The notes: generated from the sequence alone by a model not told the origin. A stretch of 53,816 bases of DNA from a virus (IMGVR_UViG_3300007539_000025:1-53816); one strand, 5' to 3'; shown: positions 1-53,816, counted from the stretch's first letter. Translations and numbers: made by a program.

Positions 1-25
1 CTCTATCCAGCTGAGCTACGGGTGC
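1..25 (-). tRNA. 5' part of a tRNA, probably tRNA-Arg, cut by the window edge
   Basis: Reverse complement reads GCACCCG-TA-GCTC-AGCTGGATA-GAG: acceptor 5' strand plus D-arm typical of bacterial tRNA-Arg. The anticodon lies outside the window. Confidence 0.8.
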
Positions 26-38
26 AATGTGTATAGCA

Positions 39-287
39 CTAGTCTAATAGTGTCATATACGCTTTGGGGTTAGCTGATCTAAACCAGTCTAAACCTTTCT
101 GCATTAGATCCCATTGTTGAAATCTTTCTGCGCCGATAATTAAATCGTACATTGCTACCTCGTTGGGTGACAGTAGGGCCTTATCGCCTGTAAATCTATT
201 TTCTACAGTTTCCCACTCGGTGTACTTCATGCCATCATACCACTTTGGTAATGGCTTTTGTCCTGTATCACTTTTCTTTCCACTCAT
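39..287 (-). CDS. hypothetical early protein (82 aa)
   Basis: ORF overlapping its upstream neighbour in a tight minus-strand operon. Confidence 0.8.
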   Translation of the reverse strand: MSGKKSDTGQKPLPKWYDGMKYTEWETVENRFTGDKALLSPNEVAMYDLIIGAERFQQWDLMQKGLDWFRSANPKAYMTLLD

Positions 288-708
288 AACCTTCTTCGAT
301 TAATTCGTTTTCAACTTCTTCTTTTTTATCATTGTAATAAAGCTCATACACTTCTTCAATAACTTCTTGAAAATTATAATCATCAAAGTCAAGATCGAAA
401 TGTATTCTCTGACCATCTACCATGGCATCAGGCATTTTTTCCAACCAATCATTATCATAGTAGTATACATCGTCACCGATATAAGGGTTTTTATCATCAT
501 TAGTAGCAACCCATATTTCATAACCATCAGAAGTTGTTTCAGGGTAAAACATTATATCATAACTACCACTCCAGCTTGTATCAATATCAAATTCAAAGTG
601 TTCTTGAATAGCTCTGTACTGATCTTCAGTATCTAGCTCAGACATTTCTACAACACCATGCTCTGATAGTCTTTCGTGTATTAAATCAAATGTTAACTCT
701 TTACTCAT
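268..708 (-). CDS. acidic hypothetical protein (146 aa)
   Basis: Very D/E- and aromatic-rich ORF; ATGA overlap with 705-944. Confidence 0.8.
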   Translation of the reverse strand: MSKELTFDLIHERLSEHGVVEMSELDTEDQYRAIQEHFEFDIDTSWSGSYDIMFYPETTSDGYEIWVATNDDKNPYIGDDVYYYDNDWLEKMPDAMVDGQRIHFDLDFDDYNFQEVIEEVYELYYNDKKEEVENELIEEGYEWKEK

Positions 709-944
709 GATCTTTCAATTATTTGGTTACCGAATATAAAGCTGTAAGAGCTTAGTTCTGAATTATTTAGGTTAGAGTATGTAATTATGTCGCTAACTTC
801 GCTGATAGTAAGGTCAGACCACAATGTTTTAGACATAAGAGTGTACTTTAATCTTTTAGCTGTGTCGTATTTTCTAGCACTTTCTTGCAATGCTTCTTTT
901 ACTTTTGGAACAAGTCCGTCATAAATGGTTTTAATTTTAGTCAT
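705..944 (-). CDS. hypothetical protein (79 aa)
   Basis: First ORF downstream of motif copy 963-994. Confidence 0.75.
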   Translation of the reverse strand: MTKIKTIYDGLVPKVKEALQESARKYDTAKRLKYTLMSKTLWSDLTISEVSDIITYSNLNNSELSSYSFIFGNQIIERS

Positions 945-962
945 ATTATTTTATTTAATTAT

Positions 963-994
963 ATTATCCAATAGTGTTCGTATTATGTATGTAA
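963..994 (-). promoter_or_regulatory. conserved motif copy 1 (TTACA-N5-AATACG-N9-GGATAAT), putative early promoter
   Basis: Plus strand attatcc-aatagtgtt-cgtatt-atgta-tgtaa, just upstream of the ATG at 944. Confidence 0.8.
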
Positions 995-1168
995 CAATTT
1001 CATTAGTGCGCTCTGCACGATGTGATTACAAGCTTCATTGTATTCATCACCTTCTAGTGTATCTACTATTGTACCGTCTACAGCCCAATCAATAGAATCT
1101 ACTATTATTTCACTTAAGTGACTCGCTACAGCTTCTGCAATTGAGTCAAGTTCTTTCATTTTACTCAT
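983..1168 (-). CDS. hypothetical protein (61 aa)
   Basis: ORF track; operon packing. Confidence 0.7.
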   Translation of the reverse strand: MSKMKELDSIAEAVASHLSEIIVDSIDWAVDGTIVDTLEGDEYNEACNHIVQSALMKLLHT

Positions 1169-1169
1169 A

Positions 1170-1310
1170 TTATTTAAATTTATTTGCTACTTCACGTATT
1201 TCTTCTTTATCTTCGCTGTCGAGCCCAGGTGTTTGCTGAGCGTACATGCGTAGTACATAGTGTACAAAAGTACAATCGTTTTCGCTTAGTTTAATTGTTT
1301 TAGTTGCCAT
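1170..1310 (-). CDS. small hypothetical protein (46 aa, MATKTIKLSENDC...)
   Basis: Translated by hand; fills the gap between 983-1168 and 1300-1596. Confidence 0.7.
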   Translation of the reverse strand: MATKTIKLSENDCTFVHYVLRMYAQQTPGLDSEDKEEIREVANKFK

Positions 1311-1596
1311 ACTCTATATTTTTTTCACTTGTTACCATCCACTCACAGTCACTTACCTTGTGACCTGCACCGTATAAAAACGATTCACAAGATTCTGTGT
1401 CAGGATTCCATTTATTTTCATCAGTACATAATACGCTAATGTCATATCTATATACTTTACCGTCTGTAAAATCTAGCAAGAATATGTATTTAGCTCTTTC
1501 ATCTGCAAACATAATTTCTTTATTATATTGCTCTGCATTTTCTCTGAGCTTTCTTTCTTCTTCCATTTCGTGCCATGCTGTTATAGTATCACTCAT
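1300..1596 (-). CDS. hypothetical protein (98 aa)
   Basis: ORF with ATGA overlap. Confidence 0.75.
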   Translation of the reverse strand: MSDTITAWHEMEEERKLRENAEQYNKEIMFADERAKYIFLLDFTDGKVYRYDISVLCTDENKWNPDTESCESFLYGAGHKVSDCEWMVTSEKNIEYGN

Positions 1597-1844
1597 GATT
1601 TTGCTATTTGTTTTAGTTGATTTACTGTATATTGTTTACCTGTTTCTTGCCACATACGGTTGTGAGTGAACTTACGAGCTTTGCTGTACGTCTTCTTGCC
1701 GTCAACTTTGTACCTCATATACTCTTTATCGGTAAGTCCACTACATCTACCGTCATGGACGTGCTTGCGTCTATGCTCCGCTGCACGTAATTTCTTTTGC
1801 TCTTCAACATAGTTGAGCAGATCTCTCATGTTATTAACTACCAT
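1593..1844 (-). CDS. basic hypothetical protein (83 aa)
   Basis: ORF, overlaps both neighbours. Confidence 0.75.
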   Translation of the reverse strand: MVVNNMRDLLNYVEEQKKLRAAEHRRKHVHDGRCSGLTDKEYMRYKVDGKKTYSKARKFTHNRMWQETGKQYTVNQLKQIAKS

Positions 1845-2038
1845 GGTAACTCTGATTTTTCAATATAAGTTAGACCTTTGTAGTTAAACCACTCGTATTT
1901 GCCGAGTTTACCTTCGTCATCTTTATATTTAACTCCGAATGACGGCGGTAGATCGCCGATTGTATAGCCTTTATACTCAACGCCGTTAAGCTTAGCTAAA
2001 TGAGTGTCATACTTTTTGTAGAATTTAATTGATTGCAT
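1838..2038 (-). CDS. hypothetical protein (66 aa)
   Basis: First ORF after motif copy 2. Confidence 0.75.
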   Translation of the reverse strand: MQSIKFYKKYDTHLAKLNGVEYKGYTIGDLPPSFGVKYKDDEGKLGKYEWFNYKGLTYIEKSELPW

Positions 2039-2066
2039 AGTAAATTATTTAATGTTATTTGATTAT

Positions 2067-2098
2067 ATTATCCAAGAGCTTACGTATTTTGTTTGTAA
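2067..2098 (-). promoter_or_regulatory. conserved motif copy 2, putative early promoter
   Basis: attatcc-aagagctta-cgtatt-ttgtt-tgtaa. Confidence 0.8.
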
Positions 2099-2460
2099 TT
2101 TTTTAAGTAGTACTCAACAATAAAAGCTAATCTAGTCATTTCATTGTATATTAGAGCTCTTGCCCATGCAGTACCTTTTCTTACGTAAGTTTTACCATCT
2201 TCACCAAGCCACATCCATCTGTCTTCTCTTTGATACTTAGGATTTAGTTGATAAATTCTGTCACTACTATCACATCTTCTAACGTAACCGCTAGAGTAAG
2301 AACCCATAAGCTCACCTGTTGGACATAAGAATATTCTTGTACCATTTCTAGCTTGTCTTTGTGTAGTAACTTCTTTAATTCCATGCTCAATGAGCATTCT
2401 TCTTGCGAACGAGTCGCATAGCATTTGGCGTTCTTGTTGCCAAGTGTAAGTGTTTTTCAT
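2080..2460 (-). CDS. hypothetical protein (start probably MKNTYTW at 2460)
   Basis: The start at 2460 has the shared ACTATG context and avoids overlap with 2471-2776. Confidence 0.75.
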   Translation of the reverse strand: MKNTYTWQQERQMLCDSFARRMLIEHGIKEVTTQRQARNGTRIFLCPTGELMGSYSSGYVRRCDSSDRIYQLNPKYQREDRWMWLGEDGKTYVRKGTAWARALIYNEMTRLAFIVEYYLKNYKQNT

Positions 2461-2470
2461 AGTATTTAAT

Positions 2471-2776
2471 TTAGTCGCCTTTCCAGTTATAAGGTGGAGT
2501 TGCGGCGGGTTGGTCATAAAATTTTGCACAAGCGGCATCACTTAGTTTCTGCATTTCGATATAGTGATCTTTATTATCTATTCTATCATCGATTCTTTCT
2601 AGCATATCTTCTTTAGTTGTAGTTGAGAAGCTAGCTAAGTTAACGCCTTCAAGTAGTTTTTCATCTTTACAAGTATAACCACTTGCAGGTTTACCATTCC
2701 AGGTAGTCCATTCTGAGTACGTATACTCTACACCTCGGTAGTTTAGTACGTCTTTGATATTTTCATTTGTAAGCAT
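2471..2776 (-). CDS. hypothetical protein (101 aa)
   Basis: ORF with AACTATG start context. Confidence 0.75.
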   Translation of the reverse strand: MLTNENIKDVLNYRGVEYTYSEWTTWNGKPASGYTCKDEKLLEGVNLASFSTTTKEDMLERIDDRIDNKDHYIEMQKLSDAACAKFYDQPAATPPYNWKGD

Positions 2777-2786
2777 AGTTATTAAT

Positions 2787-3002
2787 TTATCTTAGACAAG
2801 TTCCGTAGCCGCGACGCCTTGATGACTTTCTGATTGCTTCAGCTTGCGATTTAGACATAATTTGGATAGAGTTGCCCGTTTTATGATTAGTAATCGGAGC
2901 GCAACCATAAGCTTCAGTAGTTGAACAGCTGACACAAGTACGATAGTTTAACTTGATTCGTACAGGGTGGATAGCGTTACCGCAGCTACATATACTTGCC
3001 AT
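2787..3002 (-). CDS. TraR/DksA-like C4 zinc-finger protein
   Basis: CxCGxxIxxxR...CxxC (CSCGNAIHPVRIKLNYRTCVSC) matches the DksA/TraR zinc-finger pattern. Confidence 0.6.
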   Translation of the reverse strand: MASICSCGNAIHPVRIKLNYRTCVSCSTTEAYGCAPITNHKTGNSIQIMSKSQAEAIRKSSRRRGYGTCLR

Positions 3003-3028
3003 AATTATTTTATTTTAGTTACATTATT

Positions 3029-3060
3029 ATTATCCAACAGTGTTCGTATTTTGTTTGTAA
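3029..3060 (-). promoter_or_regulatory. conserved motif copy 3, putative early promoter
   Basis: attatcc-aacagtgtt-cgtatt-ttgtt-tgtaa. Confidence 0.8.
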
Positions 3061-3164
3061 TAAACTCTGTTGTAGCGATCATACCACTCATCTTCAATCA
3101 TCATTATTTGTTGACGAGTTAGCTTGATTATCTTATTATGAGAGTGTTTTCTAGTGCGAGCCAT
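3030..3164 (-). CDS. small hypothetical protein (44 aa, MARTRKHSH...)
   Basis: Hand-translated; its 3' end encodes motif copy 3. Confidence 0.6.
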   Translation of the reverse strand: MARTRKHSHNKIIKLTRQQIMMIEDEWYDRYNRVYYKQNTNTVG

Positions 3165-3285
3165 AGTGATATTCAGTATATTCTTCAACAGTGACCCACT
3201 TGTCGATCTCGTTAGCGTATATCATTCCGTCGATGACATGCTCGTCTTCAAAAGACCATAGTTGATTGTGGTTAAACTTTCTCAT
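3151..3285 (-). CDS. small hypothetical protein (44 aa, MRKFNHNQLW...)
   Basis: Hand-translated; overlaps both neighbours. Confidence 0.65.
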   Translation of the reverse strand: MRKFNHNQLWSFEDEHVIDGMIYANEIDKWVTVEEYTEYHYGSH

Positions 3286-3412
3286 TTGTTTCTTTGTAAA
3301 AGGTTATTCTTTCTTCAACATCTTGTCTAGTTATCTCGCCTTTCATTTGTTTTAAGACGTCACTAGTCATATCTATTTGTTTACCGTTAGGACAAGTTAG
3401 TATAAATTGCAT
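3272..3412 (-). CDS. small hypothetical protein (46 aa, MQFILTCPNGK...)
   Basis: Hand-translated; AACTATG start. Confidence 0.65.
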   Translation of the reverse strand: MQFILTCPNGKQIDMTSDVLKQMKGEITRQDVEERITFYKETNEKV

Positions 3413-3430
3413 AGTTAATAGTTTTATAGT

Positions 3431-3512
3431 TAGAAGTCATTGCAAGAATCGAACTTGCACAAGTGATAGAGTTGGTATTCGTCCATCGTTGTCACTTGCA
3501 ACCGTTATGACT
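3431..3512 (-). ncRNA. tRNA-like RNA 1 (acceptor-like stem, T-arm, no D-stem, long central hairpin)
   Basis: AGTCAT-A-ACGGTT-G-[CAAGTGA...TCACTTG]-T-GCAAG-TTCGATT-CTTGC-A-ATGACT-T-CTA. Confidence 0.7.
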
Positions 3513-3522
3513 AGTTGTATTT

Positions 3523-3696
3523 TTAAATTGTTACACCATTGAAGATTACTTGATAAGTCATGAAGATAATACCTGTTATAGCTAGAGGAGCTAAGAAACC
3601 GAAAGCAAATACTTCAGCGATTACTTCAAAGATTGGTTTAGATTTTACATAGTTTTGCACTGCAGGAATAAATCCTCTGAATTTAAATTTAGACAT
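3523..3696 (-). CDS. small membrane protein (57 aa)
   Basis: Hand-translated MSKFKFRG...; hydrophobic stretch IAEVFAFGFLAPLAITGIIFM. Confidence 0.7.
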   Translation of the reverse strand: MSKFKFRGFIPAVQNYVKSKPIFEVIAEVFAFGFLAPLAITGIIFMTYQVIFNGVTI

Positions 3697-3723
3697 AGTT
3701 ATTTGATTTTATTAGTTATTATT

Positions 3724-3755
3724 ATTATCCATCTACTTACGTATTATATTTGTAT
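3724..3755 (-). promoter_or_regulatory. conserved motif copy 4, putative early promoter
   Basis: attatcc-atctactta-cgtatt-atatt-tgtat (one mismatch). Confidence 0.78.
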
Positions 3756-3874
3756 TAGTAGAAGTCGTAGTATATATTTAGAACTTCATTTCTTTGTTCT
3801 TTAGTTAGTAAGTTCCAGTGCTTTCCGAACTTGCGAAAGCTAATTTTTAGTAAATATGTATTCATGTGAGCCAT
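3755..3874 (-). CDS. small hypothetical protein (39 aa, MAHMNTYLLK...)
   Basis: Hand-translated; AACTATG start. Confidence 0.6.
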   Translation of the reverse strand: MAHMNTYLLKISFRKFGKHWNLLTKEQRNEVLNIYYDFY

Positions 3875-3910
3875 AGTTATATATTTTAATTGATTAGACA
3901 AAAGTTTTAA

Positions 3911-3954
3911 TAGTTGTCACGAGTGGAATCGAACCACTATTAACCATTGTGACA
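3911..3954 (-). ncRNA. tRNA-like RNA 2 (minimal: acceptor-like stem plus T-arm, no anticodon arm)
   Basis: TGTCAC-A-ATGGTT-AAT-AGTGG-TTCGATT-CCACT-C-GTGACA-A-CTA. Confidence 0.7.
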
Positions 3955-4023
3955 GGTTTCTGTTCAACTGTATTTATACTCGAGAGAACACATTTCAACG
4001 CCGAGTGAAACAAAGAGTAGTTA

Positions 4024-4254
4024 TTAGACTACTTCTTTGTCTCTTAGTACAACTGGAACACTTGTTGAAGAAGTATAGCTTTTGTACTTTTGAAAGCAAG
4101 GCATAGACTCTAGTTTATCTTTCATGATTTCATATACTTTATCATGATTGTAAGTGAATGTTTTGCCTGACTTGAATTCTACATTGATAGTAGAGTTTTG
4201 ACCGATTAAAGATTTTCTGATAACAAATCTTTTTGAAGTAATTGAATTTGACAT
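4024..4254 (-). CDS. hypothetical protein (76 aa), first gene of the leftward unit
   Basis: ORF preceded by two motif copies. Confidence 0.8.
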   Translation of the reverse strand: MSNSITSKRFVIRKSLIGQNSTINVEFKSGKTFTYNHDKVYEIMKDKLESMPCFQKYKSYTSSTSVPVVLRDKEVV

Positions 4255-4287
4255 AGTTATTATATTTAAGTTATTATTTACATTTAT

Positions 4288-4319
4288 ATTATCCGTTTGC
4301 TGTCGTATTAGCTTTGTAA
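4288..4319 (-). promoter_or_regulatory. conserved motif copy 5, putative early promoter
   Basis: attatcc-gtttgctgt-cgtatt-agctt-tgtaa. Confidence 0.8.
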
Positions 4320-4426
4320 TAAAAGTTAGTGTTTTGTTTACTTGTTATTATTTGTTAAGTATTGTTCCGCACTTTCTCTCAATATCTAATTTACTTTTAG
4401 TTTTATTAGTTATTACTTACAATATA

Positions 4427-4458
4427 ATTATCCATGTGTAGTCGTATTAAGTCTGTAA
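4427..4458 (-). promoter_or_regulatory. conserved motif copy 6, putative early promoter
   Basis: attatcc-atgtgtagt-cgtatt-aagtc-tgtaa. Confidence 0.8.
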
Positions 4459-4513
4459 AATAAATGTGAAATAAAATAATAAAATAAAAATATAGTAAAT
4501 AAAAATATATAGG

Positions 4514-4545
4514 TTACATGGGAAATACGAGGCGAAGCGGATAAT
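4514..4545 (+). promoter_or_regulatory. conserved motif copy 7, divergent orientation
   Basis: ttaca-tggga-aatacg-aggcgaagc-ggataat. Confidence 0.75.
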
Positions 4546-4729
4546 GCAGGTGGGGCCCGCTTAAGCAAATGCGTTTTCGTTTTAGTGCAGGTGCGGTAAG
4601 GGGAGGGGGCAACACTATACCTCTAAATATCTAACAAATTTAAAAATATGACAGTAGCCTATAAAGTTATATAAGTAACTACCTATTGTCACACTTTAAA
4701 ATTTAAATAAACCATGTAATTATTCTGGT

Positions 4730-4948
4730 ATGGCAATAGCGAACTCACAAGGATTATCAAGAACAGCACTAGCAGCAAAGCGAGCTAGAGACTTAGCAGC
4801 AGCTAAAACACCTAAGCGTAGAGCTAGGAAAGCTGAAAATCAACGCATCGGACAAAGATCTGATAGCGATCTGCATCATGATGGTAGCGCTGTTAGAAGA
4901 GTATCTATAGCCTATAATAGAGCTACTCACACAAGAGGAGAAGTATGA
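4730..4948 (+). CDS. small basic protein, possibly a minimal HNH-like domain
   Basis: DLHH...RRVS...NRA resembles short phage HNH motifs; R/K-rich N-terminal helix. Confidence 0.5.
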   Translation: MAIANSQGLSRTALAAKRARDLAAAKTPKRRARKAENQRIGQRSDSDLHHDGSAVRRVSIAYNRATHTRGEV

Positions 4949-5052
4949 TTTACGACCTATTATTAATGTTCGGCACGGTAGCAGCTAGTTTTTTATTCCA
5001 TGTTGTAGTGTACGAATCAACCTTTGATAAACCAAATAAAAAGCGTAAATAA
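4945..5052 (+). CDS. small membrane peptide (35 aa)
   Basis: Hand-translated MIYDLLLMFGTVAASFLFHVVVY...KKRK; ATGA overlap. Confidence 0.55.
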   Translation: MIYDLLLMFGTVAASFLFHVVVYESTFDKPNKKRK

Positions 5053-5096
5053 GATCCGCTTAACCAAGTATCTTAAAAACCTTAAACCTTAATAAA

Positions 5097-5387
5097 ATGA
5101 CTTATTTTTATTACAAAACAAATACCTGGAACAACTCCAATACGGGTATTACCGAGGAAACCATTAACTATTGGAAACACCTTGTAGACAAAAAGAATTG
5201 GAGAATTACACAATTACCTAACGGTTTCTACCAGACAGAAGTAAAAGATCAAGATGATCAATGGTCTGATGTAACTAGACGAGAAACTATTGATGGCGCT
5301 GAAGCAGCAATTGATGGTAGCATCGAACATTACAATAAGAAGCTAGACTTTGTAAAAGGTCCTAAGGTAGTTAAAACATTTGAATAG
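5097..5387 (+). CDS. hypothetical protein (96 aa)
   Basis: ORF directly upstream of groEL. Confidence 0.8.
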   Translation: MTYFYYKTNTWNNSNTGITEETINYWKHLVDKKNWRITQLPNGFYQTEVKDQDDQWSDVTRRETIDGAEAAIDGSIEHYNKKLDFVKGPKVVKTFE

Positions 5388-5406
5388 GAAATAAAAATTT
5401 AATTTA

Positions 5407-6972
5407 ATGGAATATAATAACCCTAGCGAAATTGTCAAGGATTTACACTTTGGTAATGACGCAAAGAACAAGATAGTGGCTGGTGTATCAAAACTAGCCG
5501 AAGCAGTTAAGTCTACCTTGGGTGCATCAGGTAGATGTGTAGTTTACGAGGATGCCCTCGGAAAACCGGTGATAACAAAAGATGGTGTAACCGTTGCGGA
5601 AAGCGTAGTCTTACTTGATCCGGTTGAAAACATAGGTGCTACATTAATTAAAGAAGCTGCAAGGAACACAGTGAAAGAAGCAGGTGACGGTACTACTACA
5701 GCTACCGTCCTTGCTGAATCACTATTGAAATATGCTGAAGAAGCGGAAGGAACTCCTAGAGAAAAGAAAAACGGTATAAACAATTATGCCAATAAAGTAT
5801 ATGATTATTTAAATTCTATAACAATACCAGTAGAAGGTGATATGTTAGAGAACGTAGCAAATATATCATGTAATAACGATAAGGAGTTAGGTTATATCAT
5901 ATCTGAGGCTTACAATAAAGTAGGTAAATCAGGTGTGGTTTTGATGGAAGAGTCTGAGTCTGACCAAACGTACGTTGATATTGTAGATGGAGTACAAATA
6001 GAGTCTGGCCTTAAATCACCACACCTTATTACTAATAAAGATAAACAGATATGTGAACTAGATAACCCATATATATTAATAGTATCTAGTAAAATACCTA
6101 ATATAAGAAAAATACAACCTATATTAGAACATGTAATTAAAACTAAAAGATCTTTACTTATAGTTGCTGATGTTGAAACTCAAGTATCAGCTACACTTTT
6201 AATGAATAAAGTTAAAGGTAATATAAAAGTAAACTATATAGATCTACCTGGTTTTGGTCCTACGCGTCAAGAAACAACAGAAGACTTAGCACTTTTAACT
6301 GGTGCAATTGTTATGAATGAAGATCTTGGCGATGATTTAGACTTAATAAAACCAGATGTTTTAGGTGAAGCTGTAAAATGTATTACAGATGACAAGACTA
6401 CAGTACTAACTATAGGTGATACAGCTGGTATTTTAACAGAAAGAATAGAAGAAGTACAAAAGCTGATCAAAAAAGAGAAAAACCAGTACATAAAACGTAG
6501 ACTAGAGCAAAGAATAGCTATGTTAAGTGGTACTGTTGGTGTAGTTAAGGTAGGTGCAAACTCAAAAATTGAGTTAAAAGAGAAAAAAGACCGAGTAGAA
6601 GATGCTATTTACGCTGTAAAAGCAGCTTTGAAAGAAGGTATTGTGCCAGGAGGTGGTAGAGCACTTGCAGAAGCGGCTGAAAATTGTGAGCCACTTGATG
6701 AATTTGAGTTAATTTTGCAAAAAACGCTGTTTTCACCGTTTAAAACTATACTAAAAAACGCAGATATGTCTAATCTTACAACAGAAGGCATCGAAAAAGG
6801 TTATGGATATGACGTAACTTGCGGTTGTATTAAGAATTTAATCGAAACTGGTATTATAGATCCAGTTTTAGTAACAAAATCTGCATTAAAAAACGCTATT
6901 TCAGTAGTTTCTACTATAATTTCAGCAAATTGTGTAATATCTAATATAAGAATAGACAATGCAAGCAATTAA
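5407..6972 (+). CDS. groEL: phage chaperonin GroEL
   Basis: [29 protein letters not shown] and GIIDP motifs; no C-terminal GGM tail. Confidence 0.97.
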
Positions 6973-7219
6973 TTATTATATTATAGTAGAAAAAATAAAA
7001 GTCGAGCCGAAGAAAGTAGGTGGACTTATACTAACTGACAAAGTTGATGACGAAAACAGGTATATTAAAGCTAAAATTATTTCTATTGGCAATTTAGTAC
7101 CTGATAGTGTAAAAAAAGGTGATGTTGTTTATTTTGATAGACACGCTGGTCATGGTATAACGTTTAATGAAACTAGATACCATGTTATACAAGTTGGCGA
7201 TGTCGTACTAGTGGCATGA
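6959..7219 (+). CDS. groES: co-chaperonin GroES
   Basis: Mobile loop KKVGGLIL, ISIG, VKKGDVVYF; overlaps the end of groEL. Confidence 0.9.
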   Translation: MQAINYYIIVEKIKVEPKKVGGLILTDKVDDENRYIKAKIISIGNLVPDSVKKGDVVYFDRHAGHGITFNETRYHVIQVGDVVLVA

Positions 7220-7656
7220 GATTAAGTGCTCAAGATATTAGAGAGATAGGATTGTTTAAGTATTACAGGCTCGTTCGTAAATGGGCCTGTAAAACTTACA
7301 AGCTAAATGATGCTGATCTAGAACTTTTAATATATTTAGATTGCAAATCGCGATTTACACGTAATGATTTTATAGAAGGCGTTTACACTTATTCATGGGA
7401 TAAGCAACGCTGGGAAAGGTTAAGAAAAAACGGTTGGATAGAAGTTTGGCGCCACCGTAACCGCACTTCAATTAAATACAGCATTTTTAAGACCTCATTT
7501 AAATGCTCACAATTAATCAGTAGAATTTACAGAATATTACTAGGTGAAGAAGATCTTCCTACTTCAGATAGAAATATTTTTTTTAATAATAGATCATACT
7601 CAGATAAAGTATATAACAAAGCTATTGACGATATGATTAAAGATAAAGATAGATAA
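7216..7656 (+). CDS. putative winged-helix DNA-binding protein
   Basis: LNDADLELLIYL...RLRKNGWIEV resembles MarR-type wHTH. Confidence 0.55.
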   Translation: MRLSAQDIREIGLFKYYRLVRKWACKTYKLNDADLELLIYLDCKSRFTRNDFIEGVYTYSWDKQRWERLRKNGWIEVWRHRNRTSIKYSIFKTSFKCSQLISRIYRILLGEEDLPTSDRNIFFNNRSYSDKVYNKAIDDMIKDKDR

Positions 7657-7658
7657 TT

Positions 7659-7931
7659 ATGAGAAAAGGTATTGGACCAAACAACTTGGGTGCTGGACCA
7701 GCTGGCTGTCCAACTTGTGGACCTGCTTGTGATTGTGATCAACCACAATCAATGGCTAAATTTAACCCAGCATTAGAACAAGCTGAGAAAGATGGCAAGT
7801 TAAACCCTGGGTTTGCTAAAGCTGTAAGAGAAAGTAAACAACCTAAAGCAGCTGGTAAGATTTTACCTGCTATAGCCGGTGCTGTAGCATCTAAAGTAGC
7901 TGGTAAAGCTGTAGATAAATTAATGGGTTAA
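7659..7931 (+). CDS. small protein with C-terminal amphipathic peptide
   Basis: CxxC-xxx-CxC cluster; PKAAGK-ILPA motif shared with 9534-10283. Confidence 0.7.
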   Translation: MRKGIGPNNLGAGPAGCPTCGPACDCDQPQSMAKFNPALEQAEKDGKLNPGFAKAVRESKQPKAAGKILPAIAGAVASKVAGKAVDKLMG

Positions 7932-8317
7932 TGAGTTTCAAAATGAAAACCTTCCACGAAGTGGTTGGTATTGATGAAACATCCACTGTTAATAGACCAG
8001 TTTTTATAAAAAAACTAGAATCTGGCGTAGGTGGAGAAGCTAACAGAGATGGTACAACATTTATAGACGATGACGTTCCTAAACATTTAAGACAAAAAGT
8101 AGTCAACCATGAAGATGTTCATCATGATCAAATGATTCAAGGTAGACTTGGTTATACTCATGACCATGTATATTGGAAAGAAAACACTAAAGCTCCTCTA
8201 AAAGTTTTCGCTAGAGAAAACATGCAAGATGGTAATCCTGAGTTTACTTGGGAAAAAGAAGCATACGAACAAGAGGACGAAAAAGCAAAACAAAATGAGC
8301 AACGAAAACAAAACTAA
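7931..8317 (+). CDS. putative zincin metallopeptidase
   Basis: HEDVH (HExxH) and a downstream WEKEAY glutamate. Confidence 0.65.
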   Translation: MSFKMKTFHEVVGIDETSTVNRPVFIKKLESGVGGEANRDGTTFIDDDVPKHLRQKVVNHEDVHHDQMIQGRLGYTHDHVYWKENTKAPLKVFARENMQDGNPEFTWEKEAYEQEDEKAKQNEQRKQN

Positions 8318-8618
8318 CTATACCGCCTATAACATTTATAGTAGAATTAGAGGTGAAGACAGTGGTGAAGATGCTAAGAAAGCACCTGAAGCTACTGGTA
8401 AAAGCATATACGCTAAAAATCATAACATGTTCAGCAGAGGTGTAGGTGCTGCTAGAGCAGGGCTTGATGCTGGTTTTAAAACAGCTGAAAAAGCTGGAAA
8501 AAAACAACAACTACCACCACCTGATGATACTTTAACTGACGAAGAAAAAGAGAATACAGAAAACAAAGGTAAAGACTTGTTAGATGAAACTACACCTGAT
8601 ATGAGCGGTGATAACTAA
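8295..8618 (+). CDS. low-complexity hypothetical protein (start probably MSNENK)
   Basis: ATG at 8295 in an A-rich context. Confidence 0.7.
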   Translation: MSNENKTNYTAYNIYSRIRGEDSGEDAKKAPEATGKSIYAKNHNMFSRGVGAARAGLDAGFKTAEKAGKKQQLPPPDDTLTDEEKENTENKGKDLLDETTPDMSGDN

Positions 8619-8630
8619 AAATAAATAATC

Positions 8631-9494
8631 ATGCCTAGAAAAACAAAAAATAGATTTGTACAACCAGTATCTTTTTTTAAAAATACTGAAAGAAAAGACT
8701 TAGGTCAAGCTGTTGATGACCAAAATGTACTAAAAAACGTAACAGAAGTCAAGACTACCAAAAAAGGTGGTAAACTACCTACATATAAAGAAGCTTGGGA
8801 TATGGATCTTGAAGGTATAAAGGGTATGTATGGTAGTTATGAAGACTATGTTTCTGATATGCAAGGTATACAGCCTGGTGATAAAAGAGATCAAGAAAGA
8901 GAAGCTGCTAGAGCGGAAGCTGAAAAAGATAAAGTAGATACAAGTCACGAGCTAGATGACATTGAAAAACCAGGTAGTGATGCTAGTAGATCAAATGCTT
9001 TTACAGCTGCTCAAGGTAGAGGTCAATCTAGATTAATAAAATCAAGATCAAGAGACGCTATAAGAATGGCTAGAAAACAAATGAGATCTGGTGCTATAAC
9101 TAGAGAAGAATTTGAAGAGCAAAAAAAGCAAATAAGAACAGCTGCTGCTGAAGCGTCTAGAGCTCAATTTCAAAACGCTGTTGATCAACTTACTCAAGGT
9201 AGAAATCCTTACACTTCAAGTGAAAGTGTTGTTTATGGTAAAGAAATGACACCAGGTGAAGAAGGTAGTGATAAAACCGTTAAAACAGATGAAGAAATAG
9301 AAAGCGAAGGGTTAGTAACCGTAGACTCTTTAATAAATAAAGATAAAAACCCTGATGCTAGTATTGATGGTGATCAAGAAACTAGAGTAGCTAATTCAGG
9401 GTCTGAAGAAAATCCAGATGCGCCAGTCTCAATGAGAATGTCTGCCATTGGCCAATATGGGTTTAAAAATTTAAAATTTGGTAGACGCAAATAG
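8631..9494 (+). CDS. charged hypothetical protein (287 aa), possible internal head protein
   Basis: ORF; hydrophilic and probably disordered. Confidence 0.75.
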   Translation: MPRKTKNRFVQPVSFFKNTERKDLGQAVDDQNVLKNVTEVKTTKKGGKLPTYKEAWDMDLEGIKGMYGSYEDYVSDMQGIQPGDKRDQEREAARAEAEKDKVDTSHELDDIEKPGSDASRSNAFTAAQGRGQSRLIKSRSRDAIRMARKQMRSGAITREEFEEQKKQIRTAAAEASRAQFQNAVDQLTQGRNPYTSSESVVYGKEMTPGEEGSDKTVKTDEEIESEGLVTVDSLINKDKNPDASIDGDQETRVANSGSEENPDAPVSMRMSAIGQYGFKNLKFGRRK

Positions 9495-9533
9495 AGGACG
9501 CTCTATATTTATAACAATTAAACAATAAAAGTC

Positions 9534-10283
9534 ATGGCATTTAAACTTAAAAACACACCTGAAAAAATGTTCCACAAAGCGGAAGGTCAGGTACAACAAC
9601 CTCAACTACCAGGTTTAAAAGAAGAAGGTAGTTACGCTGGTAACCCAGACGCAGCTGGTAAAATTCTACCTGCGGCTCTAGGTATTTACGGAGCTTATAA
9701 GGCTGGTCAAGCGTTATATAAAGGAGGTAAAGATTTATACAACAAAGCTAAGCAAGCTAAATCTGATTATGATGCTGGTAAAAAAGCTAGACAAGAATCT
9801 GAGTCAAAAGAATCTTCTAGTACCACACCTAAAACAGATACAAAACCAAAGCAAACTGGAGGTAAAAACACTAAAATAACAGGTGCTATGGGTTCTGATT
9901 TAAGAAAGCAACAATACGATGCAAAAGGTTGGAAATATGATCATACAATTTCTGGTGATCACGAAGGTGCTTATAAAAAACCTTCTAAGTCAACTACGCC
10001 TAAAACAGATACTACGCCTAAAGTAGATACTAAGCCTAAGACAGATACTACACCTAAAGCAGATACTACAACAAAAACTCCTAAAAAGGAAACATCTCCT
10101 CAAGCTGCAAAGCTTAGAGCAAAAGGTGAAGCTGCTCTTGAAAGTGGTAATGTTAAAAAAGCTCAAAGACTTAGAAAACGTTACGACAGAAAAACAGCTA
10201 GAGACAAAAAGAAAGCCGCTAGAAAAGGTAGCACGCCTGATTATAGTGGGTCTCCAGCACAAAAGAAATACTGTAAAAAGTAA
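9534..10283 (+). CDS. lysine-rich protein with TTPKxD repeats, possible internal head protein
   Basis: MAFKLK N-terminus, PDAAGK-ILPA motif, 6-aa repeats. Confidence 0.75.
   Translation: MAFKLKNTPEKMFHKAEGQVQQPQLPGLKEEGSYAGNPDAAGKILPAALGIYGAYKAGQALYKGGKDLYNKAKQAKSDYDAGKKARQESESKESSSTTPKTDTKPKQTGGKNTKITGAMGSDLRKQQYDAKGWKYDHTISGDHEGAYKKPSKSTTPKTDTTPKVDTKPKTDTTPKADTTTKTPKKETSPQAAKLRAKGEAALESGNVKKAQRLRKRYDRKTARDKKKAARKGSTPDYSGSPAQKKYCKK
9993..10070 (+). repeat. 18-bp coding tandem repeat (about 4 copies, TTPKxD)
   Basis: actacgcctaaaacagat / actacgcctaaagtagat / actaagcctaagacagat / actacacctaaagcagat. Confidence 0.85.
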
Positions 10284-10735
10284 TGTCTAAAAAGAAGTTC
10301 AAAGATACCAAGGTAGGGCAGTTTTTATCTAAGACTGCCCCAGGTATCCTTGGTACGGTTGGGGATGTTTTACCCGACTCAGGCGTCTTTGGTGTTGTAA
10401 AGAATTTAATATCAAAAGATGAAACGCTACCTGTAGAGGATAAAGAGAAAGCAATGAAACTATTAGAGATGGATATGGTAGAGATGCAAGAAGTTTCAAA
10501 GCGTTGGGCAAGCGATATGAAGTCAGATAGCTGGCTAAGTAAAAACACAAGACCTATGTCGTTGATATTTTTAACTATATCAATGGTTTTATTAATTATA
10601 CTAGACAGCTTTGAGTGGAGCTTTAGTGTGTCAGCCGGTTGGGTTGATTTACTTCAAACACTTTTAGTTACAGTTTATGTAGCTTATTTCGGTTCACGAG
10701 GAGCTGAAAAGTTTCAGACAATAAGAAAAAAATAA
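10283..10735 (+). CDS. holin (3TM/GTA-holin-like)
   Basis: RWxxD, WLSKNTRP, two C-terminal TM helices, YFGSRGAEK. Confidence 0.75.
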   Translation: MSKKKFKDTKVGQFLSKTAPGILGTVGDVLPDSGVFGVVKNLISKDETLPVEDKEKAMKLLEMDMVEMQEVSKRWASDMKSDSWLSKNTRPMSLIFLTISMVLLIILDSFEWSFSVSAGWVDLLQTLLVTVYVAYFGSRGAEKFQTIRKK

Positions 10736-11464
10736 ATGGCTAGAATATCCACTTACTCGGTAGATAACACGCTGCAGAAAAATGATCTGTTACTAGGATC
10801 TAATGCTAACGGCAGAACAAGAAACTTTACGTTTGAAGACGTAACTACTTATTTAATGAGTGTTGGTATAAGTGGTAAGTTTGTGTTACAATATGTTAAC
10901 ACATCGTTTAATGGATATTCAACACAGCAAAAAGGTCAATTCACAGTACCTGGTAGCTCAGCTAACACTTATAATTTTAGTGACTCTGTTACATTTAAAA
11001 TAAGTGAGTTTCCTTTTGGTGTAGAAAAACTATCTGCACTTGAAAGAATACAACAGTTTAAAAATGAAACAGTATTAATAGCTAATATAAATGATATAAA
11101 CCAATTTGGTTTATTCAATATAACGAACATACAGCAAGACAGTAATGACAATACGTTATGGGATATAACCTTAACGGCTTCTTACGGTAAGTCTTTAATT
11201 TCAAATGGTATATTAGAAAATTTAAAATATTATACATTTGAAGTTTATAAGTCAGATAAGAGGTTTGTTCATCATCAAAATAGTCCATCTACATCTTGGT
11301 CTATTAACCACAACTTGGGTAAGTTTCCTAATGTAACTATAAAGTTTTCATCAGGCGCAACGTACACTAACGTTGGTGCTTTTGCTGGTGTTCAATTTAC
11401 AGACGAAAACAATTTAACAATAAACCTGCGAGCTGCTGAAAGTGGTTACGCTTATTTAAACTAA
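10736..11464 (+). CDS. tail-associated structural protein
   Basis: MARISTY N-terminus; C-terminal W-x-I-N-H-N-L-G-K-F-P-x-V domain common in phage tail proteins. Confidence 0.7.
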   Translation: MARISTYSVDNTLQKNDLLLGSNANGRTRNFTFEDVTTYLMSVGISGKFVLQYVNTSFNGYSTQQKGQFTVPGSSANTYNFSDSVTFKISEFPFGVEKLSALERIQQFKNETVLIANINDINQFGLFNITNIQQDSNDNTLWDITLTASYGKSLISNGILENLKYYTFEVYKSDKRFVHHQNSPSTSWSINHNLGKFPNVTIKFSSGATYTNVGAFAGVQFTDENNLTINLRAAESGYAYLN

Positions 11465-11479
11465 CTAAATTAAAAAATA

Positions 11480-13402
11480 ATGGCAATTCCTTTTTTAAAT
11501 CACATAGACTTAACTAAATCGGAAATACGAAGAGTTAGTCTACACCAAACAACAACAGCCAGTGTAGGTAATGAAAAATTTACAGGGCAGATAATTTTTG
11601 ACACCGGTGATTCAAAGGCTAAATACTATGATGGTAGTGCTTGGATTACTATGGGTGATACTGATAACTACGTAGATGGTGCTTCTTTATCAAACAACAC
11701 TCTTACATTAACAAGAACCGGTAGTTTAGCGGACATCACAGTAGACCTTAGTTCTTTAGACACAGATGATAACTACGTAGATGGCGTTTCGCTATCCGGT
11801 AGTACGCTTACTCTAACAAGAACAGGTTCGTTAAGCGACCTAACACAAGATCTTAGTAGTATAGTTCCTTCTGATGTAGTAGATGGTACTGGTGCAGCTG
11901 GTCAAGTAGCTTATTGGTCTGACTCAGACACTATAACTGGTGAAAATGATTTTGGATGGGACGCTACTAACAATAGACTAGGCATAGGTGTTGGTTTGAC
12001 ACCAACTGCAAACTTAGATATTAAAAGAAGTGTTACTAGTGTTGCTAACTCTTTAGCTTTAACAGATACTAGAGCTTCTGTTAAAATAATTGGTAGTACA
12101 ACAGGTGACAGTCAATTAACATTTAGCCACGGTTCTGGTGGTTTAGAGCAAATTCAAGCAAGTAACGCCGCTGCAGACACGGTTAAAGATTTATCTTTAA
12201 ACCCTTACGGTGGTAATGTTTATATCAACGTAAATGACACTGGCGCTGGCACTACAGGTTTACTTGTAATCGGTGGTAATACTACTCAAACTTCACAAAT
12301 AAACATGAACAGTAATACTGGAGTCAATGATGGTAGTATTATAAATGTTCTTAATAAGTTAACACTTAGAGTAAACAGTAGCTCTACAAAACAAATACTT
12401 TTAGATAACGACGGTTACGTTCATTTAAAGACATATGGTTCTGGTAACGTAACGGGTACTGAAGTTAAAAACCTATCTGTAACATCATCTGGTAAAATAA
12501 TTGAAACAACGCCAGTAACAAATACAGATGTTTTACAAGGTATAAGCGCAGATTCTACTAACGCTGAAAGATATGTAACTTTTGTTGATAGTGCAACTGG
12601 AGCTCAACAAGCTAAGTCTGATGCTAACTTTAGGTTTAACCCTAGCACAGATACGTTAAGCGTTACTAACTTGGTTGTTTCAGGAACACAAACAATAAGT
12701 GATGAAACAGTACAAGTTGTAGAAAATAATACAATATTATTTGAAGGTACTACAGATGATGCTTACGAAACAAAGCTTACAGTTATTGATCCTACAGCTG
12801 ATAGAGTAATTAGTTTACCAAACGCAACTGGTACAGTAGCTTTAGTAGGCCAACTACCTACTGTTAATGATGCTACTTTAACGGTTGAAGGTACTGGTGT
12901 ATTAGGTGGTACTGGTACATTCACAGCAAATGATGCAGATGATACTACAATTTCAATAACACACGATGCTGTATCAAATACACCTACTACATCTACAGCT
13001 TCACCGGGATATGGTGCTTCATTTACAGCTATTGACTCTATAACAATAAGTAATGAAGGTCACGTTACAGGTGTTAATACTAAAACAGTTACAATACCAG
13101 CTTCTGATAACACAAACACTCAATTAGCTACTAAACAAGCTCTTATTGATGTTAGTGCTATGGGTACTAACACCGTTGCAACAATAAACCACGGGTTAGG
13201 ATCTGATTATTTGATTGTTCAACTGTATGATGAAGTTACTGGTCAAGTTGTTTATGCAGATGTAGAATACACAAGTGATGGTTCAACTATAAGTGACGAT
13301 CATGTTAGGATAGAGTTTTCATCTACACCTTCAAACGATGTTAGAGTAGTTATAATTGATGCTAGTACAGGTATTAGTGCTGGTAGTGTAGCTTACTCGT
13401 AA
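11480..13402 (+). CDS. tail fibre protein (640 aa)
   Basis: T/G/S-rich beta repeats; FGWDATNNRLGIG; C-terminal INHGLG domain. Confidence 0.8.
   Translation: MAIPFLNHIDLTKSEIRRVSLHQTTTASVGNEKFTGQIIFDTGDSKAKYYDGSAWITMGDTDNYVDGASLSNNTLTLTRTGSLADITVDLSSLDTDDNYVDGVSLSGSTLTLTRTGSLSDLTQDLSSIVPSDVVDGTGAAGQVAYWSDSDTITGENDFGWDATNNRLGIGVGLTPTANLDIKRSVTSVANSLALTDTRASVKIIGSTTGDSQLTFSHGSGGLEQIQASNAAADTVKDLSLNPYGGNVYINVNDTGAGTTGLLVIGGNTTQTSQINMNSNTGVNDGSIINVLNKLTLRVNSSSTKQILLDNDGYVHLKTYGSGNVTGTEVKNLSVTSSGKIIETTPVTNTDVLQGISADSTNAERYVTFVDSATGAQQAKSDANFRFNPSTDTLSVTNLVVSGTQTISDETVQVVENNTILFEGTTDDAYETKLTVIDPTADRVISLPNATGTVALVGQLPTVNDATLTVEGTGVLGGTGTFTANDADDTTISITHDAVSNTPTTSTASPGYGASFTAIDSITISNEGHVTGVNTKTVTIPASDNTNTQLATKQALIDVSAMGTNTVATINHGLGSDYLIVQLYDEVTGQVVYADVEYTSDGSTISDDHVRIEFSSTPSNDVRVVIIDASTGISAGSVAYS
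11663..11860 (+). repeat. 105-bp tandem coding repeat, 2 copies (DNYVDGxSLS..TLTLTRTGSL)
   Basis: gataactacgtagatgg at 11663 and 11768. Confidence 0.85.
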
Positions 13403-13425
13403 ATAATAAATTAAAATAAAATAAT

Positions 13426-16400
13426 ATGGCTATAAGGCATTTACATGATCTATCAGTGGTAGGTAACGTTACAGTTGCCACCACTGGGGTCACTAATAAT
13501 GTACTCTTAACCTCTACAGACACTTCTGCAGCTTCAGCACCTGATTTAGTTTTATATCGTAACGCTTTAATTGCTGATAGCGACACGTTAGGTGTACTAG
13601 AGTTTCAAGGAAGAAATGGAATGGTTACAAGTTCAACCGCTCCTTTAACTTATGGTGCTATATATGGTAGAGTTTTTGACGCTTCTGAAAATCACACGGG
13701 TTTAGGGATTAGCGCTAACAAAGGTAACGGTAGTGGAGCTTTTGTAGATGCTATGAATGTTACTTTAAAAGGAACTAATAACTCAGCTGAAGGTGCTGTA
13801 ATAATAAATCCTAGCACAACGTTTGAGTTGCCAGATTCAAACTTAGAGGTAAAAGGTAGCTATGGTATAACTACAGAATCACACGGTAGCTCAGCTAACT
13901 GGAAGCAAGCTTACGATAATCACATAACTGGTGTAGCTGTAACCGGTACTTCAACTAAAACCATAACTCTTACTCAAAGAGACGGTGGTACAATTTCTGC
14001 AAACTTTAGCGATCAAAGTGGATCAGGTGGTATAGATATGACTAATGGCTCTAACAATAGAGTTGTTACGGCTGTTGATTCAGATACTGTTAATGGTGAG
14101 GCTGGACTTTTATTTGGTGGTAGTTATTTGGAAATTACACCTGGTAACATAGCAACTCCACTACAAGTAAAAAGAACAAGCGCATCTACTAGACAAGTAA
14201 ACTTATTACTTAGTGCTAATGATGGTACTACAACGTCTGAAGGATTTTTAGGTATAGATAGTGGCGCTGATTTAAGATATGGTGCTAGCAGTAATACTAG
14301 CACTAATAGTTTAGTTTTAACTGAAGATAATTTAGATTTTGTTGTTAGTAGTAGCACTAACAATGCTATAGTTAGATTAGCTGGTGGAGGTACTAATTTT
14401 GCTAATTTTAACATAGGAGGTTTAGCTGGGGCTATAACAGTAAATTCAAGCTCAAACAGTATAACAATAGGACACCATGATACTAGTAGTTCATCTTCTG
14501 TTAATAACAGCAACGGTACAGTTATACAAGATGTAACATTAGATACATATGGTCACGTAACGGCTTTAGGTTCTGTAAATCTAGATAGTAGATATTATAC
14601 GGAATCTGAATCAAATACATTATTTGTAAATGTTAGTGGCGATACAATGTCGGGTAATTTATCAATGAACAGTAATAATATTACAGACATTGATCTTCTT
14701 TCTTTAGGGCAAAATACGGTAGGCACTACATTTGGTGACGGTGTCTCTTCTGCTCCAGATCATATGATTAGTCAACAAGTTGGAGACAACGACGGTTGGA
14801 GATTGTATGGTGAAGCGCCATCTACTAATGATGTAAAAATGATTTTTGAAATAGTAGATGATATTGAGTCTGGTGACACTTGGGTGTTTAGAAATAAAAA
14901 GACATACTCACCATATACAGCTAGAGATGAATTTAAAATCGCAGGTGATGGAAAATTTTACTCTAGAGGTAATGGTTATGTAAATACCAACCAAAGAGTA
15001 TTTGCTGATAATTACCATCCTAATGCAGACAAGTGGACAACAGCAAGATCTCACACTGTTACCCTTACTGGTGAAGTTACAGGTACTGCAACTCAGTCTG
15101 TAGACGGTACTGGTAATAAAACATGGTCTATCGCTACAACATTAAATAATACAGCTCTTGATGATCAGTATGTAGACGTTACTGGTGATACAATGACTGG
15201 AAAACTTACATTATCTGATTCAGGTTATGAGATTGGTGATGAGATGATGGTTTGGAAAAAACATTACGTTGTTAATAGCACGAATCCTGGAGAATTATTG
15301 TATAGCGACGGTAACTCTTTACCAAACGGTGGTATATATAGATTTACAGCACATATTTCTGGAACTGGTACTGATCAATTCGCTAGAGCAGTATATTGGA
15401 ATCAAAATGGTACTTGGAGAGTAAATGTTACTGGACAAAGCGGAACGTCTAGTAACCATCCTGAGTTTCAAATACTAAGCAATGGAACTTCAAATGTTCC
15501 TCATGTACATATAGATCACGCTAGTAATTATACAATTCAGGTTTTAGGAGAGAGAATAGGATTAACTGAAGGAACTGGTACTGATAATGCTGGTTATGGT
15601 TTTGGTGTTGATGGATTTATGGGAAGTGTTCACAGCGATTTGTATTTTTTGCCAGGCGGCACAACAGCAACCGGAGCAGATCCTTATAATGATGGCAACA
15701 AGGTTTTTCATGATGGTTACCATCCAAATGCTGATAAACTAACCACAGCAAGAACAATCGCTGGAACTAGCTTTGATGGAACATCAAACATAGATATTAA
15801 TTATAATAATCTAACTAATAAACCTAGTATACCAACAGTTAACAATGGAACACTTACAGTACAAGGAACAGGTGCATTAGGAGGTAGTGGTACGTTTACT
15901 GCAAATCAAAGTACTAATGCAACAATTAGTATATCTCATGATGACACATCGAGTCAAAGCTCTGTTAACAACAGTAGTGGTACGGTTATACAAGATGTTA
16001 CTTTAGATGGGTACGGACACGTTACATCGCTAGGCTCTGTGGACTTAGATGGCAGATATTATACAGAATCTGAAATTCAAACCTTTTTTAATAGAGGTTA
16101 CATATCGAAACATTCTGCTGTTAACCTTCCGGTTGGTTGGTATACAATTGCAACAAATACTGGTGATAGAGCATTAGGAGAGTTTCAAATATGGGATGGC
16201 GCAAGTGGTGACCATCAATCTGTATTGTTTAATGCGTCTCATCATTTTGGTACTAATGGTTCAAATGACATTAATGTTTTAGCAAATTCAAGATACAGTG
16301 GTACTAATTTTAGATATATAAGAATAAAAGACAATGGTACTTATGACGGTGCTGCTTTACAAGTGTATGTGGATGGTGCTAGTAATTCTGTTAACGTTGC

Positions 16401-18129
16401 TATTGTTGGTGGTAATGCTCAAGAGAGTGGTTGGGTTATAAAAGATTGGATTGCTGATGCAACTGACCCAGGGGATGTTTCTAGTTGGGCAAACTTTACA
16501 GAACATTGTAGAGTAGATTTAGACAATGTTGTCAATGGTGGTATGATTAGTACTGGCGAAATGTATCTTGGCGGAACTACGACTCAATATAAAGCATTTC
16601 ACGATAATTATCACCCAAACGCTGATAAATGGACTACAGCTAGAACATTAAGTTTAACTGGTGACGTTACAGGTAGTGTAAGTTGGGACGGGTCTGCAAA
16701 TGCTTCAATTACAACTGCTGTAGCAAATAATAGTCATGAGCATACTAAACTTCACGAAGAAAGCACAATAACCTACGGAGGTAGTTATTTACAGTGGACA
16801 GATTTAAGTGGTAATGGTGGAGCAGGAACAAACGGTAACGCGCCTGGCAACCCTTTTAGCGATTGGCACCATCACCTTATAATGAATCACGGTAATAGCA
16901 GTGGTTATTATGTTGACATGGCATTTTCGTTCCACAGCGATAGAGTTCATTTTAGAAGACTTGAAAATGGTTCATTTGGATCTTGGAGAGAATTTTTCCA
17001 CACAGGACATCTTCCTACTTGGTCTGAAATAGCGTCAAAACCTTCTACATTTGCACCTAGCTCGCATAATCACGATGATAGATACTATACTGAAAGTGAA
17101 TCCGATGCTAAGTATTTATTAAACACTTCAGATGTTTTAAACGGTGAATTAAATGTAGCTAGAAATAGCGGTGTAACTGGTAGCTCAGCGCCTAGCTATA
17201 GTTCAGCTAACATAGAACTTCAAACTTCTAGCAACCACGTGCCTGCAATAAGTTTCCATAGAGGTGGTTATAGTGCATCAACACTATATGAATATGATGG
17301 TGAATTATATGTAAACCCTTGGACAACAAGAGCACAAGCAGGAAAACTTTTATCTAGTGGAAACTTTGATGATTATGTAACATCTACTTATATTAATAAC
17401 CTTGTTACAACTAGTGGAATTAGTCAATCTGATGCAGACACAAGATATATAAATGCCACTGGTGACACTATGAGTGGTACTCTGAACATGGCAGGTAATA
17501 TCTTATACCTTCACACTTCAAGTGGTAGTCCAGGTTTAAGAAGTTATTATGGTACTGTGAATGTAATAAACGGAAGTAGTGCTGGTACACTTTATGTAGG
17601 TACTGGTTCCGCTAACTCTAGTGGAGCTGTTTACGCTGTAACACAAGGTGCTAGTAGCAACAATAAAGTTGTTTATAATAATACATATCACAGTTACTAC
17701 GTTGGTAGTTCAACTGAAGAAATGCGCCTAGAGTCTGATGGTGATCTGCACGTTGAAGGTGATGTAACAGCTTACTCAACTACTGTTTCTGATATTAGAT
17801 TAAAAGACAATGTAATAACTATTGGTAATGCTTTAGATAAAGTTTGTAAGCTTAGAGGTGTAGAATACACTTGGAATAAAGGTAGTAGAAAAGACACAAG
17901 AGATCTAGGAGTTATAGCTCAGGAAGTAGAAAAGGTTTTACCTGAGATAGTTAAAGAGAAGAAAATGCCTCTAATAGATGACAGCGGTACTACATACAAA
18001 GCAGTAGACTACGAAAAAATAACAGCTGTATTAATAGAAGCAGTAAAAGAACAACAAGCTCAAATAGATGAGTTAACAACAATTTTAGAAGAAGTAACAA
18101 AACAATTAAATAATGGCAACAACATATAA
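13426..18129 (+). CDS. long tail fibre with C-terminal intramolecular chaperone (peptidase S74)
   Basis: SDIRLKDNV...GVIAQEVEKVLPEIV...VDYEKITAVLIEAVKE; internal repeats YHPNADKxTTAR x3 and RYYTESE x3. Confidence 0.92.
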   Translation: MAIRHLHDLSVVGNVTVATTGVTNNVLLTSTDTSAASAPDLVLYRNALIADSDTLGVLEFQGRNGMVTSSTAPLTYGAIYGRVFDASENHTGLGISANKGNGSGAFVDAMNVTLKGTNNSAEGAVIINPSTTFELPDSNLEVKGSYGITTESHGSSANWKQAYDNHITGVAVTGTSTKTITLTQRDGGTISANFSDQSGSGGIDMTNGSNNRVVTAVDSDTVNGEAGLLFGGSYLEITPGNIATPLQVKRTSASTRQVNLLLSANDGTTTSEGFLGIDSGADLRYGASSNTSTNSLVLTEDNLDFVVSSSTNNAIVRLAGGGTNFANFNIGGLAGAITVNSSSNSITIGHHDTSSSSSVNNSNGTVIQDVTLDTYGHVTALGSVNLDSRYYTESESNTLFVNVSGDTMSGNLSMNSNNITDIDLLSLGQNTVGTTFGDGVSSAPDHMISQQVGDNDGWRLYGEAPSTNDVKMIFEIVDDIESGDTWVFRNKKTYSPYTARDEFKIAGDGKFYSRGNGYVNTNQRVFADNYHPNADKWTTARSHTVTLTGEVTGTATQSVDGTGNKTWSIATTLNNTALDDQYVDVTGDTMTGKLTLSDSGYEIGDEMMVWKKHYVVNSTNPGELLYSDGNSLPNGGIYRFTAHISGTGTDQFARAVYWNQNGTWRVNVTGQSGTSSNHPEFQILSNGTSNVPHVHIDHASNYTIQVLGERIGLTEGTGTDNAGYGFGVDGFMGSVHSDLYFLPGGTTATGADPYNDGNKVFHDGYHPNADKLTTARTIAGTSFDGTSNIDINYNNLTNKPSIPTVNNGTLTVQGTGALGGSGTFTANQSTNATISISHDDTSSQSSVNNSSGTVIQDVTLDGYGHVTSLGSVDLDGRYYTESEIQTFFNRGYISKHSAVNLPVGWYTIATNTGDRALGEFQIWDGASGDHQSVLFNASHHFGTNGSNDINVLANSRYSGTNFRYIRIKDNGTYDGAALQVYVDGASNSVNVAIVGGNAQESGWVIKDWIADATDPGDVSSWANFTEHCRVDLDNVVNGGMISTGEMYLGGTTTQYKAFHDNYHPNADKWTTARTLSLTGDVTGSVSWDGSANASITTAVANNSHEHTKLHEESTITYGGSYLQWTDLSGNGGAGTNGNAPGNPFSDWHHHLIMNHGNSSGYYVDMAFSFHSDRVHFRRLENGSFGSWREFFHTGHLPTWSEIASKPSTFAPSSHNHDDRYYTESESDAKYLLNTSDVLNGELNVARNSGVTGSSAPSYSSANIELQTSSNHVPAISFHRGGYSASTLYEYDGELYVNPWTTRAQAGKLLSSGNFDDYVTSTYINNLVTTSGISQSDADTRYINATGDTMSGTLNMAGNILYLHTSSGSPGLRSYYGTVNVINGSSAGTLYVGTGSANSSGAVYAVTQGASSNNKVVYNNTYHSYYVGSSTEEMRLESDGDLHVEGDVTAYSTTVSDIRLKDNVITIGNALDKVCKLRGVEYTWNKGSRKDTRDLGVIAQEVEKVLPEIVKEKKMPLIDDSGTTYKAVDYEKITAVLIEAVKEQQAQIDELTTILEEVTKQLNNGNNI

Positions 18130-18427
18130 TATAAGTAATATACAGTTACAAGGTGCTCCTTTGTTAGAAGGACAGACAAACGTAGTAACAACTGTTGGTT
18201 TTGACATACAGGGTGTGGCTGACGATGGTACAGAAGCAACCCAATACGATATGATTTCTTTAACTTACGACGCTGATAATTTTACCGCGTTTGACGATTT
18301 AACAGAAAACATTGTTAAGGGTTGGATTACTGGTTCAGATGCTTACGCTACAATTTGCGCAGCTGTGGACGGTAACATTAACAATGTAAGAGTACCAACT
18401 AGTGTAAACATGGAAAACCCTTGGTAA
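18113..18427 (+). CDS. tail fibre-associated protein (assembly chaperone-like)
   Basis: FTAFDDLTENIVKGW...PW pattern typical of small genes following fibres. Confidence 0.65.
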   Translation: MATTYNISNIQLQGAPLLEGQTNVVTTVGFDIQGVADDGTEATQYDMISLTYDADNFTAFDDLTENIVKGWITGSDAYATICAAVDGNINNVRVPTSVNMENPW

Positions 18428-18428
18428 A

Positions 18429-19040
18429 ATGGCAGTGCCATCCTCTGGAGCAATATCGCTACTAAAAATAGCCTACGAGTTAGAGTCTAATAATTATAAT
18501 AACACTTTACCCAACCCAAATGCTAGCGGTACAAATTATAATAATTTTTACTCGCATCCAATCTCACTAAAAAACATGAGTACTGGCGGTACTGGGTTTG
18601 CAGCTATTAATACAGCTAACTCGTCTAGCAACAGACCTAATGGTTCAACACCACACTCTATGTCGGAGTTCTATAGTTACGATCATGATAAAACAAGTAC
18701 TTTAGCAAGTGGTACTATAACTGTAGGTGTAGATAATATATATAGTTCTTATTTCTATGGTTACTCTAGCTTGTCTTTTCCTAATATGGGTAGTGCAACC
18801 ATGGGTTTAGTCATTGGAAACAATTGGGGTTCAGTTACAGCTTTGTACTGGCAGAACAGTAATTACTTAAGAATTCAATTTTACGGCACACCTCCAACTT
18901 GGAATCAGTTATCTATAAACGGTCAAAATCAAGGAAGTTCATCAAACTTTACTACTTCAGGTAGCCAAAAGTATAAATACACATCATCTAACCCATTTGG
19001 TACAAGTTCTGGCGCTAGTAGGTCTGTAGTGTTCTCGTAA
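18429..19040 (+). CDS. putative fibre-tip adhesin (T-even gp38 N-terminus-like)
   Basis: MAVPSSGAISL...PHSMSEFY N-terminal module; S/G/N/Y-rich C-terminus. Confidence 0.6.
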   Translation: MAVPSSGAISLLKIAYELESNNYNNTLPNPNASGTNYNNFYSHPISLKNMSTGGTGFAAINTANSSSNRPNGSTPHSMSEFYSYDHDKTSTLASGTITVGVDNIYSSYFYGYSSLSFPNMGSATMGLVIGNNWGSVTALYWQNSNYLRIQFYGTPPTWNQLSINGQNQGSSSNFTTSGSQKYKYTSSNPFGTSSGASRSVVFS

Positions 19041-19108
19041 TAGTTAAAAAAAGTGTAAATAGCGTAATAATATAAAAGTAAAATAAAGTTTAATTTAAAT
19101 TTAATAAA

Positions 19109-19369
19109 ATGGCAAAAACTAAAGATTTAAAAATCAAAGACGAACAATTGGCTAAACTACAAGGTTTGGTTAATCAAATTAACTCAGCTGAAACTCAATT
19201 AGGTAGAGTTGAAGCTCAAAAGTACGAAATCATCGGTATGCTACCTGGTTTTAAAAAAGAACTAAGCGATTTTCAAGTAGAGCTTGAAGAAGAGTATGGT
19301 AGAGTAAGTATTAGTGTCGTTGATGGTACTATTAAAGAGATTGAAAATGAAACTGATCAGAAAGATTAG
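19109..19369 (+). CDS. coiled-coil hypothetical protein (86 aa)
   Basis: Heptad pattern ending LEEEYG...DG. Confidence 0.8.
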   Translation: MAKTKDLKIKDEQLAKLQGLVNQINSAETQLGRVEAQKYEIIGMLPGFKKELSDFQVELEEEYGRVSISVVDGTIKEIENETDQKD

Positions 19370-19565
19370 TGTTGGTAAAGACTATAAAAATGACTCCATG
19401 CACTATTCTGTAGGTCAGGAAGTGTATGGTGGTCATATTATAGATAGCATAATAGAAGAGAACGATAAGTTTAGTGTTTATATATCTAAAAACAACGAGA
19501 TATTGCCTTGGAAAGATTTTAATAAGAACATGGCTGTATCTGTAGAATATAACTTAGAGTATTAA
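19347..19565 (+). CDS. conserved hypothetical protein (start MKLIRKISVG)
   Basis: ATG at 19347; IRKISVGxDYKNDxMHYSVGQ. Confidence 0.8.
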   Translation: MKLIRKISVGKDYKNDSMHYSVGQEVYGGHIIDSIIEENDKFSVYISKNNEILPWKDFNKNMAVSVEYNLEY

Positions 19566-20161
19566 TGCAAAGTATATTTGATTATATTGTTGAACCTTAT
19601 AACAATGAAAGGTACAATAATAAAAAAGACATTGATGGTGTCGAACTTATAACCAACACTCAAATATTTACACACCAAAACGTAAACAGAATAGCTGTAG
19701 TAAAAGCAACTCCAAAGCAAAGTGACAATAGCTTGATATGTGTTGGTGATGAAGTTGTTGTACATCATAACGTTTTTAGACGTTATCATGACATTAGAGG
19801 AGACGAAAAAAACGGAAGGGCATATATTAATGATAACAATTATTTATGCTCTCCTGATCAAATTTTCGCTTATAAGAAAATAGTAAAATGGATACCTACA
19901 AAAGGTTACTGTTTTGTAAAACCAATAGAATCTAATAATATATTTAGTCTAAATAAAGAAAAACCATTAAAAGGTATTTTAAAGCATAAAGATCCTGAGT
20001 TAGCAAATGTTAATGAAGGTGATCTTGTAGGTTTTACACCTACTAGCGAATACGAATTTGTTATAAATGGAGAAAGACTTTATAGAGTTAGATCTAAAAA
20101 TTTAACTATAAAGTATGAATATCAAGGAGACGAAAAGGAGTATAATCCAAGCTGGACATGA
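19565..20161 (+). CDS. tandem two-domain GroES-like protein
   Basis: Two GroES-like units: YIVEP..AVVKATP..VGDEVVV and CFVKP..GIL..EGDLVGF..INGERLYRV. Confidence 0.65.
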   Translation: MQSIFDYIVEPYNNERYNNKKDIDGVELITNTQIFTHQNVNRIAVVKATPKQSDNSLICVGDEVVVHHNVFRRYHDIRGDEKNGRAYINDNNYLCSPDQIFAYKKIVKWIPTKGYCFVKPIESNNIFSLNKEKPLKGILKHKDPELANVNEGDLVGFTPTSEYEFVINGERLYRVRSKNLTIKYEYQGDEKEYNPSWT

Positions 20162-20390
20162 AGCAGTTAAAGAACTTATTAAAGTTGCAAAAGAGCCTAT
20201 CGTCGAAACAGAAGATGACGTGTCTGCAGATAGACTCAAGAATGCTGCCGCTACTAAAAAACTGGCCATATTCGATGCCTTCGAGATTTTAAATAGAATA
20301 AAAGACGAAGAAGATATGCTTGATGGTATAGTTAAAGAAGAAAAAAAGCAAGAGTCTTTTTCTGGTTTTGCTGAAAGAAAATCTAAATAA
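20115..20390 (+). CDS. putative terminase small subunit
   Basis: Small helical protein abutting the large subunit; the call is positional. Confidence 0.55.
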   Translation: MNIKETKRSIIQAGHEAVKELIKVAKEPIVETEDDVSADRLKNAAATKKLAIFDAFEILNRIKDEEDMLDGIVKEEKKQESFSGFAERKSK

Positions 20391-22609
20391 TGCATCAGCA
20401 AGAGCTATATAAGGTTGTAGAACCTATAAAAATAAACACCATAAAAAGACTTAATAAGTCTAAAAAGTGGGAGTACGGTTACAATAAAGAAAATGATATT
20501 GTTGTAATTAGTAAAACAGGTATGATAGGTGATATTCTTGAAATACAAAATTTAAAGATTGCATTACCTAAAGTACCTAAAGATGTTTGTAAGTTTGAGG
20601 GTGACAAATGGCAAGTAACTGAATATCCAAAAGAATTAAGTAGAATAAAAACTATATTTGATTGGAAAGAATATCCAAGTGATTTTAAAAGTAAATACAT
20701 AGATTACATTGAAAATGAATTTAAAAAACGTGAGGAAGGTTTTTGGTTTTATAACAAAGGTGTTCCTACTTACATCACTGGTACTCATTACATGTACTTG
20801 CAGTGGAGTAAGATTGACGTTGGCAAACCAGACTTTAGAGAAGCAAATAGATTATTCTATATATTCTGGGAAGCTTGCAAGGCAGACAGAAGGAGTTATG
20901 GTATGTGCTATCTTAAAAATCGTAGATCAGGATTTTCGTTTATGGCATCAGGAGAAGTTGTTAATCAAGCAACTATTAGTTCCGATTCACGATTCGGCAT
21001 ACTGTCCAAATCTGGGCCGGATGCCAAGAAAATGTTCACAGATAAAGTCGTACCAATATCGGTCAATTATCCGTTCTTTTTCAAACCGATACAAGACGGA
21101 ATGGATCGTCCCAAAACAGAGTTGGCATATAGAGTACCAGCGTCCAAACTCACAAGAAGGAACATCACATCTACGACCGATCGGCCCGAGGAACTTACGG
21201 GACTCGATACCACGATAGACTGGAAAAACACAGGTGATAATAGTTATGACGGTGAAAAATTAAAATTACTAGTACATGACGAAAGTGGTAAATGGGAAAG
21301 ACCCAATAACATCTTAAACAACTGGCGTGTTACTAAAACAACACTTAGATTAGGTAGTAGAGTTATAGGTAAGTGTATGATGGGATCAACATCAAATGCG
21401 TTAGATAAAGGAGGTGATAATTTTAAGAAACTTTATAAAGATTCAGATGTCACAAAACGAAACCGCAATGGACAGACTAGCTCAGGACTATATAGCTTGT
21501 TCATACCTATGGAATGGAACTACGAAGGATTCATTGATTCTTTTGGATTACCTGTATTCGAAACGCCAGAAACAGAAGTTGAAGGTCCTTATGGGGAGAT
21601 CATAGATACTGGTATATTAGAGCATTGGCAAAACGAAGTTGATGGTTTAAAAAATGACGGAGACGCTTTAAATGAATTTTACAGACAGTTTCCTAGAACT
21701 GAAGAACATGCTTTCAGAGACGAAACAAAAAATAGTATATTTAATTTATCAAAAATATACGAGCAAATAGATTATAACGAAGAGTTGAATAATGAAAACT
21801 CAGTAACAAGAGGTAGTTTTCAATGGTTAAACGGTGTTAAAGATAAAACAGTTATATTTTACCCTAACCAAAACGGTAGATTTAATGTTAGTTGGTTTCC
21901 ACCTAGTAGATTACAAAATAACGTTATAATTAAAAACGGTAAAAAATATCCAGGCAATGAACATTTAGGTGCTTTTGGTTGTGACAGTTACGATATATCA
22001 GGTACTGTTGACGGTAAAGGTTCTAAAGGTGCTTTGCATGGTTTAACAAAATTTAGTATGGAGGACGTACCTCCTAATCATTTCTTTTTAGAGTACATAG
22101 CTAGACCTGATACAGCTGATATGTTTTTTGAAGACGTATTAATGGCTTTACACTTTTATGGTATGCCATTGTTAGCGGAAAACAACAAACCTAGGTTGTT
22201 GTATTATTTAAGAAGACGTGGTTACAGAGGTTACTCTATGAACAGACCTGATAAGGTTTGGAACAAATTATCTACAGCAGAAAAAGAGGTTGGTGGTATA
22301 CCAAACTCTAGCGAAGATGTTAAACAAGCGCATGCTGCTGCGATTGAAATGTATATACAAGATCATGTTGGTTTAAAACACGATGGTGATGCTGGTAACA
22401 TATATTTCAATGAAACTTTGCAAGATTGGGCTAAGTTTGACATAAACAATAGAACCAAATACGATGCATCGATAAGCTCTGGTTTAGCTATAATGGCTTG
22501 TAATAGACATTTATATAGACCTAATGCTGAAGTGCAAAAACAAAAATTGAATTTAAACTTTGCTAGATACAAAAATTCTGGTGTAAGATCAAAACTAATA
22601 AATAATTAA
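20390..22609 (+). CDS. terL: terminase large subunit
   Basis: Walker A-like KNRRSGFS, Walker B LLVHDESGK, nuclease GCDSYD; followed by the portal. Confidence 0.92.
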   Translation: MHQQELYKVVEPIKINTIKRLNKSKKWEYGYNKENDIVVISKTGMIGDILEIQNLKIALPKVPKDVCKFEGDKWQVTEYPKELSRIKTIFDWKEYPSDFKSKYIDYIENEFKKREEGFWFYNKGVPTYITGTHYMYLQWSKIDVGKPDFREANRLFYIFWEACKADRRSYGMCYLKNRRSGFSFMASGEVVNQATISSDSRFGILSKSGPDAKKMFTDKVVPISVNYPFFFKPIQDGMDRPKTELAYRVPASKLTRRNITSTTDRPEELTGLDTTIDWKNTGDNSYDGEKLKLLVHDESGKWERPNNILNNWRVTKTTLRLGSRVIGKCMMGSTSNALDKGGDNFKKLYKDSDVTKRNRNGQTSSGLYSLFIPMEWNYEGFIDSFGLPVFETPETEVEGPYGEIIDTGILEHWQNEVDGLKNDGDALNEFYRQFPRTEEHAFRDETKNSIFNLSKIYEQIDYNEELNNENSVTRGSFQWLNGVKDKTVIFYPNQNGRFNVSWFPPSRLQNNVIIKNGKKYPGNEHLGAFGCDSYDISGTVDGKGSKGALHGLTKFSMEDVPPNHFFLEYIARPDTADMFFEDVLMALHFYGMPLLAENNKPRLLYYLRRRGYRGYSMNRPDKVWNKLSTAEKEVGGIPNSSEDVKQAHAAAIEMYIQDHVGLKHDGDAGNIYFNETLQDWAKFDINNRTKYDASISSGLAIMACNRHLYRPNAEVQKQKLNLNFARYKNSGVRSKLINN

Positions 22610-22610
22610 T

Positions 22611-25040
22611 ATGGCTGAGGCAGTTACTAAAGGATACTTTCCAAGTCAAATCGTTAGTGATTTAGAAAAAATGAGTGATGACTACGGGCTCAAGGTGGCT
22701 AAAGCCATTGAGAGCGAGTGGTTTAAAAGAGACTCAGGTACTAACAGGTTTTTTGGTAATCAAACAGAGTTTCATAAATTAAGACTATATGCTAGAGGTG
22801 AACAATCTATACAAAAATATAAAGACGAATTATCAATTAACGGTGATTTATCATATCTTAATCTTGATTGGAAACCAGTACCTATTATACCTAAATTTGT
22901 AGATATAGTTGTAAATGGTATATCTGAAAGAGCGTTTGATATAAAAACATATACACAAGACCCTTACGGTATGAGTAAGAGGACTAAATATATGGAGTCT
23001 GTATTAAGAGATATGAGAACTAAAGAAATATCTCAATTTGCTAAAGATAACTTCGGTGTAGAGATAACTGAAAACGATCCTGAAAAACTACCAGACTCAC
23101 AAGAGGAACTAGAACTACACATGCAGCTTAGTTATAAGCAAGCTGTTGAATTAGCAGAAGAACAAGCTATAAACGTTGTTTTAAATGGTAATAAATATGA
23201 TTTAACTAGACGTAGAGTTAATTATGATTTAACTGTTTTAGGTATAGGTTGTGTTAAAACAACTTTTTCAAAAGCAGAAGGTATTAAAGTAGATTATGTA
23301 GATCCTGCTAATTTAGTTTATTCTTATACTGAATCACCTTACTTTGATGATATATATTACGTAGGTGAAGTTAAAAGTGTACCAGTGAATGAGCTTAAAA
23401 AAGCATTTCCTAATCTCACACAAGATCAATTAGAAAAAATAACTGGCCAAGGTTTTCAAAACAGTGGATTTTACAATAGAAGTTTAACTGAGCAAAACCA
23501 ACTAGATAAAAACCAAGTACAGATTTTATATTTTAATTATAAAACTTATGCTAATGAAGTTTATAAAGTAAAAGAAACTGCAACTGGTGCTAGTAAGATT
23601 ATTGTAAAAGAAGGTGACTGGAACCCAGTTATTGATGATGCATTAGAACAAAGATTTGGTAAACTAGAAAAATCAATAGAAGTATTATATGAAGGAGCTT
23701 TAGTGTTGGGTACTGAAATAATGCTACAATGGGGATTAGCTAAAAATATGTTAAGACCAAAAAGCGATTACACTAAAGTTCAAATGAATTATAGTATAGT
23801 TGCTCCTAGAATGTACAAAGGCCGTATTGAGAGTTTAGTAGGTAGAATAACTGGATTTGCTGATATGATACAGTTAACTCACTTAAAACTACAACAAGTA
23901 ATGTCTAGATTAGTACCAGATGGTGTTTATTTAGATGCTGACGGTTTAGCTGAAATTGATTTAGGTAACGGTACAAACTACAACCCACAAGAAGCATTAA
24001 ACATGTTCTTCCAAACTGGTAGTATTATTGGTAGATCATTTACATCTGACGGTGATATGAACCCAGGTAAAATACCTATTCAAGAAATACAGAACAGTGC
24101 TGGTAGTGCTAAAATGCAAAGTTTGATAGGTACATATAACTATTATCTACAAATGATAAGAGACGTGACCGGGTTAAATGAAGCTAGAGACGCTAGTACG
24201 CCTTCAAAAGACTCACTAGTTGGTGTACAAAAAATAGCTGCAGCAAACAGTAACACAGCAACAAGACACATACTACAAAGTGGTTTATTCTTGACAGCTG
24301 AGACTGCTGAAAAAGTTTCATTAAGAATATCAGATATATTAGAATATTCACCAACTAAAAATGCGTTTATTCAAAGCATCGGCACGCATAATGTAGCAAC
24401 GCTTGATGAACTAACTGAGTTACATTTATATGACTTTGGTATATTTATAGAGTTAGCGCCAGATGATGAGCAAAAACAAATGCTAGAAAACAATATACAA
24501 ATGGCATTAACTCAACAAACTATAGACCTTGAAGATGCTATAGATTTAAGAGAAATTAAAAATGTAAAGTTAGCTAATCAGCTTTTAAAGATAAGACGTA
24601 AAAAGAAAATGGAAGCTGATCAAGCTGCTCAACAACAAAATATACAAGCTCAAGCTCAAGCTAATGCTGAAGCTCAACAAGTTGCAGCTCAAGCAGAAGT
24701 ACAAAAACAACAAGCATTAACTCAACAAAAATTACAGCTAGAACAAGCTAAAAGTAAGTTTGAGTTAGAGAGATTAATGCAGGAAGTTAATTTGAAAAAA
24801 GAGCTAATGAATCACGAGTTCATGATTAACATGCGTTTAAAAGGTATGGAGCTTGAAACCGTTAACGCTAAAGAAAAATATAAGGAAGACAGAAAAGATG
24901 AGCGTACTAAAATACAAGCTAGTCAACAGTCTGAATTAATCGATCAAAGAAAAACTAATAAACCACCTAAAAACTTTGAATCGTCAAGTAATGATATACT
25001 AGGTGGAGGTGTGGGGTTAAATCAATTTGATCCTAGATAA
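22611..25040 (+). CDS. portal protein
   Basis: 809 aa; PVPIIPKFVDIVVNG; Q-rich C-terminal coiled coil (P22-like barrel); position after TerL. Confidence 0.88.
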   Translation: MAEAVTKGYFPSQIVSDLEKMSDDYGLKVAKAIESEWFKRDSGTNRFFGNQTEFHKLRLYARGEQSIQKYKDELSINGDLSYLNLDWKPVPIIPKFVDIVVNGISERAFDIKTYTQDPYGMSKRTKYMESVLRDMRTKEISQFAKDNFGVEITENDPEKLPDSQEELELHMQLSYKQAVELAEEQAINVVLNGNKYDLTRRRVNYDLTVLGIGCVKTTFSKAEGIKVDYVDPANLVYSYTESPYFDDIYYVGEVKSVPVNELKKAFPNLTQDQLEKITGQGFQNSGFYNRSLTEQNQLDKNQVQILYFNYKTYANEVYKVKETATGASKIIVKEGDWNPVIDDALEQRFGKLEKSIEVLYEGALVLGTEIMLQWGLAKNMLRPKSDYTKVQMNYSIVAPRMYKGRIESLVGRITGFADMIQLTHLKLQQVMSRLVPDGVYLDADGLAEIDLGNGTNYNPQEALNMFFQTGSIIGRSFTSDGDMNPGKIPIQEIQNSAGSAKMQSLIGTYNYYLQMIRDVTGLNEARDASTPSKDSLVGVQKIAAANSNTATRHILQSGLFLTAETAEKVSLRISDILEYSPTKNAFIQSIGTHNVATLDELTELHLYDFGIFIELAPDDEQKQMLENNIQMALTQQTIDLEDAIDLREIKNVKLANQLLKIRRKKKMEADQAAQQQNIQAQAQANAEAQQVAAQAEVQKQQALTQQKLQLEQAKSKFELERLMQEVNLKKELMNHEFMINMRLKGMELETVNAKEKYKEDRKDERTKIQASQQSELIDQRKTNKPPKNFESSSNDILGGGVGLNQFDPR

Positions 25041-25069
25041 ACATTTGTTTAATTTTATAATATTATATT

Positions 25070-26263
25070 ATGGCAGAAAATAAAGAACAAGAAAATGTTC
25101 AAGAAGAAGTTGTTGAAGAAAAAGTAGAACAACAAGAAGAACAAAAGCCTGAAACTGGTTTTCAAGAAGACGGTACTTATAAAGTAGATTTAAATAAGAT
25201 ACCTAGTGAAGAACAACAAGAAGAAGTTGTTGAAGAAGAAGAACCAGTAGCTGAGCAAGAACAAGATCAACAAGTTGAAGAAGTTACTGAAGAAGTAACT
25301 GAAGAACAAGTTGAAGAAGAGGTTCCAGTTTTAGAAGAGGTTACCGAAGAACAAGTTCAAGAACAAGTTGAAGAGGTGCAGGAAGAAGTAGAAGAAGCAA
25401 TAGCTGAAGCTCAAGAAACTGGTGAACCGTTACCGGAAAACATACAAAAAGTTGTAGACTTTATAAATGAAACCGGTGGAAGTTTAGAAGATTATGTAAG
25501 ATTAAATCAAGATTATAGCAATCTTGATGATAAAGATTTACTATATGAATACTACAAATCATCTAAACCACATCTAAACGTTGATGAGATTAATTTCTTA
25601 ATTGAAGATGAGTTTTCTGTAAATGAAGATGAAGATTCAGACAGAGAGATTAAAAGAAAAAAATTGGCATTAAAAGAGCAAGTTGCGAATGCTAAAAACC
25701 ACCTAGACGGGTTAAAGTCTAAATACTATGACGAGATCAAAGCTGGTAGTAAGTTACTCCCTGAGCAACAGAAAGCAGTTGAGTTCTTTAATAGGTACAA
25801 CAAAGAGTTAGAAGAAACTAACAAAATGCAGGAACGTCAATCATCTATTTTTAAGCAGAAAACTAATAATGTTTTCAACGATAACTTCAAAGGTTTTGAA
25901 TATTCTGTCGGCGATAAAAAATATAGATTTAACGTTAAGGATGCTGAAAAAGTCAGAGATACCCAAGGCGACATTAATAATTTCGTTAAGAAGTTCTTAA
26001 ACGAAAACAACGAAATGTCAGATGCTACTGGTTATCACAAGTCGCTTTTTACAGCTATGAATCCTGATTTGGTTGCTAATCATTTTTACGAGCAAGGTAA
26101 AGCTGATGCTATAAAAGAAAGTGTAGCAAAAGCTAAAAATGTTGATATGGATCCAAGAGGTACACACAGTAAACCTGTGAACAACTCTGGGTTTAGCGTA
26201 AGACCGGTTGGCGATAGTTCTGATGACTATAAGTTTAAAATTAGAACAAACAAAATAAGTTAA
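25070..26263 (+). CDS. putative scaffolding protein
   Basis: E/V/Q-rich N-terminus, helical; lies between portal and capsid genes. Confidence 0.7.
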   Translation: MAENKEQENVQEEVVEEKVEQQEEQKPETGFQEDGTYKVDLNKIPSEEQQEEVVEEEEPVAEQEQDQQVEEVTEEVTEEQVEEEVPVLEEVTEEQVQEQVEEVQEEVEEAIAEAQETGEPLPENIQKVVDFINETGGSLEDYVRLNQDYSNLDDKDLLYEYYKSSKPHLNVDEINFLIEDEFSVNEDEDSDREIKRKKLALKEQVANAKNHLDGLKSKYYDEIKAGSKLLPEQQKAVEFFNRYNKELEETNKMQERQSSIFKQKTNNVFNDNFKGFEYSVGDKKYRFNVKDAEKVRDTQGDINNFVKKFLNENNEMSDATGYHKSLFTAMNPDLVANHFYEQGKADAIKESVAKAKNVDMDPRGTHSKPVNNSGFSVRPVGDSSDDYKFKIRTNKIS

Positions 26264-26281
26264 ATTTAAAAATTTCAAAAA

Positions 26282-27775
26282 ATGGCAAGTGGAAGTTTTA
26301 CTGGGAGTGCTAGTGCTTTAGCGCACTTAACTCCAAGACCTGTAAAAGATTTATATGGGTCAAATTACCTTTCTATCGCGGGTAATGATTATAATTTTGC
26401 GAAGCAGTTTTTACCAGAAGTTTATGAGAAAGAAGTAGAGAGATACGGAAATAGAACTATCTCAGGTTTCTTAAAAATGGTAGGAGCTGAAATGCCTATG
26501 GCTTCAGACACAGTAGTATGGTCTGAGCAAGGTAGAATTCACGTTGCATTTGATGACTGTTCAGTAGGATCAGACTCAACTGACAACGTATTAATTTTTG
26601 CTGACGCTACAAAAGCTGGCTTAGTTAGCCCACACGATACTATCGTTATTTATGATGGTTCTGGTGCTGCTGTAAAAGCTGTAGTAGTTTCTGCAAGTGG
26701 TTCTGTATCAAACGGTGTAAATGTTATTCCTTACGCTGCTGCTAACTTACAAGTAGCTGGTATCGCTAACAGTACAACTGGTTTGAAAGTGTTTGTATAC
26801 GGTACTGAGTATAAAAAAGGATCTTCAAACGCTGGATCTTCTAAAGATGCTGACTTTACTACTTTTAGTAACAAGCCTATCATCTTAAGAGATAAGTACA
26901 GCATCAACGGATCTGATACTGCTAGCATCGGCTGGGTAGAAGTAACTACTGAAGCTGGAACTGGTGGATACTTGTGGTACTTAAAATCTGAGCACGAAGC
27001 AAGAATTAGATTTGAAGATCAACTAGAAATGGCAATGATTGAAGCTGAAAAAGTTTCAGGAACTCAAATGGACTCTTTCCTAGGTACTGCTAACGGTGGT
27101 GGCGCAGGTACAGGTCTACATGGTACTGAAGGTTTATTTGCTGCTATCAGCGACAGAGGACTAGTTTTCAACAACCCTGACTTTGGCGAAACTGGAGCAA
27201 ACAACACAGGTGAAGGTTTAGTAGAGTTTGATATTATCTTACAAGAACTTGATAAGCAAGGTTCTATCGAAGAAAACATGTTATTCTTAAACAGAGGAAC
27301 ATCTTTAGCTATCGATAACATGCTTGCTAAGCAAAATTCTTACGGAACTGGCGGTACATCTTATGGTGTATTTGACAACTCTGAAGATATGGCACTTAAT
27401 TTAGGTTTCTCAGGATTTAGAAGAGGTTCTTATGACTTCTATAAGTCTGACTGGAAATATCTAAACGATGGCACCACTAGAGGTTTAGTTGGAGACGTAC
27501 AAGGTGTGTTAGTTCCTGCTGGAACAAGTACAGTTTACGACCAGATTCTTGGTAAAAATATCAAGAGACCATTCTTACATGTTAGATATAGAGCTTCAGA
27601 AGCTGATGACAGAAGAATGAAATCTTGGATCACAGGATCAGTTGGTGGAAACTATACAAGTGACGAGGATGCTATGAACGTACACTTCTTATCAGAAAGA
27701 TGTTTATGTGTTCAAGCTGCTAACAACTTTATTCTATTCAAAGATGCTGACGGTGCAACTGGAGACAGTGACTAA
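26282..27775 (+). CDS. major capsid protein
   Basis: 497 aa; WSEQGR, GTEGLFAAI; strongly biased codons; followed by a strong hairpin. Confidence 0.88.
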   Translation: MASGSFTGSASALAHLTPRPVKDLYGSNYLSIAGNDYNFAKQFLPEVYEKEVERYGNRTISGFLKMVGAEMPMASDTVVWSEQGRIHVAFDDCSVGSDSTDNVLIFADATKAGLVSPHDTIVIYDGSGAAVKAVVVSASGSVSNGVNVIPYAAANLQVAGIANSTTGLKVFVYGTEYKKGSSNAGSSKDADFTTFSNKPIILRDKYSINGSDTASIGWVEVTTEAGTGGYLWYLKSEHEARIRFEDQLEMAMIEAEKVSGTQMDSFLGTANGGGAGTGLHGTEGLFAAISDRGLVFNNPDFGETGANNTGEGLVEFDIILQELDKQGSIEENMLFLNRGTSLAIDNMLAKQNSYGTGGTSYGVFDNSEDMALNLGFSGFRRGSYDFYKSDWKYLNDGTTRGLVGDVQGVLVPAGTSTVYDQILGKNIKRPFLHVRYRASEADDRRMKSWITGSVGGNYTSDEDAMNVHFLSERCLCVQAANNFILFKDADGATGDSD

Positions 27776-27786
27776 TCATCATTCAT

Positions 27787-27826
27787 AAGGTAACGGGCGC
27801 TTCGGCGCCCATATACCTTTATTTTT
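27787..27826 (+). terminator. intrinsic terminator after the capsid gene
   Basis: gggcgc-ttcg-gcgccc with an outer aaggta/tacctt stem and T-rich tail. Confidence 0.8.
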
Positions 27827-27848
27827 AATTATTAAATTATATTATATC

Positions 27849-28583
27849 ATGGAAAATTGGGAAATTAAAGACCGAGTTTATATATTAAAAGGTAATAAAT
27901 CACCTTTACTATTTACGTTACCTGCAAAACATAGTAGAGCAAAATCACTACTTTGGTTTGACGAAGAAAAAGGTATACAAAGAGAATTAAGATATGCTAC
28001 TAATCAAAACTCACCTTTTGTTGATGAACAGAAAGGTCCAGTTACATTAGGACATATATTTTTTAGAAATGGAAGTTTAATGGTTCCAAAGCAAAGAGTT
28101 GCTTTACAAAAACTTCTATCATTATATCACCCTTCAAAAGATAAACTTTATTTTGAAAAAGATGAAATTAAAGAAGCTAGTTTAGATTTAAATTATTTTG
28201 AAATGGAACTAGAGGCTTTAAACACTGCATCAGAGTTAAGTCTTGATGAAGCTGAAGCTGTATTAAGAGTTGAAATAGGAGGTGATGTTAAAAACATGAC
28301 ATCTAAAGAAATAAAAAGAGATGTTATATTATTTGCTAGAAGAAACCCTAGTTTGTTTTTAAAGTTAATGGAAGATGATGATACACATTTAAGAAGCTTA
28401 GGTATTAAAGCTGTTGAAGACGGTATCATATCTCTAAAAGACAATAAATTTGTTTGGGCTTCAAATGGCAAAAAACTAATGGCTGTTCCTTTTGACGAAC
28501 AACCTTACTCAGCATTAGCGTCTTGGTTTAAAACAGATGACGGTATGCAAGTTTTAGAAAGTATACAAAAGAAAATAAAATAG
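27849..28583 (+). CDS. conserved hypothetical protein (244 aa)
   Basis: ORF directly after the capsid gene. Confidence 0.8.
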   Translation: MENWEIKDRVYILKGNKSPLLFTLPAKHSRAKSLLWFDEEKGIQRELRYATNQNSPFVDEQKGPVTLGHIFFRNGSLMVPKQRVALQKLLSLYHPSKDKLYFEKDEIKEASLDLNYFEMELEALNTASELSLDEAEAVLRVEIGGDVKNMTSKEIKRDVILFARRNPSLFLKLMEDDDTHLRSLGIKAVEDGIISLKDNKFVWASNGKKLMAVPFDEQPYSALASWFKTDDGMQVLESIQKKIK

Positions 28584-28592
28584 TATGCATAA

Positions 28593-28627
28593 TAGTGGTT
28601 GAGCCGCTATATGCGGCTTAATTACTA
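28593..28627 (+). terminator. intergenic hairpin (terminator or processing site)
   Basis: tagtggttgagccgc-tatat-gcggcttaattacta, with G:U pairs and no clear U tract. Confidence 0.5.
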
Positions 28628-28641
28628 TAAAATAAAAAAAT

Positions 28642-29376
28642 ATGGCAGTAAGTATAGATACGGTATATCAAAGAGTATTAGCTATAGCAAACAAAGAACA
28701 AAGAGGTTATATAACACCTCAAGAGTTTAATCTTTTTGCTAATCAAGCTCAAATGGATATTTTTGAGCAATACTTTTATGATCAAAATGCTTTTTTGAGA
28801 ACACCTACAAATGATACAACTTACTCTGACATGATTGATTTGTTAGGAGAAAAAATAGATCACTTTGAAAAATACAGGCAAGCTGTAACCATGTCTACAA
28901 GTGTAGCTGGTGAAGGTACATTACCTGATTATTATAGGTTAGGTGAACTATATACAAACAAGTGTGGTAAATATGTTGAAATAGAGTTGATACCTCAAAA
29001 CGAAATATTCCACATACTAAACTCGCCACTAACAGCACCTACAACTAGTAGACCTGTTTACGTAAGAAATAGCGGTGGTACAGCCACTGATAGAGAACGT
29101 AGAATACAAATATATCCTACAACAATAGATAATAACGCCACTGTTATATGTAACTATATAGCAAGACCCGCTACTGTTCAGTGGGCTTATACTGTTGTTA
29201 ATGATAAAGCTTTATATAACTCTACTGTTTCTGTTGACTTTGAGTTACATGAGTCTGAAGAAACCGAGCTTGTTATAAAAATATTAGCTTTAGCTGGTAT
29301 ACAAATGAAAGATCCTGGGCTTTATCAAATAGCTGCTCAAGAAGACGTTAAAAACGAACAACAAGAAAAACAATAA
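28642..29376 (+). CDS. tail tubular/adaptor protein
   Basis: ANKEQRGYITPQEFNLFANQAQ; position after the capsid block. Confidence 0.7.
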   Translation: MAVSIDTVYQRVLAIANKEQRGYITPQEFNLFANQAQMDIFEQYFYDQNAFLRTPTNDTTYSDMIDLLGEKIDHFEKYRQAVTMSTSVAGEGTLPDYYRLGELYTNKCGKYVEIELIPQNEIFHILNSPLTAPTTSRPVYVRNSGGTATDRERRIQIYPTTIDNNATVICNYIARPATVQWAYTVVNDKALYNSTVSVDFELHESEETELVIKILALAGIQMKDPGLYQIAAQEDVKNEQQEKQ

Positions 29377-29379
29377 GAT

Positions 29380-30471
29380 ATGCCACTATTTACAGGAACG
29401 CAACAAAGATATTACGACAACGCTCAGTCATTTACTGGTGATGGATCAACTACAGAATTTACTCTGTTGTTTAACCCACTACCGACTGATGTTGGTTTGT
29501 TTATAGTATTTATAAACAATCAACAGGTTAGTCAGACTTTGTACGATGCAACACCTTATAATAGTTCAACAGGTGTTATAACATTTGATACTGCTCCTGC
29601 TGCTGGTGCTTCAATAGTAGTACAGCAAATAAACTTTGATGAAAACTTAGGTAACTACCAGTTTATAGAGTTAGATGATATTATAAATAACTTTATAATT
29701 TCTTATGTAGGTAGCGAAAAGTTAATAACAAAAGTAAAAAGAGCTGATGTAGCTTTTCACGCGCAAAGAGGTTTGCAAGAACTAAGCTACGATACATTTA
29801 AAAGTATTAAGTCTCAAGAAATAGAATTACCACCATCATTGTCAATGAGAATGCCTCATGATTACGTTAACTATGTAAAGTTAACTTGGAAAGACGATGA
29901 CGGTATAGAACATATTATATATCCAACTAGAAACACTAGCAACCCTTCACCTTTACTTCAAGATGATCAATACGATTATACATATAATCAAGATGAAGAG
30001 TTGTTAAAAGCACAAGATTCAAATACATGGTTAGCATTTCAAGATGTAGAAACAACATCGTCAGAAGATGTACACGCTAACATATACGATCATTTAACAG
30101 ATGCTGGTAGAAGATTTGGTTTAAATCCAGAAACAACACAATCAAACGGTTTGTTTTATATTGATCCAGCAAGAGGTAGAATATACTTTAGTAGTGATTT
30201 AACTGGTAAATGTATAACTTTAAAATATATAAGCGACAGTTTGGGTACTGAGGAAGAAATGGTTGTACATAAATTTGCTGAAGAGGCAATGTACAAATAT
30301 ATAGCACACGCTATATTATCAACCAGAATGAACGTGCCAGAATATCTTGTAGCAAGATTTAAAAAAGAAAGATTTGCAGCCATTAGACAAGCTAAGCTTA
30401 GATTATCTAGTTTAAAAATGGAAGAGCTAGCTCAAGTAATGAGAGGTAAATCTAAACAGATAAAACACTAA
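29380..30471 (+). CDS. tail ring/structural protein
   Basis: N-terminal FTGDGSTTEF beta domain; MPHDYVNYVKL. Confidence 0.7.
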   Translation: MPLFTGTQQRYYDNAQSFTGDGSTTEFTLLFNPLPTDVGLFIVFINNQQVSQTLYDATPYNSSTGVITFDTAPAAGASIVVQQINFDENLGNYQFIELDDIINNFIISYVGSEKLITKVKRADVAFHAQRGLQELSYDTFKSIKSQEIELPPSLSMRMPHDYVNYVKLTWKDDDGIEHIIYPTRNTSNPSPLLQDDQYDYTYNQDEELLKAQDSNTWLAFQDVETTSSEDVHANIYDHLTDAGRRFGLNPETTQSNGLFYIDPARGRIYFSSDLTGKCITLKYISDSLGTEEEMVVHKFAEEAMYKYIAHAILSTRMNVPEYLVARFKKERFAAIRQAKLRLSSLKMEELAQVMRGKSKQIKH

Positions 30472-30474
30472 AAT

Positions 30475-33400
30475 ATGCCAGAAATTAAGCACCACTTTCG
30501 TGCAGGTAAAATGAATAAAGACCTGGACGAGAGATTAGTTCCTAATGGTGAATATAGAGACGCATTGAATGTACAGGTAGCAACCTCAGAAGGTGATGAT
30601 GTTGGTGCTTTACAAAACGTGCTTGGTAATCAAGTTAGAAGTAGTATATCGCTTTCTAGCGCAAAATGTATTGGTGTTGTAGATGATCAAGAAAACGATA
30701 AAATATACTGGTTTGTAACTAATAACTCAACACACATTATAGCTGAGTATGAAACAAACACAAAAACAGTAACACCTATACTAGTAGACACTAACGATGT
30801 TTTACAGTTTAATAAAAACTTACTTATAACTGGTATAAACATTATAGATGGTTTACTTTTCTTCACTGATGACAATTCAGAGCCAAAAGTTATTAATATA
30901 CAAAAATTCAAAGATGGCTCAACAAACTTCACTACACATACTCAATTAACAGATCAATCAGGTACAGCTTATAATTTTCAAGAAGCAGATGTTGTTGTTA
31001 TAAAGCCAGCTCCAGATGAAGCGCCTTCTCTAACTATGTTTGATACAGATAGGATAGATTCTGATGGAAATCCTATGAACACAAAAACAACGTGGCATTT
31101 TGATCCTTACGTAGCTGGATCGTTAAGAGAGATAGGTTCTACGCTTACTATATATGTTCAAAACTTAGCTTGGGAAGTTGGAGACACTATATTAGCTTCT
31201 GGAGGTACTGATGGCGATATTTTCGCGGATGAGTTTCAAAGTAGTTGGACTGTAACATCTGGGAATTTTTATTCAAAAACAATAAGATTAGAATCGATAC
31301 CTGAAGATATATCATCTGGCGCATCAGATTGGACATTTTCTTTGTTACAAGAAGATGCTTTATTTGAAAAGGATTTTGTAAGGTTTGCTTATAGATATAA
31401 ATATAATGACGGTGAATACACACCATTTTCACCTTTTTCACAAGTTGCTTTTTTACCAGCTCAAGAAGAGTTTGAGTATGACCCATCCCAAGGTTACAAC
31501 ACAGGTATGGTTAATAATGTTAGAACATTAAAAATAGCTGGTTTTAGACCAGCGGATATACCTAAACAAGTTGAAGAAGTTGAGTTGTTGTTTAAAAAAG
31601 ATATAAGCACCAACGTTTACAGTGTAGAAACGTTTACAGTTGAAGATGCTGAGTGGGGTAGTAATGAATTTCAAATAACTTCTGAAATAATACATAAAAT
31701 ACTGCCTTCTATGCAGTTATTAAGGCCATGGGATAATGTTCCTTTGAAGGCTAAATCCCAAGAACTTGTCGCTAATAGAATAGTTTATGGTAATTATTTA
31801 CAAAACTTTAATATGGTTGATAGTGGAAACACTAACGTTAAACCTGAGTTTGAAATAAATGTAGACGGTAATGGCTTTTTAGATGTTTCAGATTTTAGTG
31901 ACTCAACTGTACCGCCAGGTAAATCAATAAAATCTATGAGACAATATCAATTAGGTGTTGTTTATAGAGATAAGTATGGTAGAGAAACACCAGTACAAAC
32001 TAGCGACAGTGGGGGTTTAAATATACAAAAAACATCAGCGGATAAATACAATAGAATAAAAGTAAAATTAAACAACAACCCTCCTTCTTTTGCAACATCT
32101 TATAAATACTTTATAAAAGACGCTAGTAATCAATATTATAATCTAGCTCAAGATAGATGGTATGATGCTGAAGATGGTAATATATGGTTAAGTTTTCCTT
32201 CTTCCGAAAGAAACAAGATAGACGAAGAAACTTTTTTAATATTAAAAAAAGCACACGACGGAACAGATTTAGTTACATCTTCTGCTAAATATAAAATTAT
32301 AGATATAGCTAACGAAGCTCCTTTAGAATTAAAACAAATAAAAGCAATATTCGGTAGAGGCTCAAAAGGTTTTACTCCAACTTTTTATACTAATAATTCT
32401 AACTTTCCAAAGCCAGAAGCGTTGTTTTTTGAAATATATGATGGAGATGGTGGTAGTGGTACTGGTTTTGAAGATGACTTTGGATCAACTACTGAAATAT
32501 ACTCTACTTCTGATTTGTGTATAAGAATTTTATCTCCCGGCAGAACATCTAAATGGTACGGCGTGTCTTTTCTAGACAAAACAGGAGTTAACAATATTTT
32601 AAGAATAAACTTAGAAGAAAGGTTTGAAAATGATGTAGCTCAGTTTTTTCCTGATGGCACAGGAACATCTGCAGTTTCTGGGCTTGCTTATGAAATAGCA
32701 CAAACAAAAGTAAAAAACAAACCTGAATTTACAGGTAGGTTTTTTGTAAAAGTATATAAAGATGCTACTTTACAACAACACATTATAAGCTCACAAGCTT
32801 CTGAAAATTTTTCTATTGTAAATTCAGCAAGAGTTAGTATTAGAAAAAATTCTTGTGGTAATCCAGGTAGCTGGCAAGATAATAACACTTTTTCTTCTAG
32901 AAAATTAAGGTGGTTTTGGTCACACTGTAACGTGCATAGATGGAGAGGACCTCATGGTGGTCCTGGAAAAGATAGATCATGGGCTGCTGCTTTTAATAAT
33001 CACAATACTTTCAATAGTAGTTCTTTTAGAACAAACCCTGTTAAAATAGGTAGAGACACTATAACACTAGGTTTTCATTGGATGGAAGATAGTATTAGTT
33101 TGGCTAAAATTAGAAACGCAAACAACGGTGTACATAGAGAGTTTTTAGACGCATTGTTAACTGTAGGAACTAAAATAAGATTTACTAACGATCCTAACGA
33201 CAATGTTTATGAAATAAAAGATTTTGTTTATAGAGGTAGACAGAACTTTGATAAAGGATGGGGTAGAGGCTGGGGTAGCACTAGAGCTATGCAGTTTGGA
33301 TTTAAATTAGACAAACCTATTCAAGATTGGGATATAACAACTGATCAAAGTTTTCCACCTAGCTCTTACGCAATGTCTCAAATAGAGATATTAGATTCTT

Positions 33401-34725
33401 ACGACACAGCTGCATACAAAACAACAAATCCAGCTATATGGGAGACAGAACCAAAAGAGCAAGTTGAATTAGATATATATTATGAAGCAAGTAATGCTTT
33501 ACCTATGACTGTTCATGGTTTAGAGCAAAGTTTAGATTACTTTAACTGCTACAGTTTTGGTAACGGTGTAGAGTCAAATAGAATTAGAGACGATTTTAAT
33601 GCACCTACAATATCCAAAGGCGTTAAAGCATCTGCTCCATTAGCAGAGCAATATAAGCAAGAAAGAAGAAAAAGTGGTTTAATATATTCACAAATATATA
33701 ACTCTACATCTGGTTTAAATGGTACTAATCAATTTATACAAGCAGATAAGATAACAAAAGATCTAAATCCAGAGTATGGTAGTATACAAAAACTACACGT
33801 TAGAGGTACAGATATATTAGCTTTATGTGAAGATAAAGTTGTTAAAATATTAGCAAACAAAGACGCTTTGTTTAATGCAGACGGTAATGCTAACTTAACA
33901 GCATCAAACGCTGTTCTAGGTCAAGCTATTATACCACCAACTTTTGGTGAGTTTGGTATAAGTAAAAACCCAGAAAGTTTTGCTTATGATGGTTACAGAG
34001 CTTATTTTACAGATAAAGCAAGAGGAGCTGTTCTTAGATTATCTATGGACGGTATAACACCTATATCTAGCTACGGTATGAGTGATTACTTTGGCGATAC
34101 ATTAGCTAATATGCAAAAAGCTATAGGAAGTTTTGATGCTAATCAAGGGGTTTATAGTTTGTCTTTATATAGAAAACCAGGTTATCAACAAGTTGAAGCT
34201 GAAACTTTAAACTTTAAAGAAGAAGTACAAGGTTGGACTAGTTTTGCATCATACATACCAGAACAAGGTATATCTATAAATGATGAGTTTTACACGTTTA
34301 AAAACGGTGAAATATGGCAACATGACAACGAAACAAGAAACAACTATTATGGTGTACAGTATAATAGTAAAGTTAAAGTAGTTTTTAATGAAATGCCAGA
34401 TATGATAAAAACATTTAAAACTTTAAATTACGAAGGTACACAAGCTTACTGGCAGCAGAATTTAACAGACTCAGAGTATTATAATAATCAAACTATCAAC
34501 GGTTGGTATGCTGGTAGTATTGAAACAGATATGCAGTCTGGTTACGTAAAAGAGTTTAAAGAAAAAGAAGGTAAGTGGTTCAATTATATACACGGAACAG
34601 CTACAACACTATCTAACTTAGACACATCAGAGTTTAGTGTACAGGGTATAGGTCAATTAAACGCTATATCTGGTGATACTGCACCTACACAAATAACAAT
34701 AACAGTAGTTGAAAATAACGATTAA
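30475..34725 (+). CDS. tail stabilisation/nozzle protein (P22 gp10-like)
   Basis: GKMNKDLDERLVPNGEYRDALN N-terminus and KEKEGKWF C-terminus; beta-propeller-like. Confidence 0.8.
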   Translation: MPEIKHHFRAGKMNKDLDERLVPNGEYRDALNVQVATSEGDDVGALQNVLGNQVRSSISLSSAKCIGVVDDQENDKIYWFVTNNSTHIIAEYETNTKTVTPILVDTNDVLQFNKNLLITGINIIDGLLFFTDDNSEPKVINIQKFKDGSTNFTTHTQLTDQSGTAYNFQEADVVVIKPAPDEAPSLTMFDTDRIDSDGNPMNTKTTWHFDPYVAGSLREIGSTLTIYVQNLAWEVGDTILASGGTDGDIFADEFQSSWTVTSGNFYSKTIRLESIPEDISSGASDWTFSLLQEDALFEKDFVRFAYRYKYNDGEYTPFSPFSQVAFLPAQEEFEYDPSQGYNTGMVNNVRTLKIAGFRPADIPKQVEEVELLFKKDISTNVYSVETFTVEDAEWGSNEFQITSEIIHKILPSMQLLRPWDNVPLKAKSQELVANRIVYGNYLQNFNMVDSGNTNVKPEFEINVDGNGFLDVSDFSDSTVPPGKSIKSMRQYQLGVVYRDKYGRETPVQTSDSGGLNIQKTSADKYNRIKVKLNNNPPSFATSYKYFIKDASNQYYNLAQDRWYDAEDGNIWLSFPSSERNKIDEETFLILKKAHDGTDLVTSSAKYKIIDIANEAPLELKQIKAIFGRGSKGFTPTFYTNNSNFPKPEALFFEIYDGDGGSGTGFEDDFGSTTEIYSTSDLCIRILSPGRTSKWYGVSFLDKTGVNNILRINLEERFENDVAQFFPDGTGTSAVSGLAYEIAQTKVKNKPEFTGRFFVKVYKDATLQQHIISSQASENFSIVNSARVSIRKNSCGNPGSWQDNNTFSSRKLRWFWSHCNVHRWRGPHGGPGKDRSWAAAFNNHNTFNSSSFRTNPVKIGRDTITLGFHWMEDSISLAKIRNANNGVHREFLDALLTVGTKIRFTNDPNDNVYEIKDFVYRGRQNFDKGWGRGWGSTRAMQFGFKLDKPIQDWDITTDQSFPPSSYAMSQIEILDSYDTAAYKTTNPAIWETEPKEQVELDIYYEASNALPMTVHGLEQSLDYFNCYSFGNGVESNRIRDDFNAPTISKGVKASAPLAEQYKQERRKSGLIYSQIYNSTSGLNGTNQFIQADKITKDLNPEYGSIQKLHVRGTDILALCEDKVVKILANKDALFNADGNANLTASNAVLGQAIIPPTFGEFGISKNPESFAYDGYRAYFTDKARGAVLRLSMDGITPISSYGMSDYFGDTLANMQKAIGSFDANQGVYSLSLYRKPGYQQVEAETLNFKEEVQGWTSFASYIPEQGISINDEFYTFKNGEIWQHDNETRNNYYGVQYNSKVKVVFNEMPDMIKTFKTLNYEGTQAYWQQNLTDSEYYNNQTINGWYAGSIETDMQSGYVKEFKEKEGKWFNYIHGTATTLSNLDTSEFSVQGIGQLNAISGDTAPTQITITVVENND

Positions 34726-34727
34726 AC

Positions 34728-37544
34728 ATGGCATTAACAAATTGTAGTATAAATCAAGGATCGATAGTCGTAGGAGCAAGCGCTGCTATAGGTAGTACAT
34801 CTAATATTGTGCTAACAATAACACCAAACGCTGGCTATGTACTAAGTGAGTCTGATTTTACAATAGCATCACCGCCTACTGGTATATCAACAATAACAAA
34901 AGCTAACACAGCTACAGCTTATGCAACTAACAATACAGTTAGTATAACATGTGATTTAGATGACAGTTATGTTGTTGGTACTACAGACGAAACGTTTGTA
35001 ATAGATGTTGATGGTGCTGCAGTTTTGGCTCAAGAAAAACCTATATCTGTATCAGGTACATTTACTTATTCAGGTACAAACACAGCTGTAACATCAGAAA
35101 CAGGCTCTTATACAAATTCAGGTTTTGAAGGTGAAACAGAAGTTGTTTTAACAAAAACATTTACAGCTAACTCTGGTTATTATTTTACAACAGACCCCAC
35201 TGTAGCGATTTCAGCAGGTTCTTACAGTAGTAACTACAGCGTGTCTAACGGAAGTAGAGTATATGATTCAGATAATAATTTAACAGCTGTAACAGTAACT
35301 ATATCTTATACATATCCGTCAGTTGATCAGACGGGTCACACTATAAGTTTAACTTTAGCCGCAGTTCAGATACCTGTAGTTAGCAGGTTAATAACAAATG
35401 CTTCTACAGTTACAACTTCTTTTTCTGGATCTACTACTAGACCATTAACTGTGTCCTCTACAACAACAGACTCTAATTATGCTATAACAGTAACTAGAAC
35501 TAGTGATAATTTTACGTATGATTTTACAACCGACACCTTTACTAACACAGCGACATCTGATACAGGTTCTATAGGTTCCGGAAGTATATTACAAAAAGAC
35601 ATCGTGTATCCATCTAACAGCTCTGGCGATACGTATAATATATCGGTAGCAGGAGATGGTACAACTACACTAACTACAGAAAACGTAGATACTGATAATA
35701 CACCTTTTGCATTATCTTTAACGCAAGTAGCTCCAATATCTATAACTATAGATGCTGATAGTGGTTTTAGTGGTCATTCTTTTACTTATACAAACTGCGG
35801 TCCTCATTATCTAACACCAAATAATGATTACATAGATGGTAATGGTGATCCTGGATTGACAAAAGATATAACTATAGCAATAACTAGAGGTGGTAATAAT
35901 ATACAGCTTAGAGATACTACACCTGAGTTTCCTACTGATTTTGATAACACAGATCCTACTTCAAATGGTGGTTTGGATTTTCAAATAGATGATTTAGTTA
36001 TAACAGGAAATGGAACAAGCACTATAACACTAACAGGTAAATTAGGTATAAATGAAACTCAAGTTTCTTCGGTTGTTAGTTCGTTTTTAGTTGATAATAT
36101 AATCAACGTGCCACCAGTATCTTCTAATTTAACTCTAACTGTGGCAAGAAACGCTAATGGAACAGTAACTTTATCGTCTACTGATTACAATAATGATACC
36201 TTAACACATGCTTTAGTTGGTGGTTTATCAAGTAGTACTGGTACAATATCATTAAGTGGTGATGTTGTTACATACGCTAACAATGGCAGCACCACATTAA
36301 GTGATACTTTCCAGTACAAAGCAAATGATGGTATTGAAGACGGTAACACAGCTACTGTTAGCATAACAATAACAAACACAGCTCCAGTTTCATCTAATAT
36401 ATCAATAGCTGTAAATAAAGGTGGTAGTAAAGTATTTTCGTTTAGTTCTACAGATGCTGAAAATGATACACTAACACATTCTATAGTAGCAAACCCTAGT
36501 GTTGGTAGTTTGAGTGGAGTAAACGACGCTGGTGGTACTTACACGCATAATAACTCTAGTACACTTACAGATTCATTTACATATAGAGCTAATGATGGTA
36601 TTTCAAACGGCAATACGGCTACGGCAAACGTAGCTGTTGGTGTTGCACCAGGTTCTAGCATAACAACAAATGGTGATGAAGGTGTTTATTTAGTTCCAAT
36701 GATAGTTGGTACAGACGCTGGTACTTTAAAAGTGCATTTTAATGCAATATCTGTGCCAGATAGATTTCAAATATTATTTGATACGGCTGGTACATCTAAC
36801 AATATAGCTGACATGGAAGTTGTTGCAGATTCTTTATATGTAGGAGATGGCGTAAGCTCTACAGCACCAGCCAATGGAACTACAACAGGTGCTAATGAAT
36901 ATACATACGTAGGTAGTGGAGGTGATGCAACTGGTACAGGAGAACCTGGTGCTGCTTGGGATAAAACAGGTAATGCTAATCAAAGCATAATAGTTTCAGA
37001 CACTGTTGTAACTGTAGACACAACTGACAGATCAAGTAATCCAGCTGATACAACTTCTTTAGGTGTATCAAGAAACACTTCTGGAACACAAGCTACTCAA
37101 ACTGGTGTTCAAGCGGGTGTGTTTACAAGTAACACCGCTACATCTTTAACAACTGGTTTAGATAGAAGCGATGGTAATGTTTGTTTATATTACACTAAAT
37201 CAGCAACTACAGCTTATACAGCTTACTTAAGAGTTCTTGCTCCTGTATCTGGAACAGCTTGGAACATACATCAAACAGAGTTTAGCTCTGCTTTTGGATA
37301 CGCTTTTGCTCAAGCATCTGGACCAGCGTGTTCTACACCTGAATCTAGTATAAATTCAAACAATTTAGCTTACTTTGAAGACGACGTGTTTACTAACGGT
37401 AAGAAAGTATATATAGACTCAGAAAAAACACAAGTTTTAGTAGGAAATGGAAACGTTTATAAGTTTTTTGTTGGAACTGGAGCATATGGAACTATTAGCT
37501 CAACAGGCGTAATTTCTTCTGCAGGATTCTGTGGAACACCTTAA
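34728..37544 (+). CDS. T/S-rich structural protein with Ig/cadherin-like repeats
   Basis: Two NxxPVSSN...D.F.Y.ANDG repeats at about 36105-36645. Confidence 0.75.
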   Translation: MALTNCSINQGSIVVGASAAIGSTSNIVLTITPNAGYVLSESDFTIASPPTGISTITKANTATAYATNNTVSITCDLDDSYVVGTTDETFVIDVDGAAVLAQEKPISVSGTFTYSGTNTAVTSETGSYTNSGFEGETEVVLTKTFTANSGYYFTTDPTVAISAGSYSSNYSVSNGSRVYDSDNNLTAVTVTISYTYPSVDQTGHTISLTLAAVQIPVVSRLITNASTVTTSFSGSTTRPLTVSSTTTDSNYAITVTRTSDNFTYDFTTDTFTNTATSDTGSIGSGSILQKDIVYPSNSSGDTYNISVAGDGTTTLTTENVDTDNTPFALSLTQVAPISITIDADSGFSGHSFTYTNCGPHYLTPNNDYIDGNGDPGLTKDITIAITRGGNNIQLRDTTPEFPTDFDNTDPTSNGGLDFQIDDLVITGNGTSTITLTGKLGINETQVSSVVSSFLVDNIINVPPVSSNLTLTVARNANGTVTLSSTDYNNDTLTHALVGGLSSSTGTISLSGDVVTYANNGSTTLSDTFQYKANDGIEDGNTATVSITITNTAPVSSNISIAVNKGGSKVFSFSSTDAENDTLTHSIVANPSVGSLSGVNDAGGTYTHNNSSTLTDSFTYRANDGISNGNTATANVAVGVAPGSSITTNGDEGVYLVPMIVGTDAGTLKVHFNAISVPDRFQILFDTAGTSNNIADMEVVADSLYVGDGVSSTAPANGTTTGANEYTYVGSGGDATGTGEPGAAWDKTGNANQSIIVSDTVVTVDTTDRSSNPADTTSLGVSRNTSGTQATQTGVQAGVFTSNTATSLTTGLDRSDGNVCLYYTKSATTAYTAYLRVLAPVSGTAWNIHQTEFSSAFGYAFAQASGPACSTPESSINSNNLAYFEDDVFTNGKKVYIDSEKTQVLVGNGNVYKFFVGTGAYGTISSTGVISSAGFCGTP

Positions 37545-37554
37545 AAAATAAACT

Positions 37555-37899
37555 ATGGCAAGTATAACATTAACATTTACAAACCCAGTACAAGATTCAG
37601 TACAAGTTGGAGATATAGCTTACTACACTAGCACTAGTGCTGTAGGTGGTTTTACAACTGGTGGTTCTATAATTGAAATGGGATCTATAACGGCTGTAGG
37701 TACATATTCTATAACATGTAACATATCTGATTCAACACCTAGACCATCAGGTACAGATTTTATACTGTTTAGTAAAGACAATAGAGTAAACATGGCTAGT
37801 ATAACAGGTTACTTTGCAGAAGTTGAAATGATAAACAACTCTAACATAGAATCGGAGATCTTTCACTTAAGTAGTGAAACAGTTATAAGTAGTAAATAA
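37555..37899 (+). CDS. small tail structural protein
   Basis: SVQVGDIAYY, FILFSKDN; last gene of the tail block. Confidence 0.7.
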   Translation: MASITLTFTNPVQDSVQVGDIAYYTSTSAVGGFTTGGSIIEMGSITAVGTYSITCNISDSTPRPSGTDFILFSKDNRVNMASITGYFAEVEMINNSNIESEIFHLSSETVISSK

Positions 37900-37944
37900 C
37901 ATGTAATAATAAAATAATAAAGATAACTTAAAAAAACAAGAATT

Positions 37945-38577
37945 ATGGCAATACCACCACAGTTAATAGTAGGCGGTGTAAAAGCCCTTACTAGTATAGC
38001 CGGAGGAATTATTGGCTCTAAGAAAAGAAAACGCGAGCAAAGAGCTGCTCAAGCGAATTATGATAGGCAGTTACAAAGGTTAGAAGGTATGGATACTTCA
38101 AACCCGTATGCAAACTTAGAAAACACCTACGAGGATCTTACAGTAAACACGCAAGAAGCAGAGATGTTAGCTGGACAACAGCAGCAAGCTTTAGCTAATA
38201 CTATGGGTAATCTTCAAGGAGCAGCAGGAGGTAGTGGTATAGCTGCATTAGCTCAATCAATGGCTAATCAACAATCACAAAACTTGCAAGCTGCAACAGC
38301 TAGTATAGGTCAACAAGAAGCAAGAAATCAACAACTGGCAGCAGGTCAAGCAGCTGAAATACAGCAAGCAGAACGTAAAGGCGAAATGATGTCTAGACAA
38401 ATGGAAGCTAGTAAAGTTTCAGGTATGTTAGGTAGAGCTGGTCAAAGACTAAGCGCGGCTAATCAAGCTAGGCAAGCGGCTACAAACAGTATAATGGGTG
38501 GTGTTGGTGAAATGGTTGGTATGGGAGCTAGCTTTCTACCAGGCGGAGCTAACAACGCTTTAACCCAAGGGAAATAA
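37945..38577 (+). CDS. putative ejected (pilot) protein 1
   Basis: Hydrophobic G-rich termini around a Q/A-rich coiled coil. Confidence 0.65.
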   Translation: MAIPPQLIVGGVKALTSIAGGIIGSKKRKREQRAAQANYDRQLQRLEGMDTSNPYANLENTYEDLTVNTQEAEMLAGQQQQALANTMGNLQGAAGGSGIAALAQSMANQQSQNLQAATASIGQQEARNQQLAAGQAAEIQQAERKGEMMSRQMEASKVSGMLGRAGQRLSAANQARQAATNSIMGGVGEMVGMGASFLPGGANNALTQGK

Positions 38578-38584
38578 AAACATT

Positions 38585-39826
38585 ATGGCTTACGAAGGAA
38601 CAATATCACAATCGCATTTAGAAGATCTAGCAGGACCAACTGGTGCTCCTGAAAAGATCAACTATGCAGACAGTGTAGAAAATATGTTTGCTCAACAAGC
38701 TAAACAAGCTGATGTTGAGCTTAGAAGAGCTGAAGCTGAAAAGCAGCAAGCTATAAGTAGAACTATAGGTTACATGGACGCAATACCTGATGGTGTTGAA
38801 ACATCTAAAGTACCAGCTAAATACTCAGCGGCAATACAGAGTTGGAGTAAACAAAAACAACAAGAAGCTGCGGAGTATGCTAATGAAATAGCTATAGCAG
38901 AACAAGCAGGTGATTTTCAGTCTGTATTACATTACAAGCAAAAATTTAAAGAAGTTGAAAATGCTTTTGCTAATTTAGATGCTAACTTAACTAACTTTAA
39001 ATCATACAAAGATCAGTGGATAGACGATGTCGATAATGGTAATTTAAGTAATGGCAATAATAGCAAAAAAATAGGTTTATTAGGTAGTGTATATACTGAT
39101 AACATGGACATGCAGTTTTCTGATAGTGGTGATATAACATTTACAAATGAAGAAGGTTTTGTTGATTTTCAAAAGTTACCTAATTATGTATCTAAAAACA
39201 ACAAAGGCGCTACTACTATACTAGAAACAAATGAATCATTATACAACTCTGGCCAAAGGTTAACTAACTCAAAAAGATTATTACTTAAAAATAAGTTAAA
39301 AAGTTTAACTCAAGATAGAGACGAGCTTATATCATTAGCTACAGATGATTTTATAATTGAAGGTGGTTTAGGTATAACAGATCAATCGTTGTTATATGAC
39401 CCTAATAGAACATCTGAGCTTAGAGATAAAGTTATTAATAGCTATATGAATATATTTAGTGATAGTGCTAATTCTGGGTATGTTAACAGAGCTTCTAAGA
39501 CAACAACTCGCGGTGGAGGTGGTTCACAGTCAGATAAAAAATATAACGCGATGATGAACAATATTTCACAAGGTTATAGTTTACTAGCTGATGGTGAGTA
39601 TGAGGCTATAAATAGAGTTTTAAAAGGCGAAGTTTTTTATAATGAAGATGACGGAAAAGTATACTATATAAAAGGTAACATTGTTGAACCTATAGATCCT
39701 AACAATCCAGCTGATATAACCAACATATACACGCACGAAGGTATACCACAAAATTATTGGGGTGAAATAAAATTAGATACGCCAACCACTGATGAAAGTG
39801 GTAGTGGTGCTTATGATAATTTATAA
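38585..39826 (+). CDS. putative ejected protein 2
   Basis: Helical; middle member of the small-medium-huge trio that follows podovirus tail genes. Confidence 0.6.
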   Translation: MAYEGTISQSHLEDLAGPTGAPEKINYADSVENMFAQQAKQADVELRRAEAEKQQAISRTIGYMDAIPDGVETSKVPAKYSAAIQSWSKQKQQEAAEYANEIAIAEQAGDFQSVLHYKQKFKEVENAFANLDANLTNFKSYKDQWIDDVDNGNLSNGNNSKKIGLLGSVYTDNMDMQFSDSGDITFTNEEGFVDFQKLPNYVSKNNKGATTILETNESLYNSGQRLTNSKRLLLKNKLKSLTQDRDELISLATDDFIIEGGLGITDQSLLYDPNRTSELRDKVINSYMNIFSDSANSGYVNRASKTTTRGGGGSQSDKKYNAMMNNISQGYSLLADGEYEAINRVLKGEVFYNEDDGKVYYIKGNIVEPIDPNNPADITNIYTHEGIPQNYWGEIKLDTPTTDESGSGAYDNL

Positions 39827-39830
39827 TTAA

Positions 39831-42800
39831 ATGGAAAAACTATATAATCAATTATATAAGGACGGTAAATATACCAAAACTTTTGAAGACTTTCAATCGC
39901 AGTTTGGTACACCAGAAACATCTGAAAAGCTATATACAGCTTTAAATGAAGCAGGAGACTATACAAGGTCTTTTGATGATTTTAAAGCACAATTCAATAT
40001 AGCGGGAAAGACATCAGACCCTGTAAATGTAGAGGCAACTGCGGGGTCAGTAAACAATACGGCCTCCGAATCGGTAGGTGGTTCTTCGGATTTAGTAGAT
40101 CCTGACGATTTTGAAAACACACAAGAGAAAAACACATGGCTTGAAGATACTTTTGGTAAAAACCAAGTAACAGATTTTTTTGGCGATTTTTATAGAGCTG
40201 GAAGTGCTGGTGCTAAAGCAGGTAGAAGTGTAGATGAAGCTTTTGATCTGTTTAAGTACGGAAGTGAAATGACAGATGAACAAGTTAAAGACTTTCTTGA
40301 TGCTCAAAGAAATATGGAGTCTGGAGGTCAAACAGACGAAATGATTTCGTTTTCTCAGGAGTTTAATGAGCTTAAAGATAAATATGGTGGTATAGGTGGT
40401 ACTTTAGCGGCTTGGTGGAAAAACCCAAGTGTTATGGCTCAATACACTACACAATCTTTAGTTCAAATGGCTAATGCCGCTTATGATAGTGAAGAAGTTT
40501 TTGGTACAGCCGCTGCAGCGTCTGGAGGTGGGGCTGCTGTAGGAGCTGGAACAGGTGCAGCATTAACAGCTATTGGTGGACCATTAGCTGTATTTGGAGC
40601 CGCAACTGGTGCTATTGGTGGTGGTATAGGTGGTTTTTTTGGTGGATTATCAGGCGCTATGGAAACTGGTATGACAACAGCTCAACTAATGCAAGAAGCT
40701 GCTGAAAAAGAAGGTTTAAACTGGGGATCAATGACAGATGATGAAAGGTTTAAATGGGTTAGAAAAATGACCAACGATAAAGAGGCTTTTGATGATATAA
40801 AAAGCAAAGCATTAGCAAGAGGTATAACCATAGGTGCTATTGATGGTGTTGTTGGTGCTGTGTCAGGTGGTGTAGGTGGTGTTGCATTTAAAACAGTTGC
40901 TGGTACAACTAAAAGTGCTCTTGCTGGCGCAGCTAGAGTTAGTGCAGTCGCGGCGTTAGAAACAGGTGGTGGTATGGCTAGTGAATATTATGGTCAAAAA
41001 GCTGCTGGTCAAGAAATGAATCTTGAAGAAATAATGATTGAAGGTTTTGCAGACAAAACATTTACAAGCATAGCCGTTGGTAAAGCTTTAGTTCAAGGTG
41101 CACCTAAATACTCTATAAATGGCCAAACGTTAAATGGTAAAGAATTTAACGATGCTCTTAAAATGATGGACGATGAGGCTTATGTATCTGCTGATATAAA
41201 AGTAGAAAACTCACCTGCAGTTGAAAGAGTTGTAAACAACAGAAGACAAAATATATCTATAGATCAAGATATAGATAGTAGAGTATCTGATGTTAACGAT
41301 AGAGCAGAGCTTATAAAACTAGAAAAACAAGTTGCCGCTTTATCAGGCAATGAAACTGTTTCTGGTAAAAACAAGCTTAATAATTTAAAAGCACGTATTA
41401 AAGAAATAACATCTAAATACGAAGGTGCTGAAGTTGATGCTACTGTTGAGCAAAGAAAACAAGCTGTAGCAAAGGCAATAGATGATAAATTTGAGGCATC
41501 GTTTAATAAAAACTTAAAAGCAACAAAAGAGGCAGCTGCTAAAAAAGGTACAAAAATTGATGTATTTGAAGACGAAGATTCTTTTATAAATAAAATAGCT
41601 GAAAACCAAGGTATAACACCACAACAAGCTAGAAGTATAGATGGTGTTTTAAGTTCTGACGGTGTATTTGTTGGTGATGGTCAAATATATATAAACAAAA
41701 CCAAAGCAAAACAATTTGGATCTGTATCTGTTGCTAGTCACGAATTTTTACACCCTGTATTAAATGCAGCTATTGGTGATACTAAACAACAAGGTAAAAT
41801 AGTTAATGACTTTAAAAAACAATTAACTAGTAAACAAAGATCGTATGTAGAAAAAACACTACGTGAAAAAGGTTATAGTCAATCAGAGTACGCTACAGAG
41901 TATTTAAACATATTTTCAGATGGTATACAAAAAGGTGATATAAACTATGATCAAAACTTATTTGAAAAAATAGGTGAAGCTATAAAAAGATTTTTTGTAG
42001 GTAAAGGTTTTGATAATATATCGTTTGATAATGGTAGAGATGTATATAACTTTTTAAAAGAGTATAACACAAGTATTAAGCAAGAGGGCAAGGTTAGCCA
42101 AAAGGCTATGGATGCTATAACTACTGCAGAACAAAAAACTGGTAGAAAAGTTGGTACAGTTGGTACAGCTGGTAGCATGCAAATGTCAAGAGCTGAAGAC
42201 GTATCTGAAATAAATCAAATATACGATAACACACCTGATAAAACACAAGCTGGTTTTGAAATAGCTCAGAAATATAGAGGTATGGCTGAGTCTGTGTTTA
42301 AACAACTTAGAGATGGTCAAAACCTTACACCAGATCAACAAGATGTTTTAAACCAAAACAAAGAAGATATTATAGCTATGATGCTATATGACAAAATACC
42401 TAGTCAAAGACAAGATTCTAAAGCTAGAAACGTATTAGGTTTAGTACAGGACTTTGTTAAAGAAAAGCAAAAATATGGTAATGTTGCTGCTTATATAAAT
42501 ACGTTTTTTAAAAACAGATCAAAAGAAGTTACTCAATACTTTATACCTGATGCAGTGTTAGAAGGTATGGAGACACAAGAAGGTACTTTAAAAAAATCCG
42601 TTGCCACTAAAACAGCTGATCAAAAAACAACTAAACCCCAAGGTCCAAAAGCTAGAAAAATAACTAGCTTTGAAAAGTTAACTATAGATGGTGAAGAATT
42701 TTACACACCAGCTATGAAAGCTGAAGTTGCTAAAAGAGTAGCTGCTAACGTAAGCATAAACGCTAGAAAAGGTTTAAACGTAAATGAAGTAGTTAAATCT

Positions 42801-45800
42801 ATAGAAGAAGACGTTAAAACTGTGATTAGAGACGTTATTAAAAAACAAATGGGTAAAGTTTCAAAAGTAAAAGGTGAAACTGTTATAAGCCCTGAGTATC
42901 AAAACTTCTTAGATCAGTCTTATGATATGTTTGTAAAGTCAATGCCTTTATCAACTATCAAGAGACGTTATAGTAAGTTATTTAAATTAAAAAAATTAGG
43001 TAGAGAACAAACAGCTGTAGGTAAAGGTATATTTCAAATGACTAAGCCTACTAAACAAGAGTTTAACACTTTCTTTACAAAAGGTGGTTATACCACATTA
43101 ATTGAAAGACAAAAAGGTATAGCTGTAGCTATGGCTGAAGAGTTTGCGGCTAATGAAACTAGTAGGTTATCAACTGATCAAAACTTTTTAGAAAAAATAG
43201 CTAGCATATTAGAGATAAGTGATGTAGCGTTAGTACCAGAAGCTCAACTACAACAGTTGATAAAAGATATTGCTAAAGCACAAGACAGAAAGATTAGTGA
43301 AGCTAGAGGCTTTGATCAAACATTACAGTTTAGTAAAACTATGTTTGAAACAAATCAAGAAGATAAAGTTACTTCTGTTTTGAGTTTTGGTGTAACAAAT
43401 CAAATAATCAAAAACACTTATTTAGAGTGGAAACAAACTGGAAAACCAAAATCAGGAAAATGGTTGGAGGTAGCTTTATTAAGAATACTACCTAATAATG
43501 GTAATATTGAGCAAGCTAGACAAATAGCCAAAGAGCTAGCTGGTAAACAAAAGGGTTTTCAAAGAAACATAACAGCTTTAGCTGATGCAAAAGGTATAGA
43601 TTTAGTTGTTGAAGATATAGTTAAATTCGTAATAGATCCTGATGCTAATAACAGTGTAGAAATAATAAATGCTAAGCTAGGTATAAAGTCTCAATATGAT
43701 GGTAAAAACCTAGGTCACGTAAATGAAGCTAGAGCTTTAGCTAAAAAGCTTAAAGATGCTATTGGTGAAGATAGTTTTATAAAAAGTTTATACCAAGGTT
43801 TTGTTAGTCCAGCTAGATTAGCTAATTTTAAAGCTAAAAAAACACCAGATTTGTTTATAAAAGACGATCAAGTAACTATAGCTAAAGACGAGAAAACTGG
43901 TAAAGATAAGAAAAACTACTATAGTTTATTTGCTGATGTCGTTGACGCAGGAAAAAACTTACTTATAAAATCTACAGCTGGTAAATTTAGAGACGGTAAT
44001 CAAACTAAAAAGAATTGGTTTTTTAGTAAAGTATACAATAAATTATCAGACGCTGGTAAAATAGCGTTTACTAAAAAACTATTAAAATCAGCTAAAAAAG
44101 AACAAAAAACATTTTTAGAGGTAGTAAATGTATTAAGAGAGTCTTATAAAGATAATTCTGCTAGTCCTCAAGCTATAGAAGGTGTTTTACTATCTATGTT
44201 TGGTGTTATGACTGGTTTGGGTAAAGCTATGGCTGGTATAAAATTTTTACCTGTAGATCCAGTAACAGGCAAACTTTTAACAATGGAAGATCTTTTTAAA
44301 ATGGATCTTGCTTTTAAAAACGATGCAGGTGTGTTTGAGCACATGAAACCTGCAGATTATATAAAAGGTTTAGCTTACTATTACATAACAACAGGTAAAG
44401 GTTTAGATGTTTTAACTAGTGAACTAGACTCTTACGATATAGCTATAATACCTGACAGAGTAGACAAAGTCATAACAGGTAGAGGAAATCAAAGTTATTT
44501 GGGACTTCTTTATAAACCAGGTGTAAATCCTTTTGGTCGTGGGCAAAGATATAGAGGTTTAGGTATTTCGTTTATGAATATTGAAACAGGTGAAATTGTT
44601 AGAAGTGGTCTGCAGTTTAGTAGAAACTCGCAACAAAGACAAAACTTAAACAAAGCAATAGAGCTAGCTAGAGATCCTAATAAAAAAGAAAAAGGTATAA
44701 GTGTATTTGATTTTGATGATACACTAGCACAAACAAATAGCATGGTTATAGTTAAAATGCCTGATGGTAAAACTATGGAGATAGATGCTACAAGGTTTGC
44801 GCTTGAGTCTGCTGATCTTGAAGCTGCAGGAGCTATATTTGATTTTAGTCAATTTAATCAAGTTATAGATGGTAAGAAAGGTCCATTGTTTGATTTAGCT
44901 ACAAGAAGACAAGACAAGTTTACTAGTAAAGATATATTTGTGTTAACAGCTAGACCACAAGAAGCAGCTATAGCAATACACGCTTTCTTAAAAGGTATGG
45001 GATTAAACATACCTATGAAAAACATAGTTGGTTTAGCGGACGGTAGACCAGAAGCTAAATCAGACTGGATAATAGGTAAAGCTGCTGAAGGTTATAACAA
45101 CTTCTACTTTGCAGATGACGCTTATAAAAATGTTAAAGCAGTACAAGATGTGCTTAACCAGATCGATGTTAAGTCTGATGTGCAACAAGCGTTTATACAG
45201 TTTAGTAGAACTATGGACGAAAGCTTTAACGATATATTAGAAGAAACAAAAGGTGTTAAGTCTGAAGCTAGATTTAGTGATGCTGCAGCTAGAGCAAGAG
45301 GAGCTAAAAAAGGTAACTTCTTTAAAAACTTATTTGTACCACCATCAGCTGAAGACTTTGTAGGTTTATTATATTCTTTCTTAGCTAAAGGTAAAAAAGG
45401 TGAACAACAAATGGCTTTCTTTGAAAAAGCATTAATAAAACCTTTTGCTAGAGCAATGCAAGAGCTTGCAGCGGCTAGACAGGTTTATGCTAGCGGTTTA
45501 AGAAGTATAAAGAAAGCTTACCCAGATGTAACAAAGAGGTTAGCCAAGCCGACTAAGTATAACGAGTTTAATCACGACACAGCAATAAGAGCTTACATAT
45601 GGAATAAATTAGGTTATGATATTCCAGGTATGTCTAAGACAGATATTAAGAGATTAACAGAATTAGTTGAAAATGATCCAAGTTTAAAAGCTTTTGCTCA
45701 AGACTTAATGGATTTAACGCAAGACAGAAAATATGTACAACCTGGTGAAAGCTGGTTAGCTGGTAATATAGCTACAGATATAAAAGATATAACTGATAAG

Positions 45801-47306
45801 GTTGGTAGAAAAGAGTTTTTAAAACAGTGGATAGATAACAAAAATGTTATATTCTCAAAAGAGAATATGAACAAGATAGAAGCTATATACGGTAAAGATT
45901 TTAGAGAAGCTTTAGAAGATATGCTTTATCGTATGGAGAACGGTACTAACAGAAACTTTGGTGGGCAAAGTAGATTAGTAAATAGTTTTACAAATTGGGT
46001 TAACAACTCTGTTGGTGCTATAATGTTCTTCAATATTAGATCAGCTGTACTACAAACATTATCTATGGTTAACTTTGTTAACTGGACAGATAATAACCCT
46101 GTAGCAGCAGGAGCAGCTTTATTAAACGTGAAGCAGTTTGCAAAAGACTTTGTTACTATATTTAACTCAGACATGTTAAAACAACGTAGAAGAGGTATTG
46201 GTAGAGATATTAATGAATCTGAGATAGCTGAAGCAATGTATGGTAAAAAGAACAAACCAAAAGCTATACTTAACTATCTGTTGAGAATTGGTTTTACACC
46301 TACACAGATAGCGGATAGTTTTGCTATAGCAGCCGGTGGTGCTTCTTTTTATAGAAACAGAATAAAAACATACATGAAAAAAGGCATATCAAGAGCTGAA
46401 GCTGAGCAACAGGCTTTTGCTGATTTTGCTGAAATATCTGAAAAAACACAGCAGTCATCTAGACCAGATCTTATATCACAACAGCAAGCTGGTCCATTAG
46501 GTCGTTTGATATTAGCTTTTCAAAACACACCTATGCAGTACACTAGATTAATAAAGAAAGCTTTTCTTGATCTTGTAAATGGTAGAGGTGATATGAAAAC
46601 TAATATAAGTAAAATAGCTTATTATGGTTTTGTACAAAACTTAATATTCGCTTCAATGCAATCAGCTTTATTTGCTTTAATGTTTACAGACAAAGAAGAA
46701 GACGAAGACTTCGCTGAAAACAAAAAAGAAAGAGTAGCTAACTCAATGGTTGATACGTTACTAAGAGGTACAGGTGTATATGGAGCTGGTATTGCTACTA
46801 TAAAAAACATGATCAAAAGATTTGTTAAAGAAGAAGAGAAAGACTTTGGTACCGATCACACGTATACGATAATAGAAGCTGTAAACTTATCACCGCCAGT
46901 AGGTAGTAAATTAAGAAAACTATACTCAGGTATACAAACGTATAGATTTAATAAAGATCTTATATCTCATAAAGGTTTTGCGTTAGATAATCCTGCTTAT
47001 CAAGCTGGTGGTAATGTTGTATCTGCTTTAACAAACGTTCCATTAGACAGGTTATTTAATAAAATGAATAACCTTAGAGCTTCAATGAATAATAACAACG
47101 AAGCTTGGCAAAGAATAGCGTTAGCGCTAGGTTGGAACACTTGGGATGTAGACGCTGAACTTGATCCTGAATTAGATAAGTTAAAAGAGTTTTTAAAGAA
47201 AAAAAGAAAAGCAAATCAAGCGAAAGATCCAGATTACAGAAAAAAACAGATTGAAAGATATAAAAAACAAAGAAAAGAAAAGATCAAAAAACTAAAAAAC
47301 AAATAA
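39831..47306 (+). CDS. large polyvalent putative ejected protein (Gly-rich TM region, zincin, sigma2-like, nuclease-like, HAD, helical C-terminal domain)
   Basis: HEFLH at aa 637; FDFDDTL/LTAR/K/ADD HAD motifs at aa 1626-1763; Q[FM]S[RK] linkers at aa 784, 1166, 1595, 1790. Confidence 0.8.
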   Translation: MEKLYNQLYKDGKYTKTFEDFQSQFGTPETSEKLYTALNEAGDYTRSFDDFKAQFNIAGKTSDPVNVEATAGSVNNTASESVGGSSDLVDPDDFENTQEKNTWLEDTFGKNQVTDFFGDFYRAGSAGAKAGRSVDEAFDLFKYGSEMTDEQVKDFLDAQRNMESGGQTDEMISFSQEFNELKDKYGGIGGTLAAWWKNPSVMAQYTTQSLVQMANAAYDSEEVFGTAAAASGGGAAVGAGTGAALTAIGGPLAVFGAATGAIGGGIGGFFGGLSGAMETGMTTAQLMQEAAEKEGLNWGSMTDDERFKWVRKMTNDKEAFDDIKSKALARGITIGAIDGVVGAVSGGVGGVAFKTVAGTTKSALAGAARVSAVAALETGGGMASEYYGQKAAGQEMNLEEIMIEGFADKTFTSIAVGKALVQGAPKYSINGQTLNGKEFNDALKMMDDEAYVSADIKVENSPAVERVVNNRRQNISIDQDIDSRVSDVNDRAELIKLEKQVAALSGNETVSGKNKLNNLKARIKEITSKYEGAEVDATVEQRKQAVAKAIDDKFEASFNKNLKATKEAAAKKGTKIDVFEDEDSFINKIAENQGITPQQARSIDGVLSSDGVFVGDGQIYINKTKAKQFGSVSVASHEFLHPVLNAAIGDTKQQGKIVNDFKKQLTSKQRSYVEKTLREKGYSQSEYATEYLNIFSDGIQKGDINYDQNLFEKIGEAIKRFFVGKGFDNISFDNGRDVYNFLKEYNTSIKQEGKVSQKAMDAITTAEQKTGRKVGTVGTAGSMQMSRAEDVSEINQIYDNTPDKTQAGFEIAQKYRGMAESVFKQLRDGQNLTPDQQDVLNQNKEDIIAMMLYDKIPSQRQDSKARNVLGLVQDFVKEKQKYGNVAAYINTFFKNRSKEVTQYFIPDAVLEGMETQEGTLKKSVATKTADQKTTKPQGPKARKITSFEKLTIDGEEFYTPAMKAEVAKRVAANVSINARKGLNVNEVVKSIEEDVKTVIRDVIKKQMGKVSKVKGETVISPEYQNFLDQSYDMFVKSMPLSTIKRRYSKLFKLKKLGREQTAVGKGIFQMTKPTKQEFNTFFTKGGYTTLIERQKGIAVAMAEEFAANETSRLSTDQNFLEKIASILEISDVALVPEAQLQQLIKDIAKAQDRKISEARGFDQTLQFSKTMFETNQEDKVTSVLSFGVTNQIIKNTYLEWKQTGKPKSGKWLEVALLRILPNNGNIEQARQIAKELAGKQKGFQRNITALADAKGIDLVVEDIVKFVIDPDANNSVEIINAKLGIKSQYDGKNLGHVNEARALAKKLKDAIGEDSFIKSLYQGFVSPARLANFKAKKTPDLFIKDDQVTIAKDEKTGKDKKNYYSLFADVVDAGKNLLIKSTAGKFRDGNQTKKNWFFSKVYNKLSDAGKIAFTKKLLKSAKKEQKTFLEVVNVLRESYKDNSASPQAIEGVLLSMFGVMTGLGKAMAGIKFLPVDPVTGKLLTMEDLFKMDLAFKNDAGVFEHMKPADYIKGLAYYYITTGKGLDVLTSELDSYDIAIIPDRVDKVITGRGNQSYLGLLYKPGVNPFGRGQRYRGLGISFMNIETGEIVRSGLQFSRNSQQRQNLNKAIELARDPNKKEKGISVFDFDDTLAQTNSMVIVKMPDGKTMEIDATRFALESADLEAAGAIFDFSQFNQVIDGKKGPLFDLATRRQDKFTSKDIFVLTARPQEAAIAIHAFLKGMGLNIPMKNIVGLADGRPEAKSDWIIGKAAEGYNNFYFADDAYKNVKAVQDVLNQIDVKSDVQQAFIQFSRTMDESFNDILEETKGVKSEARFSDAAARARGAKKGNFFKNLFVPPSAEDFVGLLYSFLAKGKKGEQQMAFFEKALIKPFARAMQELAAARQVYASGLRSIKKAYPDVTKRLAKPTKYNEFNHDTAIRAYIWNKLGYDIPGMSKTDIKRLTELVENDPSLKAFAQDLMDLTQDRKYVQPGESWLAGNIATDIKDITDKVGRKEFLKQWIDNKNVIFSKENMNKIEAIYGKDFREALEDMLYRMENGTNRNFGGQSRLVNSFTNWVNNSVGAIMFFNIRSAVLQTLSMVNFVNWTDNNPVAAGAALLNVKQFAKDFVTIFNSDMLKQRRRGIGRDINESEIAEAMYGKKNKPKAILNYLLRIGFTPTQIADSFAIAAGGASFYRNRIKTYMKKGISRAEAEQQAFADFAEISEKTQQSSRPDLISQQQAGPLGRLILAFQNTPMQYTRLIKKAFLDLVNGRGDMKTNISKIAYYGFVQNLIFASMQSALFALMFTDKEEDEDFAENKKERVANSMVDTLLRGTGVYGAGIATIKNMIKRFVKEEEKDFGTDHTYTIIEAVNLSPPVGSKLRKLYSGIQTYRFNKDLISHKGFALDNPAYQAGGNVVSALTNVPLDRLFNKMNNLRASMNNNNEAWQRIALALGWNTWDVDAELDPELDKLKEFLKKKRKANQAKDPDYRKKQIERYKKQRKEKIKKLKNK

Positions 47307-48487
47307 TGAAACAACTACTAACGCTACTACTCGCTATACTAAGTTTAAACATAAGTGCTCAAGAAAAAAAAGAAGGTTTTTTTAAGCAGCTATATGGTGA
47401 TTTTTTACAGTATGGAACTGTTTACGCTGCAGGTAATATAGGTAATGCTAGATTAGAAAGAGAAAATTACTTTATAAGAACTAATCCAGATAACTTATAT
47501 GATATACCTCAGGTTGTAGATAAAACTGTATATCACCCTCACGACTATAGATTGGGTGTAGGTATAAGAAAATTAGCTAGATTTGGTTATGAAGCTAAAC
47601 CAAACTTTTATAACGGTACAGAAAATAATGTAGGTCTATCTGCTCCTACAGCAGCTATAAAAGGTTTAGAGTATTTGTTACACTGGGAAAAACAAAGAGT
47701 TAATGGTAATGAGTTTAACAACAAGAGACTATTTGTCAGACATACTGGTAAACATCACATAGCTAAATATGAAACAAGAGAATCAGGTAATGTAGGTTTT
47801 GAATACACGTCTGGTGAACTTAGATTACGTATACCTATAGGTAGAAAATTTAGCGTATCTGCTGGTGCTATATATCGTACACACCAAAAAGCATATGGGT
47901 ATAATCCTATTGAAATATGGTTGAACGAGCAAGATGCTGATGGTAATGCTTTAAATCCATGGTGGACACTTGGTTATCAATATGGTTATCAAGATATATA
48001 CTATAACTCAACAGATCAAAACGGTGTTCAAACTTTTAACTGGTATTGGGTAGATGCACAGGGTAATACAGTTGCTTACACCGATGAACAATTTAGAGAT
48101 CAAGTTTACGGTAGATTAATGAATAGATTTAATAACGAAAGATGGTCTGAGCTAGATGCTTTTGCGGAAGTAGCGCCTATCGTCGGTTTTGATTTTTATC
48201 ACTACAAAAACAGCTTTTGGCTTCATGCGTATGGTAACTGGATACTACCTCACCATAAATATGTATCAGGCAACGAAGACTTTAGTTATTTACATCGTAA
48301 TAGTTGGGGCTTAGGTGGTCATAACGATCTACTAGACGGCGAACAATGGGACGATTACCAAGCAGGTTTAATGTTTGGCTGGAAAGTTAGTAAGGCTATT
48401 GGAATTTTTGTTGAAGGAGAATATACTAAATTTTGGGACTCAGAAATATATCAAACAAATTTTGGATTAAATATAACCTTTAGATAA
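47306..48487 (+). CDS. exported protein, putative outer-membrane beta-barrel
   Basis: Sec signal MKQLLTLLLAILSLNISA-Q; alternating beta strands; aromatic-rich; ends FGLNITFR. Confidence 0.65.
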   Translation: MKQLLTLLLAILSLNISAQEKKEGFFKQLYGDFLQYGTVYAAGNIGNARLERENYFIRTNPDNLYDIPQVVDKTVYHPHDYRLGVGIRKLARFGYEAKPNFYNGTENNVGLSAPTAAIKGLEYLLHWEKQRVNGNEFNNKRLFVRHTGKHHIAKYETRESGNVGFEYTSGELRLRIPIGRKFSVSAGAIYRTHQKAYGYNPIEIWLNEQDADGNALNPWWTLGYQYGYQDIYYNSTDQNGVQTFNWYWVDAQGNTVAYTDEQFRDQVYGRLMNRFNNERWSELDAFAEVAPIVGFDFYHYKNSFWLHAYGNWILPHHKYVSGNEDFSYLHRNSWGLGGHNDLLDGEQWDDYQAGLMFGWKVSKAIGIFVEGEYTKFWDSEIYQTNFGLNITFR

Positions 48488-48801
48488 TGGCAGAAATATC
48501 AGAAAAATCAAAAGTATCATTAGACATAAAAGCTGTTATAGGTGCTGTAATTGGTATAGTATCTATAGCTGGTGTCTGGTTTACGTTAACAGCTGAAATA
48601 GCTCAATTACAATTAGATGTAATTAGAATGCAAGACGCGGTAGCACTAAACGAAGAGTTTAGAATTAAATGGCCTCGTGGCGAGATGGGTGCATTGCCTG
48701 ATGACGCTAAGCAAGATTTAAGAATACAATATTTACAAGACGACGTAGAGCAACTAAAATATGTTGTAAAAGCTCTCGAAATAGACAACGCTAAAAAGTA
48801 A
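48487..48801 (+). CDS. single-TM coiled-coil protein
   Basis: N-terminal TM helix; paralogous to the next gene. Confidence 0.7.
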   Translation: MAEISEKSKVSLDIKAVIGAVIGIVSIAGVWFTLTAEIAQLQLDVIRMQDAVALNEEFRIKWPRGEMGALPDDAKQDLRIQYLQDDVEQLKYVVKALEIDNAKK

Positions 48802-48805
48802 AACA

Positions 48806-49090
48806 ATGGCAAAACAAATAGGTGAAAATACTAAAATAACTTTAGATTTAAAGACTATGGGTATGATAATAGGTGGTGTTATATCATTAGCTTTAATGTA
48901 TTTTACATTGCAGGCTGATATAGCGTTAGCTAAGGAACTTCCCAAACCAGTTATTGATAGAGTCGAATATGATCTTAAAGACGAGTTGATACGTCAGACA
49001 ATACTAGATACTCAAGATGACGTTGAAGCAATGAAGGAACAGTTAGATAAAATAGATGAAAGACTCTACGAACTACAACAAAGAAGATAA
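48806..49090 (+). CDS. single-TM coiled-coil protein
   Basis: IGENTKITLDLK versus ISEKSKVSLDIK; both have FTLxAxIA. Confidence 0.7.
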   Translation: MAKQIGENTKITLDLKTMGMIIGGVISLALMYFTLQADIALAKELPKPVIDRVEYDLKDELIRQTILDTQDDVEAMKEQLDKIDERLYELQQRR

Positions 49091-49500
49091 TGAAAAACTT
49101 AATTTTAATTTTAATACCATTTGTAACCTTTTCACAAGTCGAAGTACCTGACAAATACTGGTTAGACGACTCTTCATTTGATAGTACTATATCAGGAACT
49201 AGTGCTTTTGGAGATGACAACACAGAAACAATAGTTGTAGAGTTTTGGGCTAAGTTTAATGAAGCTAATTGCTTTGCTGAATGGAAAGATTTAGAAGACG
49301 CTAAATATTATAGGGTAGATATATCAAAAGCACCAGCAGCTAAAAAAGAATATAAAGTTCGTATGGCACCTACTATTTTAATATTTAAAAATGGTAGTGT
49401 TGAAAAAGTATTTAAAGCAGGTTTAGATCTGCTACTACCAACAAACCTAGGTGAAATACAAGAGGTAATAAATGAAATAAACGAAGCAAGTAAATTTTAA
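49090..49500 (+). CDS. exported thioredoxin-fold protein without CxxC
   Basis: Signal peptide; VVEFWA, YRVDI, YKVRMAPTILIFKNG. Confidence 0.7.
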   Translation: MKNLILILIPFVTFSQVEVPDKYWLDDSSFDSTISGTSAFGDDNTETIVVEFWAKFNEANCFAEWKDLEDAKYYRVDISKAPAAKKEYKVRMAPTILIFKNGSVEKVFKAGLDLLLPTNLGEIQEVINEINEASKF

Positions 49501-49504
49501 ATAA

Positions 49505-49981
49505 ATGAATTATTTAAGTGATAATATAAGTAAACACATAAGCTACAAGGAAGGTGTGTATAGCATAACGGCGACTAGGCTAGGTATAGACAACGTACCA
49601 AACCAATATGAGTTTGCTAACATGCAAGTATTAGCTGAAAATATATTTGAACCATTAAGAAACTGGGTGAAAGGGCCTATAAAAATAAACTCTTTTTTTA
49701 GAGGACCAGAGCTTAATAAAGCTATTGGCGGGTCTTCTAAGTCACAGCATTGCCAAGGTAGAGCAATTGATATTGACGACTCTTATGGTCATAAAACAAA
49801 CGCTGAGATGTATGAGTGGATTAAAAAGAACTTAGACTTTGATCAGATGATATGGGAGTTTGGTACAGATGAGAATCCAAACTGGGTGCATGTATCTTAT
49901 GTATCTCCCGACTCTAATAGAAACAGATGTCTTAAAGCTTACAAAGACGATAACAACAAAACTAAATACATGGTGATATGA
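49505..49981 (+). CDS. peptidase M15A-family endolysin
   Basis: INSFFR, SQHCQGRAIDI (SxHxxGxAxD) and WVHVSY. Confidence 0.88.
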   Translation: MNYLSDNISKHISYKEGVYSITATRLGIDNVPNQYEFANMQVLAENIFEPLRNWVKGPIKINSFFRGPELNKAIGGSSKSQHCQGRAIDIDDSYGHKTNAEMYEWIKKNLDFDQMIWEFGTDENPNWVHVSYVSPDSNRNRCLKAYKDDNNKTKYMVI

Positions 49982-50253
49982 CATGGTTACAAAGACAAAG
50001 GCAAATTAACTCTGCTATAAATAGTCCTGTAGAAGCTCACTGTAAAAGAGAAAAACCACATACTAGTTGGACTCAATCAGATAGAGATAAATATAATAGA
50101 GAAACAGGTAGTAATTTAAAACCACCTCAACCACAAGGTGGATCTCGTAGAGATAGTTATTGTGCTAGATCTGCTGGAATTAAAAAATGTAAGAACCCTG
50201 ATAAAAATGGCGATTGTCCAAATGACATTGCTAGAAGAAAGTGGAACTGTTAA
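49978..50253 (+). CDS. small basic phage protein (SYCARS...RRKWNC)
   Basis: Recognisable widespread phage motif; function unknown. Confidence 0.75.
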   Translation: MTWLQRQRQINSAINSPVEAHCKREKPHTSWTQSDRDKYNRETGSNLKPPQPQGGSRRDSYCARSAGIKKCKNPDKNGDCPNDIARRKWNC

Positions 50254-50265
50254 AATAAAAAAAAT

Positions 50266-50622
50266 ATGTTTACAAACAAAGAATTAAGAGGATACATAGG
50301 GGCTGCAACAACCCTAGCTATGGTAATGGGATTACTATTATTTTTAGCATTTAAAGAAATACCAGAAACTAATAACGATATATTTAAAGTTATTGTCGGT
50401 ATGTTGGTCGGTAGTTTATCAGTCGTCATATACACTTTTATAGGTAAAAATCCTGAAGAGGTAGAGTCGCTAAAAGCTAAGAACGAGGCTTTAGAGGATA
50501 AAGTAGCTGCTATGGTTGTAGAAAAAGATAAGCTTGAAAAACTTTTAAGAGATACACAAACTGAAGTTATTGATAAGTTAGCTGTATCAGGTAAGAATTT
50601 TAAATTTGAAAAAGTAAAATAA
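50266..50622 (+). CDS. two-TM protein with coiled coil (holin-like)
   Basis: Two hydrophobic helices followed by heptads. Confidence 0.65.
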   Translation: MFTNKELRGYIGAATTLAMVMGLLLFLAFKEIPETNNDIFKVIVGMLVGSLSVVIYTFIGKNPEEVESLKAKNEALEDKVAAMVVEKDKLEKLLRDTQTEVIDKLAVSGKNFKFEKVK

Positions 50623-50623
50623 T

Positions 50624-50788
50624 ATGATACCTAAAGCATTAGGACCAAAAGCGGTCGCACAGAAGAAAACTAAAAAAAGAACTTTATCAGCTTCATGTAA
50701 AGCTGCAGCTAGAGCTAAGTTTGATGTTTATCCATCTGCTTACGCTAACATGTGGGCTTCAAGACAGCAGGGAAAAGGTAAGTGTTAA
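50624..50788 (+). CDS. small basic protein (54 aa, MIPKALGPK...KFDVYPSAYAN)
   Basis: Hand-translated; absent from the ORF track. Confidence 0.75.
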   Translation: MIPKALGPKAVAQKKTKKRTLSASCKAAARAKFDVYPSAYANMWASRQQGKGKC

Positions 50789-50790
50789 TC

Positions 50791-51066
50791 ATGATAGTAC
50801 CAAAAGCATTAGGCCCTAAATCTGTGGCTAAAAAACAAACTGGTGGTGGTACTACAAAAGTATGTCTACCTAAAGCTAAAATAGCTAGCATGAGTGAGGC
50901 TGAAAAGAAAAAGATTATTAATGCTAAGCGATCTGCTGGTAATGCTGGTAAATATAGAAGAAGTTCTAGTAGTAATACAACAGGTACTTCAAGTAATAGT
51001 TTAGAAGACTGGGTTAAACAAGACTGGCGACAAGTTGGTGATCCTAGTAAAAAATGTGGAGAATAA
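50791..51066 (+). CDS. small basic protein (MIVPKALGPK...WVKQDW)
   Basis: ATG at 50791; shares its N-terminus with the previous ORF. Confidence 0.75.
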   Translation: MIVPKALGPKSVAKKQTGGGTTKVCLPKAKIASMSEAEKKKIINAKRSAGNAGKYRRSSSSNTTGTSSNSLEDWVKQDWRQVGDPSKKCGE

Positions 51067-51097
51067 AAAAAGGGAGCAAACGCTCCCTTTCTTTTTT
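51065..51097. terminator. bidirectional intrinsic terminator
   Basis: aaaaaaa-gggagc-aaac-gctccc-tttctttttt between convergent genes. Confidence 0.9.
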
Positions 51098-51110
51098 ACA
51101 ACAAACTAAA

Positions 51111-52826
51111 CTAACCATCACACGCGACACAATCTTCACTCATTGCGCGCTCTGCAATATCTCCACGTAGGACACTCTCTGTCCTCATATAATACAACGT
51201 TTTTATACCTTGTTTCCAAGCTTCCATATGAACTTGATTAAGCCACTTTGGTGTAGCTTCGGAAGGAAAGGCTAAGTTCAAGCTAACAGACTGATCGATA
51301 TACTGTTGTCTTATACCTGCTTGTCTAACTAGCTCTAGTTGATTTATCTCTTTAAATGTTTTAAATATTTCTTTAACAGGTGTTTCGTTTATTTCTAAAC
51401 CATCTAGTTCTTTTACTCCTTGAACAGATCCACCGTCTTTCAATATCTTATTCCATATGTTTTCGTTATTCAGTTTAAATCTTCTTAACACCTTGACAAG
51501 CGTCGGATTTTTTCTGATAAACGTCCCTTTAGCAGTTTGCTCAGTAAAAACATTAGCGGCCCAAGGCTCAATACCAGGACTAATGTTGCCAGCCAACTTA
51601 CTATTAGAGACAGTAGGAGCAATAGCCCGAAGATGAGTATTCCGCATACCTGTACCACGACACCACAAAGGTTCGCCGTAAATCTCTGCCAATGCTCTTG
51701 AAGCTCTTTCTGATTCGATCTTAATCTGGCTAAATATACGTCTTGTTTGGAATTGCGCTGGCAAACCCTCAAACGCATAGCCGTTCTGTTGTAAGTACGT
51801 ATGCCAACCGAGGACTCCCAACCCAAGTGCTCTGCCTTTCTCAGCAGATCGTACAGAGTTCTCGAAGCCTTTTCTATATTTAGCTTTCTGTATAAACTCC
51901 TCAAGCACACCGTCCAGAAACCAGATAGCATCGTAAATAATGTTTGTGTTTTTCCATTCGTCATATTTTGCTAAGTTTAGTGATGATAAACAACACACAA
52001 AACTGTGTGATTCGTCTGTATGTAGAACTATTTCACTACATATATTTGTCATGTGTACCTTTAATGCATTTTCTTTGTATGCTTCTGGATTAGCTTTGTT
52101 AGTGTTTCCTTTAAACAAGATATACGGCTCTCCGGTGCTTTTCCTCTTTCTAAGTAATTTACTCCATCTAGCCCTTGCTGTTGCATCTCCTTGCTCAAGC
52201 TTTCGCATAAACTTATCACCAATAACTGCGCATTGATGTAAGTTAAGGCTTTGTCTGTTAATATCTCCTTTAGGTTCTCGTATTTCAAGCCATTCTTCAA
52301 AATCATCGTGGTCAATGTTGATATTGACGCTTGCAGCTCCTCGTCTAACTGATCCTTGGTTTGTTGCAAGGATTGTACTATCATAGATCTTGCAGAAGGG
52401 TACGACTCCGTCTGATGTTCCATTTCCTGTTATTTTAGCGCCGGCTGGTCTAATCATATTAACTCCAATGCCTACACCGCCGCCGTGCTTCGCGAGTAGC
52501 ATCATTTCTAAGTTCTTAGTGCCAATGTCAACTATGCTATCAGCAACATCAATACCGAAACAACTTATAGGTAAACCTCTATCTAGTCCTGTATTAGACA
52601 GAACAGGTGAGGCCAAACATAACCAACCGTTCCATATGTATTCAAAGAACCTGTCGGTTAACTCTGGTTTATAAAGTCTTTTAGCAACTGTATTAGCTAC
52701 ACGCATGTAAGCATCTCTAGGAGTTTCACCGTTGTGTAGATAACCACCAGCTATAGTTTTCTTATAAACTTCTGTATCTCCCCAGTTAGGGTAATCTATT
52801 CCTTTTTTCCAATCTTTATTCCACAT
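51111..52826 (-). CDS. nrdA: ribonucleotide reductase class I alpha subunit, no ATP cone
   Basis: ISCF, TNICSEI, AIAPT, IDQSVS, KTLYY and C-terminal CVAC. Confidence 0.96.
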   Translation of the reverse strand: MWNKDWKKGIDYPNWGDTEVYKKTIAGGYLHNGETPRDAYMRVANTVAKRLYKPELTDRFFEYIWNGWLCLASPVLSNTGLDRGLPISCFGIDVADSIVDIGTKNLEMMLLAKHGGGVGIGVNMIRPAGAKITGNGTSDGVVPFCKIYDSTILATNQGSVRRGAASVNINIDHDDFEEWLEIREPKGDINRQSLNLHQCAVIGDKFMRKLEQGDATARARWSKLLRKRKSTGEPYILFKGNTNKANPEAYKENALKVHMTNICSEIVLHTDESHSFVCCLSSLNLAKYDEWKNTNIIYDAIWFLDGVLEEFIQKAKYRKGFENSVRSAEKGRALGLGVLGWHTYLQQNGYAFEGLPAQFQTRRIFSQIKIESERASRALAEIYGEPLWCRGTGMRNTHLRAIAPTVSNSKLAGNISPGIEPWAANVFTEQTAKGTFIRKNPTLVKVLRRFKLNNENIWNKILKDGGSVQGVKELDGLEINETPVKEIFKTFKEINQLELVRQAGIRQQYIDQSVSLNLAFPSEATPKWLNQVHMEAWKQGIKTLYYMRTESVLRGDIAERAMSEDCVACDG

Positions 52827-53095
52827 TACGAAAAATATAATATTGTGTAGGCAACCGCTACGTTTAAATTAACAAGTACTAAGTTCCATTGTTTAGCAAC
52901 AAATACTTGTGGTATCGATATAACACCAGCAATTATGTAGGTTATAATACCTATTTGATCTGGCAACAGATGAGGACTAGTCATCATAAAACCAGTCCCC
53001 ATATATCCTAATCTATTAGCCAATCTTTCTTCTGGCTTTAATCTTCTTTGTCTTACTAAGAACCTTAATAAGCTTCTTTTACTAGGCTTTCTCAT
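52826..53095 (-). CDS. small membrane protein between nrdB and nrdA
   Basis: Basic N-terminus followed by 2-3 hydrophobic helices. Confidence 0.7.
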   Translation of the reverse strand: MRKPSKRSLLRFLVRQRRLKPEERLANRLGYMGTGFMMTSPHLLPDQIGIITYIIAGVISIPQVFVAKQWNLVLVNLNVAVAYTILYFS

Positions 53096-53816
53096 TTACC
53101 AAATATCTTCAAAATCTTCACCTTCATTAGCCTTACTATAGTCCGTGGGTCTAATAGCAAAAAAGTCTGTATGAGTAAGTCCACCAGTAAGATGATAAAA
53201 CCAATCGAGTACAGAAGCAGAAGCTCCATCAAAGCTAAAGTAGTTTGTTTTATCTGAATAACCAAGTTCAACAAGTTTTTCATTTGCTCTTTTTCTTATA
53301 AACTGTTTTAGATCGTTTGATTTTAAATTCTCAATATCACCCATCTCAAACATTTTGTCTATATAATTTTCTTCTAACTCAACCATTGCTTCTGCTGCTT
53401 CTAAAATATCAGTCTCGCAGTCGTCTTTTAAATTAGGTATTTCTTTACACATATCTCTAAATAACTTACAACCCATTTTGCTATGTAATGATTCGTCTCT
53501 TACAGACCATTTCATTTGTTGCCCAATGCCTTTGAGTAAGTTACGAAGCTGAAAAGAATAAAGCACTGCAAAAGCGGAATATAAAGAAACTCCTTCCGCG
53601 AAAGCAGAAAAAATAGCCAATGACTTTCCAATACCCACTGGATCTGTGCCATCATATGCAACGAGATTATCAAAACGAGCAGCCGTAGCTGGCTCATGTA
53701 AAAATGCCTCGTAATCTTCAAGTCCAAGTGTTTCATTTAAATAACTATAAGCTACAGCATGTATTGTTTCTTGTGAGCCGAACATCATAGCCATCTGCTG
53801 TATCTCATGTTTAGGA
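53096..53816 (-). CDS. nrdB: ribonucleotide reductase class I beta subunit, 5' end outside the window
   Basis: ETIHAVAYS, EGVSLYSAF, RDESLH di-metal ligands; DFFAIRPTDY. Confidence 0.95.
   Translation of the reverse strand, partial: PKHEIQQMAMMFGSQETIHAVAYSYLNETLGLEDYEAFLHEPATAARFDNLVAYDGTDPVGIGKSLAIFSAFAEGVSLYSAFAVLYSFQLRNLLKGIGQQMKWSVRDESLHSKMGCKLFRDMCKEIPNLKDDCETDILEAAEAMVELEENYIDKMFEMGDIENLKSNDLKQFIRKRANEKLVELGYSDKTNYFSFDGASASVLDWFYHLTGGLTHTDFFAIRPTDYSKANEGEDFEDIW

Follow-up and report, generated by a model that had tools for sequence, protein, structure and literature searches.

The largest late gene of an uncultured marine phage, probably a podovirus-like phage of Bacteroidota type, encodes a 2491-aa protein in which one short peptide, Q[FM]S[RK], recurs four times, each time in what structure models support as an inter-domain linker at a domain edge. 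The preferred reading, to which we give about an even chance, is that this probably virion-carried polyvalent protein is cut at the four junctions by its own lethal-factor/PPEP-like zincin into five parts. Cleavage itself, the bond concerned, the enzyme responsible and the timing are matters that we infer; cutting inside the capsid is as possible as cutting after injection.

The gene lies in the window, the whole stretch of 53,816 nucleotides that was analysed (estimated to be 83% complete), and gene context shows it to be the final large gene in the block of structural genes. It was initially annotated as a polyprotein with a zincin and further domains, and the description as a zincin-bearing, multi-module giant stands (Table 1). 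Two AlphaFold models contain at least five separately folding regions, and relatives replace the modules independently; the protein is a large phage polypeptide combining several unrelated domains. It contains no cysteine. This absence, together with the place of the gene in the structural block and the annotation of the syntenic giant gene as 'structural protein' in a cultured relative, Flavobacterium phage elemoF 6-3D, is indirect evidence that the protein is probably carried in the virion. The window's phage also encodes a GroEL-like chaperonin.

Table 1. Features of the giant ORF (positions counted from the first nucleotide of the window).
Feature	Residues (aa)	Position	Strand	Evidence
Giant ORF, modular (polyvalent) protein		39831..47306	+	translation, gene context
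N-terminal tandem repeat KLY..L...G.YT.F.DF..QF, two copies		39831..40010	+	translation; relatives; HSP starts aa 40–59
N-terminal Gly/Ala-rich region	95–548	40113..41474	+	phrog_32588, E 2.1e-55
Zincin-like metallopeptidase domain	~541–770	41451..42140	+	invariant residues, fold, VIA-align
Junction 1, QMSR	784–787	42180..42191	+	motif scan; pLDDT<50 stretch 243–252; breakpoint
Module 2	788–1165	42192..43325	+	fold model, Pfam, fold search
Junction 2, QFSK	1166–1169	43326..43337	+	motif scan; pLDDT<50 stretch 611–638; breakpoint
Variable cassette	1170–1594	43338..44612	+	coverage drop; low identity between good flanks
Junction 3, QFSR	1595–1598	44613..44624	+	motif scan; pLDDT<50 stretch; breakpoint; predicted docking on zincin site
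HAD-type phosphatase domain		44625..45197	+	invariant residues, VIA-align, Foldseek
Junction 4, QFSR	1790–1793	45198..45209	+	motif scan; start of pLDDT<50 stretch; linker, no swap point
Conserved C-terminal domain	1794–2491	45210..47303	+	coverage, conservation

Translation of the ORF places QMSR (42180), QFSK (43326), both copies of QFSR (44613, 45198) and the HExxH sequence HEFLH (aa 637, nt 41739–41753) exactly where the initial annotation had put them. Junction 1 starts 147 residues past the first histidine of HExxH; the first junction follows HExxH by 146–152 residues in the five relatives examined for this, four of which have a motif variant unlike the window's. The protein's own composition predicts 0.084 copies of Q[FM]S[RK] against the four observed (Poisson P(≥4) ~2e-6) and 0.057 of QFS[RK] (P(≥3) ~3e-5), both flattering figures since the motif was defined after being seen. 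In an unbiased count, many relatives have QFS or FSK as their top-ranking 3-mer by over-representation; in P0001 itself, QFS (3 copies) falls outside the top three listed. A six-frame scan of the window yields a sole further match, at 43899 in a non-coding antisense frame, and the window's remaining ORFs with a length of 100 aa or more (13,505 aa, portal and capsid-like proteins included) contain none. At related loci, giant proteins pre-selected for at least three matches hold 37 motifs in 23,616 aa, versus 0 in 31,900 aa of other plus-strand ORFs. Within the family, Q[FMY]S[KR] is present in at least three copies in 62 of 121 members and in at least one in 98; the strict Q-type motif is absent from 23. 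A degenerate, junction-like QFNI (aa 54–57, nt 39990–40001) closes the N-terminal tandem repeat, and is replaced by QFSI in the relatives P0041, P0044 and P0048.

The motifs were expected at domain borders and not inside folds, and all four indeed fall in linkers with pLDDT below 50. Motifs 1 (model residues 245–248) and 2 (627–630) lie within the stretches 243–252 and 611–638, motif 3 (446–449) within 445–450 (aa 1594–1599), and motif 4 (641–644) at the start of 641–667. Such residues are few (106/661 and 94/701 in the two models), and other disordered stretches, at aa 707–730 and 911–939, have no motif. Since the HAD fold occupies model residues ~470–643 (aa 1619–1792), motifs 3 and 4 bracket it, as had been noticed earlier. 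Among 32 diverse sequences the motif serine is at least 90% conserved at each junction, whereas its surroundings are not. This serine, which is better conserved than any other motif residue and mostly follows an aromatic one, brings to mind a protease-free, Ser-dependent self-cleavage in which an N-to-O acyl shift takes place between Phe and Ser, a chemistry known from the HFS sites of Nup98 and PIDD. Those sites sit within a dedicated folded domain, whereas the present motifs lie in disordered linkers between unrelated folds and are variable in the residue before Phe (Q, K, M, D, E), and we consider such chemistry very improbable here.

The candidate protease has, in model and sequence, the elements of a zincin core: a three-stranded sheet (model residues 36–40, 73–76 and 79–83), a helix with HEFLH (95–108) and a later helix (145–161) with E690 (nt 41898–41900) as the third ligand candidate. 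HExxH is present in 119 of 121 family proteins. H637, E638, H641 and E690 are invariant in the 32 diverse sequences, and conservation of the catalytic Glu with all three metal ligands argues for a working hydrolase. Structural alignment of aa 540–771 (VIA-align) gives middling matches to the Certhrax N-domain (Z 6.7, 170 aligned), PPEP-2 (Z 6.0, 145 aligned), PPEP-3 (Z 5.6) and anthrax lethal factor (Z 5.5); Pfam ATLF matches at E 0.0033 (17.6 bits, below the cut-off of 27.4), and Foldseek returned no row with E ≤ 0.001. Lethal factor and PPEP-1/2/3, which we take to belong to MEROPS family M34, cleave their targets at short linear motifs located in unstructured regions. The phage domain shares with them HExxH and a downstream Glu, and together with Certhrax they head its list of fold matches; unlike them, it forms part of a phage protein of 2491 aa, its scores all stay below family thresholds, and it is presumed to act on linkers of its own chain instead of on host proteins.

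A co-fold of aa 540–781 with Zn and the 41-residue peptide aa 1575–1615, which includes junction 3, scored 0.70 (runs 0.70, 0.43 and 0.80) versus 0.02 for the best control, in a control set that had no second disordered peptide from this protein. Of 80 solved complexes 58 attain the mark applied, as do 2 of 110 mismatched pairs; contact agreement between runs is at least 61%, and partner pLDDT at least 51. Confident peptide contacts comprise residues 440 and 443–451, centred on QFSR (446–449), and the predicted contacts on the zincin are H637, E638, H641, T689, E690 and the edge strand, residue 689 being predicted to touch the motif's Gln. Solved lethal-factor/PPEP peptide complexes may bias the co-fold toward placing any loose peptide in the cleft, and support for the zincin–motif link is of an in-silico kind, from models and sequence comparison.

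The junction peptide might also stay uncut, as a conserved flexible joint read by one common partner or as an aid to packing or threading the unfolded chain. That it recurs, with a single variant per protein, indicates a shared reader, not hydrolysis; candidate partners are the zincin cleft itself (as a non-cleaving clamp or in a self-inhibited state), the GroEL-like chaperone that this phage encodes, and sites in the portal or capsid interior. According to the main text of Iyer et al. (2017; PMC5512222), moreover, some MPTase-bearing proteins are packaged or transferred at full length. An uncut joint nevertheless appears unlikely, given the invariant catalytic Glu and metal ligands and the predicted docking of the motif on the metal site.

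Relatives with different zincin active-site helices differ in their motif, one variant serving every junction of a given protein: MFSR in L030 (4 copies), K[FY]SK in P0076 (3 copies), SLSI/SLSL/SLSI/QLSL in P0064 and QFSL/QLSI/QTSL in P0099. Proteins with QxS[KR] at site 4 (n = 89) have on average 2.54 additional copies of Q type and 0.91 of K type; for those with a K-type site 4 (n = 21) the figures are 0.33 and 2.05, respectively. Residue 689 is T, I or N in 49 of the 56 sequences whose site 4 begins with Q; it is Glu in 13 sequences, with K at site 4 in seven and Q in two. This picture is complicated by kinship: the raw concordance of 131/155 may reflect shared ancestry, since a phylogeny-aware co-variation test was underpowered (9 independent pairs, of which ~3 changed the same way, 1 the opposite way and ~5 showed no difference; median p 0.6). 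Class-discriminating zincin positions are not enriched at the predicted contacts (mean information 0.277 vs 0.292, Mann–Whitney p 0.55), and P0031, P0033 and P0035 keep the HExxHP..N helix with [DE][FL]S[KR], which shows that the motif does not strictly follow the type of helix.

The junctions could instead be cut by some other protease, an unrecognised phage maturation enzyme or one from the host, with the zincin acting on something else, for instance the cell wall or host proteins. In large phages such as SPN3US, the prohead protease is described as cutting many head-packaged proteins; in the systems of T4 (gp21) and phiKZ (gp175) the protease gene lies in the head module and its site marks several head proteins. 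The window is 83% complete, and many of its ORFs had no family match when neighbours were scanned with PHROGs and Pfam; a preprint on phi24B (bioRxiv 10.64898/2026.04.10.717836) suggests that the metallopeptidase of gp47 acts on the cell wall. Against this stand the confinement of the motif to the giant ORF, whereas prohead-protease codes mark several head proteins, its predicted placement in the zincin cleft, and its change with zincin subtype; no protease family was recognised in the 20 larger neighbouring ORFs searched against PHROGs or the 10 searched against Pfam. We regard another protease as improbable, and the prohead-protease scheme was set aside on the ORF scans and the lack of motifs outside the giant ORF, in a genome that is 83% complete and has many unassigned ORFs.

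The linkers had also been suggested as cassette-swap points, which holds for three of them: in 120 relatives, junctions 784, 1166 and 1595 coincide with homology and recombination breakpoints. Junction 1790 does not, since the HAD domain and the C-terminal domain are never separated. Across the variable cassette, coverage falls to ~24–30 of 120 relatives, and P0004 and P0005 have 48–49% identity there versus 98–99% in the flanks. Within the window, three motifs share a 12-nt string, as first reported (QFSK at 43326 is encoded by CAGTTTAGTAAA, both QFSR sites by CAGTTTAGTAGA and QMSR at 42180 by CAAATGTCAAGA); this sharing does not extend to relatives. Over 65 motif sites, found in 31 genes, Ser is encoded by TCT (31), AGT (21), AGC (8), TCA (4) or TCC (1), alternating between the TCN and AGY families, so that what is preserved is the peptide and not its DNA. 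The 12-mer is thus not a conserved DNA signal, and a DNA-level site does not explain the swapping. The idea that module shuffling alone accounts for the motif, as a junction sequence in the DNA retained because recombination occurs at it and with no role as a peptide, can draw on the 12-nt string, on the three breakpoints and on the use of CAG for Gln at 29 of 65 motif sites (45%) versus 19% elsewhere in the genes. We would hardly expect it to be correct, as the Ser codon switches family, junction 4 retains the motif without a breakpoint, and it is by amino acids that the variants are defined.

The remaining modules are diverse. The Gly/Ala-rich region has hydrophobic stretches at aa 237–270 and 334–352. 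Module 2 comprises a helical domain (aa 789–911), a disordered stretch (aa 911–939) and a second domain, in which aa 946–1006 weakly match LPD18 (E 9.4e-4, 19.7 bits vs a cut-off of 26.8). This is the sole match, below cut-off, among the Pfam LPD and MPTase-PolyVal models; LPD39-type clusters gave weak matches in the atlas. The helical domain resembles sigma factors in fold rows only (Z 5.2–7.0), and sequence searches did not support this assignment: nothing in the window matches PF04542 (sigma-70 region 2) at E ≤ 10, and a nine-sequence profile matched no sigma factor among PDB sequences. Family searches of the cassette, including Pfam, gave no family; its last ~95 residues, an EH..P..YI sub-domain, are more widely shared, with HSPs starting at aa 1501/1502 at many loci.

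The phosphatase domain can be placed in the HAD superfamily on its four catalytic motifs and modelled Rossmann-like fold. The motifs are DFDDT (aa 1627–1631), T1706, K1743/K1750 and DD (1762–1763), and D1627, D1629, T1631, T1706, K1743/K1750, D1762 and D1763 are invariant in the 32 diverse sequences. Foldseek gave HAD rows (probability up to 1.00), and Pfam HAD models had no match at E ≤ 1. The best structural match of aa 1619–1789 is the 3'-phosphatase of T4 Pnkp (5uj0_B, Z 13.3, rmsd 2.3, 126 aligned; also 4xrp_A, Z 12.6, and 1ltq_A, Z 12.2), ahead of generic HAD rows at Z 11.4. The full DxDxT/T/K/DD set is common to both; unlike T4 Pnkp, the giant protein has no kinase domain. The C-terminal domain, the most conserved part of the family, has one hydrophobic stretch (aa 2267–2285) and no matches in Pfam, NCBIfam or PDB sequences.

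RNA-virus polyproteins contain an embedded protease (3C, 3C-like) and, at their junctions, a recurrent code that varies from lineage to lineage. The phage protein is similar in being one chain with a protease in cis and a short, lineage-specific motif at every junction; it differs in belonging to a dsDNA phage, in having a metalloprotease instead of a Cys/Ser enzyme, in probably being virion cargo and not a replicase, and in that cutting is only predicted. In size, metallopeptidase motif and a gene position closing the structural block it is like the elemoF 6-3D protein and phi24B gp47, which the preprint describes as a 2811-aa virion protein found in virions by proteomics and absent from the cryo-EM map. 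Neither has a QFS-type recurrent motif, and the elemoF protein matches the window's giant only at E ≥ 0.33. The similarity of P0122 is a single N-terminal stretch (E 1.2e-5), and tblastn with the giant protein found nothing in 50,697 phage records.

The main text of Iyer et al. (2017; PMC5512222) describes extensive mosaicism of polyvalent proteins and proposes that their zincin MPTases autoprocess, in the capsid or after entry. The protein reported here is likewise a giant with unrelated modules around an HExxH+E zincin hub; an explicit junction code, with variants differing between relatives, sets it apart. In that main text no cleavage-site or linker motif was found, nor a HAD phosphatase or sigma domain. 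The general idea of autoprocessing is already published, and a site code was not found in print as far as that text goes.

Under the preferred reading of self-processing, modules would be joined by flexible linkers bearing h-Q-[FMY]-S-[KR], which the protein's own zincin (HExxH and E690) would bind in its catalytic cleft and cut within Q-F-S, where a bulky hydrophobic P1' would suit a zincin. The products would be an N-terminal part ending with the protease, module 2, the exchangeable cassette, a Pnkp-like HAD phosphatase and the conserved C-terminal domain. With junction 1 placed 147 residues after HExxH, the protease would free its own C-terminus, and with the same code at every junction a recombined-in module would still be released. 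The initial observation is thus confirmed and its interpretation as a whole partly supported. The junction peptide resembles a viral-polyprotein cleavage code, and it gives exact sites for testing the old, unproven idea that polyvalent proteins process themselves.

P0001, the modular giant protein of the window, carries a HEFLH motif at aa 637 and four short peptides of the pattern Q[FM]S[RK], namely QMSR (aa 784), QFSK (aa 1166), QFSR (aa 1595) and QFSR (aa 1790). The initial annotation had located all five, and re-reading of the ORF shows its coordinates to be correct; the DNA sequence it described as shared, CAGTTTAGTA[AG]A, is present in the last three motifs (aa 1166, 1595 and 1790). From the composition of P0001, 0.084 copies of Q[FM]S[RK] are expected, versus the four present. 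All other ORFs of the window (13,505 aa) contain none, and when 3-mers are counted without bias, QFS or FSK comes out on top in many relatives. On these three grounds, a chance origin of the motifs was rejected.

The motifs had been thought to mark domain borders, and this is borne out by two AlphaFold models, based on alignments of the family and covering aa 540-1200 (mean pLDDT 71.5) and aa 1150-1850 (mean pLDDT 76.5). All four are found between folded parts and at pLDDT below 50. In the first model, motifs 1 (model residues 245-248) and 2 (627-630) lie within low-confidence stretches at 243-252 and 611-638, respectively; in the second, motif 3 (446-449) lies within 445-450, and motif 4 (641-644) is the start of 641-667. 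Residues with pLDDT below 50 make up about 15% of the two models (106 of 661 and 94 of 701), and the stretches that hold motifs are short and flanked by confidently folded parts. Not every flexible segment bears a motif: the disordered stretches at aa 707-730 and 911-939 have none. Near the N-terminus, two repeats of about 30 residues each (aa 1-60; window 39831-40010) share the ending DF..QF. At the close of the second stands QFNI (aa 54-57), replaced by QFSI in the relatives P0041, P0044 and P0048. This site falls where many alignments to relatives start (aa 40-59) and is a possible fifth junction in degenerate form.

Several of these linkers also coincide with points of module exchange. A BLAST comparison of P0001 with 120 relatives yielded 254 aligned pieces, of which 36 end at aa 760-819 and 57 at aa 1160-1199, while 64 start at aa 1580-1619. 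Coverage by relatives drops from about 90 to about 25 between aa 1166 and 1595; across aa 1790, homology is unbroken. Three of the four motifs are therefore cassette borders, and the earlier suggestion that the linkers are swap points holds for aa 784, 1166 and 1595 and fails for aa 1790. In the closest relatives, the transitions are sharp. P0003 is 21% and 41% identical to P0001 upstream of aa 784 and 96-98% downstream; P0004 and P0005 share 98-99% over aa 788-1165, 48-49% over the cassette (aa 1170-1594), and again 98-99% over aa 1599-1789, with identity changing inside one 15-residue span of the motifs. The cassette slot of relatives holds one to three modules, each bounded by an extra motif copy (e.g. 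P0028 and P0029). In P0023 and P0036, two copies stand only 11 residues apart; such pairs resemble the remains of a module that was lost. The cassette's final ~95 residues (aa about 1502-1594, window 44334-44612; EH..P..YI) are common to many relatives with differing cassettes, and alignments begin at aa 1501/1502 in about 20 loci.

A signal acting at the level of DNA could also place breakpoints at the motifs. It was rejected on codon usage: at 65 sites in 31 genes, the motif Ser is encoded by TCT (31), AGT (21), AGC (8), TCA (4) and TCC (1), so it is not the DNA that is conserved. The motif Gln is CAG at 29 of the 65 sites (45%), as against 19% for the remaining Gln residues of these genes, an excess that may come from context or shared ancestry.

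The candidate reader of the junctions is the zincin domain (aa 541-770). Its modelled core combines a sheet of three strands with two helices, one bearing HExxH and a later one E690; across 32 diverse sequences, H637, E638, H641 and E690 do not vary. The nearest folds are the Certhrax N-domain (Z 6.7), PPEP-2 (6.0), PPEP-3 (5.6) and anthrax lethal factor (5.5), and Pfam ATLF matches the region with E 0.0033, below its family threshold. As fold and Pfam scores all stay below family thresholds, the domain is named 'lethal-factor/PPEP-like' and not assigned as a member. In the neighbouring ORFs scanned, no further protease family was recognised.

Aa 540-781 were co-folded with zinc and a 41-residue peptide spanning the third junction (aa 1575-1615). 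The score was 0.70 (runs 0.70, 0.43 and 0.80) versus 0.02 for the best control, the controls being unrelated folded proteins and not loose peptides. Of 80 solved complexes, 58 attain the mark applied, as do 2 of 110 mismatched pairs. Solved peptide complexes of related proteases may be remembered by the predictor. Contact agreement between runs was at least 61%, and partner pLDDT at least 51. The confident peptide contacts are residues 440 and 443-451, centred on QFSR (446-449), and the peptide touches H637, E638, H641, T689, E690 and the edge strand 69-75. This is where zincins usually bind their substrate. The prediction favours binding of the QFSR of linker 3 by the zincin but is no proof of it. 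Residue 689, the predicted contact of the motif Gln, is T, I or N in 49 of 56 sequences whose site 4 starts with Q. Where it is Glu (13 sequences), site 4 has Lys in seven and Gln in two, with some of these site-4 mappings out of register.

Non-homologous junctions of one protein carry one peptide, and this peptide differs between lineages. Q[FMY]S[KR] junctions go with HExxHP..N or HEFLHK..N helices. The locus L030 encodes four copies of MFSR and the zincin helix HEGAHQAFW; the relative P0064 has SLSI/SLSL/SLSI/QLSL with HEILHAVLG, P0099 has QFSL/QLSI/QTSL with HELLHGILN, and P0076 has three copies of K[FY]SK with HELGHIQTR. The spacing from HExxH to the first junction is 146-152 residues in the five relatives checked, four of which have a variant that differs from that of the window. 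Where site 4 is of the Q-type, QxS[KR] (n=89), the protein contains 2.54 further Q-type and 0.91 K-type copies, versus 0.33 and 2.05 for those with a K-type site 4 (n=21). Three results count against one reader shared by all junctions of a protein. On a FastTree phylogeny of 155 C-terminal domains, co-variation of zincin and junction is not significant, with only nine independent pairs (sign test, median p 0.6); the predicted contacts show no enrichment of class-separating zincin positions (p 0.55); and in P0031, P0033 and P0035, [DE][FL]S[KR] junctions occur together with an HExxHP..N helix. The case for a shared reader is therefore made by the recurrence of several distinct variants within proteins, and not by a tree statistic.

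The modules between the junctions are of several kinds. A HAD phosphatase at aa 1619-1792, with all catalytic motifs invariant, has the 3'-phosphatase of T4 Pnkp as its nearest fold (Z 13.3; the next, generic HAD matches reach 11.4). The domain (window 44625-45197, aa 1599-1789) is also close to a bacterial RNA-repair enzyme, Pnkp1 (Z 13.3, 12.6 and 12.2 for the T4 and bacterial structures taken together). This likeness hints at a role in nucleic-acid end-healing rather than small-molecule metabolism. Just after junction 1, aa 789-911 (window 42195-42563) form a helical domain that retrieves many sigma-factor region 2 structures (Z 5.2-7.0; top match Z 7.0, rmsd 3.4, 92 aligned). Identity as a sigma factor was rejected, the fold matches being without sequence support: PF04542 gives no match at E≤10, and a profile of module 2 (aa 788-1165) against PDB sequences returns a single row at E 0.3 and no sigma factor. 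In a protein atlas, module 2a retrieves RNR-fragment and LPD39-type clusters, but recognition does not reach the mark. Six segments of P0001 give only sub-threshold matches in Pfam, NCBIfam and PHROGs, the whole-protein profile finds one PDB sequence (E 0.36), and Foldseek finds no PDB match with E≤0.001 for either AlphaFold model. The VIA-align matches listed for the aa 1150-1850 model are all HAD domains and so bear on that part of the model. Neither the cassette nor the C-terminal domain (aa 1794-2491) has a match in Pfam, NCBIfam or PDB sequences; in the atlas, the cassette meets unnamed clusters only (0.89). The 2491 residues of P0001 include no cysteine, and 112 of 121 family members likewise lack it, whereas five further virion proteins encoded in the window contain between 1 and 6. 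Hydropathy indicates a few hydrophobic stretches. These properties would fit a protein that travels unfolded, and prove nothing.

The gene lies in a late block (see table) of a 53.8-kb viral record with a G+C content of about 34% and an estimated completeness of 83%. The portal is 43-53% identical to those of podovirus-type phages of Flavobacterium ('elemo'), Cellulophaga, Tenacibaculum and Maribacter, and the phage is placed near these because of its portal only. The window encodes a GroEL-like chaperonin; in the cultured relative elemoF 6-3D, an annotated cpn10 adjoins the head genes.

Coordinates of landmark genes in the window
Feature	Position	Strand	Remarks
GroEL-like chaperonin	5407-6972	+	phrog_5725, E 1.3e-130; late block
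Tail-fibre-like protein	13426-18129	+	late block
Large terminase	20390-22609	+	late block
Portal	22611-25040	+	late block
Capsid-type virion protein	26282-27775	+	late block; more virion proteins besides
P0001 giant ORF, 2491 aa	39831-47306	+	last large gene in late block
Ribonucleotide reductase large subunit	51111-52826	-	phrog_84, E 1.5e-148; beyond structural block

Among 50,697 phage records, megablast and tblastn found no cultured relative of P0001 or of its C-terminal domain. Uncultured relatives are plentiful: of 8000 candidates scored, 1661 proteins reach E≤0.001, and there are at least 569 confirmed related stretches in a viral contig collection. Syntenic giant genes, still longer than that of P0001, occur in two of the phages that the portal marks as nearest, namely in MW202828.1 (L002 741-12320; 3859 aa, two HEFGH motifs) and in Flavobacterium phage elemoF 6-3D (MT497071.1, L090 18719-29803; 3694 aa, HEIFH, annotated 'structural protein'). 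By sequence comparison, both are without usable similarity to P0001 and without a QFS-type motif, the only likeness being one Gly/Ala-rich stretch (E 1.2e-5). As they are otherwise unrelated in sequence, the slot holds very different zincin-bearing giants.

Autoprocessing of polyvalent proteins by zincins was proposed on bioinformatic grounds by Iyer et al. 2017 (PMC5512222), in whose text no cut-site motif was found; the supplements may list relevant architectures. The literature searched yielded no paper that names cleavage sites for zincin-bearing polyvalent proteins, and none that describes phage cleavage at QFSK or QFSR. For phi24B, a preprint (bioRxiv 10.64898/2026.04.10.717836) places a 2811-aa polyvalent protein with a metallopeptidase in the podovirus virion.

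The observation behind the initial annotation is confirmed, and its interpretation as self-processing, with putative cleavage, is partly supported. The giant chain would be made late and probably enter the particle via its N-terminal part. The zincin would then cut within Q-F-S at every coded junction, in cis or in trans and either in the capsid or after entry, perhaps first at its own C-terminus, to give five products. A wider and, in our estimation, rather improbable extension is that each lineage of these marine phages has a private code, consisting of a zincin subtype and its own junction peptide, by which one giant virion protein becomes a delivery rack of the plug-and-play kind. Whatever module stands between two coded junctions would be co-packaged via a single targeting part, then freed as an effector. 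Here, the freed products would include a phosphatase that heals ends in the manner of Pnkp and could counter defences that nick tRNA or DNA, as well as a module whose fold is like that of the portion of sigma that binds RNA polymerase, giving host takeover before phage gene expression.

The long-standing autoprocessing proposal is thereby made concrete for the P0001 family, with exact predictions: four putative bonds and a single catalytic residue (E638), together with variant codes that occur naturally in relatives and are usable as specificity swaps. If true, it would account for the way in which several enzymes are loaded in fixed ratio via one gene by a podovirus-like phage, and for the position of recombination breakpoints at the junctions. 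A rule for spotting cargo modules would follow for the uncharacterised relatives, of which there are very many.
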